DNA of 64,000 bases from Patescibacteria group bacterium. Its GTDB lineage: Bacteria > Patescibacteriota > Patescibacteriia > JAQUQO01. The stretch's first letter is position 1, and each line of letters starts with the position of its first letter. The notes under the pieces were generated by a model that was not told the origin of the DNA, did no database searches, and saw only the letters and a list, made by a program, of their open reading frames with translations. Location: contig JAQUQO010000001.1 in the NCBI GenBank assembly GCA_028716045.1, positions 64,942-128,941 of the forward strand, written 5' to 3'. The translations under genes and the position numbers were made by a program. Positions 1 to 64,000 of the stretch are shown piece after piece.

Positions 1-2043
1 TTGGATTTTCTTTCCACAATATCACCCTCGTTACATTCGGGGCATTTAACCCCCGTTTCCTTAGCAAGGGATTTTATATTTTTACATTCCGGATATTTTG
101 AACAACCCAAAAATTTCCCGAAGCGGCCCCTTTTTATCACCATCGGCGAGCCGCATTTGGCGCAGAGTTCATCAGTTATTTCTTCTTCCGGTTTATTATC
201 AGTTCCGATATTTTTGGTATTTTTACAAGCTGGATAGTTAGAGCAAGCCAAGAATCTGCCGAACCGTCCGGTTTTTATCACCATCGGCGAGCCGCACTTG
301 GCGCAAACCTTGTCAGTCGGTTCTTCGGTGATTTCTTTTTTACTCACCTCTTCGTATTTCTTGTCCAGATTTTCTTTAAATGGTCCGTAAAATTCTTTAA
401 TCATCGGCTGCCATTCTTTTTTATCGTTAGCGATGGCATCCAGCTCATCTTCCATTTTGGCGGTAAATTTGTAGTCCACAATTTGCGAAAAATGTTTTAT
501 CAATAAATCAATAACGAGAAAGGCGATGTCTTTGGGTTTGAGCCGGCGATTTTCATCGCGCTCCACGTAGCCCCTGTCAATGATAGTGCTGATGGTCGGC
601 GCGTAGGTGGATGGGCGGCCGATACCGTATTCTTCCAGAGTTTTAACAAGGGTGGCATCGGAATATCTGGCCGGCGGTTCGGTAAAATGTTGGGCGGGGA
701 TAATTTTCAGAAGATTTACTTTTTCCTCGGTGTCAATTGGCGGCAGAACATTTTCCTCGGTCTGCAGGGGGTAAATTTTTAAAAACCCGGCAAATTTTAT
801 AATAGAACCCTTGGCTCGGAAAATATCTTTTTGGGAATCGACAATGTCAATAATAGTGTTATCAATTATCGCTTCCGCCATTTGCGAAGCCAGCGCTCTT
901 TGCCAGATTAATTTATATAATTTATATTGTCGGGGGTCTAAAAAGTTTTTAATTGCTTCGGGGTGGCGGTTGACATCGGTCGGACGAATGGCTTCGTGAG
1001 CTTCCTGCGCCAGTTTGGATTGTTTTTTAAAGAAGCGCGCTTTGCTCCGGCCATACTCCGCCCCCAAATTATTTTTTATGTAATCTTGGGAGTCTTTTAA
1101 AAATTTTTCAGAAAGATTGACGGAATCGGTGCGCATATAAGTAATCAGGCCAATGGCGCCCTCGCTGCCGAGCTCCACGCCCTCATAAAGTTGCTGGGCG
1201 AGCATCATAGTTTGTTTGGCAGAATATCCCAAGCGATGATTGGCCGCTTGCTGGAGAGTGGAAGTCGTAAAAGGCGGGAGCGGAGATTTTTTAGTTTCTT
1301 TTTTGATGACCTCGGCAATTTTATAATCACCTTTTTCCAATTCTTTTTTAATTTGCGTCGCTTCAGTTTCAGAACCAATATCCATTTTGCCGATTTTTTT
1401 TCCGGCCAGTCTATACAGCGCGGCGGTGATTTTTTCTTTTTTGGCCGTGGCAAACTCACCGGCAATGCTCCAGTACTCTTCTTTCTTAAAATTTTGAATT
1501 TCTCTTTCTCTTTCCACGGTCAGCCGCACGGCCACAGATTGGACGCGCCCGGCCGAAAGACCCTTGGCCACCTTTTTCCAGAGAAACGGGGAAAGCTCAT
1601 AACCAACCAGCCGGTCCAGCACGCGGCGGGCTTGCTGGGCATCCACTAAATCCTGATTGATGGCGCGGGGAGTTTTAAGGGCGTTTAAAATCGCTTCCTT
1701 GGTAATTTCATGGAAAACAATTCTTTGGTATTTATTTTTTGGCAAATCCAGAGCGTAAGTCAGGTGCCAGGCAATCGCTTCTCCTTCGCGGTCTTCATCG
1801 GACGCCAGAATAATCTCTGCGGCTTTGCTGGCGGCTTTTTTAAGCAGGGTCACCTGTTTTTGTTTGCTCCGCGGAATGATGTATTGCGGTTCAAAATTAT
1901 TGGGGATATCAATACCCATTTTGCTTTTAGGCAAATCGCGAATATGGCCGAAAGACGATTCCACGCGGTAATTTTTATCTAAAAATTTACCGATAGTTTT
2001 GGCCTTGGTAGGAGATTCCACGATGACTAGTTTAGTTGACATG
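1..2043 (-). CDS. topA: DNA topoisomerase I (C-terminal zinc-ribbon region runs off the window start)
   Basis: Reverse-strand translation from ATG at 2043..2041 gives MSTKLVIVESPTKAKTIGKFL (Toprim start), then the type IA topoisomerase core, and CxxC...CxxC zinc-ribbon repeats near coordinate 1. The ORF has no stop inside the window. Confidence 0.9.
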
Positions 2044-2124
2044 TTAGAGGTATTGTATTAAACTATTTAGACGTTTAAATTTTTGCTTTTTAATAACTGT
2101 AATTCTGATAAAAGGAGGGAAATA

Positions 2125-2910
2125 ATGTATGTTTTATCAGGAAAAAAGATAGATTGGAAAGCGCCGGAGAAATATCTCTACGGCGATACTCCGCTTGATG
2201 AAGTGGCTGGAGATATCCCTTTGATTTTGTCGGTGCCCCACGACGGTCATTTGACTGAAATTTGCAAAAACGGCCAAGTGGTTCCTCTTAAGCGCGTGGC
2301 TCCGAACGAAAAAAGAGACGGCGGAGTGAAGTTTATCGCGTGGAACATTATAAAAAATGTTGTTGAGCGCACTGGGTGTTGCCCTTATCTTCTGGTGCAA
2401 CAGGTCCATCGGCAGTATATCAACGAAAGTATTCGTAAGTTATACTACCAAAAGATTTTAGAGCGCGCAAGCGATGTTCACTCGCGCTTCGGCCATTGCG
2501 TCGTCTTAGACCTCCACGGATTTTCTAAACCAGGGAGATTTGAGGACTCCGACCTGGTCCTCGGGACTATGCATCGGGAAACGGTGAATCCGGCACATAA
2601 TCTGGACCGCGGGCTGGCTTTTTATCTTGGATTAATCGGCGACTATACAATTTATCTTCCTAATGCCATAGCTTTTAGGGGAGAAATGTATGATGGCACG
2701 GGTCAGGGCTATCCAACGGTGATAAATTATTTAAACCAGGAGTTTAAAAAGAACGGCGGACGGGGTAATTTTATCCAAATTGAAATTCATGGCAGATTTC
2801 GGGGGAGAGACGAAGAAGAGCGGGCCAAAGGCGAATTATTATCAAAATATTTTGCCGAAGCCTTGATTAATTTATTCACCGAATTAAAAATGAATGCCAA
2901 GCGCTCTTAA
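2125..2910 (+). CDS. N-formylglutamate amidohydrolase-like (FGase family) zinc hydrolase
   Basis: Start ATG 2125 lies 7 nt after a strong AAGGAGG RBS (2112-2118). Motifs SVPHDGH and VVLDLHGFS resemble the FGase family metal-binding signatures. The family call is tentative. Confidence 0.4.
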   Translation: MYVLSGKKIDWKAPEKYLYGDTPLDEVAGDIPLILSVPHDGHLTEICKNGQVVPLKRVAPNEKRDGGVKFIAWNIIKNVVERTGCCPYLLVQQVHRQYINESIRKLYYQKILERASDVHSRFGHCVVLDLHGFSKPGRFEDSDLVLGTMHRETVNPAHNLDRGLAFYLGLIGDYTIYLPNAIAFRGEMYDGTGQGYPTVINYLNQEFKKNGGRGNFIQIEIHGRFRGRDEEERAKGELLSKYFAEALINLFTELKMNAKRS

Positions 2911-2924
2911 ACAGAGCGCTTTTT

Positions 2925-4034
2925 TTATCTCGCCAAAATATAATTCATGCCGCCTAAATTTTTAACCTTGCCCTTCATCTCCATCAGCGTCAGGGCGCTG
3001 GCCGTTTCCGCGGCGTTCAGTTTAGTTTCTCGCACCAGCTCGTCAATATGTTTCGGTTCTTTGGAAAGATAAAGCAACAGTTTTTCTTCAGAGGGATTAT
3101 CAGCAAGAATTTTTTGGTTGGCGGTAAATATCTCCGAGTTTTCCAGATTTAATGTTTCTAAAATATCCTCGGCGGAAGTTACGGCCCGCGCCCCCATTTT
3201 TATTAAATTATTGGGTCCGATGGAGGTTTTACTGTAGATATTGCCCGGCACGGCAAAGACCTCGCGGTTTTGTTCCAGGGCACAGCGGGCGGTGATGAGC
3301 GCGCCGGATTCTTCGCCCGCTTCCACAATAAGCGTTCCCAGAGAAAGCCCGGCGATAATTCTGTTTCTCGCGGGGAAGTGGTGCTTCAGGGGCGGGGTGC
3401 CGATGGGGTGTTCAGAAATTATCGCTCCTCCCTCGGCAATGATTTTTTCCGCCAGACAGCGATTGGCCACCGGATAAACGCTGTTTTTATCAGCCCCGCT
3501 TCCGAGAACCGCCAAAGTTTTACCGCGGTTATTAAGGGCAGCAAGATGCGCCAAGGCATCAACACCCAAAGCCAGCCCGCTGATGACGGTAATTTTATTT
3601 TGCGCCAGCCGCGCGGCAATTTCCTCCGTCACCTGTCGGCCGTAAGGCGAAATTTTTCTCGTGCCGACAACGGCAATGGTAAAGTCGTTGTTGATATCGT
3701 GGAGCGAGCCGCGATAATACAACAAATACGGGGCGTTGTATATTTCCTTGAGCAGTTTGGGATATCCGGCATCTTTGATGGTGATAATTTTCAGGTTCTC
3801 TTCTTCTACTTTTTGCCATTCTCTATCCGGCTCTATCTCTTGGCGTTTAATGATGAATTCTTCGGCAATGTTTTCTTCCAGCCCCGCTTTTTTTAGTTCC
3901 GAAAAAGAAGCCCGCCACGCACCGGCTATGTCGGGGAAATAATTTAATAATTTATTAAATCGGACCGGACCGATTTTGGGGAATTGAGTAAGAGCTACCC
4001 AATAAGAAAGTTCATTTGCCATTTTCTTTAACAA
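2925..4034 (-). CDS. dprA: DNA processing protein DprA/Smf
   Basis: GTRKISPYGRQVTEEIAARLAQNKITVISGLALGVDALAHLAAL...AVLGSGAD is a Rossmann-like DprA core. It is followed by a C-terminal winged-helix-like tail. Confidence 0.9.
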   Translation of the reverse strand: MLKKMANELSYWVALTQFPKIGPVRFNKLLNYFPDIAGAWRASFSELKKAGLEENIAEEFIIKRQEIEPDREWQKVEEENLKIITIKDAGYPKLLKEIYNAPYLLYYRGSLHDINNDFTIAVVGTRKISPYGRQVTEEIAARLAQNKITVISGLALGVDALAHLAALNNRGKTLAVLGSGADKNSVYPVANRCLAEKIIAEGGAIISEHPIGTPPLKHHFPARNRIIAGLSLGTLIVEAGEESGALITARCALEQNREVFAVPGNIYSKTSIGPNNLIKMGARAVTSAEDILETLNLENSEIFTANQKILADNPSEEKLLLYLSKEPKHIDELVRETKLNAAETASALTLMEMKGKVKNLGGMNYILAR

Positions 4035-4103
4035 AAATGATTATTTGTAATATAATATAAATGTTGGTATTATTATAGCACAAACTTTTCAGAGGAGGGA
4101 AAA

Positions 4104-4211
4104 ATGTTAGAATTTGAGACATGGAAAATTGCTGTTGTCGTCGCAGGAGCGGTGGCTTTTGTGGCGATATGGTGGGGGCTGAAAAAAATAGCTAAAAGAA
4201 AGCTCTTTTGA
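4104..4211 (+). CDS. 35-aa small hydrophobic protein (hypothetical)
   Basis: GAGGAGG RBS at 4091-4098 precedes ATG 4104. The product MLEFETWKIAVVVAGAVAFVAIWWGLKKIAKRKLF is a single TM helix, and a rho-independent terminator follows. Not in the ORF track (too short). Confidence 0.3.
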   Translation: MLEFETWKIAVVVAGAVAFVAIWWGLKKIAKRKLF

Positions 4212-4249
4212 AAAAGAAAAAGCGGGCCGGCCAAGTTGAAAAAAAGGAT

Positions 4250-4284
4250 GTTCCCGTTCCAAATTTTAGGAACGGGATTTTTTT
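4250..4284 (+). terminator. Rho-independent terminator
   Basis: TCCCGTTCC (4252-4260) and GGAACGGGA (4269-4277) form a 9-bp stem with an 8-nt loop. Seven T residues follow at 4278-4284. Confidence 0.55.
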
Positions 4285-4288
4285 ATCC

Positions 4289-4343
4289 TTGACACGTCGG
4301 TCGCGACAGACGTGTCTTGACAGAAAACGGTAATTATTATATC
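4289..4343 (+). promoter_or_regulatory. Putative promoter with overlapping palindromic operator upstream of the FHA-domain gene
   Basis: There are two TTGACA hexamers (4289-4294, 4317-4322). They bracket a perfect 8-bp inverted repeat GACACGTC-N10-GACGTGTC (4291-4316) whose centre is the palindrome GTCGCGAC. An AT-rich TATTAT/TATATC -10-like stretch lies at 4335-4343. Confidence 0.3.
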
Positions 4344-4413
4344 ATTTTCTAATTAGTTGTTTGAAAATAAAGTGTTTTTTTGTTGTTAACCTATAATTTA
4401 GGAGGAAAAAGAA

Positions 4414-6183
4414 ATGAGCGACGAAAAGAAGAATGGGAATGGGGACACGGATGGTAAAGAGGGCGAAACTCCAAAGAAGCCAGGTACAAGTTCAATGCGG
4501 CTCGGCGAATTGCTGGTGCGGGAAAATCTTATTTCAGCGCAGCAATTGCAAAGGGCGATTGAGGCCCAGCGGGTTGAGGGTGGAAGGTTAAATTTCCACC
4601 TTACCAAGTTGGGGCTGATTGATGAAAAGCAGTTAACCGGGTTTCTTGCTAAGCAGTATCGTATTCCGGCGGTTGATTTGCGGAAGATTGAAATCTCTCC
4701 CGAAATCATTAAGCTCATCCCTAAAGAGCTCGCCGAGAAGCATATGGTTATCGCCATAACACGCAACGAGCAGACGTTAATGCTCGCGATGAGCGACCCG
4801 TCAAACATCTTTGCCATTGACGACGTCAAGTTTATCACCGACTACAATATTGAAGCGGTGGTGGCGTCGGAAGAGGCGATTCTGGAGGCAATTGATAAGT
4901 ATTATGGGAAAGGTGAAGAAAAAGAAAAATTTTTGGGACCGCCCGTATTTGAAAAGCCGGGCCCCGAGGATATAGCAAGGGTAAACGAGGAAATGGCCAA
5001 TGACGCACCGGTGGTAAAACTGGTTAACTTGATTCTTCTTGACGCCATTAAGAAGGCAGCAACGGAGATTTATCTTGCTTACGCAAAAGCTGGCGGTTTT
5101 TCCGTAGAGTATTGTATTAACGGCGAGAAAAACCAGGCGATGATTCCGCCCCAAAAGTTACAGCCGGCTATTTTCGCCCGTCTGAAAATAATGGCCGGAC
5201 TGGATATTAGTAAGGTCGGGATTCTCCAAATAGGCACAATAGAGTTAAAGTTTAACGATGATGCCGACGCTTTCGTATTTTACCTTTGTGTTTTGCCCGA
5301 TGGAGGAGAAAGGAAAGAAGAAATTACCATCTTTTTGCGAGGTAAAAAAACGGGAACCGCTGCGATAGAGAGAAACTTTTGTAGGCAGTTTAGGAAACCC
5401 ACTGGCATACCCAACAAAGAAAATAAAGAGCCGCTGAAGTATGTTTTGCGGTTTATCGCCGGCAAATACAAGGGCGGCAGTTTTCCGCTCGAAGCGGATA
5501 AGGAGATTATACTCGGCCGTTCAGCTGACTGCGATGTAGCTCTTGTGGAGGATATGGTCAGTAAAAGACATGCTCGCATTACCTGTGGAAAAAACGAATT
5601 CTATATCCAAGATTTAGGCACCACCAATGGCACTTTTGTCAATGGAGAACGGGTACAAAAAAAGAAACTCGTTGTTGGCGATAGAATAACGATTGGGGCC
5701 AGTGTTTTAAAAATGACGGCGGGTGAAGCTGCGAGTCCTCCCGATTTCTCCGACATTAAGCCGGAAATGAATGAATTAATGGAAAAGTTTAAGCCGCAGG
5801 AAGTATCGGGAAAACAGAAAGTAGCGGAGAAAAAGAAAAGGGAGCAAAGCAAAAAACCGCCGAAATATATTCTTACCGTTACAGCTGGTCCATATCAGGG
5901 GGGAGAACGCCCGCTTGACCTCAAGGAGGGAGAAGCTCTAATAATCGGCCATTCAAGCGAAATGGATATAGCGCTTCCGAGAGACGATGAGGTTAGTCAG
6001 AAACACGCTCGCATCACTCGCGAAAACGGGAAATACTATATTGCCGATCTTTACTCCGAAAGCGGTACTTATGTGAATAAAAAGCGGCTGAATCCGGTTG
6101 AGAAAAAGGCAATCGGCCCCGGCGATATTATCAAAATCGGGACTAACGAATTTCGGCTGGATAAGGGAAAAAAGAAAAAGTAG
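4414..6183 (+). CDS. PilB/GspE N-terminal (MshEN-like + N2) domain protein fused to two FHA domains; no ATPase core
   Basis: Residues about 28-165 match the T2SS-E N-terminal domain (RLGELLVRENLISAQQLQRAIEAQ ... LGLIDEKQLTGFLAKQY ... MSDPSNIFAIDDVKF). Residues about 190-275 match the PilB N2 domain (DAPVVKLVNLILLDAIKKAATEIY...IFARLKIMAGLDIS). No Walker A/B is present. Two FHA-like segments follow (GRSADCDVALVEDMVSKRHARI...TNGTFVNGERV and GHSSEMDIALPRDDEVSQKHARI...SGTYVNKKRL). Confidence 0.75.
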   Translation: MSDEKKNGNGDTDGKEGETPKKPGTSSMRLGELLVRENLISAQQLQRAIEAQRVEGGRLNFHLTKLGLIDEKQLTGFLAKQYRIPAVDLRKIEISPEIIKLIPKELAEKHMVIAITRNEQTLMLAMSDPSNIFAIDDVKFITDYNIEAVVASEEAILEAIDKYYGKGEEKEKFLGPPVFEKPGPEDIARVNEEMANDAPVVKLVNLILLDAIKKAATEIYLAYAKAGGFSVEYCINGEKNQAMIPPQKLQPAIFARLKIMAGLDISKVGILQIGTIELKFNDDADAFVFYLCVLPDGGERKEEITIFLRGKKTGTAAIERNFCRQFRKPTGIPNKENKEPLKYVLRFIAGKYKGGSFPLEADKEIILGRSADCDVALVEDMVSKRHARITCGKNEFYIQDLGTTNGTFVNGERVQKKKLVVGDRITIGASVLKMTAGEAASPPDFSDIKPEMNELMEKFKPQEVSGKQKVAEKKKREQSKKPPKYILTVTAGPYQGGERPLDLKEGEALIIGHSSEMDIALPRDDEVSQKHARITRENGKYYIADLYSESGTYVNKKRLNPVEKKAIGPGDIIKIGTNEFRLDKGKKKK

Positions 6184-6207
6184 CCAAGACAATAATTCCC
6201 AAAACAA

Positions 6208-6242
6208 AATCCCTTCCGATAAATATCGGAGAGGGATTTTTT
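6208..6242. terminator. Bidirectional terminator between convergent FHA gene and pth
   Basis: AAATCCCTTCCGAT and ATCGGAGAGGGATTT form an imperfect long stem with loop AAAT. T-rich tracts follow on the + strand and A-rich tracts on the other strand. Confidence 0.45.
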
Positions 6243-6253
6243 ATTTTTATGCT

Positions 6254-6793
6254 TTAATTATATTTATTCATCGCTCTTTCGGCGCTTTCAGTAAGGATTG
6301 TCAGCAGCGCCTCTTTGGCGGTTTTGATTACGTTCTTTAATTTTTTTTCTTCGCTCGGCGAGAATCGCTGCAGGACAAATTTTTCGGCGGGAATTTTAGC
6401 TCTTTGGTTGTTGGCTGTACCAAGGCGCACTCGCGTAAAATCAGGGGACTTTATTTTTTTCAGCACTGATTCCAAGCCTTTATGCCCGCCGGAAGAACCC
6501 GATTTTTTAATGCGCATTGTGCCGAAGGGCAGGTCAAGGTCATCATAAACCACGATGATATTTTCCGGCTTTATTTTATAAAATTGTTTAGTTGTTGCCA
6601 CTGCTTCCCCCGACAAATTCATAAAAGTTTGCGGTTTTAGATAAATTGTATTTTTTTCTTTGGCAATCTCCCCTTTGAGTTTTTTATTTTCTTTCCAATC
6701 CAAATCCAGGGCATCTAAAACGCGCCAGCCGATATTGTGTCTGGTTTTTTCGTATTCTTTGCCCGGGTTGCCGAGGCCGACAATTAATTTCAT
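6254..6793 (-). CDS. pth: Peptidyl-tRNA hydrolase
   Basis: MKLIVGLGNPGKEYEKTRHNIGWRVLD is the canonical Pth N-terminus. The 179-aa length fits. Confidence 0.92.
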   Translation of the reverse strand: MKLIVGLGNPGKEYEKTRHNIGWRVLDALDLDWKENKKLKGEIAKEKNTIYLKPQTFMNLSGEAVATTKQFYKIKPENIIVVYDDLDLPFGTMRIKKSGSSGGHKGLESVLKKIKSPDFTRVRLGTANNQRAKIPAEKFVLQRFSPSEEKKLKNVIKTAKEALLTILTESAERAMNKYN

Positions 6794-6809
6794 GTATTTA
6801 TGATAAATT

Positions 6810-8207
6810 TTAACGATGTTTTATTACCAAATGAATCGGTGTGCCCGTAAAACCAAAAGTTTTCCGCATTTGTTTTTCTATAAAGCGGACGTAATTTTCG
6901 TCCAGAACGACTTTTTTACTGATGATAATTTGAAACTTCGGCGGGTTGGTGTCAATTTGGTTTATTTCATAAATATAAGGATGGCGCGTTGGTTTGCCAA
7001 ATCCTCCGCCGGTGGCGCCGCTGCCTCTGGTCGGCGGGTGTATTTTAATTATTTTTTTCAAGAATTTATCCAATTGGCTTTGAGTGATTTCTTTGTTTCT
7101 TTCGGCACAAACTTCCAGAGCCAAATCTAAAGTTTTTCTGGCGCTTTTGCCGGTTTTGGCGGAAATAAAAATTATCGGCGCCCAAGAGAGCTGGGGCAGA
7201 CGGGAATAATAATAATCAACGAATTTGTTGATGGTGGCAGAATCTTTTTCTTCAATTAAATCCCATTTGTTGGCGATTATAATAATTCCCACTCCATAGT
7301 TAACTATAGTTTCGGCAAGTTGGGAATCCTGCACGGTAAGCGCTTCGCTCGCGTCGGTGACAAAAAAGGCGATGTCGGATTCCCCCAAGCTTTGAATGCT
7401 TTTAGCCACGCCCATTCTTTCCAGACCAGATTCCACTCTGGCTTTTTTTCTGATACCCGCGGTGTCCACCAGCAGAAAGTTTTTATTTTTATATTCCATC
7501 AAGATATTTTCCGGTTCTCTGGTGGTATGGGCAATGGGACTGGTGATGACGCGCTCTTCGCCGAGTAGCGCGTTTAAGAGAGACGATTTGCCGACGTTGG
7601 GCTTGCCGATAAAAGAAATTTTGATGCTCTCTACCTTTTCCAGAGTGGTTTTCTTGATTTTTAATTTTTTGAAAGTGTCGGTCAGTTTATCCAGCAGGTC
7701 GCCCACGCCCGAACCGTTGGCCGCGGAAATAGCCGTTGGTTCGCCTAAATTGAGTTTGGGCCATTCCAAAGAAAGATATTCGGCTCTTAATTTTGGATTA
7801 TCAATTTTATTTATCACCAAAATCGTCGGTTTGCGGGTTTGTTTTATCGCTCTAGCCAGTTCTTTATCGGGTGAAAGAATCCCTTCGCGCCCGTCCACCA
7901 TAAAAATAATCACCTCCGCTTCGTCCAAAGCGATTTGAGTTTGCTTTTGAATGGCCTCCTCAATTTCTTCCCCGGCCTTAAATCCGGTTTTTCGTATTGC
8001 CATAATACCACCGGTGTCAATGATTTTAAAACCATAACCATTCCAAAAAGTGTCGGCAAAGTGGCGGTCGCGCGTAGTTCCGGGAACGGGAGAAGTCAAA
8101 GAAAGGTGTTTTTCCGCCAGACGATTAAAAAGCGTGGATTTACCCACATTCATTTTGCCGATGATTACTACTTTGGGCAGTTGGTTTTTGGAAGATTTAG
8201 TTAACAT
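6810..8207 (-). CDS. der: Ribosome-associated GTPase Der/EngA
   Basis: Two tandem GTPase domains (VVIIGKMNVGKSTLFN and ISFIGKPNVGKSSLLN) are followed by a KH-like C-terminal domain. The start is chosen at the internal Met (MLTKSS...). The upstream ATG at 8267 would overlap the LCP gene by 59 nt. Confidence 0.85.
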   Translation of the reverse strand: MLTKSSKNQLPKVVIIGKMNVGKSTLFNRLAEKHLSLTSPVPGTTRDRHFADTFWNGYGFKIIDTGGIMAIRKTGFKAGEEIEEAIQKQTQIALDEAEVIIFMVDGREGILSPDKELARAIKQTRKPTILVINKIDNPKLRAEYLSLEWPKLNLGEPTAISAANGSGVGDLLDKLTDTFKKLKIKKTTLEKVESIKISFIGKPNVGKSSLLNALLGEERVITSPIAHTTREPENILMEYKNKNFLLVDTAGIRKKARVESGLERMGVAKSIQSLGESDIAFFVTDASEALTVQDSQLAETIVNYGVGIIIIANKWDLIEEKDSATINKFVDYYYSRLPQLSWAPIIFISAKTGKSARKTLDLALEVCAERNKEITQSQLDKFLKKIIKIHPPTRGSGATGGGFGKPTRHPYIYEINQIDTNPPKFQIIISKKVVLDENYVRFIEKQMRKTFGFTGTPIHLVIKHR

Positions 8208-8208
8208 C

Positions 8209-9783
8209 TTAGTTGGTGTTAGGCAACATCGGACGGGTAGCCAGATTGCCGTTTTTAATGGCGCCATTTAAAAGTTCTTCGTTAAAAATAAGCGGGATGG
8301 TGTTTTGCCCGAGAATAATTAAAAAATCCGCCGCGCTATTTATATTTTTTTTATAGAGTTGCGCGGTTTCAGAATTCAATAACATATTACCCGTACCAGA
8401 GAGAGAGGTAGTCAACCATCCCGGGAGAGTGAGGGCGATATTGGCGTTCAGCTCTTCTTTAAGGGTGCGCAGGGCTTCCGGCTCTTGGCCGTCCGTTAAA
8501 TCGTAAATGATAGTTTTGGTGTAATCTTGTTTTTCCGCGTTGCCGATTTTGATGGTTTCGTAGCCATATTTATATAGCCGGTAGGAAGTTTTCCCTGCCA
8601 GCCCATTCTTTTTTGTCCCATTTAAAATTTCCAGCCGGATTGGTTTTTTTGTTTCCATGCTGTTGATGGCGATACTGGTGGGCGTGGAAGTAAAGATGTT
8701 TTGAGCAAGATAGGATAATTCCGACCAGTCGCCTGATTTTGGTTTTAAAATAAAGGCGCCATCAATAGTGACAGCCGAATAAAGAAGATTGTCGGGGCTG
8801 TCGTCAATAATATGGCGGACAATTTTTTCAGTGTCTATTTTTTTAGCCACATCAACAAACTTTAAAATTTCCCAAATTTCCAGATTAGTGGAAACATTGT
8901 CTTTTATGGTGTTATAGACCGAGGTTATTTTTTTAGGGTTAAGAAAGGTGGAGAAAGAAAGCGCTTTGTCTTTGGCGGCTGTTAAAACGTTCTGTTGTCT
9001 TTTGGCGCGGGCAAAATCGCCCCCCTCTGCGCCCAAAGCGTGGCGAGAGCGAGCGTATTTAAGAGCTAATTCTCCATCCATTTTTTGCCAGCCCTTTTCT
9101 ATGTAAAGGCGCTCAAATCTTGATTCGTATGGTTCGGCGTTTTCTTTACCCATAATGGGATATTGGGGATCGTCCAAAGTATTTTCCACATAAATTTCTA
9201 ACCCTCCCAGGGCGTCAATTAACTCTTCAAACCCCGCAAAGTCAACTCGGACATAATAGTGGATAGGAATGTCAAAAACATTTTCGATAGTCTTTTGGGC
9301 GATAATCGGGCCACGGCCTTTTTTATCAAATTCCCCGAGCGCGTTGGCAGCGTTAATTCTTCGCCAGATATTTTGTTCGGCGAGAGGCACATAGAGGTCT
9401 CTAGGTATAGAAAGTATAGCCGCCTGATTTTTTTTAAGGTCAACACTTAGGATGATGTTAGTATCAGTTAATTGTGACCCATCGTGAGTCCCACCCCCGA
9501 TACCCAAAAGCAGAATATTTATCCGTCCTTCCTTTTCTCCCCGCAAAGTTTTATCTTCGCTGGTGACCAAATGTTTTAGTTGAGTCCAAATGCCGCTTGG
9601 GGTTTCGGCGGTTTTCCCCCCTGTTGTGTCCTCACCCCCAAAGAAATTATAAGAAATAAATCCGGCGCCGAGGATAAGAATAACGGCAAAAAGGCAAATC
9701 AAAAATTTGCCGGCGATAATTTTTGTCGAATTTTTTTTATCCCCTTCAAAAGGATTAATTAGATTTAGTTTGGGCAAAGTCAT
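8209..9783 (-). CDS. LytR-CpsA-Psr (LCP) family cell-envelope phosphotransferase with LytR_C domain
   Basis: An N-terminal TM helix is followed by the LCP core (NILLLGIGGGTHDGSQLTDTNIILSVDLKKNQAAILSIPRDLY). The start is placed at MTLPKL because the 12 codons up to ATG 9819 are an AT-rich, promoter-like stretch. Confidence 0.8.
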   Translation of the reverse strand: MTLPKLNLINPFEGDKKNSTKIIAGKFLICLFAVILILGAGFISYNFFGGEDTTGGKTAETPSGIWTQLKHLVTSEDKTLRGEKEGRINILLLGIGGGTHDGSQLTDTNIILSVDLKKNQAAILSIPRDLYVPLAEQNIWRRINAANALGEFDKKGRGPIIAQKTIENVFDIPIHYYVRVDFAGFEELIDALGGLEIYVENTLDDPQYPIMGKENAEPYESRFERLYIEKGWQKMDGELALKYARSRHALGAEGGDFARAKRQQNVLTAAKDKALSFSTFLNPKKITSVYNTIKDNVSTNLEIWEILKFVDVAKKIDTEKIVRHIIDDSPDNLLYSAVTIDGAFILKPKSGDWSELSYLAQNIFTSTPTSIAINSMETKKPIRLEILNGTKKNGLAGKTSYRLYKYGYETIKIGNAEKQDYTKTIIYDLTDGQEPEALRTLKEELNANIALTLPGWLTTSLSGTGNMLLNSETAQLYKKNINSAADFLIILGQNTIPLIFNEELLNGAIKNGNLATRPMLPNTN

Positions 9784-9940
9784 TAGGTTGATTATATAAA
9801 ATTTTTTTAAGAAATACAAATCAGCGGGGGATAGCCAGGGATTATGGAGCAGGAGTTAGAAAGCGAAAATTTCCTTTCCTCATAGTGAGAGATTTCTCTA
9901 AAATATGAGGAGGGGCGGGCGGGGGAGTTAAAAAAGCAGT

Positions 9941-9968
9941 TTACTTTTTATTCATTATATATTATAAT
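9941..9968 (+). promoter_or_regulatory. Putative sigma70-type promoter for tRNA-Val/lepB/hisS
   Basis: TTACTT (9941-9946), a 16-nt spacer, then TATAAT (9963-9968), about 85 nt upstream of tRNA-Val. Confidence 0.3.
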
Positions 9969-10054
9969 GAGAACACAATTAACTTTTTGTGGAATTTTTG
10001 ATAAAAAGTGTTTTTTGTTATCTAAAATATTGCTTCGGCGGGGGCAGAAAGAAG

Positions 10055-10128
10055 GCTCGTGTAGCTCAGTTGGTTAGAGCGTACGGTTCACATCCGTAAG
10101 GTCCCTGGTTCGAGCCCAGGCACGAGCA
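10055..10128 (+). tRNA. tRNA-Val (anticodon CAC)
   Basis: Cloverleaf GCTCGTG/CACGAGC acceptor, D stem GCTC/GAGC, anticodon stem TACGG/CCGTA with loop TTCACAT, and T arm CCTGG-TTCGAGC-CCAGG. Confidence 0.85.
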
Positions 10129-10145
10129 CACGGCATTATTAAAAT

Positions 10146-10748
10146 ATGACTAAATACAATAAAGACATCTTTAAAAAACACAGCGGGTGGGGCGAGGATA
10201 TAAGCGATTTTATAATTGAGCTGGTGAAAGTGGTGATTATTTCTTTGATAGTCATTGTCCCGGTCAGGTATTTTTTGATACAACCCTTTTACGTTAAAGG
10301 CGCTTCCATGGAACCGAATTTTTATGACCACGAATATCTGATTATTGACGAAATCTCTTATCGGCTGGAAATGCCCCAGCGAGGCGATATCGTTGTTTTT
10401 AAATATCCGCAGGACCCCAGCCAGTATTTTATCAAAAGAGTTATTGGTTTGCCGGATGAGCGGATTATTGTGAAAGACGGAGGGGTTTATCTTTATGATG
10501 AGAACAAAAAACAGGAGATTCTCCTGGACGAAAGAGATTATTTGAGCGCGACAGTTTTAACCCCCGGGAGAATTGATATAGAATTAGGCGAGGGAGAATA
10601 CTTTGTTTTGGGCGATAATCGCAGTTCCAGCCTGGATTCCCGAACTTTCGGCCCGATAGCTGAACCCTTTATTGTCGGTAAGGCCTGGATTAGGGGTTGG
10701 CCGTTTAATAAGATAAAAATTTTTAATAACCCAAGTTATAATCTGTAA
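10146..10748 (+). CDS. lepB: Signal peptidase I
   Basis: An N-terminal TM helix, the catalytic Ser box GASMEPNF, a Lys box near RVIGLPDE, and GDNRSSSLDSR. Confidence 0.9.
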   Translation: MTKYNKDIFKKHSGWGEDISDFIIELVKVVIISLIVIVPVRYFLIQPFYVKGASMEPNFYDHEYLIIDEISYRLEMPQRGDIVVFKYPQDPSQYFIKRVIGLPDERIIVKDGGVYLYDENKKQEILLDERDYLSATVLTPGRIDIELGEGEYFVLGDNRSSSLDSRTFGPIAEPFIVGKAWIRGWPFNKIKIFNNPSYNL

Positions 10749-10765
10749 AAATTTATTTTAAAAAT

Positions 10766-12241
10766 ATGGGTCGCAAACCAAAAAATAAAAAAAGTCCATT
10801 CAGGGCGCGGTTCTTTGGCAGACACGGGCAGACTAAAGCGGTTAAAAAACCTGTGGATGACAATACCCCAAAACCAGAGGAAAGGAAGACAAAAATCAAA
10901 ACTCCGCAATTACTCCGCGGGATGAAAGACATTTTACCTAATGAACAAAAATATTGGTATTACATTATCAATAAAGCCGAGGCCTTGGCTTGGGGTTATA
11001 CTTTCGGACGGATTGATACCCCGATTTTAGAATCCACGGATTTATTTGTGAGAACCATCGGCAAACAGACGGACATTATTGAAAAGGAAATGTTTTCTTT
11101 TGAGGACCAGGGCGGAGATAGCGTTACTTTGCGCCCGGAGGGGACGGCCTCCATCGCCCGGGCGTTTATAGAGCATGGCATGATTAATTTGCCCCAGCCG
11201 GTCAAGCTTTTTTATTGCGGTCCGATGTTCCGTTACGATCGTCCGCAAGCCGGCAGACAACGCCAATTTCATCAGGTGGGGTTTGAGGTTTTGGGCGATG
11301 CCAGCCCGGTCGTAGACGCTCAGCTGGTGATTTTGGCACATAATTTTTGTAAAGAGTTGGGCTTAGACGTCAATGCCCAGATAAACAGTATCGGTTGTTC
11401 AACTTGCCGCACGGAGTATAAAAAAGAGTTAATTGAATATTTTCGCTCTAAACGAAGCTCGCTTTGCGAAAATTGCAAAAGAAGATTAGCTAAAAATCCT
11501 TTACGTCTTTTGGATTGTAAAGAAGAGGGCTGTGTTAAGATCAGAGAAGAGGCGCCCCAGCTGGTGGATTGGCTTTGTGAACCTTGTAAGAATCACTTTG
11601 TAAAAGTTTTGGAATATTTAGATGAGGCAGAGGTGCCGTATATTTTAAATCCTTATTTGGTCAGAGGGCTTGATTATTATAACCGTACCGCCTTTGAAAT
11701 TTGGCCGGCGGACAATATCCCGGAACCGGAGAAAAAGAAAGAGGAGGAAATTAAATCCGAAGAAAAGAAAGAAGAGGAAAAAGAGATAGCCCAGCCCTTA
11801 AGGCAGAATGCGCTGGGCGGCGGCGGACGTTATGACACGCTTATTTACGGTTTAGGAGGGCGCGATACGCCGGCTTGCGGATTCGCCATAGGGATTGAAC
11901 GTTTGATTCTGAAAATTAAGGAAGCGGGCGTGGAAGTTGATGACCCGACTAAACCCCAGATTTTTTTGGCCCAGCTCGGGGAAACCGCCAAAAGAAAGGC
12001 TTTGGTGTTATTTGAAGAATTGAGGCGTAATAATATCCGCGTGGCGGAAAGCTTTGCCAAAGACAGTTTAAGGCAGCAGCTGGAAATGGCCAATAGATTG
12101 GGCGTAAAATTAACCTTGATTTTAGGGCAGAAAGAGGTTATGGATGGGACGATTTTAATCAGGGATATGGAGGGCGGGATACAGGAAGTTATTGATTTTA
12201 ATAAAACCATAGAAGAGATAAAGAAGAGGTTGGATATTTAG
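10766..12241 (+). CDS. hisS: Histidine--tRNA ligase (with basic N-terminal extension and K/E-rich insertion)
   Basis: Class II motifs (LLRGMKDILP, SVTLRPEGTASIARAF, GGGRYDTL) and a C-terminal anticodon-binding domain. An about 45-aa basic N-terminal extension and the insert EPEKKKEEEIKSEEKKEEEKEIAQP are lineage-specific. Confidence 0.9.
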   Translation: MGRKPKNKKSPFRARFFGRHGQTKAVKKPVDDNTPKPEERKTKIKTPQLLRGMKDILPNEQKYWYYIINKAEALAWGYTFGRIDTPILESTDLFVRTIGKQTDIIEKEMFSFEDQGGDSVTLRPEGTASIARAFIEHGMINLPQPVKLFYCGPMFRYDRPQAGRQRQFHQVGFEVLGDASPVVDAQLVILAHNFCKELGLDVNAQINSIGCSTCRTEYKKELIEYFRSKRSSLCENCKRRLAKNPLRLLDCKEEGCVKIREEAPQLVDWLCEPCKNHFVKVLEYLDEAEVPYILNPYLVRGLDYYNRTAFEIWPADNIPEPEKKKEEEIKSEEKKEEEKEIAQPLRQNALGGGGRYDTLIYGLGGRDTPACGFAIGIERLILKIKEAGVEVDDPTKPQIFLAQLGETAKRKALVLFEELRRNNIRVAESFAKDSLRQQLEMANRLGVKLTLILGQKEVMDGTILIRDMEGGIQEVIDFNKTIEEIKKRLDI

Positions 12242-12259
12242 AATACCAGGAAAATTAAA

Positions 12260-12290
12260 GACCCGTCAGTCGCGACTGACGGGTCTTTTT
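12260..12290 (+). terminator. Rho-independent terminator after hisS
   Basis: GACCCGTCAG / CTGACGGGTC is a perfect 10-bp stem with loop TCGCGA. TTTTT follows. Confidence 0.6.
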
Positions 12291-12307
12291 AATAAATTTT
12301 AGCCAAT

Positions 12308-12336
12308 TTGACGTTATTTAAAAAAAATACTATTAT
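12308..12336 (+). promoter_or_regulatory. Putative promoter for rpsU
   Basis: TTGACG (12308-12313), a 17-nt spacer, then TATTAT (12331-12336) extended by TAATA. A GGGGAGGTGA RBS precedes the GTG start. Confidence 0.35.
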
Positions 12337-12377
12337 AATAAAGAGATTCTAAATATTAACAGGGGAGGTGAAAACCC

Positions 12378-12629
12378 GTGTCTTTTGAAATTAAGCGCAA
12401 AAGAGGGGAAACTTTTGAAGCAATGCTCAGGCGTTTTAACCGCCGGATGATTCAGAGCAAAAAGCTCATCCAGGTAAAAGAGGGCTTGCACTTTAAGAGA
12501 ACTACCAATAAAAATTTGCGCAAGCGTTCAGCTCTGCATCGCTTAAAAGTAAGAGCAGAAAAAGAGTACTTGCGGAAAATCGGCAAGCTCAAAGAAGAGG
12601 ATTATAAAAATAAATTTTTTAGGAAATAA
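12378..12629 (+). CDS. rpsU: 30S ribosomal protein S21
   Basis: GTG start after the AGGGGAGGTGA RBS. The basic 83-aa product has the S21 pattern (FEAMLRRFNRR...KRSALHRLKVRAEKE). Confidence 0.85.
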   Translation: MSFEIKRKRGETFEAMLRRFNRRMIQSKKLIQVKEGLHFKRTTNKNLRKRSALHRLKVRAEKEYLRKIGKLKEEDYKNKFFRK

Positions 12630-12641
12630 TACGCTTTAACT

Positions 12642-13088
12642 ATGAATTTACAAGAGCGTATTGAGGCCGATTTCATCGCGGCCCTAAAAGGCAAAAAAGA
12701 AAGCGAAGTGTCCATACTGCGCCTGCTTAAAGCCGCTTTAAAAAATGCCAGAATCAGCAAAATGAAAGATTTAACCGAAGCCGATGCGGAGAAAGTTATC
12801 AGAAGCGAAATAAAAAAAATGCAGGATTCCATCGTGGAATATAAAAGAGGCGGCAGAGAAGATTTAGCGGACAAAGAAGAAAGAGAGATAGCCATTTTAA
12901 AAAAATATTTGCCGGCAGAATTGGCAGAGGAAGAGCTTAAAAAAATAGTTGATGAAGCGGTGAAGAGTTTAAACGCTTCCGCCCCGGCGGATTTTGGCAA
13001 GGTGATGAAAGAAGTCGTGAAAATGGCGGCGGGCCGAGCCGGCGGAAATAAATTAGCCGAGGTAGTTAAGAACAAATTAGGGGGATAA
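12642..13088 (+). CDS. GatB/YqeY domain protein
   Basis: MNLQERIEADFIAALKGKKESEVSILRLLKAALKN is the typical YqeY family N-terminus. The product is 148 aa. Confidence 0.8.
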   Translation: MNLQERIEADFIAALKGKKESEVSILRLLKAALKNARISKMKDLTEADAEKVIRSEIKKMQDSIVEYKRGGREDLADKEEREIAILKKYLPAELAEEELKKIVDEAVKSLNASAPADFGKVMKEVVKMAAGRAGGNKLAEVVKNKLGG

Positions 13089-13089
13089 T

Positions 13090-14844
13090 ATGCTTGTCAA
13101 AAAAAAGTTATTTTTAGAGATAACTGTCCTAACGGTATTTTTTGTCGTGACGGTTATTTTTTTATTTCCCTATTTTGTCCAAGCGCAAGTTGACACAGGA
13201 CTGGGTTATTTAGAAAGTTCCGGTTTGGCAGTTACCGATATCAGAATAACCATCGCGCGGATTATCCGTATCGCTCTCGGGCTTTTAGGGGCGATCGCCA
13301 CGGTGATAATTTTATATGGCGGATTTCTTTGGATGACCGCCGCCGGCAATGAGGAAAAAATGGAGACCGCCAAAAAAATTTTAAAGAACGGGGCTATTGG
13401 ACTGGCGATAATTATTACTTCTTTTTCCATCGCCAGTTTTGTTTTAAATTCACTTCTTAGGGCCACGGGCGTTACGGTCGGGGGCGGGGAGACGCCGGCA
13501 ACGGGCGCGGGCGGCGGGGGTTTGGGGTTTGGCATTATCCAAAGCCATTATCCGGCCCGCAATGCCAAAGAGATACCTCGCAACACAAAAGTTGTCGTTA
13601 CTTTCAAAGAATCAATCAAGGCAGATACTCTTATTAAAGACGGGGCTGATGAAGGCGAAATCCCTGGAGATTCACTTTCTGATCGTCTGATTACCACCAG
13701 CGTGCGTATTATTAAAAAAGGCGACTCCTTTCAAACGGGACCGTTTGTAGAGGCCTCGGCCATGGCAACAAGCGATAATAAAACTTTTGTTTTTAAGCCC
13801 TTGGATCTTTTGGGCAGTTCCTCTGTTTCTACTGATTATATCGTTCTTCTTTCTAATGACATCAAGAAAGCGGATGGCAAAAATGCTTTTAGCGGCGCCG
13901 ACCGGTGTGAAAATAATTCGGGGGTATATTGTTGGGGGTTTACCGTGAGCACTTTTGTTGATATCACCCCACCCCAAGTGGTAAATGTTTTTCCGGCAAA
14001 CGATTCCGAGGGCAAAAATCCGGTAGCGCGGAACGCCGTAGCGCAGATAAATTTTTCCGAACCAATTGACCCTTTGTCCGCCGCTGGCGTCTTTCCTCCC
14101 TTTGAGAATATTAGCGTAAAGGAAAATGGGGTGGCAAAAGAGGGTGGATATAATATAGGCAATGAGTACCAAGCAGTGGAATTTATTCCCAATGTTCTTT
14201 GCGGGCAGAATTCCTGCGGGCAAGATGTTTTTTGTCTGCCGCCCAACGCTCAATTAACAGCTTTGGCCAAATCAATTGACCCGGAAAAAGTGAGTTTCCC
14301 GTACGGGGGAGTGGTTGATATGTGTGACAACCCCTTGGATGGCGACGGCGACGGGGCGGTTGATAAAAAAGAAGGAGATAATTATCCGGATAATTATTCC
14401 TGGTCTTTTGCTACCAGCGATGAGGTTGATTTAACCTCGCCAGCCGTAGAAAAAATAATTCATCAAAATAAAGATAATACCGGAGAATTCATCTCTCCGC
14501 CGGATGGCGTGAGCGATATTTTGGATAATATTAATAAAACAGAACCCATAGAAATATATTTCAGTAAAGCGATGATGGTTAGTTTAATAAATAATTCTAA
14601 CGTGGTCATCGAGCCGCAGGACGCTAAGTGGTATGGCTGGTTTTACCCGATTTCTAAAAATGAAAGCGTGGAAGTTGATGGCCGAACGTTAAGGAAAACG
14701 CGGACCAGCTTAAAACACGATATCTTTTTTGAATCCAGCGGTTATTGGCCGAGTATTTCTTCACAGCTTAAAGATGTTTACCAAAATTGTCTTTGGGACT
14801 CGGCGAACAAGAAGGTCCCCGGTCCGGAGATAGTGACGCCGTAA
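13090..14844 (+). CDS. Membrane-anchored extracellular protein with N-terminal VirB2/TrbC-type pilin-like two-helix domain and Ig-like region
   Basis: After a signal/TM comes GLGYLESSGL...IRIALGLLGAIATVIILYGGFLWMTAAGNEEKMETAKKILKNGAIGLAIIITSFSIASFVL (helix-loop-helix, res about 36-122), then a Gly linker and beta-rich domains. The N-domain is paralogous to that of the next gene. Confidence 0.65.
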   Translation: MLVKKKLFLEITVLTVFFVVTVIFLFPYFVQAQVDTGLGYLESSGLAVTDIRITIARIIRIALGLLGAIATVIILYGGFLWMTAAGNEEKMETAKKILKNGAIGLAIIITSFSIASFVLNSLLRATGVTVGGGETPATGAGGGGLGFGIIQSHYPARNAKEIPRNTKVVVTFKESIKADTLIKDGADEGEIPGDSLSDRLITTSVRIIKKGDSFQTGPFVEASAMATSDNKTFVFKPLDLLGSSSVSTDYIVLLSNDIKKADGKNAFSGADRCENNSGVYCWGFTVSTFVDITPPQVVNVFPANDSEGKNPVARNAVAQINFSEPIDPLSAAGVFPPFENISVKENGVAKEGGYNIGNEYQAVEFIPNVLCGQNSCGQDVFCLPPNAQLTALAKSIDPEKVSFPYGGVVDMCDNPLDGDGDGAVDKKEGDNYPDNYSWSFATSDEVDLTSPAVEKIIHQNKDNTGEFISPPDGVSDILDNINKTEPIEIYFSKAMMVSLINNSNVVIEPQDAKWYGWFYPISKNESVEVDGRTLRKTRTSLKHDIFFESSGYWPSISSQLKDVYQNCLWDSANKKVPGPEIVTP

Positions 14845-14871
14845 TTTTTATTTTACAATTTTTAATTTTCA

Positions 14872-17800
14872 ATGAAATCGCGAAAGCTAACAATTAAAAT
14901 TTTATTGGCCGCAAGTTTATTGCTGGCAATTTTCTTTTTAGGGAAACCCGTTTTGGCCCAAGTGGACGCTGGTTTGGGTTATTTGGAACAGTCGGGGCTG
15001 GGGACGGCTGATATCAGGGTGACTATTGCCAATATCATCCGCATAATTTTGGGATTTTTAGGCACTCTGGCGGTAGTGATTGTTTTAATTGGAGGTTTCA
15101 AATGGATGACCGCCGCCGGCAATGAGGAAAAGCTGGCCGGGGCTAAGAAGTTGCTTCTTAACGGAGCTATTGGTTTAGTTATTGTGCTATTTTCTTTTGG
15201 TATTGCCAGTTTCGTAATTTCCAGATTGATGCAGGCGACTGGCGGGGGAGGAGGCGGCGTTGTCGGTGGCGAAGTCCCCGGCGGCGGGGTTTTTTATCCC
15301 AACAATTTAGTAGTGAAAAGTATTACTCCGCAGGGGCCGGTGCCCATTCGCAATGTTAAGGTCAGAGTAATCTTTAACAAAGAAATAAAACCGGAGAGTG
15401 TGACGGGGAAAATAGAAGTAAGGAGGGCGAATGATGATTCTGAAGCAGCCGGCAATTTTGATATTGGCTCCCGGTCGGTGGAATTTTCGCCGTCAGCGGC
15501 TTGCCCCGAGCCTAATCAAAATTTAAAATGTTTTGATTCCAATACTGAATATCGGGTTGAGATTAAAGAAGGGGTCAAAAGTGCTGATGATAAAGATTTA
15601 AAATGCGGCGGCGCTTATCCTAAGTGCAATGGATTTTTTACCACTGGCGATTTAGTTGATGTCACTCCGCCCACGGGGGTAATCACCAACCCCGATGACG
15701 GAGGAAGCTTTAGTGTGGACGATTCAGTTCTGCTTCAGGCGGCAACCAAAGATGACAGCGGTATCGGCCTCGTGGAATTTTATGTTGACGGCCGTTTGAT
15801 TGATAGCGACGGGCCGGAGGGGCCGACGGCGTCAACTTATCTTGCCGAAGGATATTGGGAAACGGCGGGCGTGGAGCTTCTGTCCAGACATGAAATTTAT
15901 GCTCAGGTTTTTGATATTAACGACCACAAAACAAATACGGATAAAATTTACGCTCTCGCCCGGGCCAAACACTGTTTTAACGGGATTAAAGATGAAAAAG
16001 AAGAGGGCGTGGATTGCGGCGGAGAGCGCGAGGCCAAAGATTATTGCGGCGCCTGCGCCGGTGGTGATTGCGACCGCGCGGACAAAGACGCCGGGACCTG
16101 TGCCGCGCCAGACAATACTTTTTGCGCTTCGGGATATTGTGAATCAACAACCTGTAAATGTCAGATTCACCTGAAAATATCTAATATCTACTCCGGAGAT
16201 AAAAATGATTTTGCCGGCCTGAACCCCAATGGTTCGCCGGGCAATTATTTAACTATTAAAGGAGAAGGTTTCGGGCGTTCCTTGGGGCAAGTGATTTTTT
16301 TAGGCAGCGACCTTTCTTCGGACGATAAAATAGCCGCGCTCGCGTCTTGCAGTTCTGCTTGGCAAGATAAGCAGGTAGTAGTGGAAATTCCGGCCGGCGT
16401 GGTCGATGGATCAATTAAATTAATTACTGGCAATAAAGCCGAGGACAGCACGGATGACGCCTATGGGCCGATTATCAATGATTTCCAGTTAAATGACAGT
16501 AAACGTCCTGGCATCTGCGAAGTTTCTCCGCGCGAAGGAGTGGAGGGCGGCGATTTGAATATCAGCGGCAAAGGATTCGGCGACCAAGCAGGCGCTTTAT
16601 ATTTCGGCTCGGAAATTTTGAAAAAAATAAACAGCTGGCAAGACGGTAAGATTTCCTCGGTCATTCCCAATTTTAATTTAGGGGATTACTTAGTTTTAAT
16701 AAAAGCCGGAGAAGAATTTAGCAACGGCGTCAATTTTTCTTTAATTGAGGGCAAAAGTGTCGGGCCGCATGTTGATTATCTAAATCCGGAAAAAGGGAGA
16801 AAGGGCCAATATGTTACCATTGTCGGTTCGCGTTTTGGCAGTGGCCAAGGAACAGTCAATTTTATCAACCGGGCCAAAGGCAATGCTATTTTAGCCAGTA
16901 CTGATTTTCCGGCAGCTTGCCAGAGCAGCTGGTGGCGCGATAATTACGTGATTGTCCGCGTTCCGGAGATTGGTGATGGAACTTACGACCTAGTTTTAAC
17001 CACCGCCAAAAATCGCGACAGCAATCCCGTTCCCTTTGAAGTGACTGGCGATCCTTTAACGCCCGGCATTTGTAATTTGAATCCTGATAATGGGCTAGTG
17101 AATACCAAGGTTAATATCAGCGGCGGGGGATTTGCTTCATTAGGCAGTGAGAGCCGAATTGATTTCTGGCAAAATAAAAAAGCCGAAGCGGTTTCCTGGA
17201 GTGATGACAAGATATTTACCACCGTCCCCCCGGATACCCAGACCGGTCCGGTGTTTGTGACAAGCAATGAAAAAAAAGACGGGGCTAACCTCGTAAGCAA
17301 TCGTATTCCTTTTCGAGTAGGCGCGTGCGAAAAAGATTCTTGCTTGGAGGGGGAAACTTGTTGCGGCGACGGTATTTGCCGCGGAACTTGTTTTGATGAA
17401 ATCAGTAAAGCCAAATATCGCTGGTATTTTAATACCGGAGAATTGCCGAAAATTCCTCAAGTGGTGGAAGAGTGCGCGGCTAATTCCGCGCCCAGTCCTG
17501 TGCCCTTTTCCAAATTTGGCAATACCGACGTTTGTCTTAATGTGATTCCCTCGGCTCGTTTCAGCGTGCCGATGCAATACGAAACTTTAATTAAAGAAAA
17601 TATTCTTTTTGAGGAATGCGCCACCGGAGCGGAGGGGAAGATGATTTGTATTCCGGTGGAGGATTATTCCATAGCGATTTCCAGTTCTAAGGATTCCGAA
17701 TCAGGAAAAGACAGATTTGAGATTTACCCTGGCGGCAAAGGTTCGGGCGTTAATTTAAAATCTAATACTTCTTACAGGGTGGTTCTAACCACGGCTTTAC

Positions 17801-20800
17801 GCGGAGCGGACACGGAGGGAAAGACCGGCGCCAATATGATTGCCAATGTGGAAGAATGCGGTCAGGGCAATGCTTATTGTTGGGGATTTAAAACCGGCGA
17901 CAAGCTTTGCGATATCGGGGATATCAATGTTCTCCCGTCACCTAACACCCTAAGAAGCGCCGACGCGCAGAGCGATTATGAGGTTGTGGTTCGTGCTAAG
18001 GATAATTCTTGCTGGGGAATAAATCCGTTCGCTTACGACTGGTGGTGGATAATTGCCGACCCGTCTAAGGCCGATGTCACTAACGCAGAGTTGGATGGTA
18101 AGGGTCTGCCGGAGCAGATAGTCACGGCTAAAAATGAAACCCTGCCGGACAGACCTACGCAAGTTATGGCCGATACTGAAGACAAACTCGGCGACGGGGA
18201 GTTGCACATCAATTACGCTTTTCCGGCGGTCATTAATCATTCGCCCGCGTGCCAAAACGGAATTTGCTCCAACGCGGAGATTTCCGCCACTTTCAATGTC
18301 CAATTGGAAAATTATGAAGACAATATTCTGCTTTATAAATGCGCTGAAGAGAGCTGTAAATATTTAAGCGAAATTCCGGTGGCTTATACGTCGGAAAAAA
18401 TCGCCAAGACGGGCGGGGAGGAAGTAAATGAAAAAATTACGCTGACCATTCTCGGTGAAAATGAGTTTTTAGAGAAAGATACCTGGTATCGCGTGCAAGT
18501 TAAGGGCGGGGATAACGGCGTCAAATCAAAGGGCGGCGAGCGCAGTTTAATCGGCGGAAATGATGGCGCTGATTATTCTTGGAAGTTTCAAACGCGCGAT
18601 AACGATAAAATTTGCGACGTGGAACAAGTTGAAGTGTTTCCGAGAAAAACCACTTTATATTACATCGGGCAGAGAAAAGAATTGACGAGTTCCGTGTCGG
18701 GTCCGGAAGACGCTTGCGGCAATGGGCAAAGTTTAGCGGTCAGAACAAATAACCCCGACACCGGCGCCAGCTTGGATAATTATAATTGGCAATGGGAAAG
18801 TAGCGTGCCGAATTTAGTGACTCTCACGGGCAGCGCTCTCGGCAGAGTGGCGCCATGGGACGGTGAATTAATTGATGCTAATCCCATAATTGGCGGGGCG
18901 TGTTCTTCAAAATGCCTGCGCGTTGGTTCTAAAACCGGCGGAGCGATTTGCGGCAATGGGGTTTGGGAAAAAGGCGAAGATTGCGATGGCGGAGGGGGGT
19001 GTTCGGCAAAATGTCTTAGCGCCGGTTCAGTCAGTCCGGCGGTTTGCGGCGACGGCTATATCGGCGCTCCCGATAAAAAATACGAATATAAAAATTATCT
19101 GACTGACCTAAGAGCCGGGAGGTTACCCGCTGATTTTAAATCTTTCGGCGAGGAGTGCGACGATGGCAAACATTGCGCCAATGGGGCTTATTGCAGTAGC
19201 GACACTGAATGCGAGTTGGTAATGAGGGGGTTCTGCGGCACGCCCGCCAATTTTGAGTTATGCAAAGATAATAATTGGGCCACTTTTGATAAAGACGGCA
19301 AAAAATTAGAATCCATATTGGATAAAAAATGTCAGCCTCGTTCCAGTGATAGTTGCAGTGGGCAGTGTCTAAATGAAGGAGCGGCTTTTGAATTGGGTAC
19401 CTGCGGCAATGGGCAAATCGGCGGAGGAGAAGATTGTGACGATGGCAATCGCCAGCCGGGCGACGGTTGCAGCGCGGCTTGTCTTAATGAAGGGTCAGCG
19501 GCAGGGGCGGCGGTTTGCCAAAATGCGATAGTCGAAAGCAAGTGGGAAGATTGCGACGAGGGCGCTGGAAATAATCCCGCCGCCGGTTGCAGTAATAGCT
19601 GTTTAAACGAAGGGTCAAGGGTTACTCCTTGCGCTTATTTTTTTGATAAAATTGTTTGCGGCCGGCAAGGATATTGTCAGTGGGACGAGATGAGTGAAGA
19701 TGACCCCAGCGATGACCTTTGCGTTTATAATAATGTTTGTGAAAGTAAAACCGAAATTAAGTGCCTTGGCCTTGAGGCTTGTCGTTGGGTAGATAACGAA
19801 TGTCATAAGGCCATCTGCGGAGATGGCGCGGTAGATATCAGCGAGGATTGCGATGATGGCAATTTAAGAGCTGGCGACGGTTGTAGCGCAAAGTGCGTTA
19901 AAGAGGGGGCATCTTTAACTTATACCAATGCTTCGGTCTGCGGCGATGGAGAAATCAAGACGGGTGAAGAATGCGATTCCGGCAGTGGCGACGGCAAGAA
20001 AGACCCGTATCAGGCGGTGACGGCCATTGATTCTACTCCTACGTCGGCGATTATTAAGGCCAGCGTGAATAATGCGGCGGGGAAGAAAATTTCTTGCGAT
20101 GGTGAAGGATGCGCCGAAGTAGAAGTGGTTTGCGTTTGTAGCGATGATGATTATTGTGAAGGATATTCCGAGAATTTGGCCTGCAATCAGGTGAATCGCT
20201 GCTGTTATCCGCGGCCGACCATAGTCGCGGTAAAACCAGCTCACGATAACGACCCCGAAGAGCCAAATGCCTGTCCCAATGGAGTTTTAGAAGTAGAGTT
20301 TGACCAACAAATGGACTTGGCGAGCCTGGCTGAAAATATTAAATTATATCATTTACAATTAAATACTCCCTGCAATCAAGAAGCTTTGTCTTGGCATGAG
20401 AAACTTGGCAAGTGGGCGAAAAACATGTTTGCCAAAATAGGTCTGGCGGCCGTTCCGGAATACTGGTGTCCGGTGGCGGGAGCGGTGCGAACCGTCACTT
20501 TGGATAACGGGGGCAATAAAATAAATAAAGCGGAGTTTGTTCCTAACGATATTTTAGATGTTAATAATACTTATCGTCTGTTTGTAAAAATAGACAATGA
20601 GACCACTGCCGCCATTACCGAAGGCGTGCGCAGTTTGACTGGAGGGGTGGGGGTTAAAGAAGTAGACGCCGCGGGCGGCAACACACATTTTAAAATAGAT
20701 GAAAGCACCGGCAGAATGGAAGAAAGTTCCGGCAATTTTGACCGTTATTTCTTCGCGCATTTTGTCACCGGTATGGAGATTTGCCAGGTGGAGCAGGTTG

Positions 20801-23800
20801 TTTTTAAACGGCCGGCAGAGGGAGGTAAAGTAATTGACCCTTATATTTTTAGAAGAGCTGCTGACGAAGAAATTTTTGAAGTGGAGGCACAAACGGAGAA
20901 CGGTCAACCCTTGCGGCCCTTTCCCGAATATCATTGGTCATGGAGTTGGCAGCCAGGTGAGACCGGTTTAGTTAAAGTTTCCAGCCAAGACAAATATTGC
21001 AGCATCACCAAAAAGGATTGTTCTGATAAAGAAGTCGGCACTCAATGTTCTGTCGCGGACGGCATTTGTGTTTTAAGTGATATCCAAACGATAACGCCGG
21101 AAAATAACAGCGGAGATACGACACTCACGGTGACCGCCGAGATACTGAACGATGAATTAAATAAACCCGCGACTAAAGGAGAGAAAGTGGAAGGAGTTAT
21201 TGATATCAAGAATCGTATTTGCGAGAATTTGTGGTCATCAGCGCAGAACGATGAATATAAATGGCTGGAGGCCTCAACGTATCTTTTCGAATCAGACCTT
21301 TTAAAAATATCACCCATTTCTGGTAATTTTTCCACTTGGTATTGCCGCGATGCTGGTAATCCGGATAAAACCGAAGATGACTTACCGGATTTAAATATAA
21401 TTACAGTGGCCGAAGAAGGGACTGGTATCAGAGAATATTTGTTCAAAGACCCCTCCACTCCCGCCGCGGTTGGCTTTAGAATTTTACCCAATCTTAAACA
21501 TTTATCGCTTTTAAATTGGTATAAAGAGCAAGAAGGATTAAGCGGCAATCCGCAGACGATGGGGACCATTGACGGGTATTCAGCTCTTCGCGACGGCAAC
21601 ACTGTTTATATTAATTTTGCCAACAACAGTACCAAATGTTTTAACGCGGACTCTTGTTTTATTGACGCTATCTATACCAACGTGCTGGCGGTCTCCTTTA
21701 CTGAAACCGGCGGACAAAACATCCAAAATATCTTCAATCAGTTGGTTAAATATCTAAAATTTAATGAAAGTTTTTATCCGCATGGTCCCGGAAGCTCCAG
21801 CCGCTCCTTTTATTCCAATAATGCCATTGCCAATGCCGCCAAAGCTCAACTACTTCGCGATACGCGGCGCTGGGAGGATTTGACTGATATTGCCGCCACC
21901 TTGAATAATTACGCCGAGAATCATAGCGGCCAATATCCAAAAATTGAGGCCGGTTCTTTCCTCCCTGGTTTAACAATCAGCGCTTGGCCGTCTTGGAACA
22001 CGGTTTTGGGCAATAATTTAGGCATGGCTTTGCCCGAAGACCCTAAGAATGAATTTTCCGCTGACTGTTCGGAAGGAACTTTTCTTGATGAGCCGTTTAA
22101 TGCCGCCACTTGCTGGTCAAGCAAAGGAGCTTTCTATTGTCCCCAAAATTCTCATATCTATTGGTATAACCATCGCGCTGATGGGCAATATAATTTGGCG
22201 GGAGAATTTGAATTTAATGCTAACGAGGAAACAGCGGAGTATTTGTGGAGGTTAGACAGCGCAAAACAGAATTATCAGTTGTTAAGAAATATCTATATCA
22301 CCGTTTCTTCTGACGCGGCCGGAGGACCGTCCTGCAATTCCACACCCGCCAGTCCGATAAAGGGCGTTTGCGGTGACGGTTATATTGATTTAAATGAGGT
22401 TTGCGATGGTGCGGGTTATTTTGAAATCAAAGATAATAATAATTACCCTTGCCGCGCTTATTATACTTGTAAGTCGGATTGCTCGGCTAAAATATATAAG
22501 GATTCTTCCGGCAAGGAAGTGGAAATAAAAACATCGTCCGAGGAAACAAATTTAGCAGCGTCCATTTGCCAGTATGTTGGCAGGTGCGGCGACGGAATTG
22601 TCAGTGGTCCCGAAACCTGTGATGATGGTGTGGAACGCAATGGGCAGTATGGTCGTTGCCCGAAAAGTTGCCGGCAGTCTGATGCCGTTAAATGCGGTGA
22701 TTATAATATTGATAAACCATTTGAAGTTTGTGATAAGGGAGGCAAGACAGAATATGGCGGTACTAAGAGAGAAAATTCTTGTCGTTGGGATTGTTTGGCC
22801 TATGGCCCGTATTGCGGCGACAAAGTGGTGGAGGAAGAATATGGGGAAGTTTGTGAATTAGGGGAGATAGTGACTCCACAGGAAAATTGTCCAATAGTTG
22901 ATGGTTATCAGCAATTTAAAAAATATCAATGTAGTTCTGATTGCCAGAAATGGAACTTAGTTGCCGATTGTTCTTCTCTCGGACAGCAGTGCGGCAATAA
23001 AATAAAAGAAGGTACTGAAGAATGCGATGACGGTAAAAATACGGGAGATAAGGATCAAAACGGCATTCCCGATGGTAATGAAGACGCTTGTAATAATGAT
23101 TGTAAATTAACTGTTTGCGGGGACAGTAAAATTCAAAATCCCAATGGGCTGGGGCAGAAAGAAGAATGTGATTTGGGGGCGGGAGTCAATGGGGTGAGTT
23201 GTCGAGAAAAATTGCCTTATAGTGAAGGAATAAATGAAGCTCCGCAACAATGCACTTATTGCGATGCCAATTGCCGGAGCGTGCGCGTCCAGGGCCCATA
23301 TTGCGGTGACGGAATAATAGATGTCGGCCACGAAGAGTGCGACGGCAATAATAATCTGGAATATTGCGAGGACGGAATCAGGGTAAGAAAGCTGACTTGC
23401 AATAATTCCTGCGATTGGGATAAGGGCAAAGAGTGCGAATACGTCGGTGAAGGAGAAAGCTGCACAGTTGGCGGCGGAGACGAGCAGGTTTGCGATGCCG
23501 GAATGGGTTGTGTGAATGGCAAATGCCAGAAATGTTTTGATAATAATGGTCGGGTTAAACCGGAATGTCAAGCGGTCAGCGGTTTTATTAAACCCTTTGA
23601 TTATTGCACTAACAATTCTCAATGTTTGCAGGCCTATGATTTGAGTTGGAAATGCTCGTCCGCGCTTAAACTTTGCTTGCCGGAAACTATAATAACTGCC
23701 GGTCTTTATGGGAAGTCCTGCCCGGGCGGTTTAACCCAACATGGAGGTCTTTGCTATTATCGGGCTTCAAATAATCAAGTCACGGACGGCAAATGCCCGA

Positions 23801-25203
23801 CATTAAATATGGACTTGCTGTTAAACCGAGGAATAAAGCAATTGGAATTTGAAAAATTTAAAGGCCTAGCCAACAATCCAATAACTGGAAATTTTGTTTT
23901 ATGCGTTTTTGACGCTGAAAATTATAAGAAGAATATTTGTAGCAGTTCCGCTTGCGGTGGCGATTGCGGGCATGCGGATAATAGTTGGTCGGATTTTTGC
24001 CCGTCAGCTAGACCAAACAGCGACCAACCGAATGAACAATGTTCGGGTGGTTCCTGTAATCAACAGTCGGGGAGTATCTTGGGTAAATTTAGCTGTCGTT
24101 ATACAGATACTTGTGGCAATTCGTGTTTGCTGACGGGGTTTGGTTGTTGCAATGGTTCTGTCTATGATTTAGGGGTGGAAAAATGCGAAAATAATCAAAT
24201 ACTTTGTCAGGAAACAGGCAGTGGTCAGACAGACAATGTGCCACCGGAAGATAAAATGGATTCTTGCTATAATAAATGTTGCGATAACGATGAGTATTGC
24301 TCTTCTGCCACTCAATCTTGCGTGGAATGTGAGAAAGACAACCATTGCAGTGATAATGATAAAGATAAGTTTTGTGTTAATTATGAATGTGTGGAATGTC
24401 GGGAGAATGCTAATTGTATCGGCGGAAAAATTTGTTTAAATAATCAATGTGCCGACGCGCCACAGTGCCAGGTTGACAGTGATTGTAAGGTAATGGGGGC
24501 AAATGCAAAATGTGTTAATAAAAAATGTGGGTGCTCCTCCAGCTGTTCAGGCAAGCAGTGCGGTGATGACGGTTGTGGCGGGGATTGCGGAGAGTGTCGG
24601 GAGAGCTGGAGTTGTAGCGGTAATACGTCAGTACACAAAACATCGTCTTGTAAGAATAATCAATGTACAGAAGAGCGGATTGATTGTAGTAATAAGGGTG
24701 GATGCGATTCAGCGACTGGTAAATGTAAGGGTTGCACATCGGTGGAGCATACTTCCAAAAACGCCGTTAAATATACTAAATGTTTTGATGGTGACGCTTG
24801 GTGGGTGGATGGTTGCGGTCAAAAAGATGGTCTTTATGAAAATTGCAGTGATGTAGAGATTTGTGAGAAGAATGAGGCCGAGCCGGCGGGATGTGAGTGT
24901 AAATACGGAGATTGTACTTCAAATGTTTGTGTTCCTCGACCGGGCCTAGAACTTTGTGTGGAAGGAACATGTACTTATCTTCGCGAGTGTGTTTATGGTT
25001 GTTTTACGGAACCGCGGCAATGCGATAACGTTTGTTATGGCGGCGAATGCGTTGAGTGCAATCCGAAAGGCACCTCTTGCCATAATACGACGTCAACGGA
25101 CGGGGCTTGTAATGGAAGAATATGCGAGATTTTAGGATGTCAAAAACATTGGGTTTGTAATACTGCCGGTAAAAAAGTTTATGAGTGTGGTAGTTGTCCA
25201 TAA
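14872..25203 (+). CDS. Giant (3443 aa) secreted cysteine-rich adhesin-like protein with N-terminal pilin-like anchor, IPT/TIG repeats and Myxococcus-type Cys-rich repeats
   Basis: It is a single uninterrupted 10.3-kb ORF. The N-terminal domain is paralogous to 13090 (…LIGGFKWMTAAGNEEKLAGAKKLLLNGAIGL…). There are at least 4 IPT/TIG-like repeats (…GNYLTIKGEGFG…, PGICEVSPREGVEGGDLNISGKGFG…). Repeats of CG(D/N)G..x..E(E/D)CDDGN...GDGCS..C follow across about 18.9-20.2 kb. The C-terminal 900 aa are packed with CxxC/EGF- or follistatin-like cysteine knots. Confidence 0.8.
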   Translation: MKSRKLTIKILLAASLLLAIFFLGKPVLAQVDAGLGYLEQSGLGTADIRVTIANIIRIILGFLGTLAVVIVLIGGFKWMTAAGNEEKLAGAKKLLLNGAIGLVIVLFSFGIASFVISRLMQATGGGGGGVVGGEVPGGGVFYPNNLVVKSITPQGPVPIRNVKVRVIFNKEIKPESVTGKIEVRRANDDSEAAGNFDIGSRSVEFSPSAACPEPNQNLKCFDSNTEYRVEIKEGVKSADDKDLKCGGAYPKCNGFFTTGDLVDVTPPTGVITNPDDGGSFSVDDSVLLQAATKDDSGIGLVEFYVDGRLIDSDGPEGPTASTYLAEGYWETAGVELLSRHEIYAQVFDINDHKTNTDKIYALARAKHCFNGIKDEKEEGVDCGGEREAKDYCGACAGGDCDRADKDAGTCAAPDNTFCASGYCESTTCKCQIHLKISNIYSGDKNDFAGLNPNGSPGNYLTIKGEGFGRSLGQVIFLGSDLSSDDKIAALASCSSAWQDKQVVVEIPAGVVDGSIKLITGNKAEDSTDDAYGPIINDFQLNDSKRPGICEVSPREGVEGGDLNISGKGFGDQAGALYFGSEILKKINSWQDGKISSVIPNFNLGDYLVLIKAGEEFSNGVNFSLIEGKSVGPHVDYLNPEKGRKGQYVTIVGSRFGSGQGTVNFINRAKGNAILASTDFPAACQSSWWRDNYVIVRVPEIGDGTYDLVLTTAKNRDSNPVPFEVTGDPLTPGICNLNPDNGLVNTKVNISGGGFASLGSESRIDFWQNKKAEAVSWSDDKIFTTVPPDTQTGPVFVTSNEKKDGANLVSNRIPFRVGACEKDSCLEGETCCGDGICRGTCFDEISKAKYRWYFNTGELPKIPQVVEECAANSAPSPVPFSKFGNTDVCLNVIPSARFSVPMQYETLIKENILFEECATGAEGKMICIPVEDYSIAISSSKDSESGKDRFEIYPGGKGSGVNLKSNTSYRVVLTTALRGADTEGKTGANMIANVEECGQGNAYCWGFKTGDKLCDIGDINVLPSPNTLRSADAQSDYEVVVRAKDNSCWGINPFAYDWWWIIADPSKADVTNAELDGKGLPEQIVTAKNETLPDRPTQVMADTEDKLGDGELHINYAFPAVINHSPACQNGICSNAEISATFNVQLENYEDNILLYKCAEESCKYLSEIPVAYTSEKIAKTGGEEVNEKITLTILGENEFLEKDTWYRVQVKGGDNGVKSKGGERSLIGGNDGADYSWKFQTRDNDKICDVEQVEVFPRKTTLYYIGQRKELTSSVSGPEDACGNGQSLAVRTNNPDTGASLDNYNWQWESSVPNLVTLTGSALGRVAPWDGELIDANPIIGGACSSKCLRVGSKTGGAICGNGVWEKGEDCDGGGGCSAKCLSAGSVSPAVCGDGYIGAPDKKYEYKNYLTDLRAGRLPADFKSFGEECDDGKHCANGAYCSSDTECELVMRGFCGTPANFELCKDNNWATFDKDGKKLESILDKKCQPRSSDSCSGQCLNEGAAFELGTCGNGQIGGGEDCDDGNRQPGDGCSAACLNEGSAAGAAVCQNAIVESKWEDCDEGAGNNPAAGCSNSCLNEGSRVTPCAYFFDKIVCGRQGYCQWDEMSEDDPSDDLCVYNNVCESKTEIKCLGLEACRWVDNECHKAICGDGAVDISEDCDDGNLRAGDGCSAKCVKEGASLTYTNASVCGDGEIKTGEECDSGSGDGKKDPYQAVTAIDSTPTSAIIKASVNNAAGKKISCDGEGCAEVEVVCVCSDDDYCEGYSENLACNQVNRCCYPRPTIVAVKPAHDNDPEEPNACPNGVLEVEFDQQMDLASLAENIKLYHLQLNTPCNQEALSWHEKLGKWAKNMFAKIGLAAVPEYWCPVAGAVRTVTLDNGGNKINKAEFVPNDILDVNNTYRLFVKIDNETTAAITEGVRSLTGGVGVKEVDAAGGNTHFKIDESTGRMEESSGNFDRYFFAHFVTGMEICQVEQVVFKRPAEGGKVIDPYIFRRAADEEIFEVEAQTENGQPLRPFPEYHWSWSWQPGETGLVKVSSQDKYCSITKKDCSDKEVGTQCSVADGICVLSDIQTITPENNSGDTTLTVTAEILNDELNKPATKGEKVEGVIDIKNRICENLWSSAQNDEYKWLEASTYLFESDLLKISPISGNFSTWYCRDAGNPDKTEDDLPDLNIITVAEEGTGIREYLFKDPSTPAAVGFRILPNLKHLSLLNWYKEQEGLSGNPQTMGTIDGYSALRDGNTVYINFANNSTKCFNADSCFIDAIYTNVLAVSFTETGGQNIQNIFNQLVKYLKFNESFYPHGPGSSSRSFYSNNAIANAAKAQLLRDTRRWEDLTDIAATLNNYAENHSGQYPKIEAGSFLPGLTISAWPSWNTVLGNNLGMALPEDPKNEFSADCSEGTFLDEPFNAATCWSSKGAFYCPQNSHIYWYNHRADGQYNLAGEFEFNANEETAEYLWRLDSAKQNYQLLRNIYITVSSDAAGGPSCNSTPASPIKGVCGDGYIDLNEVCDGAGYFEIKDNNNYPCRAYYTCKSDCSAKIYKDSSGKEVEIKTSSEETNLAASICQYVGRCGDGIVSGPETCDDGVERNGQYGRCPKSCRQSDAVKCGDYNIDKPFEVCDKGGKTEYGGTKRENSCRWDCLAYGPYCGDKVVEEEYGEVCELGEIVTPQENCPIVDGYQQFKKYQCSSDCQKWNLVADCSSLGQQCGNKIKEGTEECDDGKNTGDKDQNGIPDGNEDACNNDCKLTVCGDSKIQNPNGLGQKEECDLGAGVNGVSCREKLPYSEGINEAPQQCTYCDANCRSVRVQGPYCGDGIIDVGHEECDGNNNLEYCEDGIRVRKLTCNNSCDWDKGKECEYVGEGESCTVGGGDEQVCDAGMGCVNGKCQKCFDNNGRVKPECQAVSGFIKPFDYCTNNSQCLQAYDLSWKCSSALKLCLPETIITAGLYGKSCPGGLTQHGGLCYYRASNNQVTDGKCPTLNMDLLLNRGIKQLEFEKFKGLANNPITGNFVLCVFDAENYKKNICSSSACGGDCGHADNSWSDFCPSARPNSDQPNEQCSGGSCNQQSGSILGKFSCRYTDTCGNSCLLTGFGCCNGSVYDLGVEKCENNQILCQETGSGQTDNVPPEDKMDSCYNKCCDNDEYCSSATQSCVECEKDNHCSDNDKDKFCVNYECVECRENANCIGGKICLNNQCADAPQCQVDSDCKVMGANAKCVNKKCGCSSSCSGKQCGDDGCGGDCGECRESWSCSGNTSVHKTSSCKNNQCTEERIDCSNKGGCDSATGKCKGCTSVEHTSKNAVKYTKCFDGDAWWVDGCGQKDGLYENCSDVEICEKNEAEPAGCECKYGDCTSNVCVPRPGLELCVEGTCTYLRECVYGCFTEPRQCDNVCYGGECVECNPKGTSCHNTTSTDGACNGRICEILGCQKHWVCNTAGKKVYECGSCP

Positions 25204-25216
25204 ATAATAAAATGTA

Positions 25217-25906
25217 ATGTCATTATCAAAGCGAAAAATTTTGATGATTGGGCTGGCGGTAATAATAGTTTGCCTTGTTTTGCTAATGTTTTATAAGAGA
25301 GATAGAGAAAATGCTGATGTTTTGGACGAGGCAGAAATTCAGAACATATTATCGAATGAAGATATCGCATTGAAAGAATTAGTAGGTATTGATAAAGAAG
25401 CGGCCGAGCGATTGGCTATTATGTACAACAATGGCCAATCGGGGGCTAGAGATTCGGACGGAGACGGCATTACCGATGAAGATGAAAAAAATTACAGAGT
25501 TTTTACTGGTTCTATGGAGGACATACAAAAAGCCGGGCTAGATCCCCAAAATATCACGGAGAAGGATATTGAAAAACTAGATTCAGAATTATTTTTAGTA
25601 TTAAATCCGGAGAATAAAGATACGGATGGTGACGGGGCAAGCGATGGAGAAGAAATATTTAAATATTTTACGGACCCATGGGATCAGGATAGTGATGGCG
25701 ACGGTATCTTAGACGGAGAAGAAATTGCTAAATATAATACGTTGCCTAATAATCCTGACACCGACGGCGATATTTTATCGGATTATGACGAGATATTTAA
25801 GTATAAAACAGACCCTCTGAAAGCCGATACCGATGGTGACGGATTTCGCGATGATATGGAAATTAGTAATGGATTTAATCCCTCGGGGGAGGGGAAATTA
25901 GAATAA
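25217..25906 (+). CDS. Single-TM protein with thrombospondin type-3-like Ca-binding repeats (DTDGDG)
   Basis: An N-terminal TM helix, then repeated D-x-D-x-DG-x-x-D-x-x-E units (DSDGDGITDEDE, DTDGDGASDGEE, DSDGDGILDGEE, DTDGDILSDYDE, DTDGDGFRDDME). It ends NGFNPSGEGKLE. Confidence 0.7.
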   Translation: MSLSKRKILMIGLAVIIVCLVLLMFYKRDRENADVLDEAEIQNILSNEDIALKELVGIDKEAAERLAIMYNNGQSGARDSDGDGITDEDEKNYRVFTGSMEDIQKAGLDPQNITEKDIEKLDSELFLVLNPENKDTDGDGASDGEEIFKYFTDPWDQDSDGDGILDGEEIAKYNTLPNNPDTDGDILSDYDEIFKYKTDPLKADTDGDGFRDDMEISNGFNPSGEGKLE

Positions 25907-25944
25907 AAATATAACATACAATTTATTATTTAATTTTAATTCTT

Positions 25945-26649
25945 ATGTTTGAAGACAATAAAAACGCGTCCAGACCGGTTCCTCCCTCTAATCTGCCGAC
26001 TGGCGGCAAGGAACCAGAAGATATTTTGGCCGGAGTGGAGAAAACTCCGTCGGCGGCTTCTTTTGTCCCTCCTCCGCGTCCGGTCACTTCGTCATCCTTA
26101 AAAATGGGGGGTATTCCGACTCCGCCTCTCCCGGGACCCCAATTGCCAGAGAAAAAAAGTTCAGCCAAGATTTTTTGGTTGGTTATTATTATAATAATTT
26201 TAGTTGGCATGGGTTTTGGCGGGTGGTATTGGTATTCGCAATTAAGCGGCGGTTCGGAGGCGGAGATTCAGCTTGAGGAACAGCCGAGTGAAGAAACTTT
26301 TACCCCAGTTGAGAATATTGAAGAATTGAATATGGCGGAGGAAGAAACTCCGGCAGTAACGACTCCGGAAACTGGCAACGAAGAAACGACATTGCCTCCC
26401 GCGGAAGTTCCCGAGAATTTAGATACTGACGGCGATGGTTTAACCGATGAGGAAGAAATACAATTAGGCACAGACCCCAGCAAGGTTGATACTGATGGTG
26501 ATGATTTATTTGACCGTGAAGAGGCGAGAATATACAAGACGGACCCGCTTAACCCTGACACCGACGGCGATGGTTATTTAGACGGACAGGAAATTAAGTC
26601 CGGATATAATCCTAGGGGTGAGGGAAAATTATTAGAAATCAATCTGTAA
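25945..26649 (+). CDS. Paralogous TM protein with TSP3-like repeats and Pro-rich cytoplasmic N-tail
   Basis: A Pro-rich N-terminus, a TM helix, an acidic linker, DTDGDGLTDEEE / DTDGDDLFDREE / DTDGDGYLDGQE, and the C-terminus SGYNPRGEGKLLEINL. Confidence 0.7.
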   Translation: MFEDNKNASRPVPPSNLPTGGKEPEDILAGVEKTPSAASFVPPPRPVTSSSLKMGGIPTPPLPGPQLPEKKSSAKIFWLVIIIIILVGMGFGGWYWYSQLSGGSEAEIQLEEQPSEETFTPVENIEELNMAEEETPAVTTPETGNEETTLPPAEVPENLDTDGDGLTDEEEIQLGTDPSKVDTDGDDLFDREEARIYKTDPLNPDTDGDGYLDGQEIKSGYNPRGEGKLLEINL

Positions 26650-26685
26650 TAAAATGTTTAAACTTTAGGCAGTGAGGCAAGTTTT

Positions 26686-27672
26686 ATGGTTAATTTTAAT
26701 AATACGGAGAATAGACAAATAGAAAATACCCAGACAGTTGAGTCACCTCCGAGAGTGGGGGAGATTTATGTTATGCCCGAAAGATTTTATTTAAACCAAA
26801 GGGAAAAGGCGGGCAAAGGGTTAAAAATAGTTTTAATTGGGGGCGGAATTTTTATTGTTTGTGTGGTTGCCGCCGCCATTTTTGTTTTAAAGATGCCAGC
26901 GAGTGAAGCCCCGTTGCCGGTAGTTGAAAATGTGTTGCCAAAGGAAGAGATAGCGCCACCGCCGGAGGAAGTTAAGGTTGTTGAAGAAAAAAAAGAAGAA
27001 CCCGCTCCGTTAGCAGAAGAAATAACAGAGGAACCGGAAATTTCAAAAGAGGAAGAATCGTCACCCCCAGTCGTGACTTTGCCCAATATGCCGGCGGTTG
27101 GCCTAGATACCGACCGCGATAACTTTACCGATGCAGAGGAAACAATTTTTGGGACCGGTGTTAATTTACCAGATACCGACGAAGATGGTTATTTAGATGG
27201 TAATGAGGTAGCTAATTTATATAATCCCTTAGCTAAAGAAGGGATGCTTAAAGATTCTAATTTGGTTAAAATTTATAATAATTCGCAGTTTGGTTATAGT
27301 ATTTTTTACCCCTTAACCTGGGTGAGTAGAGTGATTGATAATACTGGTAAAGAAGTTATTTTTAATTCCGATACCGGAGAATTTATCCAGGTTATAGTTG
27401 AGGAAAATTCTTTGGGGCTTTCACCGCTTGATTGGTATCTGAATCAATCTCCGGGGATAGCCAAAGAGCAGATTCAGCCCGTTGAAACAAAAAATTTTTC
27501 CGGAGTATCAAGTTTAGACACGCTTACTGTTTATTTAGTGCCTAAAAATGGCGATGGGAAAAATATTTTTATTGTCACTTATAATATAGGGACGAAATCG
27601 GAAATGAGTTTTAAAACAATTTTCCAAATGATGGTAAATAGTTTTACTTTTAATCCAGGCGCTTCTTTATGA
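26686..27672 (+). CDS. Paralogous TM protein with TSP3-like repeats plus C-terminal beta-rich domain
   Basis: A TM helix, a Glu/Pro-rich linker, DTDRDNFTDAEE / DTDEDGYLDGNE, then NLYNPLAKEGMLKDSN and an about 130-aa extra C-terminal domain. Confidence 0.65.
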   Translation: MVNFNNTENRQIENTQTVESPPRVGEIYVMPERFYLNQREKAGKGLKIVLIGGGIFIVCVVAAAIFVLKMPASEAPLPVVENVLPKEEIAPPPEEVKVVEEKKEEPAPLAEEITEEPEISKEEESSPPVVTLPNMPAVGLDTDRDNFTDAEETIFGTGVNLPDTDEDGYLDGNEVANLYNPLAKEGMLKDSNLVKIYNNSQFGYSIFYPLTWVSRVIDNTGKEVIFNSDTGEFIQVIVEENSLGLSPLDWYLNQSPGIAKEQIQPVETKNFSGVSSLDTLTVYLVPKNGDGKNIFIVTYNIGTKSEMSFKTIFQMMVNSFTFNPGASL

Positions 27673-28100
27673 AGAGATTAGAAATAAATCAGCTGGCCGG
27701 TCGTCGTTTAAGGAAGAATGTTTTTACCGCGGTTTTTACAAAATTTTTAAAAAATGTCAAACGTAAAGGAAAAGGAGTTAGGGTTTCTTTAGCTATCGTT
27801 GATAACAGAATAATTAAGAAATTAAACAGTATTTATAGAAATAAAAAATTACCAACAGATGTGCTAAGTTTTTCTTATGGAGGGGAGAGCGGCAGAGAGG
27901 GGGAAATCATAATTTCCTATCCCCAAGCGAAAAAACAAGCAAAAGTTTACAGACATTCTTTAGAGAAAGAAATGCAGATTCTTTTTACCCACGGACTCTT
28001 GCACTTAGTCGGTTTTGACCACAAAACAGAAAAAGATAAAGTAAGGATGCATAAAAAAGAATGTGAAATTTTAGGGGAAGGCCTGTGCGAGAGGAATTAA
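27669..28100 (+). CDS. ybeY: rRNA maturation endoribonuclease YbeY
   Basis: HGLLHLVGFDH zinc-binding motif. The start overlaps the upstream stop (ATGA). Confidence 0.9.
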   Translation: MKRLEINQLAGRRLRKNVFTAVFTKFLKNVKRKGKGVRVSLAIVDNRIIKKLNSIYRNKKLPTDVLSFSYGGESGREGEIIISYPQAKKQAKVYRHSLEKEMQILFTHGLLHLVGFDHKTEKDKVRMHKKECEILGEGLCERN

Positions 28101-28119
28101 AAATTTAGACCGAATTTTT

Positions 28120-28491
28120 ATGTTGAGCTTATCAAGATTTTTCAAAAGTTTTCGTTACGCCGGCCGGGGCTTAAGGCAAGTTTTTAGGGAAGAACAAAGT
28201 TTTCGTTTACAGATTTTAGCGGCAATTTTAGTGGTAATTTTAGCATTTTATTTTCAAATTGCTACTTGGCAGATTATTGTTTTATTTTTAGTTATTACTT
28301 TAGTTTTAGTATTGGAGCTGATTAATAGTATTTTTGAAAGGATGGTGGATATAATCAAGCCCGGGATTCATGAATATGTCAGGGGGATTAAAGATATTAT
28401 GGCCGCGGCTGTTTTATTAGCTTCTTTAGCGGCAATAATAATTGGCCTTTTCATTTTTTGGCCATATTTGAGGGCAGTTGTTAGTTTTTGA
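28120..28491 (+). CDS. dgkA: Diacylglycerol/undecaprenol kinase (DgkA family)
   Basis: Three TM helices and the conserved LELINSIFERMVD (E-N-E-D) active-site segment. The product is 123 aa. Confidence 0.8.
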   Translation: MLSLSRFFKSFRYAGRGLRQVFREEQSFRLQILAAILVVILAFYFQIATWQIIVLFLVITLVLVLELINSIFERMVDIIKPGIHEYVRGIKDIMAAAVLLASLAAIIIGLFIFWPYLRAVVSF

Positions 28492-28562
28492 TTTAAAATT
28501 TACAAATTAAAAATTGTATTTTCCCCTTTGCTTTTTAAATTAATTATTGTTATCATAAAGAT

Positions 28563-29810
28563 ATGATAAATGAAATTATTACCGGTTTGGACGTTGGCTC
28601 TTCGGCAGTGAGGATAGTGGTTGGGCAAAAGGATTCTCCGGAAGCAAAATTGCGGATTGTTGGTATTGCCGAAGTTCCTTCAGCCGGTGTAAATAAAGGA
28701 GTAATCACCAGCATTGATGATGCCAGCAATGCTATTTCGGCTTGTTTGGAAAAGGCCGAGAGAATGGTAGGCATACCGCTGGAACAGGCCTGGGTGGGAG
28801 TTTCGGGTCCTAATATTTTATCCCAAAGCAGTAAGGGAGTGGTGGCCGTTTCCAAGGTTGATGGAGAGATAAAAGAGGAGGATGTTGAACGCGCTATCGA
28901 GGCAGCCAAGACCGTAGTCAGTCCGCCAAACTACGAAATACTTCACGTGATTCCCAAAACCTTTACCGTTGATGGACAAGGAGGGATGAAGGACCCTATT
29001 GGTATGACCGGCATAAGATTAGAGGTGGATACACAAATTATTCAGGGTCTTTCCTCACAAGTTAATAATTTAACTAAATGTATTTATCGGACCGGTTTGG
29101 ATATAGAGGATTTAGTTTTTTCTATTTTAGCCGCTTCTGAAGCAGTAGCGACAAATAGACAAAAAGAACTTGGAACCGTGGTCATAAATATCGGCAGTTC
29201 CACGACCAGCCTTATTGTTTTTGAAGAAGGAGAGGTCATCCACACCGCCGTCTTACCTATCGGCGGAGATCATATAACTGCCGATATTGCCATAGGGCTA
29301 AGAATCTCTATTGACACAGCGGAGAAAATAAAAATTGAATACGGGTCGGCTCTTTCGCGGGAGTTTAACAAAAAAGAAGAAATCAATTTAGCGGAACTCG
29401 GGTCGGAAGAGGGCGTGGTTTCTCTGCGTTACGTGGCCGAAATAATTGAAGCCCGCGCGGAGGAAATTTTTGATAAAGTTGATAATGAACTTAAAAAAAT
29501 AGACCGCAGTGGTCTTCTGCCCGCCGGAGCTATTTTAACCGGAGGGAGTGTTAAGTTACGGGGGATAGTGGAGGTGGCTAAAAAACAGTTGCGCTTGCCG
29601 GCGGCCATTGGGCATGCCAAAGAAATAATATCCGCGATTGATAAGACGAATGATATTTCTTTCACTACCGCAGTCGGTTTAGTTTTATGGGGTGAGCAGA
29701 TTTTATCGCAGAATAAATCAAGTAAATTAACTCAATTTGTTTCGCGTTTTAAAAGTATTGATAAAGCGACGGGCCAGATAAGAAAATGGTTTAAAAATTT
29801 GTTGCCCTAA
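28563..29810 (+). CDS. ftsA: Cell division protein FtsA
   Basis: Actin-like ATPase with the LDVGSSAVRIVVGQ phosphate-1 motif and an FtsA-typical domain order. Confidence 0.9.
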   Translation: MINEIITGLDVGSSAVRIVVGQKDSPEAKLRIVGIAEVPSAGVNKGVITSIDDASNAISACLEKAERMVGIPLEQAWVGVSGPNILSQSSKGVVAVSKVDGEIKEEDVERAIEAAKTVVSPPNYEILHVIPKTFTVDGQGGMKDPIGMTGIRLEVDTQIIQGLSSQVNNLTKCIYRTGLDIEDLVFSILAASEAVATNRQKELGTVVINIGSSTTSLIVFEEGEVIHTAVLPIGGDHITADIAIGLRISIDTAEKIKIEYGSALSREFNKKEEINLAELGSEEGVVSLRYVAEIIEARAEEIFDKVDNELKKIDRSGLLPAGAILTGGSVKLRGIVEVAKKQLRLPAAIGHAKEIISAIDKTNDISFTTAVGLVLWGEQILSQNKSSKLTQFVSRFKSIDKATGQIRKWFKNLLP

Positions 29811-29838
29811 TTGGCGGAATTAAAGAGATCTATTATTC

Positions 29839-29867
29839 TTGACGTTTTTCCCGATACTCGTTATCAT
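29839..29867 (+). promoter_or_regulatory. Putative promoter for ftsZ
   Basis: TTGACG (29839-29844), a 17-nt spacer, then TATCAT (29862-29867) followed by ATAATA, about 40 nt upstream of the ftsZ ATG. Confidence 0.4.
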
Positions 29868-29907
29868 ATAATAAATTCCAGTAAATATTATAAATTTATC
29901 CTTTTAT

Positions 29908-31125
29908 ATGAAAGAAGTTAAACCAGAAGTGGAAACTTTTGCTAAAATTAAAGTAGTCGGCGTGGGCGGAAGCGGCGGTTCGGCTGTCAATAGAATGGTG
30001 AAATCAAATATCCAGGGTGTGGAATTTATTGCTATTAATACCGATGTCCAGGCTCTTCATTATTCCCAGGCCCCGACCAAATTACAGATCGGTAAGACGG
30101 TGACGCGAGGATTAGGCGCAGGCATGAATGCGGATTTAGGAAGACAATCGGCCGAAGAAAATCAAAATGAGATCAGGGATGTCCTGAAGGGGGCGGATAT
30201 GGTTTTTATCACTTGCGGTTTGGGTGGAGGAACAGGTACGGGAGCTGCTCCAATTGTCGCCCAACTTTCTCGGGAGATAGGCGCTTTAACTGTGGCGGTG
30301 GTGACTAAGCCGTTTTCTTTTGAAGGAGCCCAGAGAAGAGAATTGGCGGAAAAAGGCCTGGATAATTTAAGAGATAAAGTAGACACGATAATTACCATAC
30401 CTAATGATCGCCTGCTTCAGATTATAGACAAAAGGACCTCTTTGTTGGAAGCTTTTTCAATAGTAGATAACGTATTGGAACAAGGCGTGCGCGGTATATC
30501 GGAAATCATCACCGTCCCCGGGCTTATTAATGTTGATTTTGCCGATGTAAAAGCCGTTATGGCTGATACTGGCTCGGCTTTAATGGGAATCGGCTGCGCT
30601 AAAGGAGAAGCGAGAGCAGTAGAAGCGGCTAAGGCGGCCGTTTCTAGTCCGCTTTTGGAATCTTCTATTGAGGGCGCCAAGGGGATACTTTTTACTATTG
30701 CCGGTAGTCCCGATTTGGGCATGCACGAAGTAGATGAGGCCGCTAAAATTGTTACTTCCTCTGCCGACCCAAGCGCTAAGATTATCTTTGGCGCGGTGAT
30801 TGATAAAGAGATGAAGGACGAAGTAAAAGTTACGGTGGTGGCTACGGGTTTTGACAACAGAGACTTGTCTCATTTAATCGGCAATAATATCAGTCGGGTG
30901 GAACAAAATAATTATCAGCCGACCACTTTTGTGCAATCTAAAGTTAATAAGCCGTCGGTTGAAGAAAAAAAAGAAGAAAGGCAGCCAGTCGCCCGAAAGG
31001 AATTTATCAAGAAACCGTTAAAAAGAGATTTTACTGTCAAAAGCAATGAGTTCAAAAAAAATATCGTCGGCGAAGAAGACGAGGATTTAGAAATTCCAGC
31101 CTTTATCAGAAGAAAAATGATGTAG
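29908..31125 (+). CDS. ftsZ: Cell division protein FtsZ
   Basis: The tubulin signature [10 protein letters not shown], the NTDVQAL T7 loop and a variable C-terminal tail. Confidence 0.95.
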
Positions 31126-31166
31126 AGAGTATCGGCGGAAAGGCAGGGGCGATGACTTTTTTATAA

Positions 31167-31198
31167 AAAACAGTTCGTTTAGGCGAGCTGTTTTAAAA
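31167..31198 (+). terminator. Putative rho-independent terminator after ftsZ
   Basis: AAAACAGTTCG / CGAGCTGTTTT stem with one G-U pair and loop TTTAGG. A TTTT-rich tract follows. Confidence 0.4.
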
Positions 31199-31253
31199 TT
31201 TCCAGAAGAGTGTTATAATAATAAGAGCTATTTTTAATTTTTAATTTATTTTT

Positions 31254-31763
31254 ATGCATTGCCCTGTTTGCAATAACATTGATACTAAAGTAAATGATTC
31301 GCGTTTAACTTCTGATAATTTAGGTATCCGACGGCGTCGAGAATGTCTAAAATGCGGGTTTAGATTTTCCACCATAGAAGAGATGGAAATTTTAGATTTG
31401 ACAGTAACAAAAAGAAATGGCGAGAAAGAGGCTTACTCCCGGGAAAAAATTGAGCGGGGGCTAAAGAAAGCTCTGGAAAAAAGGCCGGTTATGGCCGAGG
31501 ACTTTAAAAAGCTTATTCATAATATTGAGCGCGATATCCAGAAGAAAAAGAAGCGCGAAATCACCAGCAAGGAAATTGGCGAGATAATAATGAAAAAATT
31601 GAAAAATTTTGACGAAGTCGCTTACATCCGTTTTGCTTCAGTTTATCGTTCCTTCGAAGATGTGGAGACCTTTCAGAGAGAGTTAAATAACCTTTTAAGG
31701 CCGTCGTCCCGTTCAGCGGCCGTAAAGAAGAAAAATTTATGGAGGAAGAAATCAAAAAAATAG
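31254..31763 (+). CDS. nrdR: Transcriptional repressor NrdR (zinc ribbon + ATP-cone)
   Basis: The MHCPVCNN...CLKCGFRFST zinc ribbon, then an ATP-cone (VTKRNGEKEAYSREKIERGL). Confidence 0.9.
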   Translation: MHCPVCNNIDTKVNDSRLTSDNLGIRRRRECLKCGFRFSTIEEMEILDLTVTKRNGEKEAYSREKIERGLKKALEKRPVMAEDFKKLIHNIERDIQKKKKREITSKEIGEIIMKKLKNFDEVAYIRFASVYRSFEDVETFQRELNNLLRPSSRSAAVKKKNLWRKKSKK

Positions 31764-31951
31764 CAGATAATCAAGGGGAGATTTTACGGCGCTTAAAGAA
31801 GATAGAATTTTGTATTAAACTGGCCGGGGCTTGGGCTGTTTTAAAAATAATATTATTTTTAATACCTCTGATTTTAGCGGTCATCTATTTACCGCCGTAT
31901 ATTAGGGAGATTGTTAGTGATTATTTAAATTTGATAAATAGAATGAATTGA
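31739..31951 (+). CDS. Small membrane protein (hypothetical)
   Basis: The 70-aa ORF has one or two TM helices and overlaps the nrdR 3' end by 25 nt. It is speculative. Confidence 0.35.
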   Translation: MEEEIKKIADNQGEILRRLKKIEFCIKLAGAWAVLKIILFLIPLILAVIYLPPYIREIVSDYLNLINRMN

Positions 31952-31952
31952 G

Positions 31953-32273
31953 ATGCGCGATTTTAAAAAGTCGGTTTTAGCCCTCACCGCCCGGATACCT
32001 AGCGGCAGAGTTACAACCTATAAAATTTTATCCCACGCCGCCGGTCACTCTGGGGCCTGGCGCGCCGTGGCTAATGTTTTGGCAAAGAATAAAAATTATA
32101 AAGAGATACCTTGCCATCGCGTTATAAAGTCAGATGGGAGCTTGGGGGAGTATAATCGGGGAGTAAAAAAGAAAAGAAAATTGTTATTGGAGGAGGGGGT
32201 GAGGGTAGGGAAGAAAAAGATAGTTGAATTGGAGCGGAATTTGTACTATTTTAAGTTCAACAAAAATAAATAA
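31953..32273 (+). CDS. MGMT-family (O6-alkylguanine-DNA alkyltransferase C-terminal domain) protein
   Basis: The IPCHRVI active-site motif sits in an about 100-aa winged-helix domain (TTYKILSHAAGHSGAWRAVANVL). Confidence 0.75.
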   Translation: MRDFKKSVLALTARIPSGRVTTYKILSHAAGHSGAWRAVANVLAKNKNYKEIPCHRVIKSDGSLGEYNRGVKKKRKLLLEEGVRVGKKKIVELERNLYYFKFNKNK

Positions 32274-32282
32274 TCGAAACAT

Positions 32283-33563
32283 ATGTCTGAACAACAATTT
32301 TATTCATTCAAAAAAATAATTGTCGTCGCCATTTTGGTGAGTTTAGTTGTTGGAGGAATTACCGGAGGTGTAGCCGGAGTTATCTTGGGGAGTTTGGCAA
32401 AAACCGCTCCGGAGTGGCTTAGCGGTTTTGGTTTAGAACTTAAGAATAACGGCGATGATTCAATTAAAGAAAAGAACAAAATTGTAACCGTGGAAGAAGA
32501 GTCGGCAACCATTGACGCGGTAAAAAAAGTTTCTCCGTCGGTTGTCAGTATAGTAATCACCAAAGATTTAAGTAAAATTTATAATTTGACCGGTCCCAAT
32601 ATTTTCCCCTTTGACGATTTTTTTGAGTTTGGTTTCCCCTCTAATAATAATGGCACTGATTCGGGAGACGGTAATTCGGATGTAGAGAAAACAGAAGTCG
32701 GCGGCGGGACGGGATTTATTATTTCAGCCGATGGTCTCATTTTAACTAATAAGCACGTAGTTTCTGATAATGAAGCGAGCTATACGGTTATTACGAGCGG
32801 TGGGGAACGTTATGAAGCCAAAGTTTTAAGTGAGGATTTTTTAAATGATATTGCTATTTTAAAAATAGATGCCAAGAATCTGCCGGTAGTGGAGTTCGGC
32901 AATTCCGATGATTTGGAAATAGGTCAGACCGTTATTGCTATTGGCAATACTTTGGCAGAATATAGAAATACCGTCACTAAAGGAGTTATCAGCGGAATTG
33001 ACAGAAAGGTGACCGCCGGTGACGGGCTGGGTCAAAGCGAGGTGATAGAAGGCGCGATTCAGACTGATGCAGCTATTAATCCGGGCAATTCCGGCGGGCC
33101 ACTCATCAATTTATCTGGGCAAGTTATAGGTGTTAATACTGCCATCAACCGTTCGGGGCAACTCGTGGGGTTCGCTATCCCGATAAACAGCGTAAAGCCG
33201 GCGATTGAAAGTGTCAAAACATACGGGAAAATAATCAGGCCGTTTTTAGGAGTGCGCTATGTTTTATTAAACGAACAAATTGCTAAAGCTAATAATCTTA
33301 GCGTTGATTACGGAGCTTTAATTATTCGCGGCAGGAATACGACCGATTTAGCTATTATCCCGGGAAGCCCGGCGGATAAGGCGGGCCTAGTGGAGAACGA
33401 TATTATTTTGGAAATTAACGGTCAGAAAATAGATGCGGAAACTAATTTAGCTCGCCAGATAGTCAAATATCAGCCCGGCGAGGAAGTAGAAATGAAGATT
33501 TATAATAAGGGCGAGGAGAAAATAGTAAAAGTGAAGTTAGAAGAATATAAGGAGAATCAGTAG
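32283..33563 (+). CDS. htrA: HtrA/DegP-family serine protease with PDZ domain
   Basis: An N-terminal TM helix, a trypsin-like core (GTGFIISADGLILTNKHVV, GNSGGPLINLSGQVIGVNTAI), and a C-terminal PDZ domain. Confidence 0.85.
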   Translation: MSEQQFYSFKKIIVVAILVSLVVGGITGGVAGVILGSLAKTAPEWLSGFGLELKNNGDDSIKEKNKIVTVEEESATIDAVKKVSPSVVSIVITKDLSKIYNLTGPNIFPFDDFFEFGFPSNNNGTDSGDGNSDVEKTEVGGGTGFIISADGLILTNKHVVSDNEASYTVITSGGERYEAKVLSEDFLNDIAILKIDAKNLPVVEFGNSDDLEIGQTVIAIGNTLAEYRNTVTKGVISGIDRKVTAGDGLGQSEVIEGAIQTDAAINPGNSGGPLINLSGQVIGVNTAINRSGQLVGFAIPINSVKPAIESVKTYGKIIRPFLGVRYVLLNEQIAKANNLSVDYGALIIRGRNTTDLAIIPGSPADKAGLVENDIILEINGQKIDAETNLARQIVKYQPGEEVEMKIYNKGEEKIVKVKLEEYKENQ

Positions 33564-33604
33564 AAACCAGAGTGTTAAAATTTTAATGTCAAATATCAAA
33601 TTTT

Positions 33605-34703
33605 ATGTCTGACGTTTTAAATAAATTTTTTGAACTCCAAAAACGGGTCAAGGAAACACGGAGGTTGCTTTGACCATGTCCAAAAGCTGCAAAAACTAAA
33701 GGAGCTGGAAAGAGAGATGGCTGAACCGGAGTTTTGGTCTAACCAAAAAAAAGCAAAAAAGATTAGCCAACAGTTTACGGAGTTAGAGGAAGAGCTGGAA
33801 ATTTGGGGAAAATTATCAGGGGAAATAAATGATTTGATTGAGATTCTAAAATCTTCACCTGCGGACAAAGAAATTTCAAAAGAGTCGGGGAAAAGATTGG
33901 CGGATTTAGAAAGGCGGTTTAGCGGATTGGAGTTTGCTTTGCTTTTTCGTGGTAAGCATGACCGAGCTAACGCTATTTTGTCTATTAATGCCGGTGCCGG
34001 AGGGGTTGACGCGCAGGATTGGGCAGAAATGCTTTTAAGGATGTATTCAAGGTTTGCCGAAAGGAAAGGTTGGCAGGTCAAAATTTTAGAAGAAAGCCGC
34101 GGGAACGAGGCAGGCATAAAAAGTGTTACGATTCAGATGGCCGGCACTTACGCGTACGGCTGGTTAAAATCCGAAGCCGGAGTTCATCGTTTGGTGCGTA
34201 TTTCGCCTTTTGACGCGGCCAAGATGCGCCACACCTCATTTTCTTCCGTGGAAGTTTTGCCCGAATTGGAGACTGCGGAAATAAAGATAGACCCAAACGA
34301 TTTAAGAATAGATACTTTTATGTCTTCCGGACATGGCGGGCAGGGAGTCAATACTACTTATTCGGCGGTGCGGATTGTCCATATCCCAACGGGACTAAGC
34401 GCCGCTTGTCAGAATGAACGTTCGCAGGCGCAAAATAAAGAAATGGCTTTGAAAATTATCGCCGCCAAATTGCAAACTTTTTTAGAAAACGAGCAGAAGA
34501 AGGAAAGAGAAAAAATTCGCGGGGAGGTTAAGCCGGCGGAGTGGGGCAGTCAGATTCGTTCCTATGTTTTACACCCTTATAAAATGATTAAGGACCATCG
34601 CACCGGCTTTGAGACAAGTGAGGTTAGGGAGGTGCTGGATGGAGAATTAGAAAAGATTATTGAAGCATATCTGAGAGCCGGAATTAGACAGTATTTTTAT
34701 TAA
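33605..34703 (+). CDS. prfB: Peptide chain release factor 2 (programmed +1 frameshift at CTT TGA C, 33668-33674)
   Basis: Frame 0 from ATG 33605 encodes MSDVLNKFFELQKRVKETRRLL and ends at an in-frame TGA (33671). GGAGG lies 3 nt upstream of CTT-TGA-C. The +1 frame continues DHVQKLQKL... through the SPF-like region and the GGQ motif (SGHGGQGVNTT). Confidence 0.9.
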
Positions 34704-34710
34704 TTTTTTT

Positions 34711-35655
34711 ATGTCCAGAGTTTTAGTTACCGGCGGAGCGGGATTTGTCGGTTCTCATCTCGTTGATGCGTTGATTAAAAAAGATTTTAAAGTTGTAGCG
34801 GTTGATGATTTATCAACCGGCAAAAAATCCAATCTTAACCCCCGCGCTAAATTTTATAAATTAGATATCTCCGGCCCGAAGCTGGAGAATGTTTTTAAAA
34901 AAGAAAAACCAGATTACGTTTTTCACTACGCCGCCCAGATGGACGTGAGAAAATCGGTGGCCGACCCTTTATTTGACGCGCGCGTCAATATCTTGGGCGG
35001 GCTGAATGTTATTGCTAACGCGCAAAAATATAAAATCAAAAAAATAATTTTTGCTTCCTCCGGAGGGGCGGTATATGGAGAATCCTCACTCTTGCCAACG
35101 CCGGAGAGCGCCCCCACCAACCCCGTGTGCCCTTACGGTGTCAGCAAACTCGCTGCCGAAAAATACCTGTGTTATTTTTGGAAGCAATTTGGTATTCCTT
35201 ACGTCGCGTTGCGTTTCGCCAATATCTACGGGCCTCGCCAACGGTCAGACGGCGAGGCAGGAGTGGTGGCTATTTTCATCAGTAAGATTTTGCAGGGCGA
35301 ACAGCCAATTATTAACGGCGACGGACGGCAGACGAGGGACTATGTTTATATTGATGACGTGGTTAAGGCCAGTTTGGTGGCTTTAAAAAAATCAGCCGCT
35401 GGTTCTTATAACATCGGTACTGGGCGGGAGACGGATGTAAACAAAATTTTTAAACTCATTGCGAAAAATTTCGCGTATCCGGTAAAAGTAATCCGCGGCC
35501 CCGCTAAACCGGGCGAGCAGAGGAGGAGTGTTCTTGATGCCCGAAAAATAAAAAAAGAATTGGGCTGGTCGCCGCGAATTTCCATTGAAGAGGGGATTAA
35601 AAAAACAGCAGAGTGGATAAAAAAATTTAAAATTAAAAATGGAAAATTACAATGA
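34711..35655 (+). CDS. NAD-dependent epimerase/dehydratase (GalE-like)
   Basis: The VLVTGGAGFVGSHL Rossmann motif, a YxxxK catalytic pair and a 314-aa length. Substrate unknown. Confidence 0.8.
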   Translation: MSRVLVTGGAGFVGSHLVDALIKKDFKVVAVDDLSTGKKSNLNPRAKFYKLDISGPKLENVFKKEKPDYVFHYAAQMDVRKSVADPLFDARVNILGGLNVIANAQKYKIKKIIFASSGGAVYGESSLLPTPESAPTNPVCPYGVSKLAAEKYLCYFWKQFGIPYVALRFANIYGPRQRSDGEAGVVAIFISKILQGEQPIINGDGRQTRDYVYIDDVVKASLVALKKSAAGSYNIGTGRETDVNKIFKLIAKNFAYPVKVIRGPAKPGEQRRSVLDARKIKKELGWSPRISIEEGIKKTAEWIKKFKIKNGKLQ

Positions 35656-36004
35656 AAAATTAAAAATTGACATCAAAAAGAGGGCCTATATTTTTAGTTT
35701 AGAAATATTGCGATTTTTGCGGGGTTTAGATAGGAAAGATTGGATACTTGAGGTAATGACTAAACAACTGCTCCGTTGCGCTACAAGCATTGGTGCCAAT
35801 ATTATTGAGGCGCAGGCCGCTAGTTCAAGGAAAGATTTTATTAATTTTCTCACCGTCGCCCTAAAATCAGCTAATGAAACAAAATATTGGCTCGGCTTAC
35901 TGCGCGATGGTCAAAAATTAGACATCGACAAACTTTTAAAGGAAGTAGATGAACTTTCTAAGATACTTGCTGCTATTATTATGAGTGCAAAAGGTAAAAG
36001 ATAA
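35639..36004 (+). CDS. Four-helix-bundle protein (rRNA intervening-sequence protein family, TIGR02436-like)
   Basis: The 121-aa helical product has a family-typical pattern (AYIFSLEILRFLRGL...ETKYWLGLLRD). Confidence 0.7.
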   Translation: MENYNEKLKIDIKKRAYIFSLEILRFLRGLDRKDWILEVMTKQLLRCATSIGANIIEAQAASSRKDFINFLTVALKSANETKYWLGLLRDGQKLDIDKLLKEVDELSKILAAIIMSAKGKR

Positions 36005-36030
36005 TTTTACATTTTGCATTTTTAATTTTT

Positions 36031-36882
36031 ATGATGAATCTTTCTTCTCTTAGTTTTATTCGCCAACTATGCATTGATAATGGCATCAGCCCGCAAAAAC
36101 ATCGCGGGCAGAATTTTTTAGTGGACAAAAATGTGCTGGATAAAATGTTGAGGTTAGCCGAGGTCAAAAAGACGGATACAATCTTGGAGATTGGCCCGGG
36201 CTTCGGCGTTTTGACCGAAGCGCTGGCGCGCCAAGCCAAAAAAGTTGTGGCCGTGGAGTTGGATAAAAAAATCTTCCCGATTTTAAAGAATACCTTTAGG
36301 GGCCATAAGAATATAATATTAGTTAACGAGGATATTTTAAAATTTAGAGTTACAAGTTATAAGTTTCAAGATTTGGGTTATCGCCTCATTGCCAACCTGC
36401 CATACAGCATTACTTCCGCCGTTTTACAAAAATTTTTGACAGACGAACCTCGCCCCAAGGATATAATTATATTAATCCAGTGGGACGTTGCCGAGCGCAT
36501 TTTGGCCAAACCGGGCGAGATGAGCTTACTCGCCATAAGCGTCCAATTGTACGGCCAGCCGGAAATTTTAATGAAAGTGCGACCCGGAAGTTTTTGGCCA
36601 AAGCCGGGGGTAGAGAGCGCCCTTTTGAAAATCGAAGTAGGGGAAAGGCATGGAGGGTCAAAGGAAGATTTTGATGACCGCCTTTTTTGGCAGGTAGTTA
36701 AAGCCGGGTTTCGGGCAAAAAGAAAGCAATTGGTAAATAACTTGTCTAGGAATTTAGAAATATCGAAAGAAACGGCAGTAAAGTGGATAATTGCGGCCGG
36801 GTTGGACCCCAAGATAAGGGCGGAAGGGTTAAGCGTGGAAGATTGGCTAAGGTTAGCTAAAATTACTCCAATTAAAGCATAA
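36031..36882 (+). CDS. rsmA: 16S rRNA (adenine1518/1519-N6)-dimethyltransferase RsmA/KsgA
   Basis: GQNFLVD, the SAM-binding LEIGPGFGVLTEAL, and NLPYSITS. Confidence 0.9.
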   Translation: MMNLSSLSFIRQLCIDNGISPQKHRGQNFLVDKNVLDKMLRLAEVKKTDTILEIGPGFGVLTEALARQAKKVVAVELDKKIFPILKNTFRGHKNIILVNEDILKFRVTSYKFQDLGYRLIANLPYSITSAVLQKFLTDEPRPKDIIILIQWDVAERILAKPGEMSLLAISVQLYGQPEILMKVRPGSFWPKPGVESALLKIEVGERHGGSKEDFDDRLFWQVVKAGFRAKRKQLVNNLSRNLEISKETAVKWIIAAGLDPKIRAEGLSVEDWLRLAKITPIKA

Positions 36883-36978
36883 AAATCAGCAGCTCTCAGA
36901 AGGTTTCCCTTTATTTTGGTTTTATGCTATAATTTTATAAAAGTTGGTTAGCCAAGGAAGCAGAAAAGTTTCTTAATT

Positions 36979-37863
36979 TTGATTTTATATATGATGCCCG
37001 AAGATTACGAAAAAAATATTGATTTACCGGGCGATTTTAATACATACGGAGCAGAGGGGGGCGAAGGAGAGAAGGAAGAAAGGCGCGTCAAGCCCGCTTC
37101 AAAAGGAAAGGCAAATTTTATCTTTGCCGCGGTTTTTATTTTAGCCATAACCGGAGTAGCGCTCGGTTTTTCCAATTATTATAACAATATAAAGGGGCCG
37201 TTCGTTTTTAAGGGTTCTGAAAACGAGGAAGCCAGCGGTTCGGTGAATAAAGAAGCCCAGGATAGTTTGGATTTGCGCAATAAAGATACGGATAGCGACG
37301 GCTTAAATGATTATGATGAATTATATGTTTACAACACCTCCCCATATTTAGACGATTCGGACTCTGATAATTATAAAGACAAGGAAGAGATTGATAAGGG
37401 CTATGACCCAAACTGCCCGGCCGGGCGAGTTTGTATTTCGTCACCGTCTGAAAGTTCAACCGCCACGGAAGAAACAGCTACTAATTTAACAGCGGCGGAA
37501 GAAGAAATTTTAAATCAAGGGCAAAAACTTCTTTCCGGGTCTTTATCCCTTGATGAATTAAGAGCGCTTCTTAAGGAAATGGGAATGAGCGCGGCGCAGG
37601 TTGATAGTTTAAGTGACGAAGATTTAAAAAAACTTTACGATAAGACCTTGCAGGAAGTGCAAAAGCAGGTTGTGGCCGGGGAAAGTTCCTCGGGCACAGC
37701 AGAAACGCAGAATGGCGAGAGCACCAAACTCCCAGCGTCAGATTCCATCACTCCGGAGCAGATTAGGCAGCTCTTAATCGCCGGCGGGATGAAAGAAAGC
37801 GACCTTGAGGGAATAAGTGACGAGGAGCTAATTAAACTTTATAAGGAAGCGACGGAAGAATAA
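36979..37863 (+). CDS. TM protein with TSP3-like acidic repeats and C-terminal tandem helical repeat
   Basis: A TM helix, DTDSDGLNDYDE / DDSDSDNYKDKEE repeats, and two copies of about 38 aa of (E)LRxLLxxxGMxxxxxxxxSDE(E/D)LxKLYxxxxEE (res 188-226 and 257-294). It is the fourth member of the 25.2-27.7 kb family. Confidence 0.6.
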   Translation: MILYMMPEDYEKNIDLPGDFNTYGAEGGEGEKEERRVKPASKGKANFIFAAVFILAITGVALGFSNYYNNIKGPFVFKGSENEEASGSVNKEAQDSLDLRNKDTDSDGLNDYDELYVYNTSPYLDDSDSDNYKDKEEIDKGYDPNCPAGRVCISSPSESSTATEETATNLTAAEEEILNQGQKLLSGSLSLDELRALLKEMGMSAAQVDSLSDEDLKKLYDKTLQEVQKQVVAGESSSGTAETQNGESTKLPASDSITPEQIRQLLIAGGMKESDLEGISDEELIKLYKEATEE

Positions 37864-37934
37864 AAATTTAAAAGTCAATCCTTCGACAGGCTCAGGATTG
37901 ACCCTGAGCACAGCCGAATGGGTCAAAATCTAAA

Positions 37935-40900
37935 ATGCAAAATTTCAATTCAAAATTTAAAATTCCGGCGTTAGTTTTGGCCTGTTTTGTTATTTTTAAT
38001 TTTGTGTTTGGGGCAGGGGTCGTTAAGGCGCAATTACCGGTAGTTGATGTAGGATTACAGGGCTGGGAGGCTTATAAAGCCGCGCAAGCCGTTCGTAAAG
38101 AGGGGGAATCAAAAATCGAAGCCGTTTTGGCCACGGCCGCCAAGGTTTCTATTAAAAACACTTTAAAATATTTCAGTCGCAAATTGGCGATGGACACCGC
38201 TACTTATTTAGCGAATAAAGCGGCCGGTCGGGAGAGTTTACTATTTGAAGAGGGGTTTGGCAATTATTTATTAAATACCACTGACGCCGCCGCCGGAGTA
38301 TTTTTGCAGAATTTAAGCGAGCAAAATGGTTTTGCCAAGTTTAATTTTTGTCAGCCGGATTTTGTTATCAGTTTATCTATTTCCCTGGGTTTACAACAGT
38401 ATCAGTATCCGGAGCCGCCAATCTGTACCATTTCAGAATTAGTTAAAAACTGGAAAGATTTTGTTAACAACCCCAGATTCATGGATCACTTTGTCCCTTA
38501 TTTTAGTCCGTATGAAAATGATTTAGGTGTTTCTCTCGGCCTGCAAACTAAGATGATTGAACTCATTTCCGAGCAGGAAAAATTAGCGATTTTAGAGCGT
38601 CTGCCGGAAAAGCCCATGGTGGATTTAACTGACCCGGTCACTAAAAAAATAAAAACTCCGGCTTCTTGGGGATGGGAATCAGTTAAAAGTGCAACGGGAT
38701 TAGCAGGCTCAGAAGTAATGACCTGGACGCTAGATCCCATAGCTGATGCCATAGATGCTTTTGGCAATACTTTTTTAGCCCAGTATTTGCAGTTAACTTT
38801 TCAGGGTCTTTTTTCTCCCAGCGATACCACTGGCGGACTTTATAATCGTTATTCTGGTAGTACGGGCAGAACCACCAAATCCGCGCAGGAATACTACGCC
38901 TCATTTATTGGCACTCCAAAATTAAAGTCCTCCGGCGAAGTTGACATCTATAAACTTATCGCTTGCCCGGAGAATGTTTCGGATGCCGAACAACAGAATT
39001 GCGTGGTTGACCAGCAGTTCTTCCAGGCCATCAGAGAGGGGAAAACAGTCGGAGAGGCCGTTAACGAAGGCCTGCTCCATGGCGATTATTTCTTCGGATA
39101 TAAAGATCCGGTGGGGGGTACGCAGACCGAACAGCCGGACTTGGAAAACGTTTATTCAATTGATAATATGCGCAAACTGCGCTCCATGCGGATTTTGCCG
39201 GTGGGCTGGGAACTGGCGGCGGAGGTTATAAAAAATGAAACAAAAAAACCTACCACTCTCAAGGAGGTAATAGATGGATTTAATAAATACGGAGATGATG
39301 ACGTTTGCGGAACTAGAAATCAATGTTTTATTGAGGCTACCGGTGCTCTGATAGGCAAAACATGTATTAGTGATAGCGATTGTGCTTTAAATGGAGTTAA
39401 GTGCGATATAGGCGAATCGCCATTTTGTAATTTAGTTGATTCCAACTGGGTGCTTAAGGCGCCTAAGCAACGTTGCGATGTTACGGCCTATGGCGCCACT
39501 ACGGTGTCGCAGAGTTCCGCCAGAGAAGAAATTTGCGTGGATACCAAGACCTGTTTGCGTGAAGACGAAAAGGGAAATTGTCTGGCCTGGGGTTATTGCG
39601 ACCGCGAGCGCAATATCTGGAGATTCGGCGGCACGGAATGCCCGGCTTATTATAATTCTTGTGAAGTCTTTACGGATACCGAGGGCGGTAGCGTGGCTTA
39701 TCTTGAAAACACCATTAACAAAGATATTTGCAACGCTTCCAACGCCGGTTGTTCGTGGTATTGCGATGTCGCCGATTCGCAAAGTTTATGGTCCTGCACA
39801 GTGAAAGACGCGGATTTGGGTTTAGCAAGCAATAAAAAATTATATTTCAATAAAGATGTTCAGAGTTGTGATAAATCTAGCGCCGGCTGTACGGAACTTA
39901 TCAGGCCGGCCGTCGGCACCGGCACCAATCTTTTGGTTAATGGAAGTTTTGAAAAATTCAACGGAGAAGTTGACGATGGCAAAAATGATCGAGTTCTGGA
40001 TTGGGAGGTCGTGGCCGGTGGTCCCTCGTCATTAAAAACAGAAATTATTTCAGAATCTTATCCGGGCGCAGGGTCATATTCTCTAAGGGTTACTAAAATT
40101 GGCTCTACGGGCTATCCATTGTCGCAGTCCGTGGGATATTTACGCGCCGGAGTTCCTTACATGATGAGCGGATGGTTTAAGGCCGATAGGGGAGTAAAAA
40201 TAAAAATTTTTGCCATATATAATGAATCCGGAAACTCCGGTCAAATAACGGAAGTGGAATCAGCGGAAGGTAATGGGGGGTGGCAGAACATTGAATCCGC
40301 GGAACCGTTTATTCTAACCAGAAACGGCCAAGTGGATTTTCGAGTAGCCTTTGTCAGCGGCGGCAGCTTTATTATAGACGCTCTTAAATTAGAAGAAGCG
40401 ACCAAAATTACGAATTATTCCGAATACGGTGCTGATAATCTGGTTTACATAAAGAAAGCTCCGGATTATTTAAAATGTGATACCAATCCGGATAATCCTC
40501 TTTGCGCTTCTTACGCTCCTTTTTGCCAGGCCGAGGAAGTCGGTTGTGAACTCTTTACTCCAACCAACGGCGACCCGGGCGTTCCCGGCATTGTTACTTC
40601 CAATGACCTTTGTCCGGCAAGCTGTATTGGTTATGATATGTTTTTGGAGCATCCCACGCAGTTTGACGTCGGAGCTTTTGACGGTTCAGAAGATTATTTT
40701 ATTCCTTCCACCGCCCGAGGATGTACCGCCGTGGGTTGTGAGGAATTTACCAATTTAGACACGGAAAAAATTGAATATTTTTCCGAACTGCGGCTTTGTG
40801 AAAAGCCGAACGGGGCTCTACCCGTATTTTATACTTGGGAGGGTTCAGACCAAACTGGCTATCAGCTCAAAGTTTGGAATTTAAAAGCGGCGTCGAGCGG

Positions 40901-43900
40901 TGCTCCGCTTTGCGTCGGGCGCAGTATTAATGATACTGATATTGATTGCGATTGCGAAGACGAATATGGGGAAAACCCCGATTGCCGGCAATTTTATGAC
41001 GTGAATGGAGGGGTGCATTACAGATATTATTCTAAAACCATCACGATTGCCGATGATTGCCATCCTTACAGGCAGACGCAGAGAATTTCCCAATTAGAAT
41101 GCGAGGCGTTAGGAGCTAATCTCACTGATTCGCCGATTTATTTTGATGCCAATACCCAGACCTGCGTTTATCATGGTTATCCGGCGGAGAGTGCGATATG
41201 TCCCGCCGCGGAAGACGGTTGTCGCGAATACAAAGGTAATTACGCTGAAAATATCGCAGTTATTTTCAATGATAATTTTGAAGCGGGGATACCGGCCGGC
41301 TGGGGAGCCAAGGGTGCGCGTTCGGTTTTAAGCGCTGATTCTCTGTCTGTGGGAGGACATTCTTTATTGGTATCCAACACTTCAACTGATGGTTTATATA
41401 AGGATATAACCGGGCAAATCGTAACCAATAAAGTTTATTCCTTATCTTTCTGGGCGAAAGGTAAGGGAACGGTGGAGGTAGGATTTTCCGATGAGATGGG
41501 CAGATTAGGTTCCAGTTCGTTTTTATTCGGCACGGCGGATTTGAAACCAGAATGGAAATTGTATTCTTTGGGGACAGTCATTTTCCCGGCACCGGAAGAG
41601 GGCAATAAATTTTATCTGATGTTTAAAGGTTTGCAATCCGGCGCGGATTATTATTTTGACAATATTATTTTGAAAGAAGTGCAGGAGAGATTACTCTTGG
41701 TGCAGGATTCGTGGAAAACTCCGGCGGAGTGCGATGCGGATAATAGTGGCAATTATTTACCGCGAGCGCAAGTCGGTTGTCAGGGTTATTTTGACCGTAA
41801 TGGCGTGGCTTATAATTTAAAATCTTTTGACAAACTTTGCCGCGAGTCAGCCGTGGGCTGCCATGAATTTATTGATACTAAAAATTCCGAGGCCGGATAC
41901 GCGGAGGTAAAAAACGCCGTTTGCTGGCGGCCGGAGAGTAATTTGTCTGGCGATTATCTTTGTCAGCGCGAAGGTAACAATGTCTGCACTATAGAAACTG
42001 GCAAGGTTTATTGCCGTTATGATATTGCCGACCCGGCTGACCCTTATGAAGGGCTGAAAACGAGTGATCGTTGCACCCTCGGGTCGGTCTGCACGCAATT
42101 AAACGGTTGTTCTTGTAAAAAAGGCGGTTCAAATGCAATAAGCTGTTGGGCAAACAAAGGTGAGACCACTTGTCTGCCTAAGGGCGACGCGGCCACAGTG
42201 GTGGTGCCGCGGGATAACTTCGTGTATCTGGCGGAAAATGAAAAATACTCTTGCAGTAAACAAGCCAGGGGCTGTAAAGAACTAGGCCAGCCGACAATTG
42301 ATATTGAGAATAAAATCGCCGGCTGGGAGTCCACTTATCTTAAAGATTTACCCGATAGTTACAATGCGACGTTGTGCGAGCCGCGGGCGGTGAATTGTAA
42401 AGAATACAAAGCGAAAGATAAATTATTATATTTTAAGGACCCGGGAGCTAAGCTGTGTGATTACCGCATAGATGAAAATGTCACAAACGAAAATGTCGCA
42501 GGGAAAATTCAAACCGGCTGGTTTAAGAAGGACACGCAAGAACCGTGTTTTGGCAATTATCAGTTGTTGAAAAATGCCGATTCCAAATATGATGGTTGGG
42601 CCGGTGTCTGCGCGGAAGAATACAGTGGCTGCGAAGAGTTTATTGACCCGGTGGCTACTACCCCGAGTCATCCGGAAGGCCAGCCGTATTATTATTTGGA
42701 TAATGACAAGCTGGACCGTTCTTCTTGCAACGGGCAAGTAAGCCTGCGAGATGGCTGTGTTCTCTTTAACGAAACCAGCAATCCTAATATCTACTGGAAT
42801 GCTCCGATGTCGTATAGAACCAGTGAGAAGAATAATAATAATCTTGTGAATCCGGTAAAATATTCAACGGATAATCGTTTTTGCGCGACGGCTAATCAAT
42901 CCGCTATTTTTGATGGTTTACCCTGTTCAAAAGATAGTGATTGTCAAAAACAACCGGGCACAACTTGCCAGATTATAGATTCATCAAATTCTTCAATTTG
43001 TCGCAGGAAATCCGATAAAACAGAAGGATATATTTGGTTTAAAAATAGCCAGTGTAATTCTGACAGCGATTGCCGTTCAGTCACCGGCGGATTTATTGAA
43101 GACAAATGTTTGAATTTTGAGCAAGATATAAAAAATCGTTCCGCCGCCAATACTATCCTTAAAGTTACTCGCGACCGCGAGTGCGCCGAGTGGATTGACT
43201 GCACTATTGGAGAGCGCATTAAGGACCCGACGCGCAATAACCAATACCGCAATGTTTGTTACGACATTGGCAGATGTATAGATTTGAAAGAAAACAACGG
43301 CGAGTGCGCCGAGTGGGCGCAGACAGAATGCGATACCGCAGCCGATTGTCTTGAGGGTCAAGAATGTAGTAATAGCCGATGCGCTTATCCCGAATTAACT
43401 AAAGAGGTTTATCAGCAGAGGAGCTTAACCTGGTCTTTAGCCAAGGATTTTTCCGGCTATGCCATCCCGGGTATGAAATCCGCCGAAGGTTTAGCCGAGG
43501 TTAAAAGTTCGGTAAAATATTGTGTGGCTGGCGGGATAAAGAAAATTGGCGAGCCGTGCGATGATAATAATGATTGTGGTGGCGAATATGAAAATATGAG
43601 TGTTTCCGGACAATGCGAAAGTAAATATTATTTAGCAAATTATAATGACAAAATTTTAAATGAATCATGTGAAGGGCTGGAAACTTTGAATGCCAGTTAT
43701 CAACTAGTTGAAGGTGAGGACTTTGCCACAGCATGTGTTATAGATAAATCCTGCCGCTCCTATCCAGATTCATCTTCACCGTTTGATTATAAATTTAAAT
43801 CTACCGATTCCGACGCCGCGCGCTGCGCCGAGAGTTCCATTACTAAAGCCGGATTAACTTTTAATACTTGTGATTGCAGTTATCAGGTAGCCAATGCTTC

Positions 43901-45842
43901 TGGTAAAAAGTTGTATTATCCGACCGGTTTTCAAATACCGGCTTATGTTTGTTCTGTTAGCGGTCAGGCTTGTGACCCAAGAAGTGAAGAAATTATTTGT
44001 CCCGTTGGCGAAGAATGCGTAAAAGTAAAAGACAATTCTCTCAAGCTTGGCTGGAAGGGGTATTGTCTTGAATATGACAATAAAAAGCCCGGGCGTTGTT
44101 TGACTTGGTATCCGATTGATGTGGTTGAAGGGGAGGCGAATCTATTCAGCTACAATCCCGCCGCTACTTACACCCATAGCGGACCGGAGTATTATTGTGA
44201 ATCGTCAGATTTTAGTTTTGCGTGGGGAGATAAAGCTACGCCTTCCGAAGCTACTGTCGGATTACCGAAAGAGTGTGAAAATAAAGATGATATTAATGAT
44301 AGATTATTTGATTGGCCAGAGTATGCATATGACACCACTAGGATTTACGACGAGCTTTGGGGGATTGATAGCGGTTCAATTTCGGGGATGTGGGTAGAAT
44401 TACCAAGACATTTATTAGGTTTATATATAGTAGATGCTGAGGCGGGCGGTGGGTCTTCTACTAAAATTTTATATAAAGGAGACCAACCCAAGTTATACAA
44501 AGATCAAATCGCCAGTATAAATATTTTTATTTCTTCTTCAAGTCACACCAGCACAGGAGCTATGGATTTTAAAGAGGAAGATTTTGATGTCTGCGGAGAA
44601 TATCTAGAGTGTTTAAATGGGACTGATTATGATGACAAGAAAGGGTTTGAAGCTAATAACGGCGATTGTATGGATTTAGCTAGCGAGACAGATTTTGGAA
44701 CATACGGGATAGCCGTCGCTGTTAAAAATGTATTATCGGACGAAAATTCATGGACATATGACATCAGTAATGATCAGGGTTCAGTAAGAATCTACGCTGA
44801 TTTTGCTAATGATAGTTCGTTAAGCAGTTTAACCGTAGAAGCTTATGATAAAGATGGGGTAGGAGCTTTCATAATAGCTGGATATGAGATTAAGTTTCGT
44901 GGTGGGTGCTCAGTTCTTGGGAGGGTGGCAGAGAATGGTAAAAATTATGCTTTTACTAATAACGTAAATGCCAAAGTTAAACTCTCTGATTTACTAGATT
45001 TTAAACAAGATCTTGATATTGACTATCTTTCTAACTGGCAGCCTTGGGGTGGGACGAACGCCTATACTAAGCCGATACATAATAGTGAACATCCTCCGCT
45101 TAACACTTATGTTATTAAAAAAACAGACACTAATTGCGAGTATTGTGGTGCTTTATACAACGATGTATCGATGAAAGAATCACGGCTTTCAAGAGATGGT
45201 GAGGGTATTAATTATGAAAGTTCCTTATTTTGGTTATTTGCGCGGATTTTTGAGCAGTGGAAATTTTCCGATGACAATTTTACTTATAATAAGCCAGTTT
45301 TAAAAGAGTTAGACACGGTTTTACCGATCGGTCAACCAAAGATTACCGGAGTAAAGGTTAATGATGTGAGTGGCAGTCAATCAAAAGTTGAAGTGAATGA
45401 GTTCGGCAAGGTTAGTTTGTCTTTCTATGTATTTGACCCAACCGGCAGAGGTCAGTTGCCGATCCGCGATATTAAAGTTGACTGGGGTGATGAAAGTATT
45501 CAAGAAGTAACCAGTAGTTTTGGTAATTACGCTGACCCTGATGAAGTGGATATATTGGAAAATAAATTTGTTTGCGATTCTTCCAATTGGGGACGTTTTC
45601 CAGAACGTTGTACTAATGAACCGTTGGAATTTTTCCATATTTACCGCGCCAAAGGCATAGTTGATGAGGGAAAACCGTTATGTGATGAAGACCCTGATGA
45701 TGTTAATTGCCGTCTTTGCGAAATTAAAATATCAGCTAAAGATAATATGGCCGACTTGGCGGAATTTCAAAACGATGTCACTCCTCGAGAAACAAAAGTG
45801 ACAGCGGAAACCATGGTCCGGGTTTGTAAAAAATCCAAATAG
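37935..45842 (+). CDS. Giant (2635 aa) secreted cysteine-rich protein with two CBM4/9-like jelly-roll modules
   Basis: A signal peptide and a 7.9-kb uninterrupted ORF. Two segments of about 150 aa (LLVNGSFEKFNGE...IIDALKLEEA at about 39.9-40.4 kb; FEAGIPAGWGA...YFDNIILKEV at about 41.3-41.7 kb) are typical of carbohydrate-binding jelly rolls. Dozens of Cys pairs occur throughout. It lies immediately upstream of the T4SS-like module. Confidence 0.8.
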   Translation: MQNFNSKFKIPALVLACFVIFNFVFGAGVVKAQLPVVDVGLQGWEAYKAAQAVRKEGESKIEAVLATAAKVSIKNTLKYFSRKLAMDTATYLANKAAGRESLLFEEGFGNYLLNTTDAAAGVFLQNLSEQNGFAKFNFCQPDFVISLSISLGLQQYQYPEPPICTISELVKNWKDFVNNPRFMDHFVPYFSPYENDLGVSLGLQTKMIELISEQEKLAILERLPEKPMVDLTDPVTKKIKTPASWGWESVKSATGLAGSEVMTWTLDPIADAIDAFGNTFLAQYLQLTFQGLFSPSDTTGGLYNRYSGSTGRTTKSAQEYYASFIGTPKLKSSGEVDIYKLIACPENVSDAEQQNCVVDQQFFQAIREGKTVGEAVNEGLLHGDYFFGYKDPVGGTQTEQPDLENVYSIDNMRKLRSMRILPVGWELAAEVIKNETKKPTTLKEVIDGFNKYGDDDVCGTRNQCFIEATGALIGKTCISDSDCALNGVKCDIGESPFCNLVDSNWVLKAPKQRCDVTAYGATTVSQSSAREEICVDTKTCLREDEKGNCLAWGYCDRERNIWRFGGTECPAYYNSCEVFTDTEGGSVAYLENTINKDICNASNAGCSWYCDVADSQSLWSCTVKDADLGLASNKKLYFNKDVQSCDKSSAGCTELIRPAVGTGTNLLVNGSFEKFNGEVDDGKNDRVLDWEVVAGGPSSLKTEIISESYPGAGSYSLRVTKIGSTGYPLSQSVGYLRAGVPYMMSGWFKADRGVKIKIFAIYNESGNSGQITEVESAEGNGGWQNIESAEPFILTRNGQVDFRVAFVSGGSFIIDALKLEEATKITNYSEYGADNLVYIKKAPDYLKCDTNPDNPLCASYAPFCQAEEVGCELFTPTNGDPGVPGIVTSNDLCPASCIGYDMFLEHPTQFDVGAFDGSEDYFIPSTARGCTAVGCEEFTNLDTEKIEYFSELRLCEKPNGALPVFYTWEGSDQTGYQLKVWNLKAASSGAPLCVGRSINDTDIDCDCEDEYGENPDCRQFYDVNGGVHYRYYSKTITIADDCHPYRQTQRISQLECEALGANLTDSPIYFDANTQTCVYHGYPAESAICPAAEDGCREYKGNYAENIAVIFNDNFEAGIPAGWGAKGARSVLSADSLSVGGHSLLVSNTSTDGLYKDITGQIVTNKVYSLSFWAKGKGTVEVGFSDEMGRLGSSSFLFGTADLKPEWKLYSLGTVIFPAPEEGNKFYLMFKGLQSGADYYFDNIILKEVQERLLLVQDSWKTPAECDADNSGNYLPRAQVGCQGYFDRNGVAYNLKSFDKLCRESAVGCHEFIDTKNSEAGYAEVKNAVCWRPESNLSGDYLCQREGNNVCTIETGKVYCRYDIADPADPYEGLKTSDRCTLGSVCTQLNGCSCKKGGSNAISCWANKGETTCLPKGDAATVVVPRDNFVYLAENEKYSCSKQARGCKELGQPTIDIENKIAGWESTYLKDLPDSYNATLCEPRAVNCKEYKAKDKLLYFKDPGAKLCDYRIDENVTNENVAGKIQTGWFKKDTQEPCFGNYQLLKNADSKYDGWAGVCAEEYSGCEEFIDPVATTPSHPEGQPYYYLDNDKLDRSSCNGQVSLRDGCVLFNETSNPNIYWNAPMSYRTSEKNNNNLVNPVKYSTDNRFCATANQSAIFDGLPCSKDSDCQKQPGTTCQIIDSSNSSICRRKSDKTEGYIWFKNSQCNSDSDCRSVTGGFIEDKCLNFEQDIKNRSAANTILKVTRDRECAEWIDCTIGERIKDPTRNNQYRNVCYDIGRCIDLKENNGECAEWAQTECDTAADCLEGQECSNSRCAYPELTKEVYQQRSLTWSLAKDFSGYAIPGMKSAEGLAEVKSSVKYCVAGGIKKIGEPCDDNNDCGGEYENMSVSGQCESKYYLANYNDKILNESCEGLETLNASYQLVEGEDFATACVIDKSCRSYPDSSSPFDYKFKSTDSDAARCAESSITKAGLTFNTCDCSYQVANASGKKLYYPTGFQIPAYVCSVSGQACDPRSEEIICPVGEECVKVKDNSLKLGWKGYCLEYDNKKPGRCLTWYPIDVVEGEANLFSYNPAATYTHSGPEYYCESSDFSFAWGDKATPSEATVGLPKECENKDDINDRLFDWPEYAYDTTRIYDELWGIDSGSISGMWVELPRHLLGLYIVDAEAGGGSSTKILYKGDQPKLYKDQIASINIFISSSSHTSTGAMDFKEEDFDVCGEYLECLNGTDYDDKKGFEANNGDCMDLASETDFGTYGIAVAVKNVLSDENSWTYDISNDQGSVRIYADFANDSSLSSLTVEAYDKDGVGAFIIAGYEIKFRGGCSVLGRVAENGKNYAFTNNVNAKVKLSDLLDFKQDLDIDYLSNWQPWGGTNAYTKPIHNSEHPPLNTYVIKKTDTNCEYCGALYNDVSMKESRLSRDGEGINYESSLFWLFARIFEQWKFSDDNFTYNKPVLKELDTVLPIGQPKITGVKVNDVSGSQSKVEVNEFGKVSLSFYVFDPTGRGQLPIRDIKVDWGDESIQEVTSSFGNYADPDEVDILENKFVCDSSNWGRFPERCTNEPLEFFHIYRAKGIVDEGKPLCDEDPDDVNCRLCEIKISAKDNMADLAEFQNDVTPRETKVTAETMVRVCKKSK

Positions 45843-45910
45843 AATAGCGAATAAAAATAAATAAAAGCCAGTCGGTTACACGTTCAAAACTAAAAGTTAT
45901 AAGCCCAAGA

Positions 45911-48661
45911 ATGTTTAAACAACATAAAAAACTCATTCTATCCTTAATCTTGTCCGCGACGATAATTATCGCGGGCGGTTTTCTTATCGGAAATTTTGTT
46001 CACGCGGAAGACCCAGCGGCCACCATAAAAGACAGCTCCACTGCCACGATTCTTCGACTCACCCTCGGTTACATAGTGGAACTTTTTATTTTTCTTGGCG
46101 GTCAGCTTTTAGTTTTACTTCTGAAAGTTTTAAAACTTTTGGCCGGTTATAATGATTTTATTCGCGCCGAACCGGTCCAGTTGGGTTGGGTGGTTATCCG
46201 CGATTTAAGCAACATGTTTTTTATTCTCATCTTGCTGGTTATCGCTTTTGCCACCATCCTGCGGGTGGAATCTTATCAATATAAGAAACTTCTGCCTCGC
46301 CTTCTCATCATGGCGATACTCATAAATTTTTCCAAAACCATCTGCGGATTGTTTATAGATTTTGGGCAGGTGATAATGCTCACTTTTGTCAATGGGTTCG
46401 CGGCGGCTACGGATGTCAATCTTACTGTTGGCTTAGGTATTGATAAAATATTATCCCTGCCGAAAGATTCCTCGGCCACGGTTAATGCTTTAACTATAGT
46501 GGCGGCGTATCTCTTAGCTTTGATTTATATTGTAGTCACTGTTATAACCGTCGCCATTATTTGCTTTACGCTGGCCTATCGCATCGTGATGCTTTGGATT
46601 TTAGTGGTGCTTTCCCCTCTGACTTTTTTATTAAGCGCTTTTCCGCAGGGGCAGAAATTCGCTTCGCAATGGTGGGATGAATTTTCCAAGACCATTGTCA
46701 TCGGTCCGATTTTAGCTTTCTTTTTATGGCTATCTTTGGCGGCCATGCAACCAGCGGCGGATAATCCCAGAAACTCCAGTTTAACCAGGACATTAACCAC
46801 CGAGCAAGAAGAGGATGTGGGAGAAACGGCAACTGGGGACACCGTTTCGCGAGCCATTAGCCAAGCTGACGACTTGAGTGTTTTTGCCACCTTTATTGTG
46901 GGTATCGCTTTAATGTGGGGTGGTATTTATATGTCGCAGAGAATCGGAGGTGAAGTTGGTAGTTTTGCCTCTGGTAAGGCCAGGCAATGGTCGGTGGGTG
47001 CGGCTAGAGGAGCAGCAGGCGCGGCTAAATGGGCCGGCGGTAAATTATGGGGTGGGACGAAAGTTGGAGCAGGCGCACTTGATAGATTGCAAGGGGGCGT
47101 AACGGGCATACAATTCTCTAAAATTCCCGAAAGAATTAAAGCCGGGTTTGCTACCAAAAAAGAAATGGAGGAAAAAGAGATTGCCAAGAAGGCCTTGGCA
47201 ATTCAGCGCCGGGGAGCCGGAGCTGGTTGGTTGCCGGCGTATATGGCGTTTGCCACTCCGGACAAAGCTATTATGGAATATGGTGGTGTGAAGGGAAGAT
47301 TAAAGGCGGCTAATCAAACTCGCCGCATTTTACCGGGGTTGGAGAGTTATAGACAGAAAAAACAGGAAGCGGATATTAAGAGAGCTGATTATAAAAAATT
47401 AGAGGGCGAAAATAAAACGTTGACTGATAAAATAGAAAAACAAGCTGATTTAGAAAAAGAACAGAAGATTTCAGCTGAGAATTTTGGTAGGTTCGGTACT
47501 TCCACCGTGATGTTAGACAAAGTAGGAGACAGAGATATTATTGAAAAATTAGAAGAAGAAAGGGAGCGATTAAGGATACAAGCCGGTGTTCCCGGCGCAA
47601 GCGGAAAAGATAAAAAAGAATTTGAGTATTTAGACGCGATTTTAAGCACTCCCGAAGTTAAACTTTCCGCTTCGGAGTTTAATAAATATGTCGGCAATAA
47701 AAATCCTCTCGCTTTTGAAAATGAAAGGAGTAGGGTGAAAAAAGAAAAAGACAAAGCAGAGGAAAGGTTAAACAGATTTATCGCTAATAATCCCGGATTC
47801 ACAAGAGGAGAAGCAGAAAATACAATAAAAACTAACCAAAACGTAATAGGAAATATTAAAGAAGATGTGAGAAGGATAGAATCGGAATATCTGCCTAATA
47901 TTCCCAAGCATTTAGTGTTTGATGTGGAGGCCAAAAAGGCCGAAGCCGAAGCGCTTAAAAATATTCCGTCCACCGCTGGCTTTCCGGATTTAATGAGAGC
48001 TCTGAAAAAGGCTTTGGCGGATGGTGATGCCTCTACCGCCAACGTTATTTCTAAAAAATTGAGTGAAAATGGGCAGATGGGCGATATGTTGAAAGAAATG
48101 GGTAAAACAGAAGATATAGCTGGTTTTAAGGAGTTTGTTGATAAGGAGCTTTTAAAGGTTAATAAGGACGATAAAAATGCTGCTTATAGTGTTGGCAGTG
48201 AAATGAGCTTGTATGCGGAAAAATCCGGTGACGCCGTTTATGGCGGCATATTTAGAGCAGATCCATCAACCGGTAAGGTTGATGCCGTCAGTGATAATGA
48301 GGCGGTTGATATTATAGCCAAAAGAATATCCAGTAAAGACGCTTCCCAAGCCGTTAAAGTTAAAATATCTTCTTATGTTAAAACGGATATTTTAGGGAAA
48401 AAGAGTTTAACTCCTTTGGGAGCGACAGTGGTTTCTACTTTTGCTCCCGATTTTGAAAAAATGATTTCTAAAGGAACTTTTCCTCCGGCTTTACAAAAAG
48501 CCTTGAGAGATGTTAAGGGCAGTATTGAAAAAATTGTTGGAGTTGGCACATTAACTAAAGAATTGGCCGATAAAATAACCGCGGTGGGTTATGCCACCGG
48601 AGAAGAAGAAATACCGCCTAAAGCTGCGGATTTAATCGCAAAATTGACGGGAGGCCCGTAA
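45911..48661 (+). CDS. Polytopic membrane protein, VirB6/TrbL-like, with about 600-aa charged coiled-coil C-terminal extension
   Basis: A signal or first TM helix, then about 6 TM helices within res 40-290. The remainder is Lys/Glu-rich and predicted helical. Its position at the head of the PrgI-VirB4 block fits VirB6-like, but the topology is only eyeballed. Confidence 0.5.
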   Translation: MFKQHKKLILSLILSATIIIAGGFLIGNFVHAEDPAATIKDSSTATILRLTLGYIVELFIFLGGQLLVLLLKVLKLLAGYNDFIRAEPVQLGWVVIRDLSNMFFILILLVIAFATILRVESYQYKKLLPRLLIMAILINFSKTICGLFIDFGQVIMLTFVNGFAAATDVNLTVGLGIDKILSLPKDSSATVNALTIVAAYLLALIYIVVTVITVAIICFTLAYRIVMLWILVVLSPLTFLLSAFPQGQKFASQWWDEFSKTIVIGPILAFFLWLSLAAMQPAADNPRNSSLTRTLTTEQEEDVGETATGDTVSRAISQADDLSVFATFIVGIALMWGGIYMSQRIGGEVGSFASGKARQWSVGAARGAAGAAKWAGGKLWGGTKVGAGALDRLQGGVTGIQFSKIPERIKAGFATKKEMEEKEIAKKALAIQRRGAGAGWLPAYMAFATPDKAIMEYGGVKGRLKAANQTRRILPGLESYRQKKQEADIKRADYKKLEGENKTLTDKIEKQADLEKEQKISAENFGRFGTSTVMLDKVGDRDIIEKLEEERERLRIQAGVPGASGKDKKEFEYLDAILSTPEVKLSASEFNKYVGNKNPLAFENERSRVKKEKDKAEERLNRFIANNPGFTRGEAENTIKTNQNVIGNIKEDVRRIESEYLPNIPKHLVFDVEAKKAEAEALKNIPSTAGFPDLMRALKKALADGDASTANVISKKLSENGQMGDMLKEMGKTEDIAGFKEFVDKELLKVNKDDKNAAYSVGSEMSLYAEKSGDAVYGGIFRADPSTGKVDAVSDNEAVDIIAKRISSKDASQAVKVKISSYVKTDILGKKSLTPLGATVVSTFAPDFEKMISKGTFPPALQKALRDVKGSIEKIVGVGTLTKELADKITAVGYATGEEEIPPKAADLIAKLTGGP

Positions 48662-48665
48662 ATTT

Positions 48666-49901
48666 ATGTGGGATAAAATAAACAACCAAAAAGTTTTAGA
48701 TGATTTTAAAAGGAGCTTGGATAATGATATTTTGGAATACGATTTGAATGACGCCAAAATTCTTTATACTTCTCTCCGTGATATTTTAGTTAAAGAAAAT
48801 ATTAATGAAACGGGAGGGGCGATGGCCGAGGAATATTATAAATTAATGCGGCAGGCCGGGTTTGTGTCCCTTGCTCTTTTGGAATTTGATGATGCTAAAC
48901 AATTGTTTGCCGAAGGTCTGCCGACTATGTTAGAGTTGAGCGAATTTGACGTTTTGAATGAATTAAAGAAATTTTTTATCTACCGTTTTCCGATACTGGC
49001 CGACCGATTGCTCGCCAAAAACGACTTGCAAAAAATTATAGAGGAGAATAACAAAAGAATAGCGAACGCCGCCGGAGCGGCTATCGGAGAAAAACAACTT
49101 TTTATTGTCAGCGATTGGATTAAAAATTATTTGGCTTATATTAATCAGGCCGAACCGGAAATTTTAAAATTGCAGGAATATCTGGCGCGGTCGGAGGCGA
49201 TGCAAAAAACCAGCGAAGAAGAAAAAAATAAGATAGGCCTTTTGTTGAAGATTTATGATTATTTGCGAATGGCGCAGTTCAAACCGTTTTTGTTAGATGA
49301 GGAATTAACAATAGTTGAGGACGGAGAAACATATACTGTCACCGAGGGGCGGGCGGAAAAGGTGGACCCCAATATAAAAAAATTGATGGCGGATATCAGG
49401 GAAATTTTGGAAAAGGCGCGCGCTCCGGAAGAAGTGGCGACGGCTTACAGCGCGGTCGGTTGGCAAAGGATTTCTAAACCACAAATTTTAAAGAAATATA
49501 AAACTCTGGAAGCGGCGGCAGATAATCTATTTAAAAAAATCGCCGGTAATTTATTGGGGAGCGCGGACAAAGACGAAGCGCTATCCATTTTATATTATTT
49601 AGCAGAGGAAAATAAATTGATGACGTTTTTAAAATCACCGGCCAATTTTAGCGGGCTTAAGGCGTTATTTGCCAAATCAAAAAAATTAACCGACGCCCAA
49701 AAAAACGCCAACATTCCGGAGCTCACGATTTTTTTACAGGCCTTTTTGCGTTATATTTTTGAAGAGTTGCTGGAGATGAGTGTTAATGAAGCGGCTCGCG
49801 AAGGCCAGCGCTTGGCCAACGCACTTAAAAAATCCGGTGGAGCCGATTATTTTGATATTTCCTATTTTGATTTAAATAAAGGGCAATTTGTCTGGAAATA
49901 A
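48666..49901 (+). CDS. Hypothetical soluble protein in T4SS-like module
   Basis: The 411-aa ORF has no TM helix. It is tightly packed, 4 nt after the VirB6-like stop. Confidence 0.5.
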   Translation: MWDKINNQKVLDDFKRSLDNDILEYDLNDAKILYTSLRDILVKENINETGGAMAEEYYKLMRQAGFVSLALLEFDDAKQLFAEGLPTMLELSEFDVLNELKKFFIYRFPILADRLLAKNDLQKIIEENNKRIANAAGAAIGEKQLFIVSDWIKNYLAYINQAEPEILKLQEYLARSEAMQKTSEEEKNKIGLLLKIYDYLRMAQFKPFLLDEELTIVEDGETYTVTEGRAEKVDPNIKKLMADIREILEKARAPEEVATAYSAVGWQRISKPQILKKYKTLEAAADNLFKKIAGNLLGSADKDEALSILYYLAEENKLMTFLKSPANFSGLKALFAKSKKLTDAQKNANIPELTIFLQAFLRYIFEELLEMSVNEAAREGQRLANALKKSGGADYFDISYFDLNKGQFVWK

Positions 49902-51321
49902 TTCTATGGCCGTTGGCAATAAAAAAAATAATAATCATTCGGCAGTTAATACGTTTTCTGATGATGAGGTTTTAGTAAAAGGGGGTGACGGAAAATTTTA
50001 TATTTTAAGAGGAGCAGAATTAGCGCCCTACGAAGCGGCGAGAGGAGAGAGGCCGGTTTTGGATTACAAAAGAATCGCCGAAGAAATAATAGATAAGAGT
50101 GGGAGTGTGGCACTCACGCCGGTTAGGCGGGACCAGCTTTTTAATGTTATCGTTTCCGGCCTAAAGGGCGTGCGCGACAGTTTAGAAATAAAAAATATCC
50201 TTGTAAAACCAATTGGCGTCGGCGGATTAGAATTAAATGAAGACAAGACAAAATTAATTTTGGATTTAATAAAACTCGCCTTGGAAGATAAATTAGGAGC
50301 TGGAACGTCCCGCGGAGAAAAACAGGAAGGGAAAATCGCCTCGGTGGTCTCCGTTACTCCGGCCAGCGATATAAAAAGTTTAGAGAAGCTGGTTAATGAG
50401 GTGGTGGGGATTATCAAAAAGGATTATCCCAAAGAGCTAGAGATGAGATTAAGAGGAATAATATTGACATATCTTAAAGATATTAGAGATAAAAGAGAAA
50501 CGCGTGAAACACTAGAGAGGCAAATAGCCAAGGGCGGAATGTCGTTTGAAAAGGGGCGGGCGGAAAAGCTGGTTAATTTTATTGACGATTTAGAAAAACG
50601 TCGTCAAGCGGGGGAGATGGGGCTGAAAAAAGAATTTCCATCACCTAAAAAAGAATTCCTGGCTGTTCCCGTGAAAGAAGCGTTGGTCGGTGAGTCAAGC
50701 AACAAGGCGGATGTTTCTCAATTTGTGGCTAAAGAAAGGGAGGCCTTTAAGGAGTCAGTTATTTTGAAAGATAAATATTTAGCGCCGCCCCCGCTGGCCA
50801 TTGTTAAGAAGGAAGAAGGCGCTGAGCTTCCCTCAAGGGCATTGGAAAAAGAACTGTCAAAGCCGGGGTTACAAAAATTTGTTCCACCGCTTCGCCCCAA
50901 AATAACGCCCCAGCCGCCGCCAGCCTCCGCACCTTTAAAGCAGACCTTGGTTGTAGAAAGAAAACCGCAGATTCAGGATATAAAATATAAACCGCGGCTG
51001 GTCGGTCCCATAGAAGAACTTCGAACTTTGACTCTCCGCGATTTTCGCAAGCTTTCAGAAGACCCGAAAATCGCCACAGAGAAAATTCAAAATAAGATTA
51101 ACCTTTTAGAAGAAGAATCCTTTGCCAAAAGGATGGAAGGAGCGAGGGCTTGGCAGAAAAGTCCTCTCAATCAGGAATATTTGAAGGTGGGGCAGAAGAG
51201 CTTGCTGGAGGGCAAATCCGTTGAACAAATAATCGCGGAAAATTTAAGTAAATCAAAAGAAAGCTTAAATAAAGCGGAATTTAATGCTATAATGGGATTG
51301 AATAAGAGAATCAGATTATAA
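49888..51321 (+). CDS. Hypothetical protein in T4SS-like module (Pro-rich central segment)
   Basis: The 477-aa ORF overlaps the upstream gene by 14 nt. The central PPLRPKITPQPPPASAPL motif suggests an envelope-spanning or peptidoglycan-interacting role. Confidence 0.5.
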   Translation: MSGNNSMAVGNKKNNNHSAVNTFSDDEVLVKGGDGKFYILRGAELAPYEAARGERPVLDYKRIAEEIIDKSGSVALTPVRRDQLFNVIVSGLKGVRDSLEIKNILVKPIGVGGLELNEDKTKLILDLIKLALEDKLGAGTSRGEKQEGKIASVVSVTPASDIKSLEKLVNEVVGIIKKDYPKELEMRLRGIILTYLKDIRDKRETRETLERQIAKGGMSFEKGRAEKLVNFIDDLEKRRQAGEMGLKKEFPSPKKEFLAVPVKEALVGESSNKADVSQFVAKEREAFKESVILKDKYLAPPPLAIVKKEEGAELPSRALEKELSKPGLQKFVPPLRPKITPQPPPASAPLKQTLVVERKPQIQDIKYKPRLVGPIEELRTLTLRDFRKLSEDPKIATEKIQNKINLLEEESFAKRMEGARAWQKSPLNQEYLKVGQKSLLEGKSVEQIIAENLSKSKESLNKAEFNAIMGLNKRIRL

Positions 51322-51329
51322 TTTTTAAT

Positions 51330-51767
51330 TTGTCTATCATGCGCCAGTTTGTTGTTCCACAATTTATTGACGTTGAGGATAAAATAATCGGCCCGGTTAC
51401 CGTCAGACAGTTTATTATTATGCTGGTGGACGCGGGGTTGATATTTTTGTCGTATAAACTTTTTGATTTTGCCCTTTTCGTGATAGTTGGATTAATTTTG
51501 TTTGGTATTGGAGGAACGATAGCCTTCCTTAAAGTTAATGGCCAGCCGTTTCATTTTTTTATGTTGAACTTAATCCAAACCTACCGCCGGCCTTGGCTGA
51601 AGATTTGGAACAAGGAACTGGAAAATTGGGAAATAAAGGAAAAACTAAAAATAACGGAAGTGAAATTACCGGAAAAACCCAAAGTTAAACCGAAAATTTC
51701 CGCCTCGCGGCTGGCCGAGCTTAGCTTGATTGTCAATACTGGCGGCGTTTATGAAGGGCAAGATTAA
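51330..51767 (+). CDS. PrgI/VirB3-like small two-TM T4SS protein
   Basis: A 145-aa product with two adjacent TM helices (res about 28-80), then KVNGQPFHFFMLNLIQTYRRPWLKIW. It sits directly upstream of VirB4, matching the VirB3/PrgI position and topology. Confidence 0.55.
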   Translation: MSIMRQFVVPQFIDVEDKIIGPVTVRQFIIMLVDAGLIFLSYKLFDFALFVIVGLILFGIGGTIAFLKVNGQPFHFFMLNLIQTYRRPWLKIWNKELENWEIKEKLKITEVKLPEKPKVKPKISASRLAELSLIVNTGGVYEGQD

Positions 51768-51807
51768 TTATCAAAATTTTGGATTCCAAATATAAAATAA
51801 AACTGCC

Positions 51808-52482
51808 ATGCCGGAAAAAACTCCTAAAAAATTAGCCCCATCAACCCAAAAGTTTCTTGATATTTCCGAAATCAGAGATGATTGCGTTATTTTAAAGGAT
51901 GGAACTTTGCGAGCTGTTTTGTTGGCCTCCTCTATCAATTTTGCCCTAAAATCCGAAGATGAGCAGAATGCTTTGATTTCCGCTTATATGAGTTTTCTAA
52001 ATTCTTTTGATTTCCCCCTGCAAATCGTGATTCAGTCACGCAAGCTGGATATTGAGGGCTATTTGGAAAGATTGAAAGATACGGAAAAAACTCAAACCAA
52101 CGAATTATTAAAAATACAAATTGCCGACTATCGCGAATTTATAGCCGAGTTAGTAGAAATCGGAGACATTATGAGCAAGAGTTTTTATGTGGTTATACCT
52201 TATAACCCTCTTACTGATAAACGCAAAGGATTTTGGACAAGAGCGCAGGAACTCTTTACTCCGGCGATAATTTTAAGATTGGGAGAAGATAAATTTCAAA
52301 AAAGAAGACATTATTTGATACAAAGGGTTGGTCATATCCAGTCGGGCCTTGAGAGTATTGGCCTTCATTCGCAATTATTAGATACCCAAAGTTTAATCGA
52401 GCTTTATTATAATGCTTATAATCCGGCAACCTCCAAAGTCCAGAAATTAGTTGAGATAAGCAAGCTTCAAGTTGAGGATTAA
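51808..52482 (+). CDS. T4SS-associated protein; possible detached N-terminal segment of VirB4
   Basis: A 224-aa product, 22 nt upstream of VirB4 in a different frame. Its pattern FLDISEIRDDCVILKDGTLRAVLLASSINFALKSEDEQNALISAYMSFLNSFDFPLQIVIQS resembles the extreme N-terminal region of TrbE/VirB4 proteins, as recalled rather than aligned. Confidence 0.45.
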   Translation: MPEKTPKKLAPSTQKFLDISEIRDDCVILKDGTLRAVLLASSINFALKSEDEQNALISAYMSFLNSFDFPLQIVIQSRKLDIEGYLERLKDTEKTQTNELLKIQIADYREFIAELVEIGDIMSKSFYVVIPYNPLTDKRKGFWTRAQELFTPAIILRLGEDKFQKRRHYLIQRVGHIQSGLESIGLHSQLLDTQSLIELYYNAYNPATSKVQKLVEISKLQVED

Positions 52483-52504
52483 GTGCTTAATATAAAATTT
52501 TAAT

Positions 52505-54361
52505 ATGGCTTTTGCCTTGTTTAAAAAGAAAGAATCTCCCGAAAAGCCAAGCGGTCAAGCGGCGGAAGAAGCGGCCAAGAGTGAAAGAATTCTGTTGGAA
52601 GAGGAAAAAATTTACCGCCGTGGGATTATTTCGGTCCGCGATATCATCGCTCCGGAATCAATGAAAGTGGAGCCGACTTTTATAGTCTTAGGTGACAAAT
52701 TCGTCCGCACCATATTTATAATGACTTATCCGAGGTATATCAATATCGGCTGGTTTGCCCCCATTATTAATCTTAATGTGACTTTGGATGTGGCGATGTA
52801 TTTTTATCCGGTTAAATCGGAAATTATTTTGAAACAGTTGAAAAAGAAAGTCGGGGCTTTGGAAGCGCAGATTATTTCCGACTCCGAAAAGGGCGCTCCC
52901 CGCGACCCCATCAGAGAAACGGCTTTGCGGGACATAGAAAAATTGCGCGATGACCTTACCCAAGGGGTGGAGCATTTTTTTCAATTTGCTCTTTACATCA
53001 CTATTTATGCTGATAGTAAAGAAGCCCTGGATAATATCTCTGAGGATGTAGAATCATTATTTGGAGGAAAACTTATTTATTCCAAAAAAGTTTTATATCA
53101 GGCGGAGCAAGGATTTAATTCCACGCTTCCTTTGGCCAACGATGAGTTGATGATTACCTTTAATATGAACACTTCTCCTTGCGCCTCTTCTTTCCCTTTT
53201 ATTTCTTCGGAATTAACGTCGGACAACGGCATTTTGTACGGTATCAACAGGCACAATAACAGCTTGATTTTATTTGACCGATTTTCTTTACCCAATGCCA
53301 ACGCCGTGGTTTTTGCCACTTCCGGCGCCGGCAAGAGCTACGCCATCAAATTGGAAGTCCTGCGCAGTATGATGATGGGGACAGACGTGTTGGTGATTGA
53401 CCCGGAGAGGGAATATAAGCATCTGGCGGAGGCGGTAGGCGGGGCTTATATTGATATCTCTCTTGGCTCTGACAGCAAAATTAACCCCTTTGATTTGCCG
53501 CGGGCGATGGGGGAAGACACTACCGCAGAAGATATTATCAGAAGCGCCGTCATCACTATCAAGGGTTTGGTACGCCTGATGCTTGGCAAACTTTCGCCGC
53601 AGGAAGATACGATTATTGACCAAGCGTTGCTCCAGACCTACGCCAAAAAAGATATTACGCCGGAAACCGATTTATCGCAGGGGGTGGAAGTCCCGCTAAT
53701 GAAAGATTTTGAAAATATTCTGGAAGGCATGGAAGGCGGAGGGGATTTAGTAATGCGTTTAAGAAAGTATACCGAGGGAACTTTCGCCGGATTGTTCAAT
53801 CATCCGACTAATGTGGATATCAAAAATCAGTTAGTGGTTTTCAGTGTTAGGGATTTAGAAGATGAGTTAAGGCCCTTGGCTATTTACAACATCGTCAATT
53901 TTATCTGGAATGTTGTCCGGAGCGAGCGCAAAAAGAGGATTTTAGTAGTTGATGAGGCCTGGTGGCTGATGCAGAATGAAGATTCAGCCAAGTTTATCTT
54001 TGCTCTTGTGAAACGTTGCCGCAAATATTACATGGGAGTCACCACGATTACGCAGGATGTCAGTGATTTTTTGACTTCTGATTATGGTAAAGCCATTGTG
54101 ACTAATTCCTCTTTACAACTTTTATTAAAGCAATCGCCGGCAGCCATTGATTTAGTGCAAAAAACATTTCTTTTAACCGAAGGCGAGAAATACCTGCTTT
54201 TGGAATGCGGCGTCGGCGAGGGAATATTTTTCGCCGGCTCCAAGCATGCGGCCATAAAAATAGTCGCCTCTTATACCGAAGACCAAATCGTTACCACTAA
54301 TCCCCAGCAATTAATAGAAATAGAGGAGGCGAAAAAAGAGTTTGCCAGAAAAAATAAATAG
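52505..54361 (+). CDS. VirB4/TrbE-family T4SS ATPase
   Basis: The N-region LGDKFVRTIFIMTYPRYINIGW, Walker A VFATSGAGKSYAIK, Walker B RILVVDEAWWLM, and the ITQDVSDF C-motif. Confidence 0.85.
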   Translation: MAFALFKKKESPEKPSGQAAEEAAKSERILLEEEKIYRRGIISVRDIIAPESMKVEPTFIVLGDKFVRTIFIMTYPRYINIGWFAPIINLNVTLDVAMYFYPVKSEIILKQLKKKVGALEAQIISDSEKGAPRDPIRETALRDIEKLRDDLTQGVEHFFQFALYITIYADSKEALDNISEDVESLFGGKLIYSKKVLYQAEQGFNSTLPLANDELMITFNMNTSPCASSFPFISSELTSDNGILYGINRHNNSLILFDRFSLPNANAVVFATSGAGKSYAIKLEVLRSMMMGTDVLVIDPEREYKHLAEAVGGAYIDISLGSDSKINPFDLPRAMGEDTTAEDIIRSAVITIKGLVRLMLGKLSPQEDTIIDQALLQTYAKKDITPETDLSQGVEVPLMKDFENILEGMEGGGDLVMRLRKYTEGTFAGLFNHPTNVDIKNQLVVFSVRDLEDELRPLAIYNIVNFIWNVVRSERKKRILVVDEAWWLMQNEDSAKFIFALVKRCRKYYMGVTTITQDVSDFLTSDYGKAIVTNSSLQLLLKQSPAAIDLVQKTFLLTEGEKYLLLECGVGEGIFFAGSKHAAIKIVASYTEDQIVTTNPQQLIEIEEAKKEFARKNK

Positions 54362-54974
54362 ACCCAGTTATAAAGAAATTATGAATAAAAAAATAAAAAT
54401 AATTTTAATAGCCGCCGCTATTATTTTGGTCTTAATTATACTTTGGATTTTATTTTTTAATAAAGGAGAAAAGCCTGCTTTAATTACCCTCCCTCCCGGC
54501 GGAGAAACATCGGGTATTATTGAAGAAGTCGGACCAACTCCCGCCGTGGAAATACCAAAGCAAGGAATCGTAATTGTTGAGGAGGAGCGCCCCGACGTCA
54601 GCAATCTCGTAAAACTGGCTTCTGCTTTTGCCGAAAGATTCGGCAGCTATTCTAATCAGAGCGATTTTAATAATATCAGGGATCTCCAGATTTTTATGAC
54701 CGACTCCATGGAGGAGTGGTCAGAATCTTTTATTGAAGATAGCCGGGTCAAGAGCGGCGATAGCAGTATTTACTACGGAATTACCACTAAAGCTTTGAAA
54801 GCGGAACTTTCTGAATACGACGAAGCCGGCGGCACGGCCGAGATTTTGGTAAAAACCCAGCGCCGCGAGGCAATGGGCGACACCGGCAATGCCAAGATTT
54901 ATTATCAAGATATTTTAATTAAACTGAAAAAAGAGGGTGATATTTGGAAAATTAACGGCGCCTGGTGGCAGTAA
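54342..54974 (+). CDS. Bitopic membrane protein, VirB8-like topology (speculative)
   Basis: An N-terminal TM helix (KIKIILIAAAIILVLIILWILFF), then an about 150-aa beta-rich ectodomain ending ...ILVKTQRREAMGDTGNAKIYYQDILIKLKKEGDIWKINGAWWQ, which looks NTF2-like. It overlaps the VirB4 stop by 20 nt. Confidence 0.35.
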   Translation: MPEKINRPSYKEIMNKKIKIILIAAAIILVLIILWILFFNKGEKPALITLPPGGETSGIIEEVGPTPAVEIPKQGIVIVEEERPDVSNLVKLASAFAERFGSYSNQSDFNNIRDLQIFMTDSMEEWSESFIEDSRVKSGDSSIYYGITTKALKAELSEYDEAGGTAEILVKTQRREAMGDTGNAKIYYQDILIKLKKEGDIWKINGAWWQ

Positions 54975-54983
54975 TTTGGAAAT

Positions 54984-55730
54984 ATGAACAGCACAGGAGG
55001 GTGGCGTGAAAAAATTTTTGAAGTTAGAAAATTTTTTTTGGATTTGATATTCCCCGTTGAGTGTCTCGGTTGCAAGAGAGAAGGCCAATGGCTTTGTGAC
55101 GATTGTTTTAGAAAAATAAAGCCGATTCTTTCAAATTTTGCCGCTTGCCCTTTTTGCGGAAAGGTGGCGGAGAGTGAAATACCGGGAGAATTATGCGAAA
55201 GGCATAATTTTTATCTGGACGGGATTTGGAGCGCTTGCGATTACAAAGAAAAATTAATAGAAAGAGCTATTTGTTTGTTGAAATATAATTTTGTTGAAGA
55301 TCTAAGCGGCGATTTGGCTAAACTATTAACAAATCATTTAGAGAGATTGCGCGGTTTGGTTGATTTAAATAATTTTTTTAATTATATTGTGCCGGTTCCG
55401 CTTCATTTAAAAAGACGCGCAGAGAGAGGTTTTAATCAGTCAGAACTATTAGCGCGAGAAGTTGCCGATTTTTTATCTCTTCCTTTTCGCAGTGATGTTC
55501 TAAAAAGGGTAAAATATACCCCTCCGCAAGTGTCCCTTGATGGCGAGAAGAGAAGGGTTAATTTAAAAGACGCTTTTTATTGCGACCCGTCAATTAATTT
55601 ACATAATAAAAAGATTTTGCTGATTGATGACGTCTTTACCACTGGCAGCACTTTTAACGAATGCGCGAGAGTTCTTAAAAAATCAGGCGCGGCCTTGGTG
55701 TGGGGGCTAACCATTGCCCGTAGCGGTTAA
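54984..55730 (+). CDS. comFC: ComF family protein (ComFC phosphoribosyltransferase-type competence protein)
   Basis: An N-terminal 4-Cys zinc finger (CLGCKREGQWLCDDC...CPFCGK) and the C-terminal PRTase motif ILLIDDVFTTGST. Confidence 0.8.
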   Translation: MNSTGGWREKIFEVRKFFLDLIFPVECLGCKREGQWLCDDCFRKIKPILSNFAACPFCGKVAESEIPGELCERHNFYLDGIWSACDYKEKLIERAICLLKYNFVEDLSGDLAKLLTNHLERLRGLVDLNNFFNYIVPVPLHLKRRAERGFNQSELLAREVADFLSLPFRSDVLKRVKYTPPQVSLDGEKRRVNLKDAFYCDPSINLHNKKILLIDDVFTTGSTFNECARVLKKSGAALVWGLTIARSG

Positions 55731-55775
55731 GGGTTTACATTTATTATAAATTATGCTAAGGTTATAATACTTTTT

Positions 55776-55939
55776 GGAGAGGTGGCCGAGTTGGCTGTCC
55801 GGTCATCCGACCGGATTGAAAAAGGCGGCACTTGCCCGGTTGAATAACTGGGCACTGCTAACGTGTTGAGGGGTAAAACCTTCCGCGGGTTCGTCCCGTC
55901 ATCCGACGGGACGCCACGGGTTTATCCCGTGGCGAATCC
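55776..55939 (+). pseudogene. Interrupted, 3'-truncated tRNA-Ser(GCU)-like copy with three hairpin insertions
   Basis: It is identical to the intact tRNA-Ser at 56226 over 89 exon-like nt. It carries a 26-nt insert in the D-loop, a 22-nt insert in the anticodon stem and a 41-nt insert in the T-loop, each forming perfect hairpins (TCCGGTC..GACCGGA; TCCCGTC..GACGGGA; CGCCACGGG..CCCGTGGCG). The acceptor 3' strand is absent. Confidence 0.5.
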
Positions 55940-55962
55940 TTTTAGGAATTTGATTTTAGTGT

Positions 55963-56220
55963 ATGTTTTATGTATATTTGTTGTTATTAATTAACGGGGA
56001 TATCTACAAAGGATTTAGCGGCGACTTAAAAAGGAGATTAGAAGAGCACGACAGGGGAAAGGTAGGAGCGACTAGAAATTTTAGACCCGCAAAACTAATT
56101 GGTTATGAAGCATATCTACTAAAAAGCGATGCCGTAAGAAGAGAGGCGTTTTTAAAAACCACGGAGGGCAGAAGATTGCTAAAACAACAGTACAGAGATA
56201 TTATTGATAAAGGTAAATAA
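55963..56220 (+). CDS. GIY-YIG nuclease-domain protein (85 aa)
   Basis: FYVYLLLLINGDIYKGFSGDLKRRLEEHDRG is a GIY...YIG motif with the conserved Arg, Glu (EHD) and Asn. It lies between the two tRNA-Ser copies. Confidence 0.75.
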   Translation: MFYVYLLLLINGDIYKGFSGDLKRRLEEHDRGKVGATRNFRPAKLIGYEAYLLKSDAVRREAFLKTTEGRRLLKQQYRDIIDKGK

Positions 56221-56225
56221 AATTT

Positions 56226-56313
56226 GGAGAGGTGGCCGAGTTGGCTGAAGGCGGCACACTGCTAACGTGTTGAGGGGTAAAACCTTCCGCGGGTTCGAAT
56301 CCCGCCCTCTCCG
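56226..56313 (+). tRNA. tRNA-Ser (anticodon GCU)
   Basis: GGAGAGG/CCTCTCC acceptor, anticodon loop CTGCTAA, a long variable arm GAGGGGTAAAACCTTCC, and T arm GCGGG-TTCGAAT-CCCGC. Confidence 0.85.
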
Positions 56314-56469
56314 CAACGGAATTTAAGGGAGTGGAGGAGAGAGCCCCGCAACTGCTTGCGGGGCGTGGTGGGTTCGAAGACCGCAGCCATGTCCGAGGAG
56401 ATTTTCGGCGACGAGGACGGCGAGGGGCGGTCTGCGACCGAGGAGGCGGAAGCCGACGAGAGTTGTAGA

Positions 56470-56490
56470 CGAATCCCGCCCTCTCCGCCA
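56470..56490 (+). repeat. Direct repeat: 3'-terminal 21 nt of tRNA-Ser(GCU) plus CCA
   Basis: CGAATCCCGCCCTCTCCGCCA repeats the T-loop and acceptor 3' end found at 56297-56313, 155 nt downstream of the intact gene. It looks like an att-type repeat or a remnant of a second copy. Confidence 0.5.
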
Positions 56491-56577
56491 ACCAGAAAAA
56501 AAGACGGTTTTAATCTTACATTTTAGGGAGGCGCGGTAAAGCGGTTGAATGTACCAGTCTTGAATCCGCCCCAGAGC

Positions 56578-56664
56578 GGTGGGATGGCTGAGCGGTTTAA
56601 GGCGACGGTCTTGAAAACCGTTAGAGATGAAAGTCTCTCGTGAGTTCGAATCTCACTCCCACCG
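56578..56664 (+). tRNA. tRNA-Ser (anticodon UGA)
   Basis: GGTGGGA/TCCCACC acceptor, anticodon stem ACGGT/ACCGT with loop CTTGAAA, a long variable arm AGAGATGAAAGTCTCTC, and T arm GTGAG-TTCGAAT-CTCAC. Confidence 0.85.
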
Positions 56665-56743
56665 CCTTAGGGCGGACGAATCCTCCCGCCTCCGCCCGAG
56701 ATTGTTGAGGCGGAGTAAAAAAAGTTATTTTTAATTTAAAAAT

Positions 56744-57244
56744 ATGGAGGAGGTTAAAGAGAGAAAAAATAAATACGAAAATACCCTGATGTCCTGGAGT
56801 TTTCCGGAGTCGGAAAGCTATGAAAGGGGATGGTTGTGGTATGCCGGTGTTTTATTTTTTGGCTTATTATTTTTGATTTATGCCGTTTGGGTGAATAATT
56901 ACCTTTTTGTTTTAATTGTCCTTATTGCTATCATTATAATGTTCACGTATTCTGTCAAAGAACCGGAAGAAGTTAATTTTGTCATAACCGATGAAGGGGT
57001 GGGAGTGAATAGTAAGTTTTATTCCTTTGAGCAGTTAAAAAATTTTTGGATTGTTTATAACCCCCCGTTGGTAAAAAAATTGTTTTTGGAGTTTAAAAGC
57101 AGTATCAGGCCAGAGTTAACGGTTAATTTAGGGGACCAGAACCCGTTAAAAGTAAGGGAAGTTTTGCTGAAACACATAGAAGAAAATTTAGAGAGAGAAG
57201 AAGAGCCGTTTTCCGATGAAGTTGCGCGTTGGTTAAAAATATAG
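56744..57244 (+). CDS. Hypothetical membrane protein (2 TM)
   Basis: GGAGGAGG RBS upstream. The 166-aa product has two TM helices (res about 35-75) and a C-terminal soluble part. Confidence 0.5.
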   Translation: MEEVKERKNKYENTLMSWSFPESESYERGWLWYAGVLFFGLLFLIYAVWVNNYLFVLIVLIAIIIMFTYSVKEPEEVNFVITDEGVGVNSKFYSFEQLKNFWIVYNPPLVKKLFLEFKSSIRPELTVNLGDQNPLKVREVLLKHIEENLEREEEPFSDEVARWLKI

Positions 57245-57361
57245 AAAATCAATACTCAAATCCTAATTTCTCTCCCTTCGGGAGATCCCTCATGGGGGGG
57301 CAGTGTCAAATAGCTTGAACAATTTGACAGCCGGTGTTAGGATTTTGTAGTTTATATATAC

Positions 57362-57436
57362 GCTCTCGTCGTTCAATGGATAGGACGCAAGATTGCGGAT
57401 CTTGCAATGCAGGTTCGATTCCTGCCGGGAGCACCA
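57362..57436 (+). tRNA. tRNA-Arg (anticodon read as GCG; encoded CCA)
   Basis: GCTCTCG/CGGGAGC acceptor (one G-U pair), anticodon stem CAAGA/TCTTG with loop TTGCGGA, T arm GCAGG-TTCGATT-CCTGC, and a 3' CCA. The GCG anticodon is unusual for bacteria. Confidence 0.65.
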
Positions 57437-57447
57437 GAAATTAAAAT

Positions 57448-58083
57448 ATGAATAACTATTTTGAAAATTATATCAGGGCAGTTAAGAAACCACTACCGGA
57501 GATGGTCGAATATTTTGAAAAGGAGAATAATTATTTAAAAGAGCTAGTAGATAAAAATAGCAAGGTTCTTGATGTTGGTTGCGGCAATGGCCGTACTATG
57601 AAATTTTTATCTCCTTTCGTTAGAGAAATTGTTGGTATAGATTATGATGAAAATATGATAAAAGAAGCAGAGAAAAATTTGGCGGCCAATAAGAATGTCA
57701 AACTTTTGCTCGAAGATTTTTTTAGAACTAATTTTAAAGATAAATTTGATTTGACTTTCGCTTCTTATAATTTATTAGGGTCGAGCGAGATACTAGAAAA
57801 TCAGAAAGAAGTTTTTATAAATAAAATGGTGGATAATACAAATCCCGGCGGGCACACTGTATTTTCTGTTTGGAGTGATAAAGGGTTAGATTTTGCTAAA
57901 AAATATTATTCCTCTATAGGAGATATGGTTAAAGATATTAGAAATAATATTGTTATTACTAACGTAGGAGAATTTAAGAGGTTCACTAAAAAAGAATTAA
58001 CAAAATTAGCTAACCGAGTTACTGATAATTTTAAGATTACTGAATTGGCAGGCATATTTTATTTATTAGATATTAAAGTTTAG
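57448..58083 (+). CDS. Class I SAM-dependent methyltransferase
   Basis: The VLDVGCGNGRTMKFL motif I. The 211-aa product has unknown substrate. Confidence 0.7.
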   Translation: MNNYFENYIRAVKKPLPEMVEYFEKENNYLKELVDKNSKVLDVGCGNGRTMKFLSPFVREIVGIDYDENMIKEAEKNLAANKNVKLLLEDFFRTNFKDKFDLTFASYNLLGSSEILENQKEVFINKMVDNTNPGGHTVFSVWSDKGLDFAKKYYSSIGDMVKDIRNNIVITNVGEFKRFTKKELTKLANRVTDNFKITELAGIFYLLDIKV

Positions 58084-58089
58084 GGTCAT

Positions 58090-60228
58090 ATGTTTGTTCT
58101 TGCCACCCCAGTATCCCATTTGACCCGCGTTGGCAGGGTTACAGCTAAGCAATTAGAGAAGATAGGCATTGAGACCGTTGAGGATCTCATTTTTTATTAT
58201 CCTTTTCGCTATGACGATTTAAGCCGGGTTTTGACCATAGATAAGTTATTCCCCGGGGTTGAGGCGACCGTTCGGGGGCGGGTAGAGCTCATAAAAAATC
58301 GCCGCAGTCCGGTGAAAAAGAAAATCCTCACCGAAGCCATTGTTTCCGATGACACCGGCTCCCTCAAGGTTGTTTGGTTTAATCAGCCGTTTTTAACTAA
58401 AAATATCAGGCCCGGTGATGTGATTTATTTGGCTGGCAAGGCGAACTTTGATTATCGGGAGATAGAATTCGTCAATCCGGTATATGAAATAGTAAGAAGA
58501 GGAGCGCCCTTGAATACCGCGGCTATTGTGCCGGTTTATCATCTGACTGGCAGGATAACCCAAAAGCAATTGCGTTTTTTAATTAAACATTCATTGGACT
58601 TCATCGGCGAAGTGCCGGAATGGTTGCCTAAAGATATTATTAAAAGACGCGATTTTATTTCTATCACCGAGGCCCTAAGGCAAATTCATTTTCCCGCGTC
58701 TTGGGCGGAAGTGGAAGAAGCGGAGTCCAGATTAAAGTTTGACGAACTATTTTTATTTCAGCTTTTGGCCCAAAGGATAAAACATTTATTAAAAAAGAGT
58801 CGGGCTATCCCGATTGAATTTAAGAAAAGACAAACCGTAAAATTTGTAAATAGCTTGCCGTTTAAGCTCACTAATGACCAACGTTTGGCCGCTTGGGAAA
58901 TTATCAAGGATTTAGAGGGCGATAGGCCGATGAACCGATTACTTGAAGGTGATGTGGGTTCCGGCAAAACCGTGGTGGCTGCCATGGCGATGCTCAATGT
59001 CGTTTTAAATAAACACCAAGCGGCTTTGATGGCCGCCACGGACATTTTGGCGCGACAGCATTATAAAACCATTTGTAAATTGTTGGCCGATTTTAATATA
59101 AAAATCGGGCTGGTGACGAGAAGCGAGAAGAAGATAAATTATAAATTAGGAGCTAGAAATCCAGTAGGGGGTAAAAAAAATTTTGATTCAAGATTCGTAA
59201 CTCATAATTCGGATATAATTATCGGCACGCACGCTTTAATTTCCGCCAAAGGCGCCGTGCCCGCCGACAGGCACGGACCCGCCTCTGGCGGGCAGGATAA
59301 AATTGAGTTTAAGAATTTAGCCCTTACCATTATTGACGAACAACATCGTTTCGGCGTGGAACAAAGAAAGTTTTTAAAAGCCAATAGCGGCCAATCCGGA
59401 ATTACTCCTCATTTTCTATCTATGACCGCCACGCCCATACCGCGCTCTTTGGCCCTTGCTCTATATGGCGATTTGGATTTATCTATCATTAAAGAAATGC
59501 CCAAAGGAAGGAAGAAGATATTAACCAAAATTGTTGACTCCAAAAATCGAAGCGGGGCTTACGAGTTTATCAGAGAAAAAGTAAAAGAGGGGAGGCAGGT
59601 TTTTGTCATTTGCCCGTTGATTAATCCGTCTGATAAATTAGGCGTAAAATCAGTAGCTGAAGAATATCAAAAATTAAGGAAAGATATTTTTCCAGAATTT
59701 AAAATAGAAGCTCTGCACGGCAAATTACCAAGCGCGGCCAAAGAGAAAATTATGACCGAGTTTTCGGAAAATAAAATAAATGTTTTAGTTTCCACTTCGG
59801 TGGTGGAAGTCGGTATTGATGTTCCCAACGCCACGATTATGATGATTGAAGGAGCGGAAAGATTCGGGCTGGCCCAACTTCATCAGTTTCGCGGGCGCGT
59901 GGGCAGAGGAGAACACCAATCTTATTGTTTGCTTTTCAGTGACAATCTTGTTGGGCAAACTAAAGAAAGATTGCGCGCCTTAGTCAGTAGTAACGACGGC
60001 TTTGCTTTGGCTGAAAAGGATTTGGCTTTAAGGGGCCCAGGGGAGGTTTATGGCACGCAACAGTCGGGGATTATTGATTTAAAATTAGCCAAATTAACCG
60101 ATTTTTTAATTATTAAACAAGCCAAAGAAGAAGCGGAAAAGATTATTGCCGACGACCCGGAATTTAAAAAGTACGCGGAGATAAAAGCTCGGCTAAGATT
60201 AGCGGAAGAAGCGGTTCATTTGGAATAG
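58090..60228 (+). CDS. recG: ATP-dependent DNA helicase RecG
   Basis: A wedge/OB N-domain (…FYYPFRYDD…), helicase motifs GDVGSGKT and DEQHRFG, and a C-terminal TRG motif region. Confidence 0.9.
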   Translation: MFVLATPVSHLTRVGRVTAKQLEKIGIETVEDLIFYYPFRYDDLSRVLTIDKLFPGVEATVRGRVELIKNRRSPVKKKILTEAIVSDDTGSLKVVWFNQPFLTKNIRPGDVIYLAGKANFDYREIEFVNPVYEIVRRGAPLNTAAIVPVYHLTGRITQKQLRFLIKHSLDFIGEVPEWLPKDIIKRRDFISITEALRQIHFPASWAEVEEAESRLKFDELFLFQLLAQRIKHLLKKSRAIPIEFKKRQTVKFVNSLPFKLTNDQRLAAWEIIKDLEGDRPMNRLLEGDVGSGKTVVAAMAMLNVVLNKHQAALMAATDILARQHYKTICKLLADFNIKIGLVTRSEKKINYKLGARNPVGGKKNFDSRFVTHNSDIIIGTHALISAKGAVPADRHGPASGGQDKIEFKNLALTIIDEQHRFGVEQRKFLKANSGQSGITPHFLSMTATPIPRSLALALYGDLDLSIIKEMPKGRKKILTKIVDSKNRSGAYEFIREKVKEGRQVFVICPLINPSDKLGVKSVAEEYQKLRKDIFPEFKIEALHGKLPSAAKEKIMTEFSENKINVLVSTSVVEVGIDVPNATIMMIEGAERFGLAQLHQFRGRVGRGEHQSYCLLFSDNLVGQTKERLRALVSSNDGFALAEKDLALRGPGEVYGTQQSGIIDLKLAKLTDFLIIKQAKEEAEKIIADDPEFKKYAEIKARLRLAEEAVHLE

Positions 60229-60320
60229 TTAAAAGTTTGACAAGATTGAAAGGGTATGTTAACATAAAAACATCGTTCTTTCTAATCCCCAAATTAAACA
60301 ATGGAAAAAGGAGGTTTTCA

Positions 60321-60821
60321 ATGTCAATGTCGGGAAAAAATGGTAATGGGAACAATGGCAATGACCGCAGGGTAAAGATTAAGGGAATTATGAGTGCAGA
60401 CGTCGGAAAGTCAGCGTTTTGTGGTAAATCACGAGAAGTAATCCCCTCGTATGAACCAAGATTCCCGTTTTTTGTGTGCGTGATTAAACCCGATCCATTT
60501 AAAGGGATAATGGTATCGCTCGGACGCAATTTCCCGGAGATAAAAAATCGGCTTTGTTCCGCGATAAATGGGAAAAAGCGGGAAAGTAAGGAGGAAGGAA
60601 TAGCGGTAAGAAAAATTTTAAAAGCGGAAGATACGACGACGTTAGTGGAGGGGTTGAATAAACTGGGTCGCCTTATTATAAAAGGTACGATTAAAAAAAA
60701 GAGGGCCCGAACCAATTATATCCGTCCTTTCAGTGAGGCGCTGAGGATTTATTTTGATGACTACGAGGAACAGCAGAAGTTTTCCCCCTCGTTGCATTTT
60801 GGGTCCTCAGTCACATTATAA
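60321..60821 (+). CDS. Hypothetical protein
   Basis: A strong AAGGAGG RBS (60307-60313) lies 7 nt before ATG 60321. The 166-aa basic product has no recognised motif. The track ORF starts earlier at 60237, but that start lacks an RBS. Confidence 0.5.
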   Translation: MSMSGKNGNGNNGNDRRVKIKGIMSADVGKSAFCGKSREVIPSYEPRFPFFVCVIKPDPFKGIMVSLGRNFPEIKNRLCSAINGKKRESKEEGIAVRKILKAEDTTTLVEGLNKLGRLIIKGTIKKKRARTNYIRPFSEALRIYFDDYEEQQKFSPSLHFGSSVTL

Positions 60822-60851
60822 ATTAAGTGCTTAGCGGGGATTTAAAACATA

Positions 60852-60896
60852 AAACCGTCTCGTCCCGAGTACTCGGGGTTTGAGCGGTTTTTTTAT
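60852..60896. terminator. Bidirectional rho-independent terminator between convergent genes
   Basis: The palindrome CCCGAGT-ACTCGGG sits within a longer stem AAACCG...CGGTTT. TTTTTTTATTT follows on the + strand and A-rich sequence on the - strand. Confidence 0.5.
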
Positions 60897-60911
60897 TTGC
60901 ACCTTCATTTA

Positions 60912-61472
60912 TTATTTAGATATCGCCGGACTGTTTTTTAGATAAAATCTCCAGGGTTTGTGTTTCCATTCCTCGGCATAATCAATGCCGATTCGTTTGG
61001 CGGATTTAATTTGGCGTTTATTATTTTTTTCTCCTTCCGTAATATAAAGCTCGTCGCCGTTTAATTTTTTTCCATTTAATTTTTTATCAATTTTCATTTC
61101 GCGGCAAAGTTTTCCCGGGCCATCCATTAATTTGGGATTATTATTTTTAAATCCGGCGACTGGTTCTAAGACGCGGATGAGCACAGCCGCCGGATAATTT
61201 CTATTTTCCGTGACGATATTAAAACAATAGTACATACCGTAGATTAAATAAATATAAGCCCGGCCGGCTTCGCCAAACATCAATTCCGTGCGCGGTGTGC
61301 GGCCGCGGGAAGCGTGGCTGGCCTTGTCTTCCGGACCGACATAGGCCTCGGTTTCCACAATCCGGCCGACTAATTTTTTCTTGCCGATTTTTCGCACCAG
61401 ATATTTCCCCAGTAATTTTTTAGCGACTTTTAGAGTCGGCTGATTATAAAATTTTGGAGGCAGTTTTTTCAT
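60912..61472 (-). CDS. mpg: DNA-3-methyladenine glycosylase (Mpg/AAG family)
   Basis: LLGKYLVRKIGKKKLVGRIVETEAYVGPEDKASHA...AGRAYIYLIYGMYYCFNIV is the AAG-family core. Confidence 0.85.
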   Translation of the reverse strand: MKKLPPKFYNQPTLKVAKKLLGKYLVRKIGKKKLVGRIVETEAYVGPEDKASHASRGRTPRTELMFGEAGRAYIYLIYGMYYCFNIVTENRNYPAAVLIRVLEPVAGFKNNNPKLMDGPGKLCREMKIDKKLNGKKLNGDELYITEGEKNNKRQIKSAKRIGIDYAEEWKHKPWRFYLKNSPAISK

Positions 61473-61558
61473 AAGAAAATCCCGACCGAAGTCTGCTTGC
61501 CAATAAGGCAGGCGCTGTGGGTCGGGTGGGAAGTTTTAGATAATTTAAATTCTTATTC

Positions 61559-62899
61559 TTATAACAATTCCAAAGCTTGAAACAGTGAAGTGGCTTCTAT
61601 CAGTTTCAATTTAGTCGTGATTTTCTGGCTTAATTTAGGTAAAATGACCGTTTTAAATCCCAATTTTTCTATCTCCTTTAATCGTCTCTCCAGTTGATTT
61701 ATGCCGCGTATTTCCCCACCAAGGCCTATTTCCCCTAAAATGACCGTATTCGCGTCTAAACCCTTATTTTTGGCCGCTGAAGCAATGGCCAGGGCCACGG
61801 CCAGGTCCGCAGCCGGTTCCTGGATTTTTAGCCCGCCGGCGACGTTCAGATAGACATCGGAAGCATTAAGATTTATTTTAGCCCTTTGAGTTAATACGGC
61901 AATTAAAACCTGCAGGCGGTTAGGGTTAAAGCCCTCGGATTTTCTTTGGGGATAGCCGAAGTTAGTTCTATTTACCAGCGCCTGTATTTCTACAAGGAGC
62001 GGACGCGAACCCTCTAAAATACAGGTGATTGCTGAACCCGGTGACGGAGTATTTTTATTTTGTAAAAAGATTAAAGATGGATTTTTTACTTCTTCCATAC
62101 CACCGCCCGTCATTTCAAAAACGCCGACTTCGCCGGCGGAGCCAAAGCGATTTTTCACCGTGCGAAGCAGACGATAAGATTGATAACGCTCGCCTTCCAG
62201 ATAAATTACGGTATCAACCAAGTGTTCCAAAGTTTTTGGTCCGGCTACCAATCCTTCCTTCGTCACGTGTCCGATGATGAATACAGGGATATTATTTTTT
62301 TTGGCGGTTTCCAGAAGTCTGACCGTGGAAGCCCGGACTTGGCTGATGCTTCCGGCCTCGCTCGGAATATCCGGAGAGTAAATCGTTTGGATGGAATCAA
62401 TAATCGCGAGAATGGGCTTTTCTTTTTCCAGAGTGGCCACGATGGCGTTAACATCTGTTTCTCCTAAAAATGAAATATTTTTTCCGGAGAGTTTTAGCCG
62501 CTCCAAACGCAGTTTAATTTGTTCTCCAGATTCCTCACCGGAAACATAAAGCACGTTTCTGGTGTCGGACACCTTCGCGGCGATTTGGAGAATCAATGTT
62601 GATTTGCCGATTCCCGGTTCCCCGCCCAGAAGAGTTAAACTGCCCGGAACAATCCCTCCGCCGACGACTGCGTCAAATTCTTCCAAGCTGGTTTTTATTC
62701 TGGGGAATTGCAGGTGGTTTATTTCGGAAAATTTTACAGTTTTGCCGGCCACCGCCAGGGATTTTTTTTCTTCCTTAGTCGTAGTCGTCGCCACTTGTTC
62801 CAGCGTGCCCCAAGCCCCGCATTCCAAACACCGCCCGCCCCATTTTGGAGTTTGCGCGCCGCATTTGGAACATTCATATATTAAAAAGGATTTTGGCAT
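61559..62899 (-). CDS. radA: DNA repair protein RadA/Sms
   Basis: An N-terminal C4 zinc finger (CSKCGAQTPKWGGRCLECGAW), the RecA-like Walker A GGEPGIGKSTL, the KNRFG motif and a Lon-like C-terminal domain. Confidence 0.92.
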   Translation of the reverse strand: MPKSFLIYECSKCGAQTPKWGGRCLECGAWGTLEQVATTTTKEEKKSLAVAGKTVKFSEINHLQFPRIKTSLEEFDAVVGGGIVPGSLTLLGGEPGIGKSTLILQIAAKVSDTRNVLYVSGEESGEQIKLRLERLKLSGKNISFLGETDVNAIVATLEKEKPILAIIDSIQTIYSPDIPSEAGSISQVRASTVRLLETAKKNNIPVFIIGHVTKEGLVAGPKTLEHLVDTVIYLEGERYQSYRLLRTVKNRFGSAGEVGVFEMTGGGMEEVKNPSLIFLQNKNTPSPGSAITCILEGSRPLLVEIQALVNRTNFGYPQRKSEGFNPNRLQVLIAVLTQRAKINLNASDVYLNVAGGLKIQEPAADLAVALAIASAAKNKGLDANTVILGEIGLGGEIRGINQLERRLKEIEKLGFKTVILPKLSQKITTKLKLIEATSLFQALELL

Positions 62900-62905
62900 A
62901 AAATT

Positions 62906-64000
62906 TTATTGCTGTTTTCCGCCAAGCTGTTGGCAGAAATTATTATAGTATTTGCTGGCGCTTCTGGCGTATTCTGCCGCTTGTTCGTTTTTGCCTTTGA
63001 CGCCGCTTGCTCCGCCGTTATAGCCGGCGAAAGTCAGGGCAATATCTCCTCCGGACATAGGAAGGATAGTTTGAGATATTAATTTTCCCGAATATTCCAT
63101 GGAGTTCGTTTTGCCGTTTGTTCCGTGGAAGAAATCTACGCAAGATGAGGAAGCCTGCGCGCAGTGGCCGCAAGGCGGGATTTGGCAAGTAAAACCATAG
63201 TCGCCGTTTCCTTGACCAATGGACGTTTTTTCCTCTGCGGAAGCGTTCTTTTGTATTGTTTTAGTGGAGCAACTATAACCAAGGCCATCCAAAGTGTCGG
63301 GCATTAATTGGGTTACGCCTACTTCTCCGCAGGGGCCCCTTTTGGCTTGGGCGTTACCGCGATTTTCTTGTTGGAAAATCGCGGCCATGATTAGCGGGTC
63401 CACTGCCGCTCTCTTGGCCGCAGTGAGAACATCGGCATCAATAACTTGCGCTAATTTGGTTTCATCATATCCTTTGCACGGTAAAACACTGCCCTTTAAT
63501 TCTTTGGCGCTTTCAATGCTTTCTTTAACGGCAGCTTCCAAATAACGAATACTTAACGGTTTTAATTTTACCAGCCCCGGGTTTATTTCATAGAGAATCA
63601 GGTATGACCCCAGCGCTAAAAATAATCCGATGACTGCTCCTTTGATATAATCTTTCGCCTGATTAACCCTGTCCGGGCTTCCTCCGGCCGTCAGCCAAAT
63701 TGTACCTCCGATGGCAATCATAATAATTGCCACAATACCGACGATGCCTAGGGCGTAATTGTAGATAGCGGCGATGTATTCGGCTATCCACGGGATTTGC
63801 AGGTATTTTTTCCCGCCGATTTCTAATTCGGTAGGACCGGAAAATTTACTAAAATCGCCAATGGGTATTTGCAGGTCGGGCAGAACAATTTTCGGCGCGG
63901 GTTCGCCGGAAGGCGGCGGAGTTTGTGGGGCCGCAGGTTTAATACATTTATATTTGTTGGAAGTATAGGGTTCGCCGCCTACAATCCGCACATCTGTTCC
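62906..64000 (-). CDS. Lytic transglycosylase (SLT domain, VirB1-like) fused to N-terminal VirB2/TrbC-type pilin-like domain; 5' end may lie outside window
   Basis: IAAIYNYALGIVGIVAIIMIAIGGTIWLTAGGSPDRVNQAKDYIKGAVIGLFLALGSYLIL matches the helix-loop-helix domain of the 13090 and 14872 products. The C-terminal half has the SLT catalytic motif IFQQENRG...GEVGVTQLMP and ends GYNGGASG. The first in-window start is GTG at 63991, and the frame stays open to the window edge. Confidence 0.7.
   Translation of the reverse strand, partial: GTDVRIVGGEPYTSNKYKCIKPAAPQTPPPSGEPAPKIVLPDLQIPIGDFSKFSGPTELEIGGKKYLQIPWIAEYIAAIYNYALGIVGIVAIIMIAIGGTIWLTAGGSPDRVNQAKDYIKGAVIGLFLALGSYLILYEINPGLVKLKPLSIRYLEAAVKESIESAKELKGSVLPCKGYDETKLAQVIDADVLTAAKRAAVDPLIMAAIFQQENRGNAQAKRGPCGEVGVTQLMPDTLDGLGYSCSTKTIQKNASAEEKTSIGQGNGDYGFTCQIPPCGHCAQASSSCVDFFHGTNGKTNSMEYSGKLISQTILPMSGGDIALTFAGYNGGASGVKGKNEQAAEYARSASKYYNNFCQQLGGKQQ

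Follow-up and report, generated by a model that had tools for sequence, protein, structure and literature searches.

A giant cysteine-rich protein with carbohydrate-binding-like modules as a candidate host-contact adhesin of the T4SS-like locus of ABY1-type Patescibacteria

In class ABY1, the gene of a giant cysteine-rich protein lies almost always between a TSP3-repeat partner gene and the genes of a T4SS-like machine. Given this constant position, the protein is most likely the machine's missing host-contact adhesin; stated in full, we give about an even chance to the proposal that it is a Sec-exported surface adhesin which, in ABY1-type Patescibacteria, belongs to the chromosomal T4SS-like locus as a fixed part (Falkow-, Uhr-, Magasanik-, Kerfeld- and Komeilibacteria and their relatives). 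Patescibacteria account for a considerable part of bacterial diversity, living attached to other microbes, and in the one system tested their chromosomal T4SS is needed for growth that depends on the host. An earlier, sequence-only reading of the window, the whole 64,000-nucleotide stretch analysed here, had put forward a glycan-binding adhesin presented by the machine. This remains the best reading, now with a CBM fold and a linkage seen in both search directions behind it, and by analogy the protein might function as the counterpart of VirB5 or PrgB.

The giant ORF (37935..45842, + strand, stop codon within the coordinates) is a single uninterrupted frame of 2,635 aa from ATG to stop, and its product is predicted to be secreted, disulfide-rich and CBM-bearing. 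An identical protein is found at NCBI, encoded on a contig of 927,681 bp and entered as [quoted passage not shown], the domain name being the sole label of the entry. The description of a 2635-aa giant secreted Cys-rich ORF thus stands with regard to frame, composition and signal-peptide features. The cysteine count is 113 (4.3%), not the more than 150 reported before, and the kinship implied by the name "second giant" is not borne out, BLASTP giving no homology to giant protein 1 (14872-25203). The N-terminus has the layout of a probable Sec signal peptide (37935..38033, +; aa 1-33), as had been noted: a K-rich n-region, a 21-residue hydrophobic stretch and a predicted cleavage VKA/QLPVVD, where the slash marks the cut. 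An AxA-type site ends the signal peptide in 120 of the 167 homologues with a complete N-terminus. From these features we infer Sec export with cleavage of the signal peptide. The sole TM-like segment of the whole protein covers aa 6-34 (hydrophobicity/TM scan). No recognisable anchoring device was found: a regex scan gave no LPXTG motif near the C-terminus, and a TM scan no C-terminal TM or hydrophobic segment. Because the protein carries its own Sec signal peptide, the further suggestion that it is a substrate of the machine appears unlikely.

The protein belongs to a very large and undescribed family. A first round of searches returned 61 homologues of 2.2-3.7 kaa, all from Patescibacteria lineages, and conservation runs from end to end, including the cysteine pattern: 57 of the 113 cysteines, which are predicted to form disulfides, are kept in 80% or more of the 55 full-length homologues, although identity is about 30%. 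The N-terminal domain (38034..39299, +; aa 34-455) is kept in 61/61 first-round homologues. It had been described as a unique domain of about 350 aa; the conserved region instead reaches about aa 455 and defines a family of thousands. An exhaustive profile search with it recovered 3,058 clusters (about 3,000 at 50% identity), nearly all members measuring 2.5-3.9 kaa, and in the best 150 of the 3,058 matches the domain sits at the N-terminus of giant proteins (residues ~1-500). It is predicted to be mostly alpha-helical, with conserved cysteine pairs C139/C164 and C344/C356, and the family alignment reveals a near-invariant motif, KLRxxRILPVGWExAA, at aa 414-429, with Glu426, Arg416 and Arg419 as invariant charged residues.

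Upstream of the giant gene lies the conserved partner gene (36979..37863, +). Its product is a protein of 294 aa that crosses the membrane once, at aa 43-67 according to the TM scan; translation may in fact start not at the listed TTG but at an ATG a few codons further on. The protein contains two strict tandem DxDxDGxxDxxE (TSP3) motifs at aa 103 and aa 126, judged by their residues to be of the calcium-binding type, as well as a DPNCPxGxxC pair and two C-terminal helical SDEELxKLY repeats. Pfam TSP3_bac gave no match with E<=1 on the copy in the window and a weak score on the homologue from locus L003. At least one TSP3 motif is present in 38/38 partner homologues and two in 24/38; both are kept in the family consensus (kDTDgDGLsDyDE...DsDSDG), the typical partner being a TM protein of roughly 250 aa with two TSP3 repeats. 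A local HMM placed a partner homologue directly upstream of the giant gene in 38/38 loci with upstream DNA, which extends the earlier remark that a TSP3-repeat protein (36979) precedes it. The gap between the two genes has a median of 11 nt, measures at most 20 nt in 33/50 loci and becomes a 4-nt overlap in 5 loci, and the partner gene is apparently translationally coupled to the giant gene.

Downstream, the first gene of the T4SS-like locus encodes an extended VirB6-like protein (45911..48661, +; 916 aa), with about 8 TM segments in aa 1-342 followed by a long hydrophilic tail. The VirB6-like label given to it previously draws on its position and TM layout, but its sequence support falls below the cut-off (Pfam TrbL/VirB6, E 0.0038-0.0064, 17 bits against 25.9), and hhalign against Agrobacterium VirB6 was not significant. 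Two soluble proteins without a Pfam match follow (48666..51321, +): X1 (48666-49901, 411 aa) and X2 (49888-51321, 477 aa), weak paralogues that in most loci separate PrgI from the VirB6-like gene. The PrgI/VirB3-like protein (51330..51767, +; 145 aa, 2 TM) is matched by Pfam PrgI with E 7.2e-7 (30.1 bits, cut-off 27). A local HMM identified the TrsD/TraC-like gene (51808..52482, +; 224 aa), homologues of which in loci L003 and L005 carry PF26593 TraC-like; TrsD is described as the commonest VirB4-linked component in Patescibacteria (PMC12102498). The VirB4-like ATPase (52505..54361, +; 618 aa) matches Pfam P-loop_TraG (E 2.9e-27), AAA_10 and CagE_TrbE_VirB (E 9e-4). It is followed, at 54342..55730 (+), by a 210-aa single-pass membrane protein (54342-54974) and a ComFC-like protein (54984-55730) with Pfam DZR_2 and Pribosyltran, a pair also found after VirB4 in L005. 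The window further contains proteins with a PF18895 T4SS_pilin domain, one of which has an SLT domain fused to it (62906-63991).

In the window the giant gene is on the same strand as the VirB6-like, PrgI/VirB3, TrsD and VirB4 cluster. The common order of TSP3 partner, giant gene, often a small 2-TM protein, VirB6-like, PrgI/VirB3, TrsD and VirB4 is kept in L003, in L005 and in about 40 others. With the giant gene as starting point, 26 related loci had both a complete giant gene and some DNA beyond it; a VirB6-like gene lies downstream in 20 of them, and in the remaining 6 the sequence available on that side measured at most 3.5 kb. Starting from VirB6 alone, and counting loci with at least 9.6 kb of upstream DNA, 26/27 metagenome loci carry a same-strand gene of the giant family upstream (18 of them complete, the other 8 truncated at the edge of the locus and assigned to the family by BLAST), a count qualified by the derivation of the VirB6 search patterns from giant-linked VirB6 genes. 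The linkage to the T4SS-like module proposed from the window is therefore kept in dozens of independent loci and in both search directions.

Between the giant gene and the T4SS gene that follows it lie at most 150 nt in 18/45 loci and at most 1 kb in 35/45. In the window the gap is 68 nt and has no terminator-like or promoter-like site on the + strand, in agreement, at the level of sequence, with the earlier expectation that neither would separate the giant gene from 45911. Co-transcription, considered plausible at the time, finds room in the window gap, free of terminator-like sites, but not in all relatives, some of which have 6-7.5 kb of toxin-antitoxin and other unrelated genes between the giant and VirB6-like genes; co-transcription is therefore dispensable. 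Additionally, the whole neighbourhood is syntenic in these genomes (htrA, prfB, epimerase, ksgA), and so gene order alone is no proof of shared function.

In this context, the protein might represent a generic Sec-secreted adhesin of the surface or S-layer that works independently of the T4SS, its adjacency reflecting the collinearity of ABY1 genomes. The conserved order of the upstream housekeeping genes, the tolerance of inserts up to 7.5 kb and the protein's own signal peptide would all be expected, and Patescibacteria commonly have large surface proteins bearing adhesion domains, regardless of T4SS (PMC11809585, PMC13059738). However, the giant gene precedes nearly every independently picked VirB6-like gene on the same strand, with VirB6-like identities of just 37-50% among these loci, and the gaps are often a few to tens of nucleotides or an overlap. 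Moreover, other large Patescibacteria proteins are reported to evolve fast and to be without full-length homologues (PMC11809585), whereas the giant family is conserved throughout. We consider this explanation a serious one, though rather unlikely.

The position of the gene also raises the question of VirB5. The giant protein has a signal peptide and its gene adjoins the VirB6-like gene, both of which are marks of VirB5, and the order giant gene, VirB6-like, VirB3, VirB4 mirrors the virB5-virB6 order of Agrobacterium pEHA105. The mature N-terminus, QLPVVD, resembles that of VirB5/TrbJ. Agrobacterium VirB5 itself reads AQ/FVVSDPATE, to be compared with AQ/WVVTDPITG and AQ/LPVFDPAQFAQN in family members. 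In two libraries, the only matches outside the CBMs are to T4SS minor-pilin families, all at this N-terminal place and reaching no further than about 30 residues past the signal peptide. They are sub-threshold: NCBIfam VirB5 (NF010434) in 4/28 family members (E 0.004-0.05), NCBIfam TrbJ (NF010448) in 2/3 members tested (E 0.012 for P0156) and Pfam DUF4141 in member P0042 (E 1.8e-5, 24.4 bits against a cut-off of 30). In conjugative transposons of Bacteroides, DUF4141 genes adjoin traJ and traG (PMC10434189). None of the members tested reached the cut-offs of the VirB5/TrbJ models, the best scoring 13-17 bits against 225-346, and the window protein itself gave no match to these models.

Could the family then be a true, hyper-divergent VirB5, its N-domain forming a pentamer on the VirB6-like platform, nucleating a VirB2-like pilus that carries it outward, and bearing a fused adhesin stalk of about 2,200 residues? 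The shared N-terminal motif, the sub-threshold matches together with the genomic setting of DUF4141 and the site directly upstream of the VirB6-like gene point that way, as do the T4SS_pilin-domain proteins of the window and two long helices (H40-96 and H107-130) predicted after the signal peptide in the AF2 model of the N-domain. The scores are nevertheless far below the cut-offs and the matches include the signal peptide; hhalign of the family against Agrobacterium VirB5 aligned just 20 columns, with 12.5% probability. The strict motif occurs in 16/167 members, the window protein showing just QLPVVD, and the giant protein is 10 times larger than any known VirB5. Foldseek with the N-domain model returned a best E of 0.79, and with a pLDDT of 57.5 the model is too poor for this to count either way. 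Judged by sequence, the N-terminal resemblance to VirB5/TrbJ/DUF4141 falls short of showing VirB5 homology, and we regard this scenario as improbable. Were it true, the giant protein would be the VirB5 equivalent long looked for in a monoderm T4SS, a five-armed glycan-binding grapple at the pilus tip with which ABY1 Patescibacteria seize host cells, and the TSP3 membrane protein and the small 2-TM protein would be further parts of the same assembly.

The better-defined modules lie further along the chain. Two CBM-like segments had been proposed, and Pfam PF02018 (CBM_4_9) indeed matches the giant protein in two stretches above the cut-off (E 1.5e-15, 58.2 bits against 25.9), as well as many of its homologues. 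The best stretch, aa 1109-1211, falls in jelly roll 2 (41247..41690, +; ~aa 1105-1252) and the second in jelly roll 1 (39927..40400, +; ~aa 665-822, with approximate boundaries). An AF2 model of aa 456-1300 (pLDDT 69.8) predicts a beta-sandwich for jelly roll 1 at model residues 245-366 and matches CBM22/CBM4 folds. With this model, Foldseek against PDB gave as top match the CBM22 tandem 4xup (E 6e-11), both CBMs being aligned. A single CBM22-1 (4xuo/4xup_E) superposes with TM 0.71-0.72 and rmsd 3.6 A over 157 columns, and CBM22-1, CBM4-2, CBM16 and CBM61 structures all superpose with TM 0.64-0.72 and rmsd 3.6-4.9 A; phmmer with the CBM modules against PDB sequences found nothing. On family profile and modelled fold, the two modules probably bind glycan.

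CBM_4_9 and CBM22 modules are usually appended to glycoside hydrolases, and the closest fold matches here are xylanase CBMs. In an alternative scenario the giant protein would be a secreted enzyme degrading polysaccharide or cell wall, VirB1-like or predatory, with a cryptic catalytic domain (e.g., the N-domain, given its invariant Glu426, Arg416 and Arg419) targeted by the CBMs; VirB1 homologues are rare near virB4 in most Patescibacteria classes (PMC12102498). Against this, Pfam, NCBIfam and PDB profile searches revealed no catalytic family, the window already encodes the SLT and T4SS_pilin fusion, and most of the 2,635 residues form a Cys-rich scaffold, as would suit a structural or adhesive protein. 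An enzymatic function thus appears very improbable.

The scaffold begins with Cys-rich module A (39300..39926, +; aa 456-664), the first ~45 residues of which are a lineage-specific insert: cysteines at 498-652 are kept in 80-100% of homologues, those at 458-490 are not. This stretch of the AF2 model has low confidence. The highest confidence (pLDDT 80-95 at model residues ~480-640) is reached in the conserved Cys-rich beta domain between the CBMs (40401..41246, +; aa 823-1104), which is covered by 61/61 homologues with 89-100% cysteine conservation. After jelly roll 2, a long Cys-rich scaffold (41691..44234, +; aa 1253-2100), delimited from a motif list, per-window occupancy and cysteine conservation, repeats the hairpin motif C-x(4-6)-G-C-x-E-[FLY], with lineage-specific DSDC inserts at aa 1351-1413, 1650-1700 and 1799-1816. 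The least conserved segment of the protein comes next (44235..44834, +; aa 2101-2300), with an alignment occupancy of 0.34-0.45 and identity of 0.15-0.20; BLAST covered it in just 2-4/61 homologues and Pfam gave no match. In the C-terminal region (44835..45839, +; aa 2301-2635) the DWGDG consensus is kept across family alignments and appears in the window protein as VDWGDES at about aa 2515; the region has no Pfam match, and so the label PKD-like, which the residues suggest, derives from the motif alone.

Returning to the adhesin of the T4SS-like locus, we propose the following arrangement. Once the signal peptide is cleaved, the helical N-domain (aa 34-455) would keep the protein at the surface, at or near the VirB6-like platform, with the apparently translationally coupled TSP3 (putatively Ca2+-binding) membrane protein assisting in holding it there. 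The Cys-rich scaffold (aa ~500-2100) would act as a rigid stalk presenting the two CBM4/9/22-type modules and the variable distal segment (aa 2100-2300) toward the host cell. Binding of host envelope polysaccharide by the CBMs might then position the T4SS-like machine for transfer, the giant protein filling the adhesin slot held by VirB5 in diderm T4SSs and by PrgB in enterococcal ones. Anchoring through the N-domain, binding of glycan or host and cooperation with the T4SS are all inferred. The family would nonetheless provide a concrete candidate for the host-recognition arm of the T4SS-like machine in class ABY1, pointing to envelope glycans as the candidate receptor. It would also be a good test case for the interface-based detection of divergent VirB5 proteins, and its poorly conserved distal segment could serve as a marker for predicting host range from metagenomes.

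How does the giant protein compare with known systems? VirB5/TrbJ/TraC minor pilins of diderm T4SSs are pilus-tip adhesins which dock as a pentamer on VirB6 and whose fold is an elongated three-helix bundle bearing a globular appendage (TraC 1R8I, TrwJ). With VirB5/TrbJ/TraC(pKM101) it shares a signal peptide, a resemblance over the first 6-10 residues of the mature protein in some family members, a predicted helical N-terminal region, a gene adjoining VirB6-like and presumed contact with the target cell. In contrast to VirB5 (~220 aa, diderm), it has 2,635 aa, CBMs and a Cys-rich stalk in a monoderm organism, and past the N-terminal motif the two show no significant similarity by sequence or by profile. 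The resemblance to PrgB (Asc10) of pCF10 is one of setting: a large Sec-exported protein encoded upstream of VirB6 (PrgH), VirB3 (PrgI) and VirB4 (PrgJ) in a monoderm T4SS. PrgB binds partner-cell envelope polymers, the role that by analogy we put forward here. Unlike PrgB, the giant protein has CBM_4_9 and Cys-rich modules, lacks an LPXTG sortase signal and is encoded on the chromosome, outside any relaxase context; Pfam and NCBIfam gave no match in it to the adhesin and Ig-like domains of PrgB.

The T4SSs of Patescibacteria have been described as MPF_FATA-like, chromosomal, without relaxase and essential in Saccharibacteria (PMC12102498), among them Southlakia epibionticum (Quinonero-Coronel et al. 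2025, PMC12102498). The window agrees with this description in its VirB6-like, PrgI/VirB3, TrsD, VirB4 and T4SS_pilin-domain proteins, and with class ABY1 loci in its comF/recG/radA neighbourhood. However, in the HMM survey of these systems "no adhesins such as PrgB were detected", and the description mentions no adhesin, VirB5, giant protein, TSP3 partner or 2-TM protein (PMC12102498). The two modules resemble CBM4/9/16/22 of glycoside hydrolases in PF02018 sequence and fold, but are without an attached catalytic domain and set in a scaffold predicted to be disulfide-rich. Finally, the FhaB-domain proteins of Patescibacterium danicum (PMC11809585) and the large adhesin-domain proteins of Absconditicoccaceae (PMC13059738) are likewise very large, with a signal peptide and a presumed part in host adhesion. 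Those proteins are reported without full-length homologues and with shuffled domains; the giant family, by contrast, is collinear over thousands of clusters and has a fixed set of genomic partners.

The giant protein (giant 2) is encoded by a single uninterrupted ORF on the + strand, from an ATG at 37935 to a stop codon ending at 45842. Its 2,635 residues make up an acidic protein in which Gly, Ser, Asp and Asn are abundant. The sequence-only reading credited it with more than 150 cysteines; the count is 113 (4.3%). As to the signal peptide named in the same reading, the sole hydrophobic segment, aa 6-34, follows a Lys-rich n-region and precedes VKA|Q, features from which cleavage is deduced and which make a cleaved Sec signal peptide likely. 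Of 167 relatives with a complete N-terminus, 120 have an AxA-type site at the same position. Because of this signal peptide, a role as T4SS substrate is unlikely.

The sequence is already public under a generic name: a 927,681-bp contig at NCBI encodes an identical protein titled 'MAG: carbohydrate binding domain-containing protein [Patescibacteria group bacterium]'. The first homologue search yielded 61 proteins of 2.2-3.7 kaa. Their sources are Falkow-, Magasanik-, Kerfeld- and Parcubacteria or unclassified Patescibacteria, and each is either named 'hypothetical' or unnamed. BLAST coverage of aa 1-1300 is common to all of them and that of aa 1300-2100 to most, while aa 2100-2635 are covered by merely 2-4. 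When 55 homologues were aligned over their full length with MAFFT, 57 of the 113 cysteines proved to be kept in at least 80% of sequences despite an overall identity of about 30%, which points to a conserved disulfide scaffold. The same alignment identifies the Cys-rich 'DSDC' stretches (aa 451-500, 1351-1413, 1650-1700 and 1799-1816) as lineage-specific inserts and aa 2100-2300 as the least conserved part; the C-terminal 330 residues are again moderately conserved and include a PKD-like 'DWGD' motif. Kinship with giant protein 1 (14872-25203), as the label 'second giant' would have it, was rejected, BLASTP giving nothing better than E 0.24. The N-terminal domain (N-domain, aa 34-455) had been called unique. 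An exhaustive search of 1.84 billion representative proteins with a profile built on the first 455 residues retrieved 3,058 clusters at E<=1e-3 (1,176 at E<=1e-30), and in all of the 150 best matches the domain lies at residues ~1-500. Most of these proteins measure 2.5-3.9 kaa, and those that are shorter appear to be fragments from the ends of contigs. The N-domain is therefore the hallmark of a very large protein family.

Pfam matched CBM_4_9 twice in the giant protein (E 1.5e-15, 58 bits against a cut-off of 25.9), most strongly at aa 1109-1211, and beyond this the scan returned nothing of note; phmmer searches of PDB with each CBM segment (~aa 665-822 and ~aa 1105-1252) gave no matches. 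The AF2 model of aa 456-1300, built from a 27-row alignment with a mean pLDDT of 69.8, is nearly all beta. Foldseek against PDB ranked first the tandem CBM22 of a Paenibacillus xylanase (4xup, E 6e-11), with a TM of 0.71-0.72 and an rmsd of 3.6 A to a single CBM22-1; CBM4-2, CBM16 and CBM61 were also among the best matches. Sequence and fold thus both confirm the two CBM-like jelly rolls proposed earlier. The giant protein is CBM-bearing and has a conserved Cys pattern. That the protein might be an unrecognised hydrolase we consider very improbable.

The gene neighbourhood was examined in two samples. Of the loci based on the giant gene, five came from exact-protein look-ups and 37 were retrieved by scanning GTDB species genomes with the peptide RILPVGWEL, a pattern taken from a closer six-sequence alignment, and neighbours were identified with local HMMs of the neighbouring proteins. 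A homologue of the TSP3 partner (36979-37863, +, 294 aa in the window) lies directly 5' of the giant gene in 38 of the 38 loci with upstream DNA. The median spacing is 11 nt; of 50 loci, 33 have no more than 20 nt between the two genes, and five show a 4-nt overlap. On the downstream side, 26 related loci offer both a complete giant gene and sequence beyond it: 20 of these have a VirB6-like gene there, and in the other six no more than 3.5 kb beyond the giant gene was available. The second sample was selected by VirB6 in a scan of metagenome contigs, with patterns built from giant-linked VirB6 genes; 80 loci were kept at 37-50% identity, and in 27 of them the sequence extends 9.6 kb or more upstream. 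Of these 27, 18 have an entire giant gene including the N-domain, and in eight a large ORF cut by the locus edge matches middle or C-terminal parts of the giant family (BLAST, E 1e-16 to 0); the last (L107) has other large ORFs instead. The next T4SS gene lies within 150 nt of the giant gene in 18 of 45 loci and within 1 kb in 35, the distance reaching 6-7.5 kb with inserted toxin-antitoxin or other genes. Thus, the giant gene is fixed between a TSP3 membrane protein gene and VirB6-like and other T4SS genes. Collinearity adds to this pattern, since the upstream housekeeping genes are syntenic as well. The same synteny speaks for an alternative scenario, in which the giant protein is an independent surface adhesin that merely shares its neighbourhood with T4SS genes; we regard this as a real but doubtful possibility.

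Several of the sampled loci (L007, L008, L010, L033-L035, L037 and L039-L042, all GTDB species representatives) belong to MAGs with TPA titles reading 'uncultured Gammaproteobacteria bacterium'; on genomes with a Patescibacteria-type locus these titles are probably placeholders or mislabels. A gene for a small protein with two transmembrane segments separates the giant gene from the VirB6-like one in 53 of the 66 loci selected by VirB6 and in 10 genome loci (e.g., L003 18653-19360, L008 17775-18371, L012 18653-19165 and L044 7323-7907, with ~60 further loci). The protein has a charged leader, two hydrophobic helices and the motif SFGLTLIYINxHVF...FFCKLGEEW; as a candidate VirB2-type pilin it gave no Pfam match and no hhalign relation to T4SS_pilin. 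It is missing from the window, where the VirB6-like gene starts at 45911 after a spacer of 68 nt. No + strand terminator-like hairpin or promoter-like site was found in that spacer, consistent with the earlier suggestion of co-transcription. The 71-nt spacer between the TSP3 and giant genes contains an 8-bp inverted repeat, GTCAATCC...GGATTGAC (~37868-37900), with a 13-nt loop and without a T-tail.

The upstream genes of the window are ordinary chromosomal ones: ftsA, ftsZ, nrdR, htrA, a class-1 release factor (PCRF/RF-1 domains), an NAD-dependent epimerase and ksgA. A 23S rRNA-intervening-sequence protein gene (35639-36004, +; PF05635, E 9.5e-22) stands alone between the latter two. Further upstream, 4414-6183 (+) encodes 589 aa of unusual architecture, akin to type IV pilus/T2SS ATPases, with MshEN, the N-terminal part of a T2SSE ATPase and two FHA domains. 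Downstream, the order is VirB6-like (45911-48661, +), two soluble proteins (X1 and X2), PrgI/VirB3, TrsD/TraC-like, VirB4-type ATPase, a small membrane protein, ComFC-like (54984-55730, +) and RecG (58090-60228, +), with RadA (61559-62899, -) on the other strand; the last three flank the T4SS-like cluster. PrgI/VirB3 scores above cut-off and the VirB4-type ATPase matches P-loop_TraG at E 2.9e-27. The VirB6-like protein is a polytopic membrane protein with a weak, below cut-off Pfam match to TrbL/VirB6 (E 0.004-0.006), and neither a profile search of PDB nor hhalign against Agrobacterium VirB6 was significant; its label draws solely on the TrbL match and the topology. X1 (48666-49901, +) and X2 (49888-51321, +) are conserved and weakly paralogous (the X1 HMM matches X2 at 3.6e-14), and in some loci one gene fits both HMMs. 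Chromosomal MPF_FATA-related T4SS have been described in Patescibacteria, and those of class ABY1 include comF, recG and radA, a competence/recombination neighbourhood (PMC12102498). The arrangement in the window is the one described for these systems, specifically for ABY1.

The TSP3 partner is a single-pass membrane protein whose ectodomain begins with two tandem TSP3-type calcium-binding motifs and a DPNCPxGxxC pair. Both motifs are kept in the family consensus (kDTDgDGLsDyDEln.Y.TSPYL.DsDSDG..D..Ei..G.DPNCP.G..C), and the label 'TSP3-repeat protein' is therefore right; the Pfam TSP3 model did not detect the window copy and scores a homologue weakly. Three proteins of 229, 234 and 328 aa follow giant 1 (25217-27672, +). 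The first two contain Pfam TSP3_bac repeats (E 5e-21 and 2e-18), and the HMM of the giant-2 partner matches all three (5.7e-18, 6.4e-12 and 2.2e-5, respectively). Thus, TSP3 membrane proteins accompany both giant genes of the window. Proteins with a T4SS_pilin domain also occur elsewhere in the window. Directly 5' of giant 1, a 584-aa protein (13090-14844, +) joins an N-terminal T4SS_pilin (PF18895, E 1.3e-9) to a Big_5 Ig-like domain, and so giant 1 may also be part of a pilin-linked surface module. Adjoining RadA, a 361-aa protein (62906-63991, -) combines T4SS_pilin (E 6.6e-11) with an SLT lytic transglycosylase domain and is a pilin/VirB1-like fusion.

When family members were scanned with NCBIfam (18,950 models) and Pfam, T4SS minor-pilin families were the only recurrent matches beyond CBM_4_9: VirB5 (NF010434) in 4 of 28 members (E 0.004-0.05), TrbJ (NF010448) in P0156 (E 0.012) and DUF4141 in P0042 (E 1.8e-5, 24.4 bits against a cut-off of 30). 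In Bacteroides conjugative transposons, DUF4141 genes adjoin traJ and traG (PMC10434189). The matches arise because the start of the mature protein is shared with VirB5, reading 'ARAQ|FVVSDPATE' in Agrobacterium (pEHA105 VirB5, retrieved by tblastn with a query 98% identical to it) and 'AYAQ|WVVTDPITG', 'AQ|LPVFDPAQFAQN' or 'AQ|WAVLDPANLGQN' in family members; the window protein has 'KAQ|LPVVDVG'. These observations would fit a true VirB5 homologue. However, all of the matches include the signal peptide and fall far under threshold, and a strict VirB5-like N-terminal motif occurs in merely 16 of 167 members. Furthermore, hhalign of the N-domain profile with Agrobacterium VirB5 aligned 20 columns, confined to the signal peptide/N-terminal motif, with a probability of 12.5%. 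We therefore do not claim VirB5 homology, which we judge improbable. As for a VirB5-like fold, raised by the sequence-only reading, the AF2 model of the N-domain does contain long helices, but it is poor (pLDDT 57.5) and Foldseek found no match with it (best E 0.79). Against PDB sequences the N-domain profile gave nothing better than E 0.059, with unrelated matches. Derivation of the N-domain from T4SS_pilin (VirB2-like) was rejected, hhalign with the two PF18895 proteins of the window giving probabilities of 1.9% and 0.1%. In a 2026 preprint, a genuine VirB5, TraH of the F plasmid, is undetectable by sequence (3% identity) and fold (TM 0.14) and was recognised solely by its predicted interface with the VirB6 pentamer; negative tests such as ours are thus compatible with homology. 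The link to VirB5 is plausible but unproven, and directly testable with these recent interface-based methods.

To the reading of the giant protein as a T4SS adhesin we give an even chance, leaving aside the separate, small probability of true VirB5 homology. The protein would be exported by Sec, its signal peptide cleaved and its disulfides formed outside the cell. The N-domain would hold it at the surface together with the TSP3 partner, the VirB6-like platform or both, and a rigid Cys-rich stalk may project the CBMs from there along with the distal segment, which is poorly conserved. Binding of these to glycans of the host envelope could then dock the T4SS-like machine onto the host.

In Patescibacteria, large proteins resembling adhesins are already familiar (PMC11809585, PMC13059738); our literature search found no description of the giant family, its TSP3 partner or its T4SS linkage. 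The dedicated survey of Patescibacteria T4SS reported an empty adhesin slot: it detected no PrgB or comparable adhesin, found VirB5 solely in one rare genome with a Gram-negative-type MPF_T system, and gives no account of the giant protein (PMC12102498). PrgB-type adhesins have an LPXTG anchor, whereas the giant protein is without LPXTG or any other C-terminal anchor. We consider it best classed as a T4SS-associated adhesin and file it as working in the slot occupied by VirB5 and PrgB in known systems, as a member of neither family.

Follow-up and report, generated by a model that had tools for sequence, protein, structure and literature searches.

Gene content of the locus

Seven ORFs, all on the plus strand, occupy positions 45911-54974 of the 64-kb stretch of DNA analyzed here, which we call the window (Table 1). 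Their coordinates match those of the initial annotation exactly, and its description of co-directional, tightly packed or overlapping genes holds, with gaps between successive ORFs of 4, -14, 8, 40, 22 and -20 nt. The same annotation counted eight genes although it names seven; the count is seven, and comFC would be the eighth. Eight genes are also called in a public assembly of this organism, in which virB4 is split by a homopolymer difference of 1 nt. The genes of the block encode a cytoplasmic-membrane platform made up of an extended VirB6-like putative channel protein, a PrgI/VirB3 protein, a bitopic protein of the VirB8 fold and a split VirB4, and two lineage-specific soluble partners accompany this platform. 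Eighty species-level ABY1 genomes, which comprise Falkow-, Magasanik-, Komeili-, Buchanan- and Veblenbacteria, share the order VirB6-like, 411-aa, 477-aa, PrgI, TrsD, VirB4 and VirB8-like.

Table 1. Genes and other features of the T4SS (type IV secretion system) block and its surroundings in the window.
Feature	Position	Strand	Evidence or remark
Surface protein, 584 aa: signal peptide, VirB2-like hairpin, Ig-like Big_5	13090..14844	+	
Giant surface protein, 3443 aa, VirB2-like hairpin at head	14872..25203	+	Pfam T4SS_pilin E=2e-6
Giant secreted protein, 2635 aa: signal peptide, CBM_4_9	37935..45842	+	Pfam CBM_4_9 E=1.5e-15
Extended VirB6/TrbL-like polytopic membrane protein, 916 aa	45911..48661	+	
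Soluble accessory protein, 411 aa	48666..49901	+	
Soluble accessory protein, 477 aa	49888..51321	+	471 aa if ATG 49906
PrgI/VirB3-like small membrane protein, 145 aa	51330..51767	+	PF12666
TrsD-type protein (free-standing VirB4 N-terminal domain), 224 aa	51808..52482	+	
VirB4 ATPase, 618 aa	52505..54361	+	conju_CD1110
VirB8-like bitopic protein, 210 aa from TTG 54342	54342..54974	+	
comFC	54984..55730	+	NCBIfam GntX/ComF E=1e-34; Pfam DZR_2 and Pribosyltran
Best terminator-like hairpin	55912..55934	+	9-bp stem, 8 G-C pairs, T-rich tail; consensus scan
VirB2-like pilin hairpin with SLT lytic transglycosylase (VirB1-like)	62906..63991	-	T4SS_pilin E=6.6e-11, SLT E=1.6e-6

Components of the membrane platform

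Profile searches for the individual components, as suggested in the initial annotation, matched PrgI, VirB4 and the VirB4 N-domain, and gave weak matches for VirB6/TrbL. The 618-aa protein scored above the cut-off of NCBIfam conju_CD1110 (E=1e-108, 364.6 bits against 325, profile positions 173-730 of 752) and matched Pfam P-loop_TraG (E=2.9e-27) as well as AAA_10 and CagE_TrbE_VirB. With Walker A (ATSGAGKS) and Walker B (ILVVDE) motifs both present, it is the bona fide VirB4 ATPase it had been taken for, minus the N-terminal ~170 residues of full-length VirB4. The 224-aa protein, earlier described as VirB4-N-like, supports that description by matching NCBIfam VirB4_plasma (positions 102-233, E=7.8e-10) and TrsD/TraD (E=1.2e-7), both with scores below the family cut-offs. 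It also aligned with CD1110 positions 5-83 (E=8.8e-4) and carries a precomputed match to Pfam TraC-like PF26593 in the public record. The 618-aa protein covers VirB4_plasma positions 292-890; the two proteins are therefore complementary parts of a split VirB4. A free VirB4 N-domain gene adjoining virB4, which is a hallmark of the Patescibacteria clade (PMC12102498), is present here, and a TrsD-type gene lies directly upstream of virB4 in 78 of the 80 loci, with identities of 46-64%.

The 145-aa protein matched Pfam PrgI PF12666 above its cut-off (E=7.2e-7, 30.1 bits against 27) and has a hydrophobic hairpin at residues 22-71 by hydropathy, in agreement with its proposed identity as a PrgI/VirB3-like protein with two transmembrane (TM) segments. 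Its gene is found at the matching position in 75/80 loci. The operon position and multi-pass topology of the 916-aa protein fit VirB6/TrbL, but its sequence matches are weak: Pfam TrbL PF04610 (E=0.0064, profile 32-191 of 215, below cut-off), NCBIfam CD3337/EF1877 (E=0.0023) and a precomputed TrbL_3 match labelled "weak" in the public record. TrbL was matched by 3 of 36 members of this VirB6-like family, with a best value of 5e-4. Hydropathy places the multi-pass TM region within residues 6-342, and this core is conserved, with W93, R97, D98, N101 and N139 among its invariant residues. The tail of ~570 aa is poorly conserved, and charged residues (K, R, E or D) make up 32% of it. The topology and the long tail of the protein were described correctly by the initial annotation, and the family name it gave has weak backing by sequence. 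The family profile gave no useful match against all PDB chains, its tail hitting coiled-coil or low-complexity chains only, and tblastn of the membrane domain against 72,556 plasmids gave no match. VirB6-like genes were detected upstream of virB4 in 44/80 loci, a number bounded by flank length.

The VirB8-like protein consists of a TM helix, a disordered linker and an NTF2-like domain; in public annotation it is a 197-aa protein starting at ATG 54381. A sequence-profile search against all PDB chains found nothing for it, and its assignment as a VirB8-like bitopic protein is supported at the level of the fold. The conserved position of its gene also agrees with this assignment, the VirB8-fold family being directly 3' of virB4 in 78 of 80 loci.

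Two soluble accessory families

The two soluble proteins noted earlier are real, both being conserved families inside the operon, between virB6 and prgI. The searches made did not yield an assignable fold or function for either of them. The 411-aa protein has no TM segment by hydropathy and had no Pfam, NCBIfam or PDB-sequence match. Its family is fast-evolving and lineage-specific; with E<=1e-3 as the threshold it comprises 468 cluster representatives, most of which align over the full length, at 22-30% identity. An iterative search placed it directly 3' of the VirB6-like gene in ~30 related loci, and occasionally it is fused to the 477-aa family. The N-terminus of the 477-aa protein is small and of beta type; the protein further contains two helical modules, a disordered linker rich in Pro and, at the C-terminus, a helical domain that is conserved. 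A sequence-profile search of its family against all PDB chains returned nothing useful. Comparison of the two families by hhalign gave a weak match (probability 36%), which we report as a lead only.

Pilin hairpins in large fusion proteins

The Pfam T4SS_pilin domain was detected in three proteins of the window, one of which combines a VirB2-like pilin with a VirB1-like hydrolase. The gene of this pilin-SLT protein lies ~8 kb downstream of the block; the window ends inside the ORF and cuts off the N-terminus of its product, which has 420 aa in the full record. Homologues of this protein are encoded within 10 kb of virB4 in 17-18 loci and directly 3' of the VirB8-like gene in ~10 loci, some of them with GDSL-lipase or M23 domains. 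The 584-aa surface protein matched T4SS_pilin (E=1.3e-9), Big_5 (E=1.5e-13) and the NCBIfam family of Mbov_0395 pilin-like conjugal transfer proteins (E=1.6e-6). In the 3443-aa protein, T4SS_pilin at residues 48-115 is followed by Big_5, Big_7, TIG and DUF4215 domains, and the hairpins of these two surface proteins align closely. A local HMM of the hairpin found neither further copies nor a free small pilin in the window. The pilin domains in the window and near virB4 in relatives are parts of fusions of 315-3443 aa. Their domain identity and their neighbourhood in 18/80 loci suggest that these fusions are putative substrates of the system.

The giant 2635-aa protein has an N-terminal hydrophobic segment, and its gene ends 68 nt before the VirB6-like gene begins. 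In 14 of 39 loci the VirB6-like gene is directly preceded by a co-directional ORF that is large or open-ended, and homologues of the 2635-aa protein itself were found in 9/80. It is possibly an adhesin or a partner of the system, and its membership is uncertain.

A resident chromosomal system

A Pfam scan of every sizeable ORF in the 64-kb window found no relaxase, coupling protein, VirB11, integrase or plasmid replication protein, as the initial annotation had reported. This absence, for the coupling protein in particular, holds for the 64-kb window only. VirD4-like genes are distant from virB4 in many Patescibacteria (PMC12102498), and one may lie elsewhere in this genome. Relaxase-driven conjugative DNA export from the block is unlikely because the window is without coupling protein or relaxase.

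We considered whether the block could be an integrative conjugative element, either ordinary or in decay, that had inserted close to tRNA genes. The components are indeed homologous to conjugation genes of integrative elements and plasmids of Firmicutes and Tenericutes, and three tRNA genes with partial tRNA-Ser duplications lie 0.8-2.5 kb downstream. These tRNA fragments, however, were duplicated locally, around a GIY-YIG ORF, and do not enclose the cluster, and no att-like direct repeats bracketing the block were found. The GC content of the block (0.415) is that of its flanks (0.415-0.427; 0.43 for the window). In ABY1 genomes the conserved block adjoins comFC/radA/recG, and across the same loci VirB4 is more conserved (71-78% identity) than RecG (39-57%). 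Together with the missing mobility genes and the gene order kept beside the same housekeeping genes in 80 species, these observations led us to reject such an element, to which we give next to no credence. That the block is chromosomal and vertically inherited is well supported, and the synteny comparison thereby bears out the earlier view of a resident machine rather than a mobile one.

The comFC neighbourhood and possible DNA import

A gap of 9 nt separates comFC from the VirB8-like gene before it, and a consensus scan of the plus strand found no terminator between the two. The best terminator-like hairpin, which may act as a terminator, lies ~180 nt past comFC inside a degenerate tRNA-Ser copy. 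comFC probably closes the transcription unit and is probably co-transcribed with the block, which makes a connection with DNA uptake conceivable. We regard it as a neighbour, with no component status implied. Among the 60 loci having at least 1.5 kb downstream, 26 have comFC directly next; in most of the remaining informative loci its place is taken by radA or a pilin-hairpin gene. recG lies within 10 kb in 32 loci, and dprA and radA are also found within the window.

One possibility is that this T4SS takes up host or environmental DNA and passes it to ComFC, DprA, RadA and RecG. The close and recurrent neighbourhood described above favors such a role, and a phylum-wide survey noted the same association in ABY1 and suggested functional coordination (PMC12102498). 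Helicobacter pylori ComB and archaeal Ced, both VirB4-family machines without relaxase, offer an analogy that has been proposed through the nearby competence and recombination genes. ComB differs in being a diderm system with VirB7, VirB9 and VirB10. Ced differs in its CedA/CedB composition, and the weak partial similarity of our VirB4 to CedB (E=1.6e-12) is limited to the shared P-loop.

The genomic signal for DNA uptake here consists of the adjacency of comFC, radA and recG. The two downstream arrangements differ by one inversion of the u166-recG-MPG-radA block, so the linkage can be one ancestral arrangement and not the result of repeated selection. We therefore dropped comFC/radA adjacency as evidence of repeated independent linkage. 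ComFC normally works with ComEC/ComFA at the cytoplasmic face, independent of any T4SS. In Southlakia, deletion of comEC abolishes transformation and not viability, but the T4SS is essential (PMC12102498, PMC12857230), so its essential role there is not ComEC-coupled uptake. Taken together, we consider a DNA-import machine improbable.

Relation to known systems

The block is regarded as a member of the Patescibacteria T4SS clade in its class ABY1 arrangement. Papers of 2023-2025 (PMC10633639, PMC12102498, PMC12857230) had already described the cluster, its lack of DNA-transfer genes and the proximity of comF/recG/radA, and our additions are incremental: the fold support for VirB8, the two accessory families and the pilin-hairpin fusions. 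The survey by Quinonero-Coronel et al. 2025 (PMC12102498) described a monoderm-conjugation-derived system with the same components across the phylum, with TrsD as the most common component, rare relaxases and comF/recG/radA near the ABY1 T4SS. Our locus shares with that clade the MPF-FATA-related VirB4, TrsD, PrgI/VirB3, a VirB6-like protein and VirB2-like pilin domains, VirB8, which was reported mostly in ABY1, the lack of a relaxase, the chromosomal location and the adjacent comF/recG/radA, without essential difference. The VirB8-fold family occupies its position in 78/80 loci here, compared with ~50 HMM homologues in the survey (PMC12102498). New relative to the survey are the two soluble families between virB6 and prgI and the location of pilin domains in long fusions and not in small pilins.

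The only experimentally probed relative is the cluster SEML1_0006-0019 of Southlakia epibionticum ML1, in which Wang et al. 2023 (PMC10633639) found the Saccharibacteria T4SS and its pilin array to be essential for epibiotic growth. The only experimental evidence is Tn-seq essentiality in this one Saccharibacterium. That T4SS resembles Gram-positive conjugative systems, is chromosomal and, like our block, has VirB4, TrsD, PrgI, VirB6 (VirB6-like in our block) and pilin-like proteins and no recognizable relaxase or coupling protein in the cluster. Southlakia ML1 differs in belonging to the class Saccharimonadia, in its array of small VirB2-like pilins and in the peptidase/lysozyme genes after virB4. 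No structural VirB8 homologue was reported for it (PMC10633639), whereas our block has a VirB8-fold protein, as well as pilin-hydrolase and pilin-adhesin fusions and comFC downstream.

Also close are the MPF-FATA systems of monoderm conjugation, among them pCF10 Prg, CTn2 CD1110, pGO1 Trs, pIP501 Tra and the mycoplasma ICE. Shared features are VirB4 and PrgI above their CD1110-family and Pfam cut-offs, TrsD as in pGO1, a VirB8-fold protein like PrgL/TraM and a putative extended VirB6 like the TcpH/CD3337 type; the pilin-like domain matches Mbov_0395 of the mycoplasma ICE. The Gram-positive-like architecture proposed earlier is borne out by the PrgI, CD1110-type VirB4, VirB8-fold and TrsD proteins. 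Unlike these systems, our locus lacks a relaxase, a coupling protein, an oriT context, mobile-element features and a PrgB-type adhesin. It is vertically inherited beside housekeeping genes, and its VirB4 is invariably separate from the N-domain.

Proposed function

In our judgement the block is very probably a resident, non-conjugative T4SS of the kind that occurs throughout the ultra-small Patescibacteria, derived from the monoderm conjugation machinery (MPF-FATA), with an inferred role in surface assembly. At the interface with the host it may assemble a pilus or adhesin, or act in transport. Agrobacterium VirB4 is known to extract pilin from the membrane. By analogy, a VirB4 hexamer would dock on VirB3, VirB6 and VirB8 and use ATP to pull proteins with a VirB2-like hairpin from the membrane, building or loading a surface structure. 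In this genome the hairpin proteins would be the lytic transglycosylase and the large Ig-domain fusions and not small pilins. Where the cell touches its host, the assembled structure could mediate adhesion, let macromolecules through, or both. The initial suggestion of a machine that assembles or anchors surface structures for an episymbiotic lifestyle, or takes up DNA, agrees with literature proposals, including a pilus-like conduit proposed in a review (PMC12857230). For ABY1 such a function would be an extrapolation from one Saccharibacterium with a differing locus.

Another possibility is a translocator that injects effectors or toxins into the host bacterium and thereby subverts or lyses it, like the bacteria-killing Xanthomonas T4SS or Streptococcus suis 89K. 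For Southlakia, Wang et al. (PMC10633639) suggested a T4SS that "may instead export proteins". The lack of a relaxase and a coupling protein in the window and the cell-wall hydrolase domains (SLT, M23, GDSL) fused to pilin hairpins in this lineage would suit such a role. These hydrolase fusions are equally explained as VirB1-like wall-opening enzymes of the machine itself. Most effector translocators need VirD4, which the window lacks, with Ptl and Brucella VirB as exceptions, and no candidate effectors with recognizable signals were found. We consider effector injection very unlikely and prefer a resident surface-assembly machine.

A bolder version of this preferred reading is that the VirB2-like hairpin of ABY1 is a portable module, by which VirB4 might extract wall hydrolases and giant adhesins of up to 3443 aa and mount them on the surface. 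The T4SS would then be mainly an assembly platform for an organelle of host attachment and penetration, possibly tied to DNA uptake via comFC. We offer this as a speculative idea with a low chance of being correct. Pilin domains as anchors for giant proteins are not described in PMC10633639, PMC12102498 or PMC12857230.

The window holds no new kind of system; it provides a clean, complete ABY1 example. The fold-supported VirB8, the two operon accessory proteins and the hairpin fusions are leads for modelling the structure of the complex and for finding out what it assembles or moves. The Patescibacteria T4SS is the first T4SS reported to be essential to its own bearer, and it offers a rare molecular handle on the life on other cells that is led by a very large share of bacterial diversity, most of it uncultured.

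Composition of the secretion cluster

Among the products of the T4SS cluster, the 618-aa protein can firmly be assigned to VirB4 from its profile matches: it scores 364.6 bits against NCBIfam conju_CD1110 (E=1e-108; cut-off 325; profile positions 173-730 of 752), matches Pfam P-loop_TraG (E=3e-27) and carries the Walker A and B motifs ATSGAGKS and ILVVDE, in agreement with the ATPase proposed in the initial annotation. The 224-aa protein, described there as VirB4-N-like, indeed matches TrsD/TraD (E=1e-7) and, among profiles of full-length VirB4, their N-terminal part (VirB4_plasma positions 102-233, E=8e-10). Since the 618-aa protein aligns with positions 292-890 of the same profile, the two cover different parts of it, which indicates that VirB4 is split here between two proteins, an N-domain of TrsD type and a separate ATPase body. 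The 145-aa protein exceeds the Pfam cut-off for PrgI/VirB3 (E=7e-7) and has a hydrophobic hairpin, as anticipated. For the 916-aa protein, the VirB6/TrbL-like reading fits the architecture, with a multi-pass hydrophobic region (within residues 6-342) followed by a 570-aa tail of which 32% is charged (K, R, E or D), but its sequence identity as VirB6 is weak: E=0.006 for TrbL, which is matched by three of 36 relatives, and E=0.002 for CD3337/EF1877. The precomputed TrbL_3 match in the public record of the same organism is likewise graded 'weak'.

Two further proteins, of 411 and 477 aa, had been noted as soluble and of unknown family; neither has a transmembrane segment or a match in Pfam, NCBIfam or PDB sequences. 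The 411-aa family is widespread (468 cluster representatives) and fast-evolving (12-23% identity in the family alignment), adjoins the VirB6-like gene on its 3' side in about 30 loci, and appears fused to the 477-aa family in several loci as ORFs of 590-980 aa. Both look like putative lineage-specific cytoplasmic partners of the T4SS. A helical module with the approximate consensus L-K-D-I-R-D..ET...L......GGL occurs twice in the 477-aa protein, and a module of the 411-aa protein weakly resembles it (hhalign probability 36%).

The co-directional layout described initially is evident (see table), with gaps of 4, -14, 8, 40, 22 and -20 nt between successive T4SS ORFs. Eight genes had been counted, but seven were named and seven were found; inclusion of comFC would bring the count to eight. 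Since the plus strand has its best terminator-like hairpin 3' of comFC, this gene is probably the last of the transcription unit. In the public annotation of the same organism, ATG 49906 is taken as the start of the 477-aa gene (giving 471 aa) and ATG 54381 as that of the VirB8-like gene (197 aa). In that record (GCA_028711565.1, JAQTRY010000001.1), a frameshift breaks virB4 into two annotated genes (214 and 398 aa): a run of A6 in our sequence (53083-53089) is A5 there, the sole difference in 19.6 kb. Either the homopolymer was misread in sequencing or the run slips within the population, in a gene that is otherwise highly conserved.

Positions of T4SS genes, neighbouring genes, repeats and surface-protein genes in the window
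Feature	Position	Strand	Remark
dprA	2925-4034	-	
MshEN/FHA protein	4414-6183		589 aa
T4SS_pilin (VirB2-like) hairpin + Big_5 domains	13090-14844		584 aa
T4SS_pilin hairpin + Big_5, Big_7, TIG, DUF4215	14872-25203		3443 aa; adjoins 584-aa gene
Three small membrane-anchored proteins	25217-27672		
Membrane protein with DTDSDG motifs	36979-37863		294 aa
VirB6-like ORF	45911-48661	+	916 aa
411-aa accessory ORF	48666-49901	+	411 aa
477-aa accessory ORF	49888-51321	+	477 aa
PrgI/VirB3-like ORF	51330-51767	+	145 aa
TrsD-type ORF	51808-52482	+	224 aa
VirB4 ATPase ORF	52505-54361	+	618 aa
VirB8-like ORF	54342-54974	+	210 aa
comFC	54984-55730	+	starts 9 nt after last T4SS ORF
tRNA-Ser-derived repeat sites	55766-55950, 56296-56314, 56470-56488, 56677-56695		first: degenerate tRNA-Ser(gct) copy
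Terminator-like hairpin	55912-55934	+	3' of comFC
GIY-YIG ORF	55963-56220		
recG	58090-60228		
radA	61559-62899	-	
Pilin-SLT fusion	62906-63991	-	at window end; 420 aa in full record

Residence and conservation

A Pfam scan of all sizeable ORFs in the 64-kb window returned no relaxase, coupling protein, VirB11, integrase or Rep, as the initial annotation had stated. GC content is even (block 0.415, flanks 0.415 and 0.427, whole window 0.430), GC skew is positive throughout, and no direct repeats bracketing the block were found. Scanning for VirB4 in a single genome of each species gave at least 80 loci in Falkow-, Magasanik-, Komeili-, Buchanan- and Veblenbacteria (class ABY1 of the Patescibacteria) with 71-78% VirB4 identity; constraint at this level across candidate-phylum-level lineages is unusually strong. 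The gene order recurs in these 80 loci, with TrsD and the VirB8-like gene in 78 each, PrgI in 75, the 477-aa family in 69 and the VirB6-like gene in 44, the last count being limited by flank length. In the same comparison with the window, RecG is only 39-57% and ComFC 28-47% identical. The lack of mobility genes, even composition, absence of bracketing repeats, conserved order and conservation of VirB4 beyond that of RecG together mark this as a core function under vertical inheritance, consistent with the resident, non-mobile machine proposed earlier and leaving an ICE scarcely credible.

Repeats derived from tRNA genes occur only locally, around the GIY-YIG ORF 3' of comFC, and do not bracket the T4SS. 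Between comFC and this ORF, tRNA-Ser(gct) recurs as a degenerate copy with three hairpin-like insertions and no 3' acceptor strand. An exact repeat of the last 19 nt of tRNA-Ser lies 174 nt 3' of the genuine gene, and a 79% copy comes after tRNA-Ser(tga). These fragments were apparently left by a small mobile element or by homing-endonuclease activity.

Downstream neighbourhood

Three arrangements follow the VirB8-like gene in ABY1. In the first, comFC comes next (26 of 60 informative loci), usually then recG, with MPG, radA and pilin-SLT (a VirB2-like pilin hairpin fused to an SLT lytic transglycosylase) on the opposite strand; in the second, radA and MPG are followed by recG and u166, a further gene of this block, on the opposite strand; in the third, pilin-domain genes follow directly. 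The window has the first: comFC, GIY-YIG, two tRNA-Ser, u166, tRNA-Arg, a methyltransferase, recG, MPG(-), radA(-) and pilin-SLT(-). A primary role in DNA import, which such DNA-repair and competence neighbours might suggest, seems improbable to us; one inversion separates the comFC-first and radA-first orders, so the recurrent neighbours can be explained by a single ancestral arrangement and not by repeated selection.

Together, dprA, comFC, recG and radA share 64 kb with the T4SS; of these, the comFC/recG/radA group is kept throughout ABY1. A 589-aa protein in the same window consists of the N-terminal half of a PilB/GspE ATPase (c-di-GMP-binding MshEN and N1 domains) with two FHA domains in place of the ATPase domain, and may regulate type IV pilus or secretion ATPases.

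Pilin hairpins and surface proteins

No free small pilin was found in the window. The 584-aa and 3443-aa proteins share a closely similar N-terminus of signal peptide and VirB2-like hairpin, followed by Ig-like and other extracellular domains. A further match of the T4SS_pilin hairpin is to a pilin-like conjugal transfer protein from mycoplasma ICEs. On the 3' side of virB4, 18 of the 80 loci have pilin-domain ORFs (315-594 aa) no more than 10 kb away, and some of these ORFs also encode SLT, GDSL-lipase or M23 domains. A pilin domain is absent from the 2635-aa secreted CBM protein encoded immediately 5' of the cluster; 14 of 39 loci have a large co-directional ORF in this place. One unlikely though conceivable reading is that the hairpin is an anchor by which the T4SS mounts hydrolases and giant adhesins, with a possible coupling to DNA uptake.

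Next after the giant pilin-headed protein come three small membrane-anchored proteins in a row; bacterial TSP3 calcium-binding repeats (Pfam) are present in the first and second, and the third has TSP3-like DTD-rich motifs by eye only. Similar DTDSDG motifs occur in a 294-aa membrane protein 5' of the CBM protein. Such small proteins may be a recurring partner of giant surface proteins.

Relation to known systems and possible function

The cluster is a correct rediscovery of a known system, as three publications already report such T4SS. In Southlakia epibionticum, the T4SS is essential for epibiotic growth, as are its pilin genes; it resembles Gram-positive conjugative systems and has no recognisable coupling protein or relaxase (Wang et al. 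2023, PMC10633639). A phylum survey assigned VirB4 to a clade of its own, related to MPF-FATA, with TrsD as its commonest partner, and found PrgI/VirB3, VirB6, VirB2-like pilins, few VirB8 homologues (nearly all in ABY1), rare relaxases and VirD4-like genes mostly far from virB4; in ABY1, comF, recG and radA were near the T4SS (Quinonero-Coronel et al. 2025, PMC12102498). A 2025 review sums up these systems and speculates on a pilus-like conduit (PMC12857230). Incremental to these three papers are a VirB8 fold whose position is constant across almost all ABY1 loci, the pair of accessory families, and the 'pilin' domains heading large fusion proteins, both in the window and near virB4 in the related ABY1 loci; pilin hairpins at the head of giant proteins are described in none of the three.

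The analysis shows which parts, a putative VirB6 among them, make up a T4SS platform of monoderm type at the inner membrane, and that this platform is chromosomal and conserved; we consider its identity and general role, taken jointly, highly probable; injection of effectors appears very improbable. A VirB4 hexamer with its separate N-domain would dock on VirB3, VirB6 and VirB8 and energise the extraction and assembly of hairpin-bearing proteins into a surface structure at host contact, while the SLT fusion may open the cell wall.

Follow-up and report, generated by a model that had tools for sequence, protein, structure and literature searches.

A predicted peptidoglycan-cutting SLT domain carried on a T4SS_pilin-family hairpin in a Patescibacteria group bacterium

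At the end of the window (the whole 64,000-nt stretch of DNA that was analyzed, from an ultrasmall bacterium of the Patescibacteria), the minus strand carries a gene for a 420-aa protein with the domain order signal peptide, short Cys/Pro-rich segment, PF18895 hairpin and C-terminal SLT/GH23 head. With moderate confidence, we read this protein as a hairpin-anchored wall-cutter of the envelope that would open the cell's own wall at envelope-spanning machines, with the hairpin acting as a docking or sorting module. No paper describing this family of hairpin-carried wall hydrolases was found, and hairpin-hydrolase fusions were not mentioned in the papers searched.

The reading frame is open from the stop codon (62906-62908) to base 64000, and the suspicion that the gene might start beyond the window was borne out. 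The ORF (62906-64000, minus strand; codons 57-420 plus the stop) continues for 168 nt, that is, 56 codons to an ATG, on the matching GenBank contig JAQTRY010000001.1 (GCA_028711565.1; locus L001, 8732-8899), which is identical over the gene and from which the missing start was taken. These codons, outside the window, supply a signal-peptide-like N-terminus, MKNNLSFLLIKKTVFLMLLLFLSPIIVNA/ADC, and the start of the Cys-rich segment; the signal peptide is thus added before the pilin-like module and does not replace it. The preliminary description of a pilin-like domain followed by an SLT domain in a single minus-strand ORF agreed with Pfam, in which both models scored above the curated thresholds, and the two motifs it had named, QQENRGNAQAKRGPCGEVGVTQLMP and GYNGGASG, are both present in the translation. 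The remainder of the Cys-/Pro-rich segment (residues 57-95; 63884-64000) is a variable extracytoplasmic stretch with a mean pairwise identity of 0.16 among full-length relatives and low pLDDT in the full-length model, and is followed by a conserved pre-hairpin segment (residues 96-125, LPDLQIPIG...YLQIPW; 63794-63883) with a pairwise identity of 0.34 and two short strands in the AF2 model. The variable extracytoplasmic region between signal peptide and hairpin amounts to about 100 residues. Plus-strand ORFs of 57-83 aa overlap the gene, antisense to the conserved coding region.

Pfam matched the PF01464 SLT model to residues 193-245 of the window fragment with 28.1 bits (cut-off 21.3; E 1.6e-6). 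Owing to an insert, the match is confined to positions 5-56 of the 117 in the profile, and SLT heads of relatives on the same hairpin reached an E-value of 1.7e-30. The AF2 model of the head alone (residues 246-415; 62924-63433, minus strand; pLDDT 91.7, pTM 0.90) has a lysozyme-like alpha-helical fold, and 48 of its 50 top Foldseek matches were lytic transglycosylases or goose-type lysozymes, the best being P. aeruginosa Slt (probability 1.00). The other two were the glycoside hydrolase domain of FlgJ and the T7 ejectosome, whose gp16 is a transglycosylase. Lytic transglycosylases also ranked first with the full-length model (E ~0.1). Against the PDB, the profile, whose strong E-values come with the inclusion of canonical heads, matched MltC (4.5e-18), LtgA (6e-16), Slt70 (1.6e-13), and MltE (6e-11) with both lobes aligned, the C-lobe to MltC and LtgA. 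When solved structures were compared with a single sequence or with the subfamily alone, the matches were weak; single-sequence phmmer against the PDB returned chance matches only (troponin, FtsW) and was superseded by the profiles, and hhalign of the family profile with the single E. coli Slt70 sequence aligned motif II only (E 0.07). A homologue search with the 206-aa head alone returned nothing and missed even the identical P0001, which was read as an index limitation and not as uniqueness of the head. Taken by its predicted features, the head is a generic GH23 domain and not specifically a VirB1.

The preliminary description asked whether the Glu of QQENRG aligns with the catalytic Glu of Slt70/VirB1. 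This residue, Glu268 (codon GAA, 63365-63367), does not vary among the 18 full-length relatives or the 21 heads. In the model it sits where a helix (242-253 in P0001 numbering, to which 16 is added for full-protein numbering) reaches its C-terminal end, and it aligns with the E-S-motif Glu in RESRA of cod g-type lysozyme, RQESRF of LtgA and QIESSF of MltC. We take it as the predicted catalytic acid, the E-S-motif Glu common to family-1 lytic transglycosylases and g-type lysozymes. Over the insert-bearing subfamily and the canonical heads, Gly284 and Gln287 of motif II (GVTQLMP, equivalent to GLMQxMP; 63299-63319), Tyr383 and Asn384 of motif III (GYNGG, equivalent to AYNxG; 63011-63025), and Tyr400 are also invariant. 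Judged from the alignments, the head keeps every family-1 signature, namely Glu268, the G..Q of GLMQ, YNGG, and the distal Tyr. It shares fold, signature motifs and alignment over both lobes with Slt70, MltC, MltE, LtgA, and GEWL, which are soluble or lipoprotein-anchored diderm enzymes or animal lysozymes, but differs from family-1 enzymes in having E-N for E-S, GVTQ for GLMQ, and, after motif II and before the helix that follows, a disulfide-rich insert. This insert of ~55 residues (297-350; 63119-63280; pLDDT ~68-97) carries the conserved Cys300, 328, 333, 336, and 343. Eight Cys are conserved across the head and, together with the insert, mark what the sequences indicate is a subfamily.

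The hairpin was matched by PF18895 (T4SS_pilin) over residues 71-130 of the window fragment (residues 127-186 of the protein; 63611-63790, minus strand) with 42.5 bits (cut-off 26.6; E 6.7e-11). Hydropathy, sequence and the full-length AF2 model (mean pLDDT 82.5; helices 111-144 and 149-179 in P0001 numbering) revealed the layout of this family, a signal peptide and then two hydrophobic helices with a short polar loop. By our own delimitation on the sequence, helix 1 lies at about 63689-63778, the basic loop AGGSPDRVNQAK at 63653-63688 and helix 2 at about 63584-63652; a linker with a conserved Cys231 (residues 201-245; 63434-63568) leads to the head. Compared to a small stand-alone pilin subunit, the 420-aa protein has a 220-residue linker plus enzyme behind the hairpin. 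The hairpin is conserved about as strongly as the catalytic lobe (mean identity 0.44 vs 0.49 among full-length relatives), its mean identity being 0.49 across 150 representatives with differing heads, and near-identical hairpins were found on proteins otherwise unrelated. No match to PF04956 (TrbC/VirB2) was detected by Pfam in this protein, and hhalign of the hairpin family with the two plasmid VirB2 proteins of Agrobacterium and Brucella was not significant. Three relatives matched both PF18895 and PF04956, and 13 of the 18 full-length relatives gave sub-threshold matches to NF045849 (Mycoplasma ICE pilin-like protein).

Two further proteins of the window carry the pilin module, both on the plus strand: a 584-aa protein (13090-14844; module residues 54-118) in which Big_5 Ig-like domains follow, and a 3443-aa giant surface protein (14872-25203; module residues 53-117). 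The claim that the SLT protein has the same anchor as the giant proteins thus holds for this giant but not for the 2635-aa one at 37935-45842, in which the module was not detected.

The topology and function that these features suggest are as follows. The signal peptide would be cleaved after Sec export, helix 1 would run from outside to inside, the basic loop would face the cytoplasm and helix 2 would return outside, so that the head would be held by a ~45-residue linker on the membrane's outer face. The head is probably stabilized by disulfides; the eight conserved Cys and the DsbA gene found upstream in relatives support an extracytoplasmic, disulfide-rich head. From this position it may cut MurNAc-GlcNAc glycan strands near the cell's own membrane, and would thereby open or remodel the wall locally where envelope-spanning structures are built, among them the type IV secretion system (T4SS) and other proteins carrying the same hairpin. 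Rather than tethering the head passively, the hairpin would serve specifically for docking or sorting; that it is more than an anchor is argued because it is as conserved as the catalytic lobe and near-identical on unrelated proteins.

The same fusion recurs in relatives, where SLT heads were found again behind the PF18895 hairpin. Among 162 relatives, 156 of which matched PF18895, the heads on this hairpin comprised SLT, VanY/M15, amidase, M23, NlpC/P60, 3D, lysozyme, and lipase domains, with non-wall enzymes such as GDSL lipase and Metallophos (phosphoesterase) among the heads, and at least 40 residues followed the module in 146 of the best 150 representatives (median 219). Tandem arrays in the relatives carry several different hydrolases. 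A scan of species genomes for related loci with a very narrow pattern, which is not a census, returned six loci, three titled Candidatus Uhrbacteria and three titled uncultured Gammaproteobacteria, the latter suspected to be mislabelled. NCBI names such fusion proteins simply "pilin". The proteins resemble the pilin arrays of Southlakia epibionticum and Nanosynbacter lyticus TM7x, of the same phylum, in PF18895, in the signal peptide plus hairpin, and in tandem arrays with divergent members. PF18895 pilins of Patescibacteria were treated as small proteins (PMC12102498), whereas here an extension, often a recognizable wall hydrolase, lies behind the module.

With this variety of heads, including GDSL lipase and phosphoesterase, and with their swapping, the family looks less like a housekeeping tool than like an arsenal of effectors. 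Polymorphic effector families such as LXG, Rhs, and CdiA combine a constant N-terminal trafficking domain with swappable C-terminal heads, and the hairpin proteins are like them in the constant module, the unrelated enzymatic heads, the near-identical modules on different heads and the tandem arrays, whereas the heads here are mostly wall hydrolases, not nucleases or pore formers. It is possible, if doubtful, that the protein is an armed pilin or effector handled by the T4SS: VirB4 would extract the hairpin pilin, and a filament, its tip or release would carry the heads to the wall of a host bacterium, which they would degrade for attachment or feeding. In F-type and VirB2 pilins, the N- and C-termini are both exposed on the outside of the pilus, F-pilin can display peptides joined to its C-terminus and VirB4 pulls VirB2 out of the membrane, all of which would suit such a route, as would a conservation of the hairpin far above the apparent need of a plain membrane anchor. 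Pilin arrays and T4SS are moreover essential in the one Patescibacterium tested (PMC10633639, PMC11665869, PMC12857230). However, the gene beside radA, whose identity at this site goes down to ~30%, is a positionally stable and vertically inherited core gene and not a mobile effector cassette, which also sets it apart from LXG, Rhs, and CdiA. The tight helical packing of a pilus is hard to square with a folded head of ~200 residues per subunit, the 64-kb window yielded no small stand-alone pilin that could be the major subunit, and the comparison of the hairpin with VirB2 lacked significance. We give slightly less credence still to the proposal that the hairpin is a T4SS-specific handle, loading swappable enzymes and giant adhesins onto a T4SS-dependent filament or export route, which we think improbable. 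If it were true, part of the "pilin arrays" would be an armoury of pilins tipped with enzymes and directed at the host envelope, and the essential T4SS of Patescibacteria would be assigned a definite part in breaking through or reshaping the wall of the host.

Genomic context analyses revealed a tightly packed co-directional run of genes encoding an M48 protease, a membrane protein, a beta-propeller protein (417 aa, directly upstream, for which phmmer against the PDB gave no matches), the SLT protein and radA, with the sole strong promoter-like site upstream of the M48 gene. The radA gene (61559-62899, minus strand) starts 6 nt after the SLT gene stop and is the downstream neighbour in all 14 related loci; the SLT gene thus lies directly before radA in 14 of 14, with the beta-propeller gene upstream, and the identity of the radA-adjacent gene drops to ~30% among these loci. 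Genes for glucosaminidase, DsbA, and further hairpin-hydrolases are inserted at the same site in related loci, the DsbA gene being directly upstream in L009-L012 and L023. No other recognizable peptidoglycan hydrolase was found among all ORFs of at least 150 aa and the genes called in three overlapping loci that together span most of the window, which counts towards the T4SS link in our preferred reading.

The T4SS block (45911-54361, plus strand) comprises VirB6/TrbL-like (45911-48661), two ORFs without assignment, PrgI/VirB3-like (about 51339-51767), TraC-like (51808-52482), and VirB4-like (52505-54361) genes. It is convergent with the SLT gene, whose stop codon lies 8.5 kb from the virB4 end on the opposite strand, in line with the gap of ~9 kb given earlier, and between the two lie radA, DNA glycosylase, recG, methyltransferase, and other genes. 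The SLT gene stands outside the T4SS operon. In the window and in loci L009, L011, L012, and L014 of distant relatives, 7-9 kb separate the gene from the block, with 7-8 kb in those four loci; this recurring spacing is part of a conserved genome order extending to housekeeping genes and gives no operon link, and may reflect only the strong conservation of gene order in these small genomes. By the +/-20-gene window of PMC12102498, the SLT gene would count as near virB4. The preliminary description took the fusion as tying the pilin-like domain family to T4SS biology, which does not follow from the fusion itself: the T4SS link of the hairpin family rests on the Pfam name, the few relatives that match TrbC/VirB2 and the published co-location with virB4 (PMC12102498), where PF18895-type pilins were near virB4 in 1,135 assemblies.

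The protein might instead be an ordinary housekeeping autolysin acting in growth, division or wall turnover, in which the hairpin is a mere tether and the nearness of virB4 an accident of gene order, a reading that we consider unlikely. It is favoured by the tight run with M48 protease, membrane protein, beta-propeller, and radA genes behind a single strong promoter-like site, by DsbA and glucosaminidase at the same site in relatives, by the genes that separate the SLT gene from virB4 and by the absence of a match to any VirB1-type model. Against it stand the conservation of the hairpin, equal to that of the active-site lobe, its sharing with giant adhesin-like proteins, the enrichment reported for the PF18895 family beside virB4 (PMC12102498), and head swapping with lipase and phosphoesterase heads, which are ill-suited to a simple autolysin family. 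Were the hairpin only an anchor, the proteins would be an ordinary family of membrane-bound autolysins with an unusual tether; were it a docking or sorting module, as we prefer, the fusions would give a direct handle on how the own or host wall is opened.

The head might also have lost its activity and merely tether the membrane or hairpin partners to the wall as a peptidoglycan-binding module, since the residue after Glu268 is Asn (E-N) where relatives have Ser or Thr (E-S, E-T), and hydrolase-like domains neighbouring in PrgK are degenerate (PMC11323569). Across the 18 full-length relatives and 21 heads, however, neither the Glu nor any other signature residue varies, which argues for retained catalysis, and this very improbable reading was rejected on residue conservation. 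Least credible of all is a phage-derived lysis protein, whether a transglycosylase of a phage tail or an endolysin carried on a hairpin of holin-like or signal-anchor type: PDB profile matches included a phage tape-measure protein (gp41) and T7 gp16 transglycosylases, and a membrane hairpin with a muralytic head is superficially like a holin-endolysin pair, but there are no flanking phage genes, the chromosomal housekeeping neighbourhood is conserved across genomes at ~30% identity, the N-terminal signal peptide and PF18895 match are unlike holins, and the candidate was rejected on genomic context.

The proposed wall-opening role is the one held by VirB1 in diderms, as in Agrobacterium and other MPF_T systems, and by the membrane-anchored PrgK and TraG(pIP501) in monoderms. 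The label "VirB1-like" stood in part. The protein shares with VirB1 the GH23/SLT head, its conserved Glu and the proposed job of opening peptidoglycan for an envelope-spanning machine, but none of the VirB1-, TrbN-, TrsG-, and CD419-specific NCBIfam models matched the 18 full-length sequences at E <= 0.1, and the gene is outside the T4SS operon. In the plasmid collection, which is strongly biased to SLT genes inside virB operons, it was on such genes that the best, though weak, matches to the head fell. While VirB1 is soluble, periplasmic and encoded in the virB operon, the protein described here has a signal peptide and then a two-helix hairpin tether, and bears the Cys-rich insert. T4SS and VirB2-like pilin arrays are widespread in Patescibacteria, their function being unknown (PMC10633639, PMC11665869, PMC12857230), and most genomes with VirB2-like pilins were without detectable VirB1 (PMC12102498). 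That wall-degrading heads are often fused to the pilin-family hairpin is a possible answer to this absence; searches for small pilins or for a separate VirB1 would therefore miss or mislabel them.

The T4SS of Patescibacteria was reported as related to the MPF_FATA class (PMC12102498), and the protein resembles PrgK (pCF10), TraG (pIP501), and TcpG in being membrane-anchored in a monoderm envelope with an extracellular SLT-type domain. Those proteins are anchored by one transmembrane helix at the N-terminus, have CHAP or LytM domains in addition and are encoded within the T4SS operon, whereas the protein described here has a pilin-family hairpin as anchor, a single head, in which Pfam detected no CHAP or LytM domain, and a gene outside the operon. 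PrgK reaches its machine via a partner protein, and its "SLT" domain is a muramidase (PMC11323569); the head described here may therefore be a lytic transglycosylase or a hydrolase, with either chemistry.

The minus-strand reading frame at the window edge (62906-64000) has its stop codon at 62906-62908, stays open up to the window end and encodes a fragment of 364 residues, in which the motifs quoted in the preliminary description were found. Two Pfam domains scored above their curated thresholds in this fragment: T4SS_pilin (PF18895; residues 71-130, 42.5 bits, E 6.7e-11), a two-helix module called here the hairpin, and behind it SLT (PF01464; residues 193-245, 28.1 bits, E 1.6e-6), which is matched over no more than positions 5-56 of the 117 of its profile. 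NCBIfam added solely a sub-threshold match of the hairpin to a "pilin-like conjugal transfer protein" of a Mycoplasma ICE. The full gene was read on an 812-kb contig of a Patescibacteria MAG (GCA_028711565.1, JAQTRY010000001.1), found via the neighbouring RadA, which is identical to the window across the gene and first differs 10.9 kb away. As had been suspected, the gene starts past the window end, and 56 further codons bring the protein to 420 amino acids. The initial reading of the sequence was accurate, and an SLT domain behind a pilin-like module is a real finding.

The full-length protein, to which the residue numbers below refer, has a signal-peptide-like N-terminus, MKNNLSFLLIKKTVFLMLLLFLSPIIVNA, followed by ADC, with the putative cleavage site between them; this call was made by eye and hydropathy, with no dedicated predictor. 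Next come a short region that is first Cys-rich and then Pro-rich, the conserved segment LPDLQIPIG...YLQIPW, and two long hydrophobic helices at about residues 131-160 and 173-195, which AGGSPDRVNQAK connects; some 45 linker residues lead on to the C-terminal SLT head. The preliminary description had treated a signal peptide and the pilin-like module as alternatives for the upstream region; the extension revealed the former, with the hairpin still present behind it. An AlphaFold2 model of the full-length protein, using 37 relatives (mean pLDDT 82.5), showed the helices forming a hairpin and a well-defined head. Given the basic loop and a signal peptide that is cleaved off, the head and the N-terminal segment would both be expected on the outer side of the membrane.

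Alignment of 18 full-length relatives from end to end revealed invariant residues throughout the head (Asp257, Glu268, Gly278, Cys280, Gly281, Glu282, Gly284, Gln287, Cys300, Cys328, Cys333, Cys336, Cys343, Asp375, Tyr383, Asn384, Gly385, Tyr400, and Tyr408). Profile alignment against the PDB placed Glu268 opposite the Glu of RESRA in cod g-type lysozyme, RQESRF in LtgA and QIESSF in MltC, so that the Glu of QQENRG, singled out earlier as the candidate catalytic residue, does align with the E-S-motif Glu of these enzymes; from family knowledge, we take Glu268 to be the catalytic acid. Three features set the head apart from textbook SLT domains: this Glu is followed by Asn where Ser is usual, motif II is GVTQ and not GLMQ, and an insert of ~55 residues lies between motif II and the next helix. 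Of the head's eight conserved cysteines, five fall within the insert, and disulfides probably stabilize the head. PDB matches to the profile of the insert-bearing subfamily alone were weak (E 0.018-0.15) and all lysozyme-like. Textbook heads (ESSGNPNA...GLMQ...AAYNGGP) occur on the same hairpin in other proteins, and 11 insert-bearing and 10 textbook heads share an invariant Glu, motif II Gly/Gln, motif III Tyr/Asn and distal Tyr. The joint profile of these 21 heads matched MltC (E 4.5e-18), LtgA (6e-16), Slt70 (1.6e-13), and MltE (6e-11) in the PDB, as well as phage transglycosylases, g-type lysozymes and the T3SS enzyme EtgA, with both lobes aligned. In addition, 48 of the best 50 Foldseek matches in the PDB for a head-only model (pLDDT 91.7, pTM 0.90) were lytic transglycosylases or goose-type lysozymes, led by Pseudomonas aeruginosa Slt (probability 1.00, TM 0.50, E 9.5e-3), the other two being the FlgJ glycoside hydrolase domain and the T7 ejectosome. 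The head is a member of SLT/GH23 and the enzyme itself is ordinary; its chemistry may be that of a transglycosylase or of a muramidase, which sequence would not distinguish. The "SLT" domain of PrgK is a muramidase (PMC11323569).

The hairpin is widespread: an exhaustive phmmer search of 1.84 billion cluster representatives retrieved 20,241 proteins at E ≤ 1e-3, of which 4,710 reached E ≤ 1e-10. Pfam matches were tallied per family, so that one protein may count in several, for the best 150 of this search plus 12 proteins from the first homologue search (n = 162). The families matched were T4SS_pilin (156), SLT (29), VanY (11), Peptidase_M15 (11), 3D (6), Peptidase_C39_2 (4), SLT_3 (3), Amidase_2 (3), Peptidase_M23 (3), Peptidase_M15_4 (2), and NlpC/P60, Phage_lysozyme, GDSL lipase, Metallophos and TrbC/VirB2 (one each). 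An additional search found glucosaminidase, M15_4 and NlpC/P60 heads on the hairpin, and two proteins matching both PF18895 and PF04956. Among the best 150 representatives, a median of 219 residues lies C-terminal to the hairpin (fewer than 40 in 4/150). Conservation of the hairpin is close to that of the catalytic lobe: their mean pairwise identities in full-length relatives are 0.44 and 0.49, respectively, and the value for the hairpin across the 150 representatives is 0.49. Two pairs of relatives indicate that heads have been exchanged recently. The module regions of P0004 and P0006, encoded by adjacent genes in locus L007, are identical at 119 of 120 positions while the remainder is unrelated, and P0007 and P0008 are 95% identical over their first 152 residues and then continue into an SLT-like and a VanY/M15 head, respectively. 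Such near-identical modules joined to unrelated N- or C-terminal parts suggest that recombination or gene conversion may hold the hairpin constant while the heads change. The pattern that deserves attention is a pilin-family hairpin as a constant handle for changing wall-degrading heads, in genes often arrayed next to a DsbA gene at one and the same chromosomal position.

Genomic context analyses placed the SLT gene immediately before radA. On the source contig, genes for an M48 protease, a 205-aa membrane protein and a 417-aa protein precede it, with successive gaps of 7, 18, 1, and 6 nt up to radA, and the lone near-consensus promoter-like site, a putative one from pattern matching, lies upstream of the M48 gene. 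The 417-aa protein, encoded on the same strand just beyond the window end (L001:7477-8730, a locus of JAQTRY010000001.1) with its stop one base before the SLT start codon, has an N-terminal hydrophobic helix by inspection, a Pro-rich stretch and a probable beta-propeller, a label based on faint Pfam matches (PD40, THOC3); no sequence relative was found in the PDB. In a tblastn survey of 14 related loci, the SLT gene was directly upstream of radA in all 14, with protein identity falling to about 28-35%, a beta-propeller homologue upstream wherever the flank was present, and recG convergent downstream. A DsbA-type thioredoxin is inserted between the beta-propeller and SLT genes in L009-L012, and a glucosaminidase, itself hairpin-bearing, in L011, L012, and L014. 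The site before radA holds one to three tandem hairpin genes with different heads in relatives (L007:7078-10033, L011:8524-11164, L015:8812-11068, and L017:7322-10996) and a single copy in the window genome. A separate contig carries an array of at least three hairpin hydrolases with DsbA in front (L023:825-4898), in the order DsbA, SLT (hairpin), SLT, M15_4 (hairpin), NlpC/P60 (hairpin), a 71-aa ORF and 3D; TSP3_bac and Laminin_G_3 proteins adjoin it. Records L014, L016, and L017 are titled "uncultured Gammaproteobacteria bacterium" despite a Patescibacteria-type gene order, and are probably mislabelled, given the hairpin-SLT gene before radA and the convergent recG.

The T4SS block of the window (VirB6-like, PrgI-like, TraC-like, and VirB4-like genes) ends 8.5 kb from the SLT gene and lies on the opposite strand. 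Loci L009, L011, L012, and L014 share this convergent layout, at a VirB4 distance of 7-8 kb; in L015 and L017 the survey did not reach VirB4. We take this spacing to reflect conserved genome order, housekeeping genes included, rather than a shared operon. In the comparisons made, the proposed "VirB1-like" identity was not supported: the gene is outside the T4SS operon and no VirB1-type model matched. Monoderm T4SS hydrolases carry CHAP and LytM domains, unlike the SLT protein, which has neither. In a plasmid collection biased towards SLT genes in virB operons, the best matches to the head were such genes, at weak E-values (6e-4 to 0.9). Profile comparison with two plasmid VirB2 proteins did not support homology of the hairpin with canonical VirB2, although a few relatives matched both families. 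In the literature searched, PF18895 proteins are regarded as small VirB2-like pilins, their genes are reported to form arrays of 2-11, and VirB1 homologues are described as mostly unassociated with VirB4 and missing from most VirB2-bearing genomes (PMC12102498, PMC12857230, PMC10633639). No description of hairpin-hydrolase fusions was found in the full-text literature, subscription journals being outside its coverage; the pairing is already visible in precomputed Pfam annotations. Among all window ORFs of at least 150 aa and the called genes of three overlapping loci, which cover most of the window, there was no other recognisable peptidoglycan hydrolase.

On balance, we favor a head that cuts glycan strands next to the membrane of the producer and a hairpin that serves as a specific module for docking or sorting. 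The wall would then be opened at the assembly sites of T4SS components and of surface proteins bearing the hairpin, a role in which the SLT protein would correspond functionally to VirB1 and to PrgK or TraG(pIP501). The main rival, clearly less likely, takes the hairpin for a genuine pilin handle, making these proteins enzyme-armed pilins or T4SS-handled effectors aimed at a host wall: the effector-like swapping of heads and the lipase and phosphoesterase heads would suit this role, but the window copy holds a stable core position, and a head of 200 residues would come at a steric cost. A housekeeping autolysin for which the hairpin is just a passive anchor is slightly less likely still; the operon context agrees with it, the conserved hairpin does not. 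Neither a phage origin nor an inactive binding domain is likely.

Three window ORFs carry the hairpin according to the module HMM: the SLT gene, a 584-aa Big_5 protein (13090-14844, +) and the 3443-aa giant directly after it (14872-25203, +). The suggestion that the giant proteins share this anchor therefore stands for the 3443-aa giant; no hairpin was detected in that of 2635 aa (37935-45842, +). The former has its hairpin at residues 53-117, then Ig-like repeats, and is followed by two TSP3_bac-repeat proteins (25217-26649); the latter carries CBM_4_9 domains and lies directly upstream of the VirB6-like gene. Three ORFs in or beside the T4SS block (411, 477, and 210 aa; 48666-51321 and 54342-54974, +) had no significant Pfam match; the 210-aa protein after VirB4 is kept in relatives at 34-36% identity. 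At about 53084, within the VirB4-like gene (52505-54361, +), the window has one homopolymer base more than JAQTRY010000001.1 and thus encodes an intact 618-aa protein, while that contig has two called genes (214 and 398 aa); an assembly or polishing error in one version is likely. Finally, a 589-aa protein (4414-6183, +) has an unusual architecture, in which an MshEN domain and the N-terminal portion of a T2SSE-type ATPase occur together with two FHA domains.
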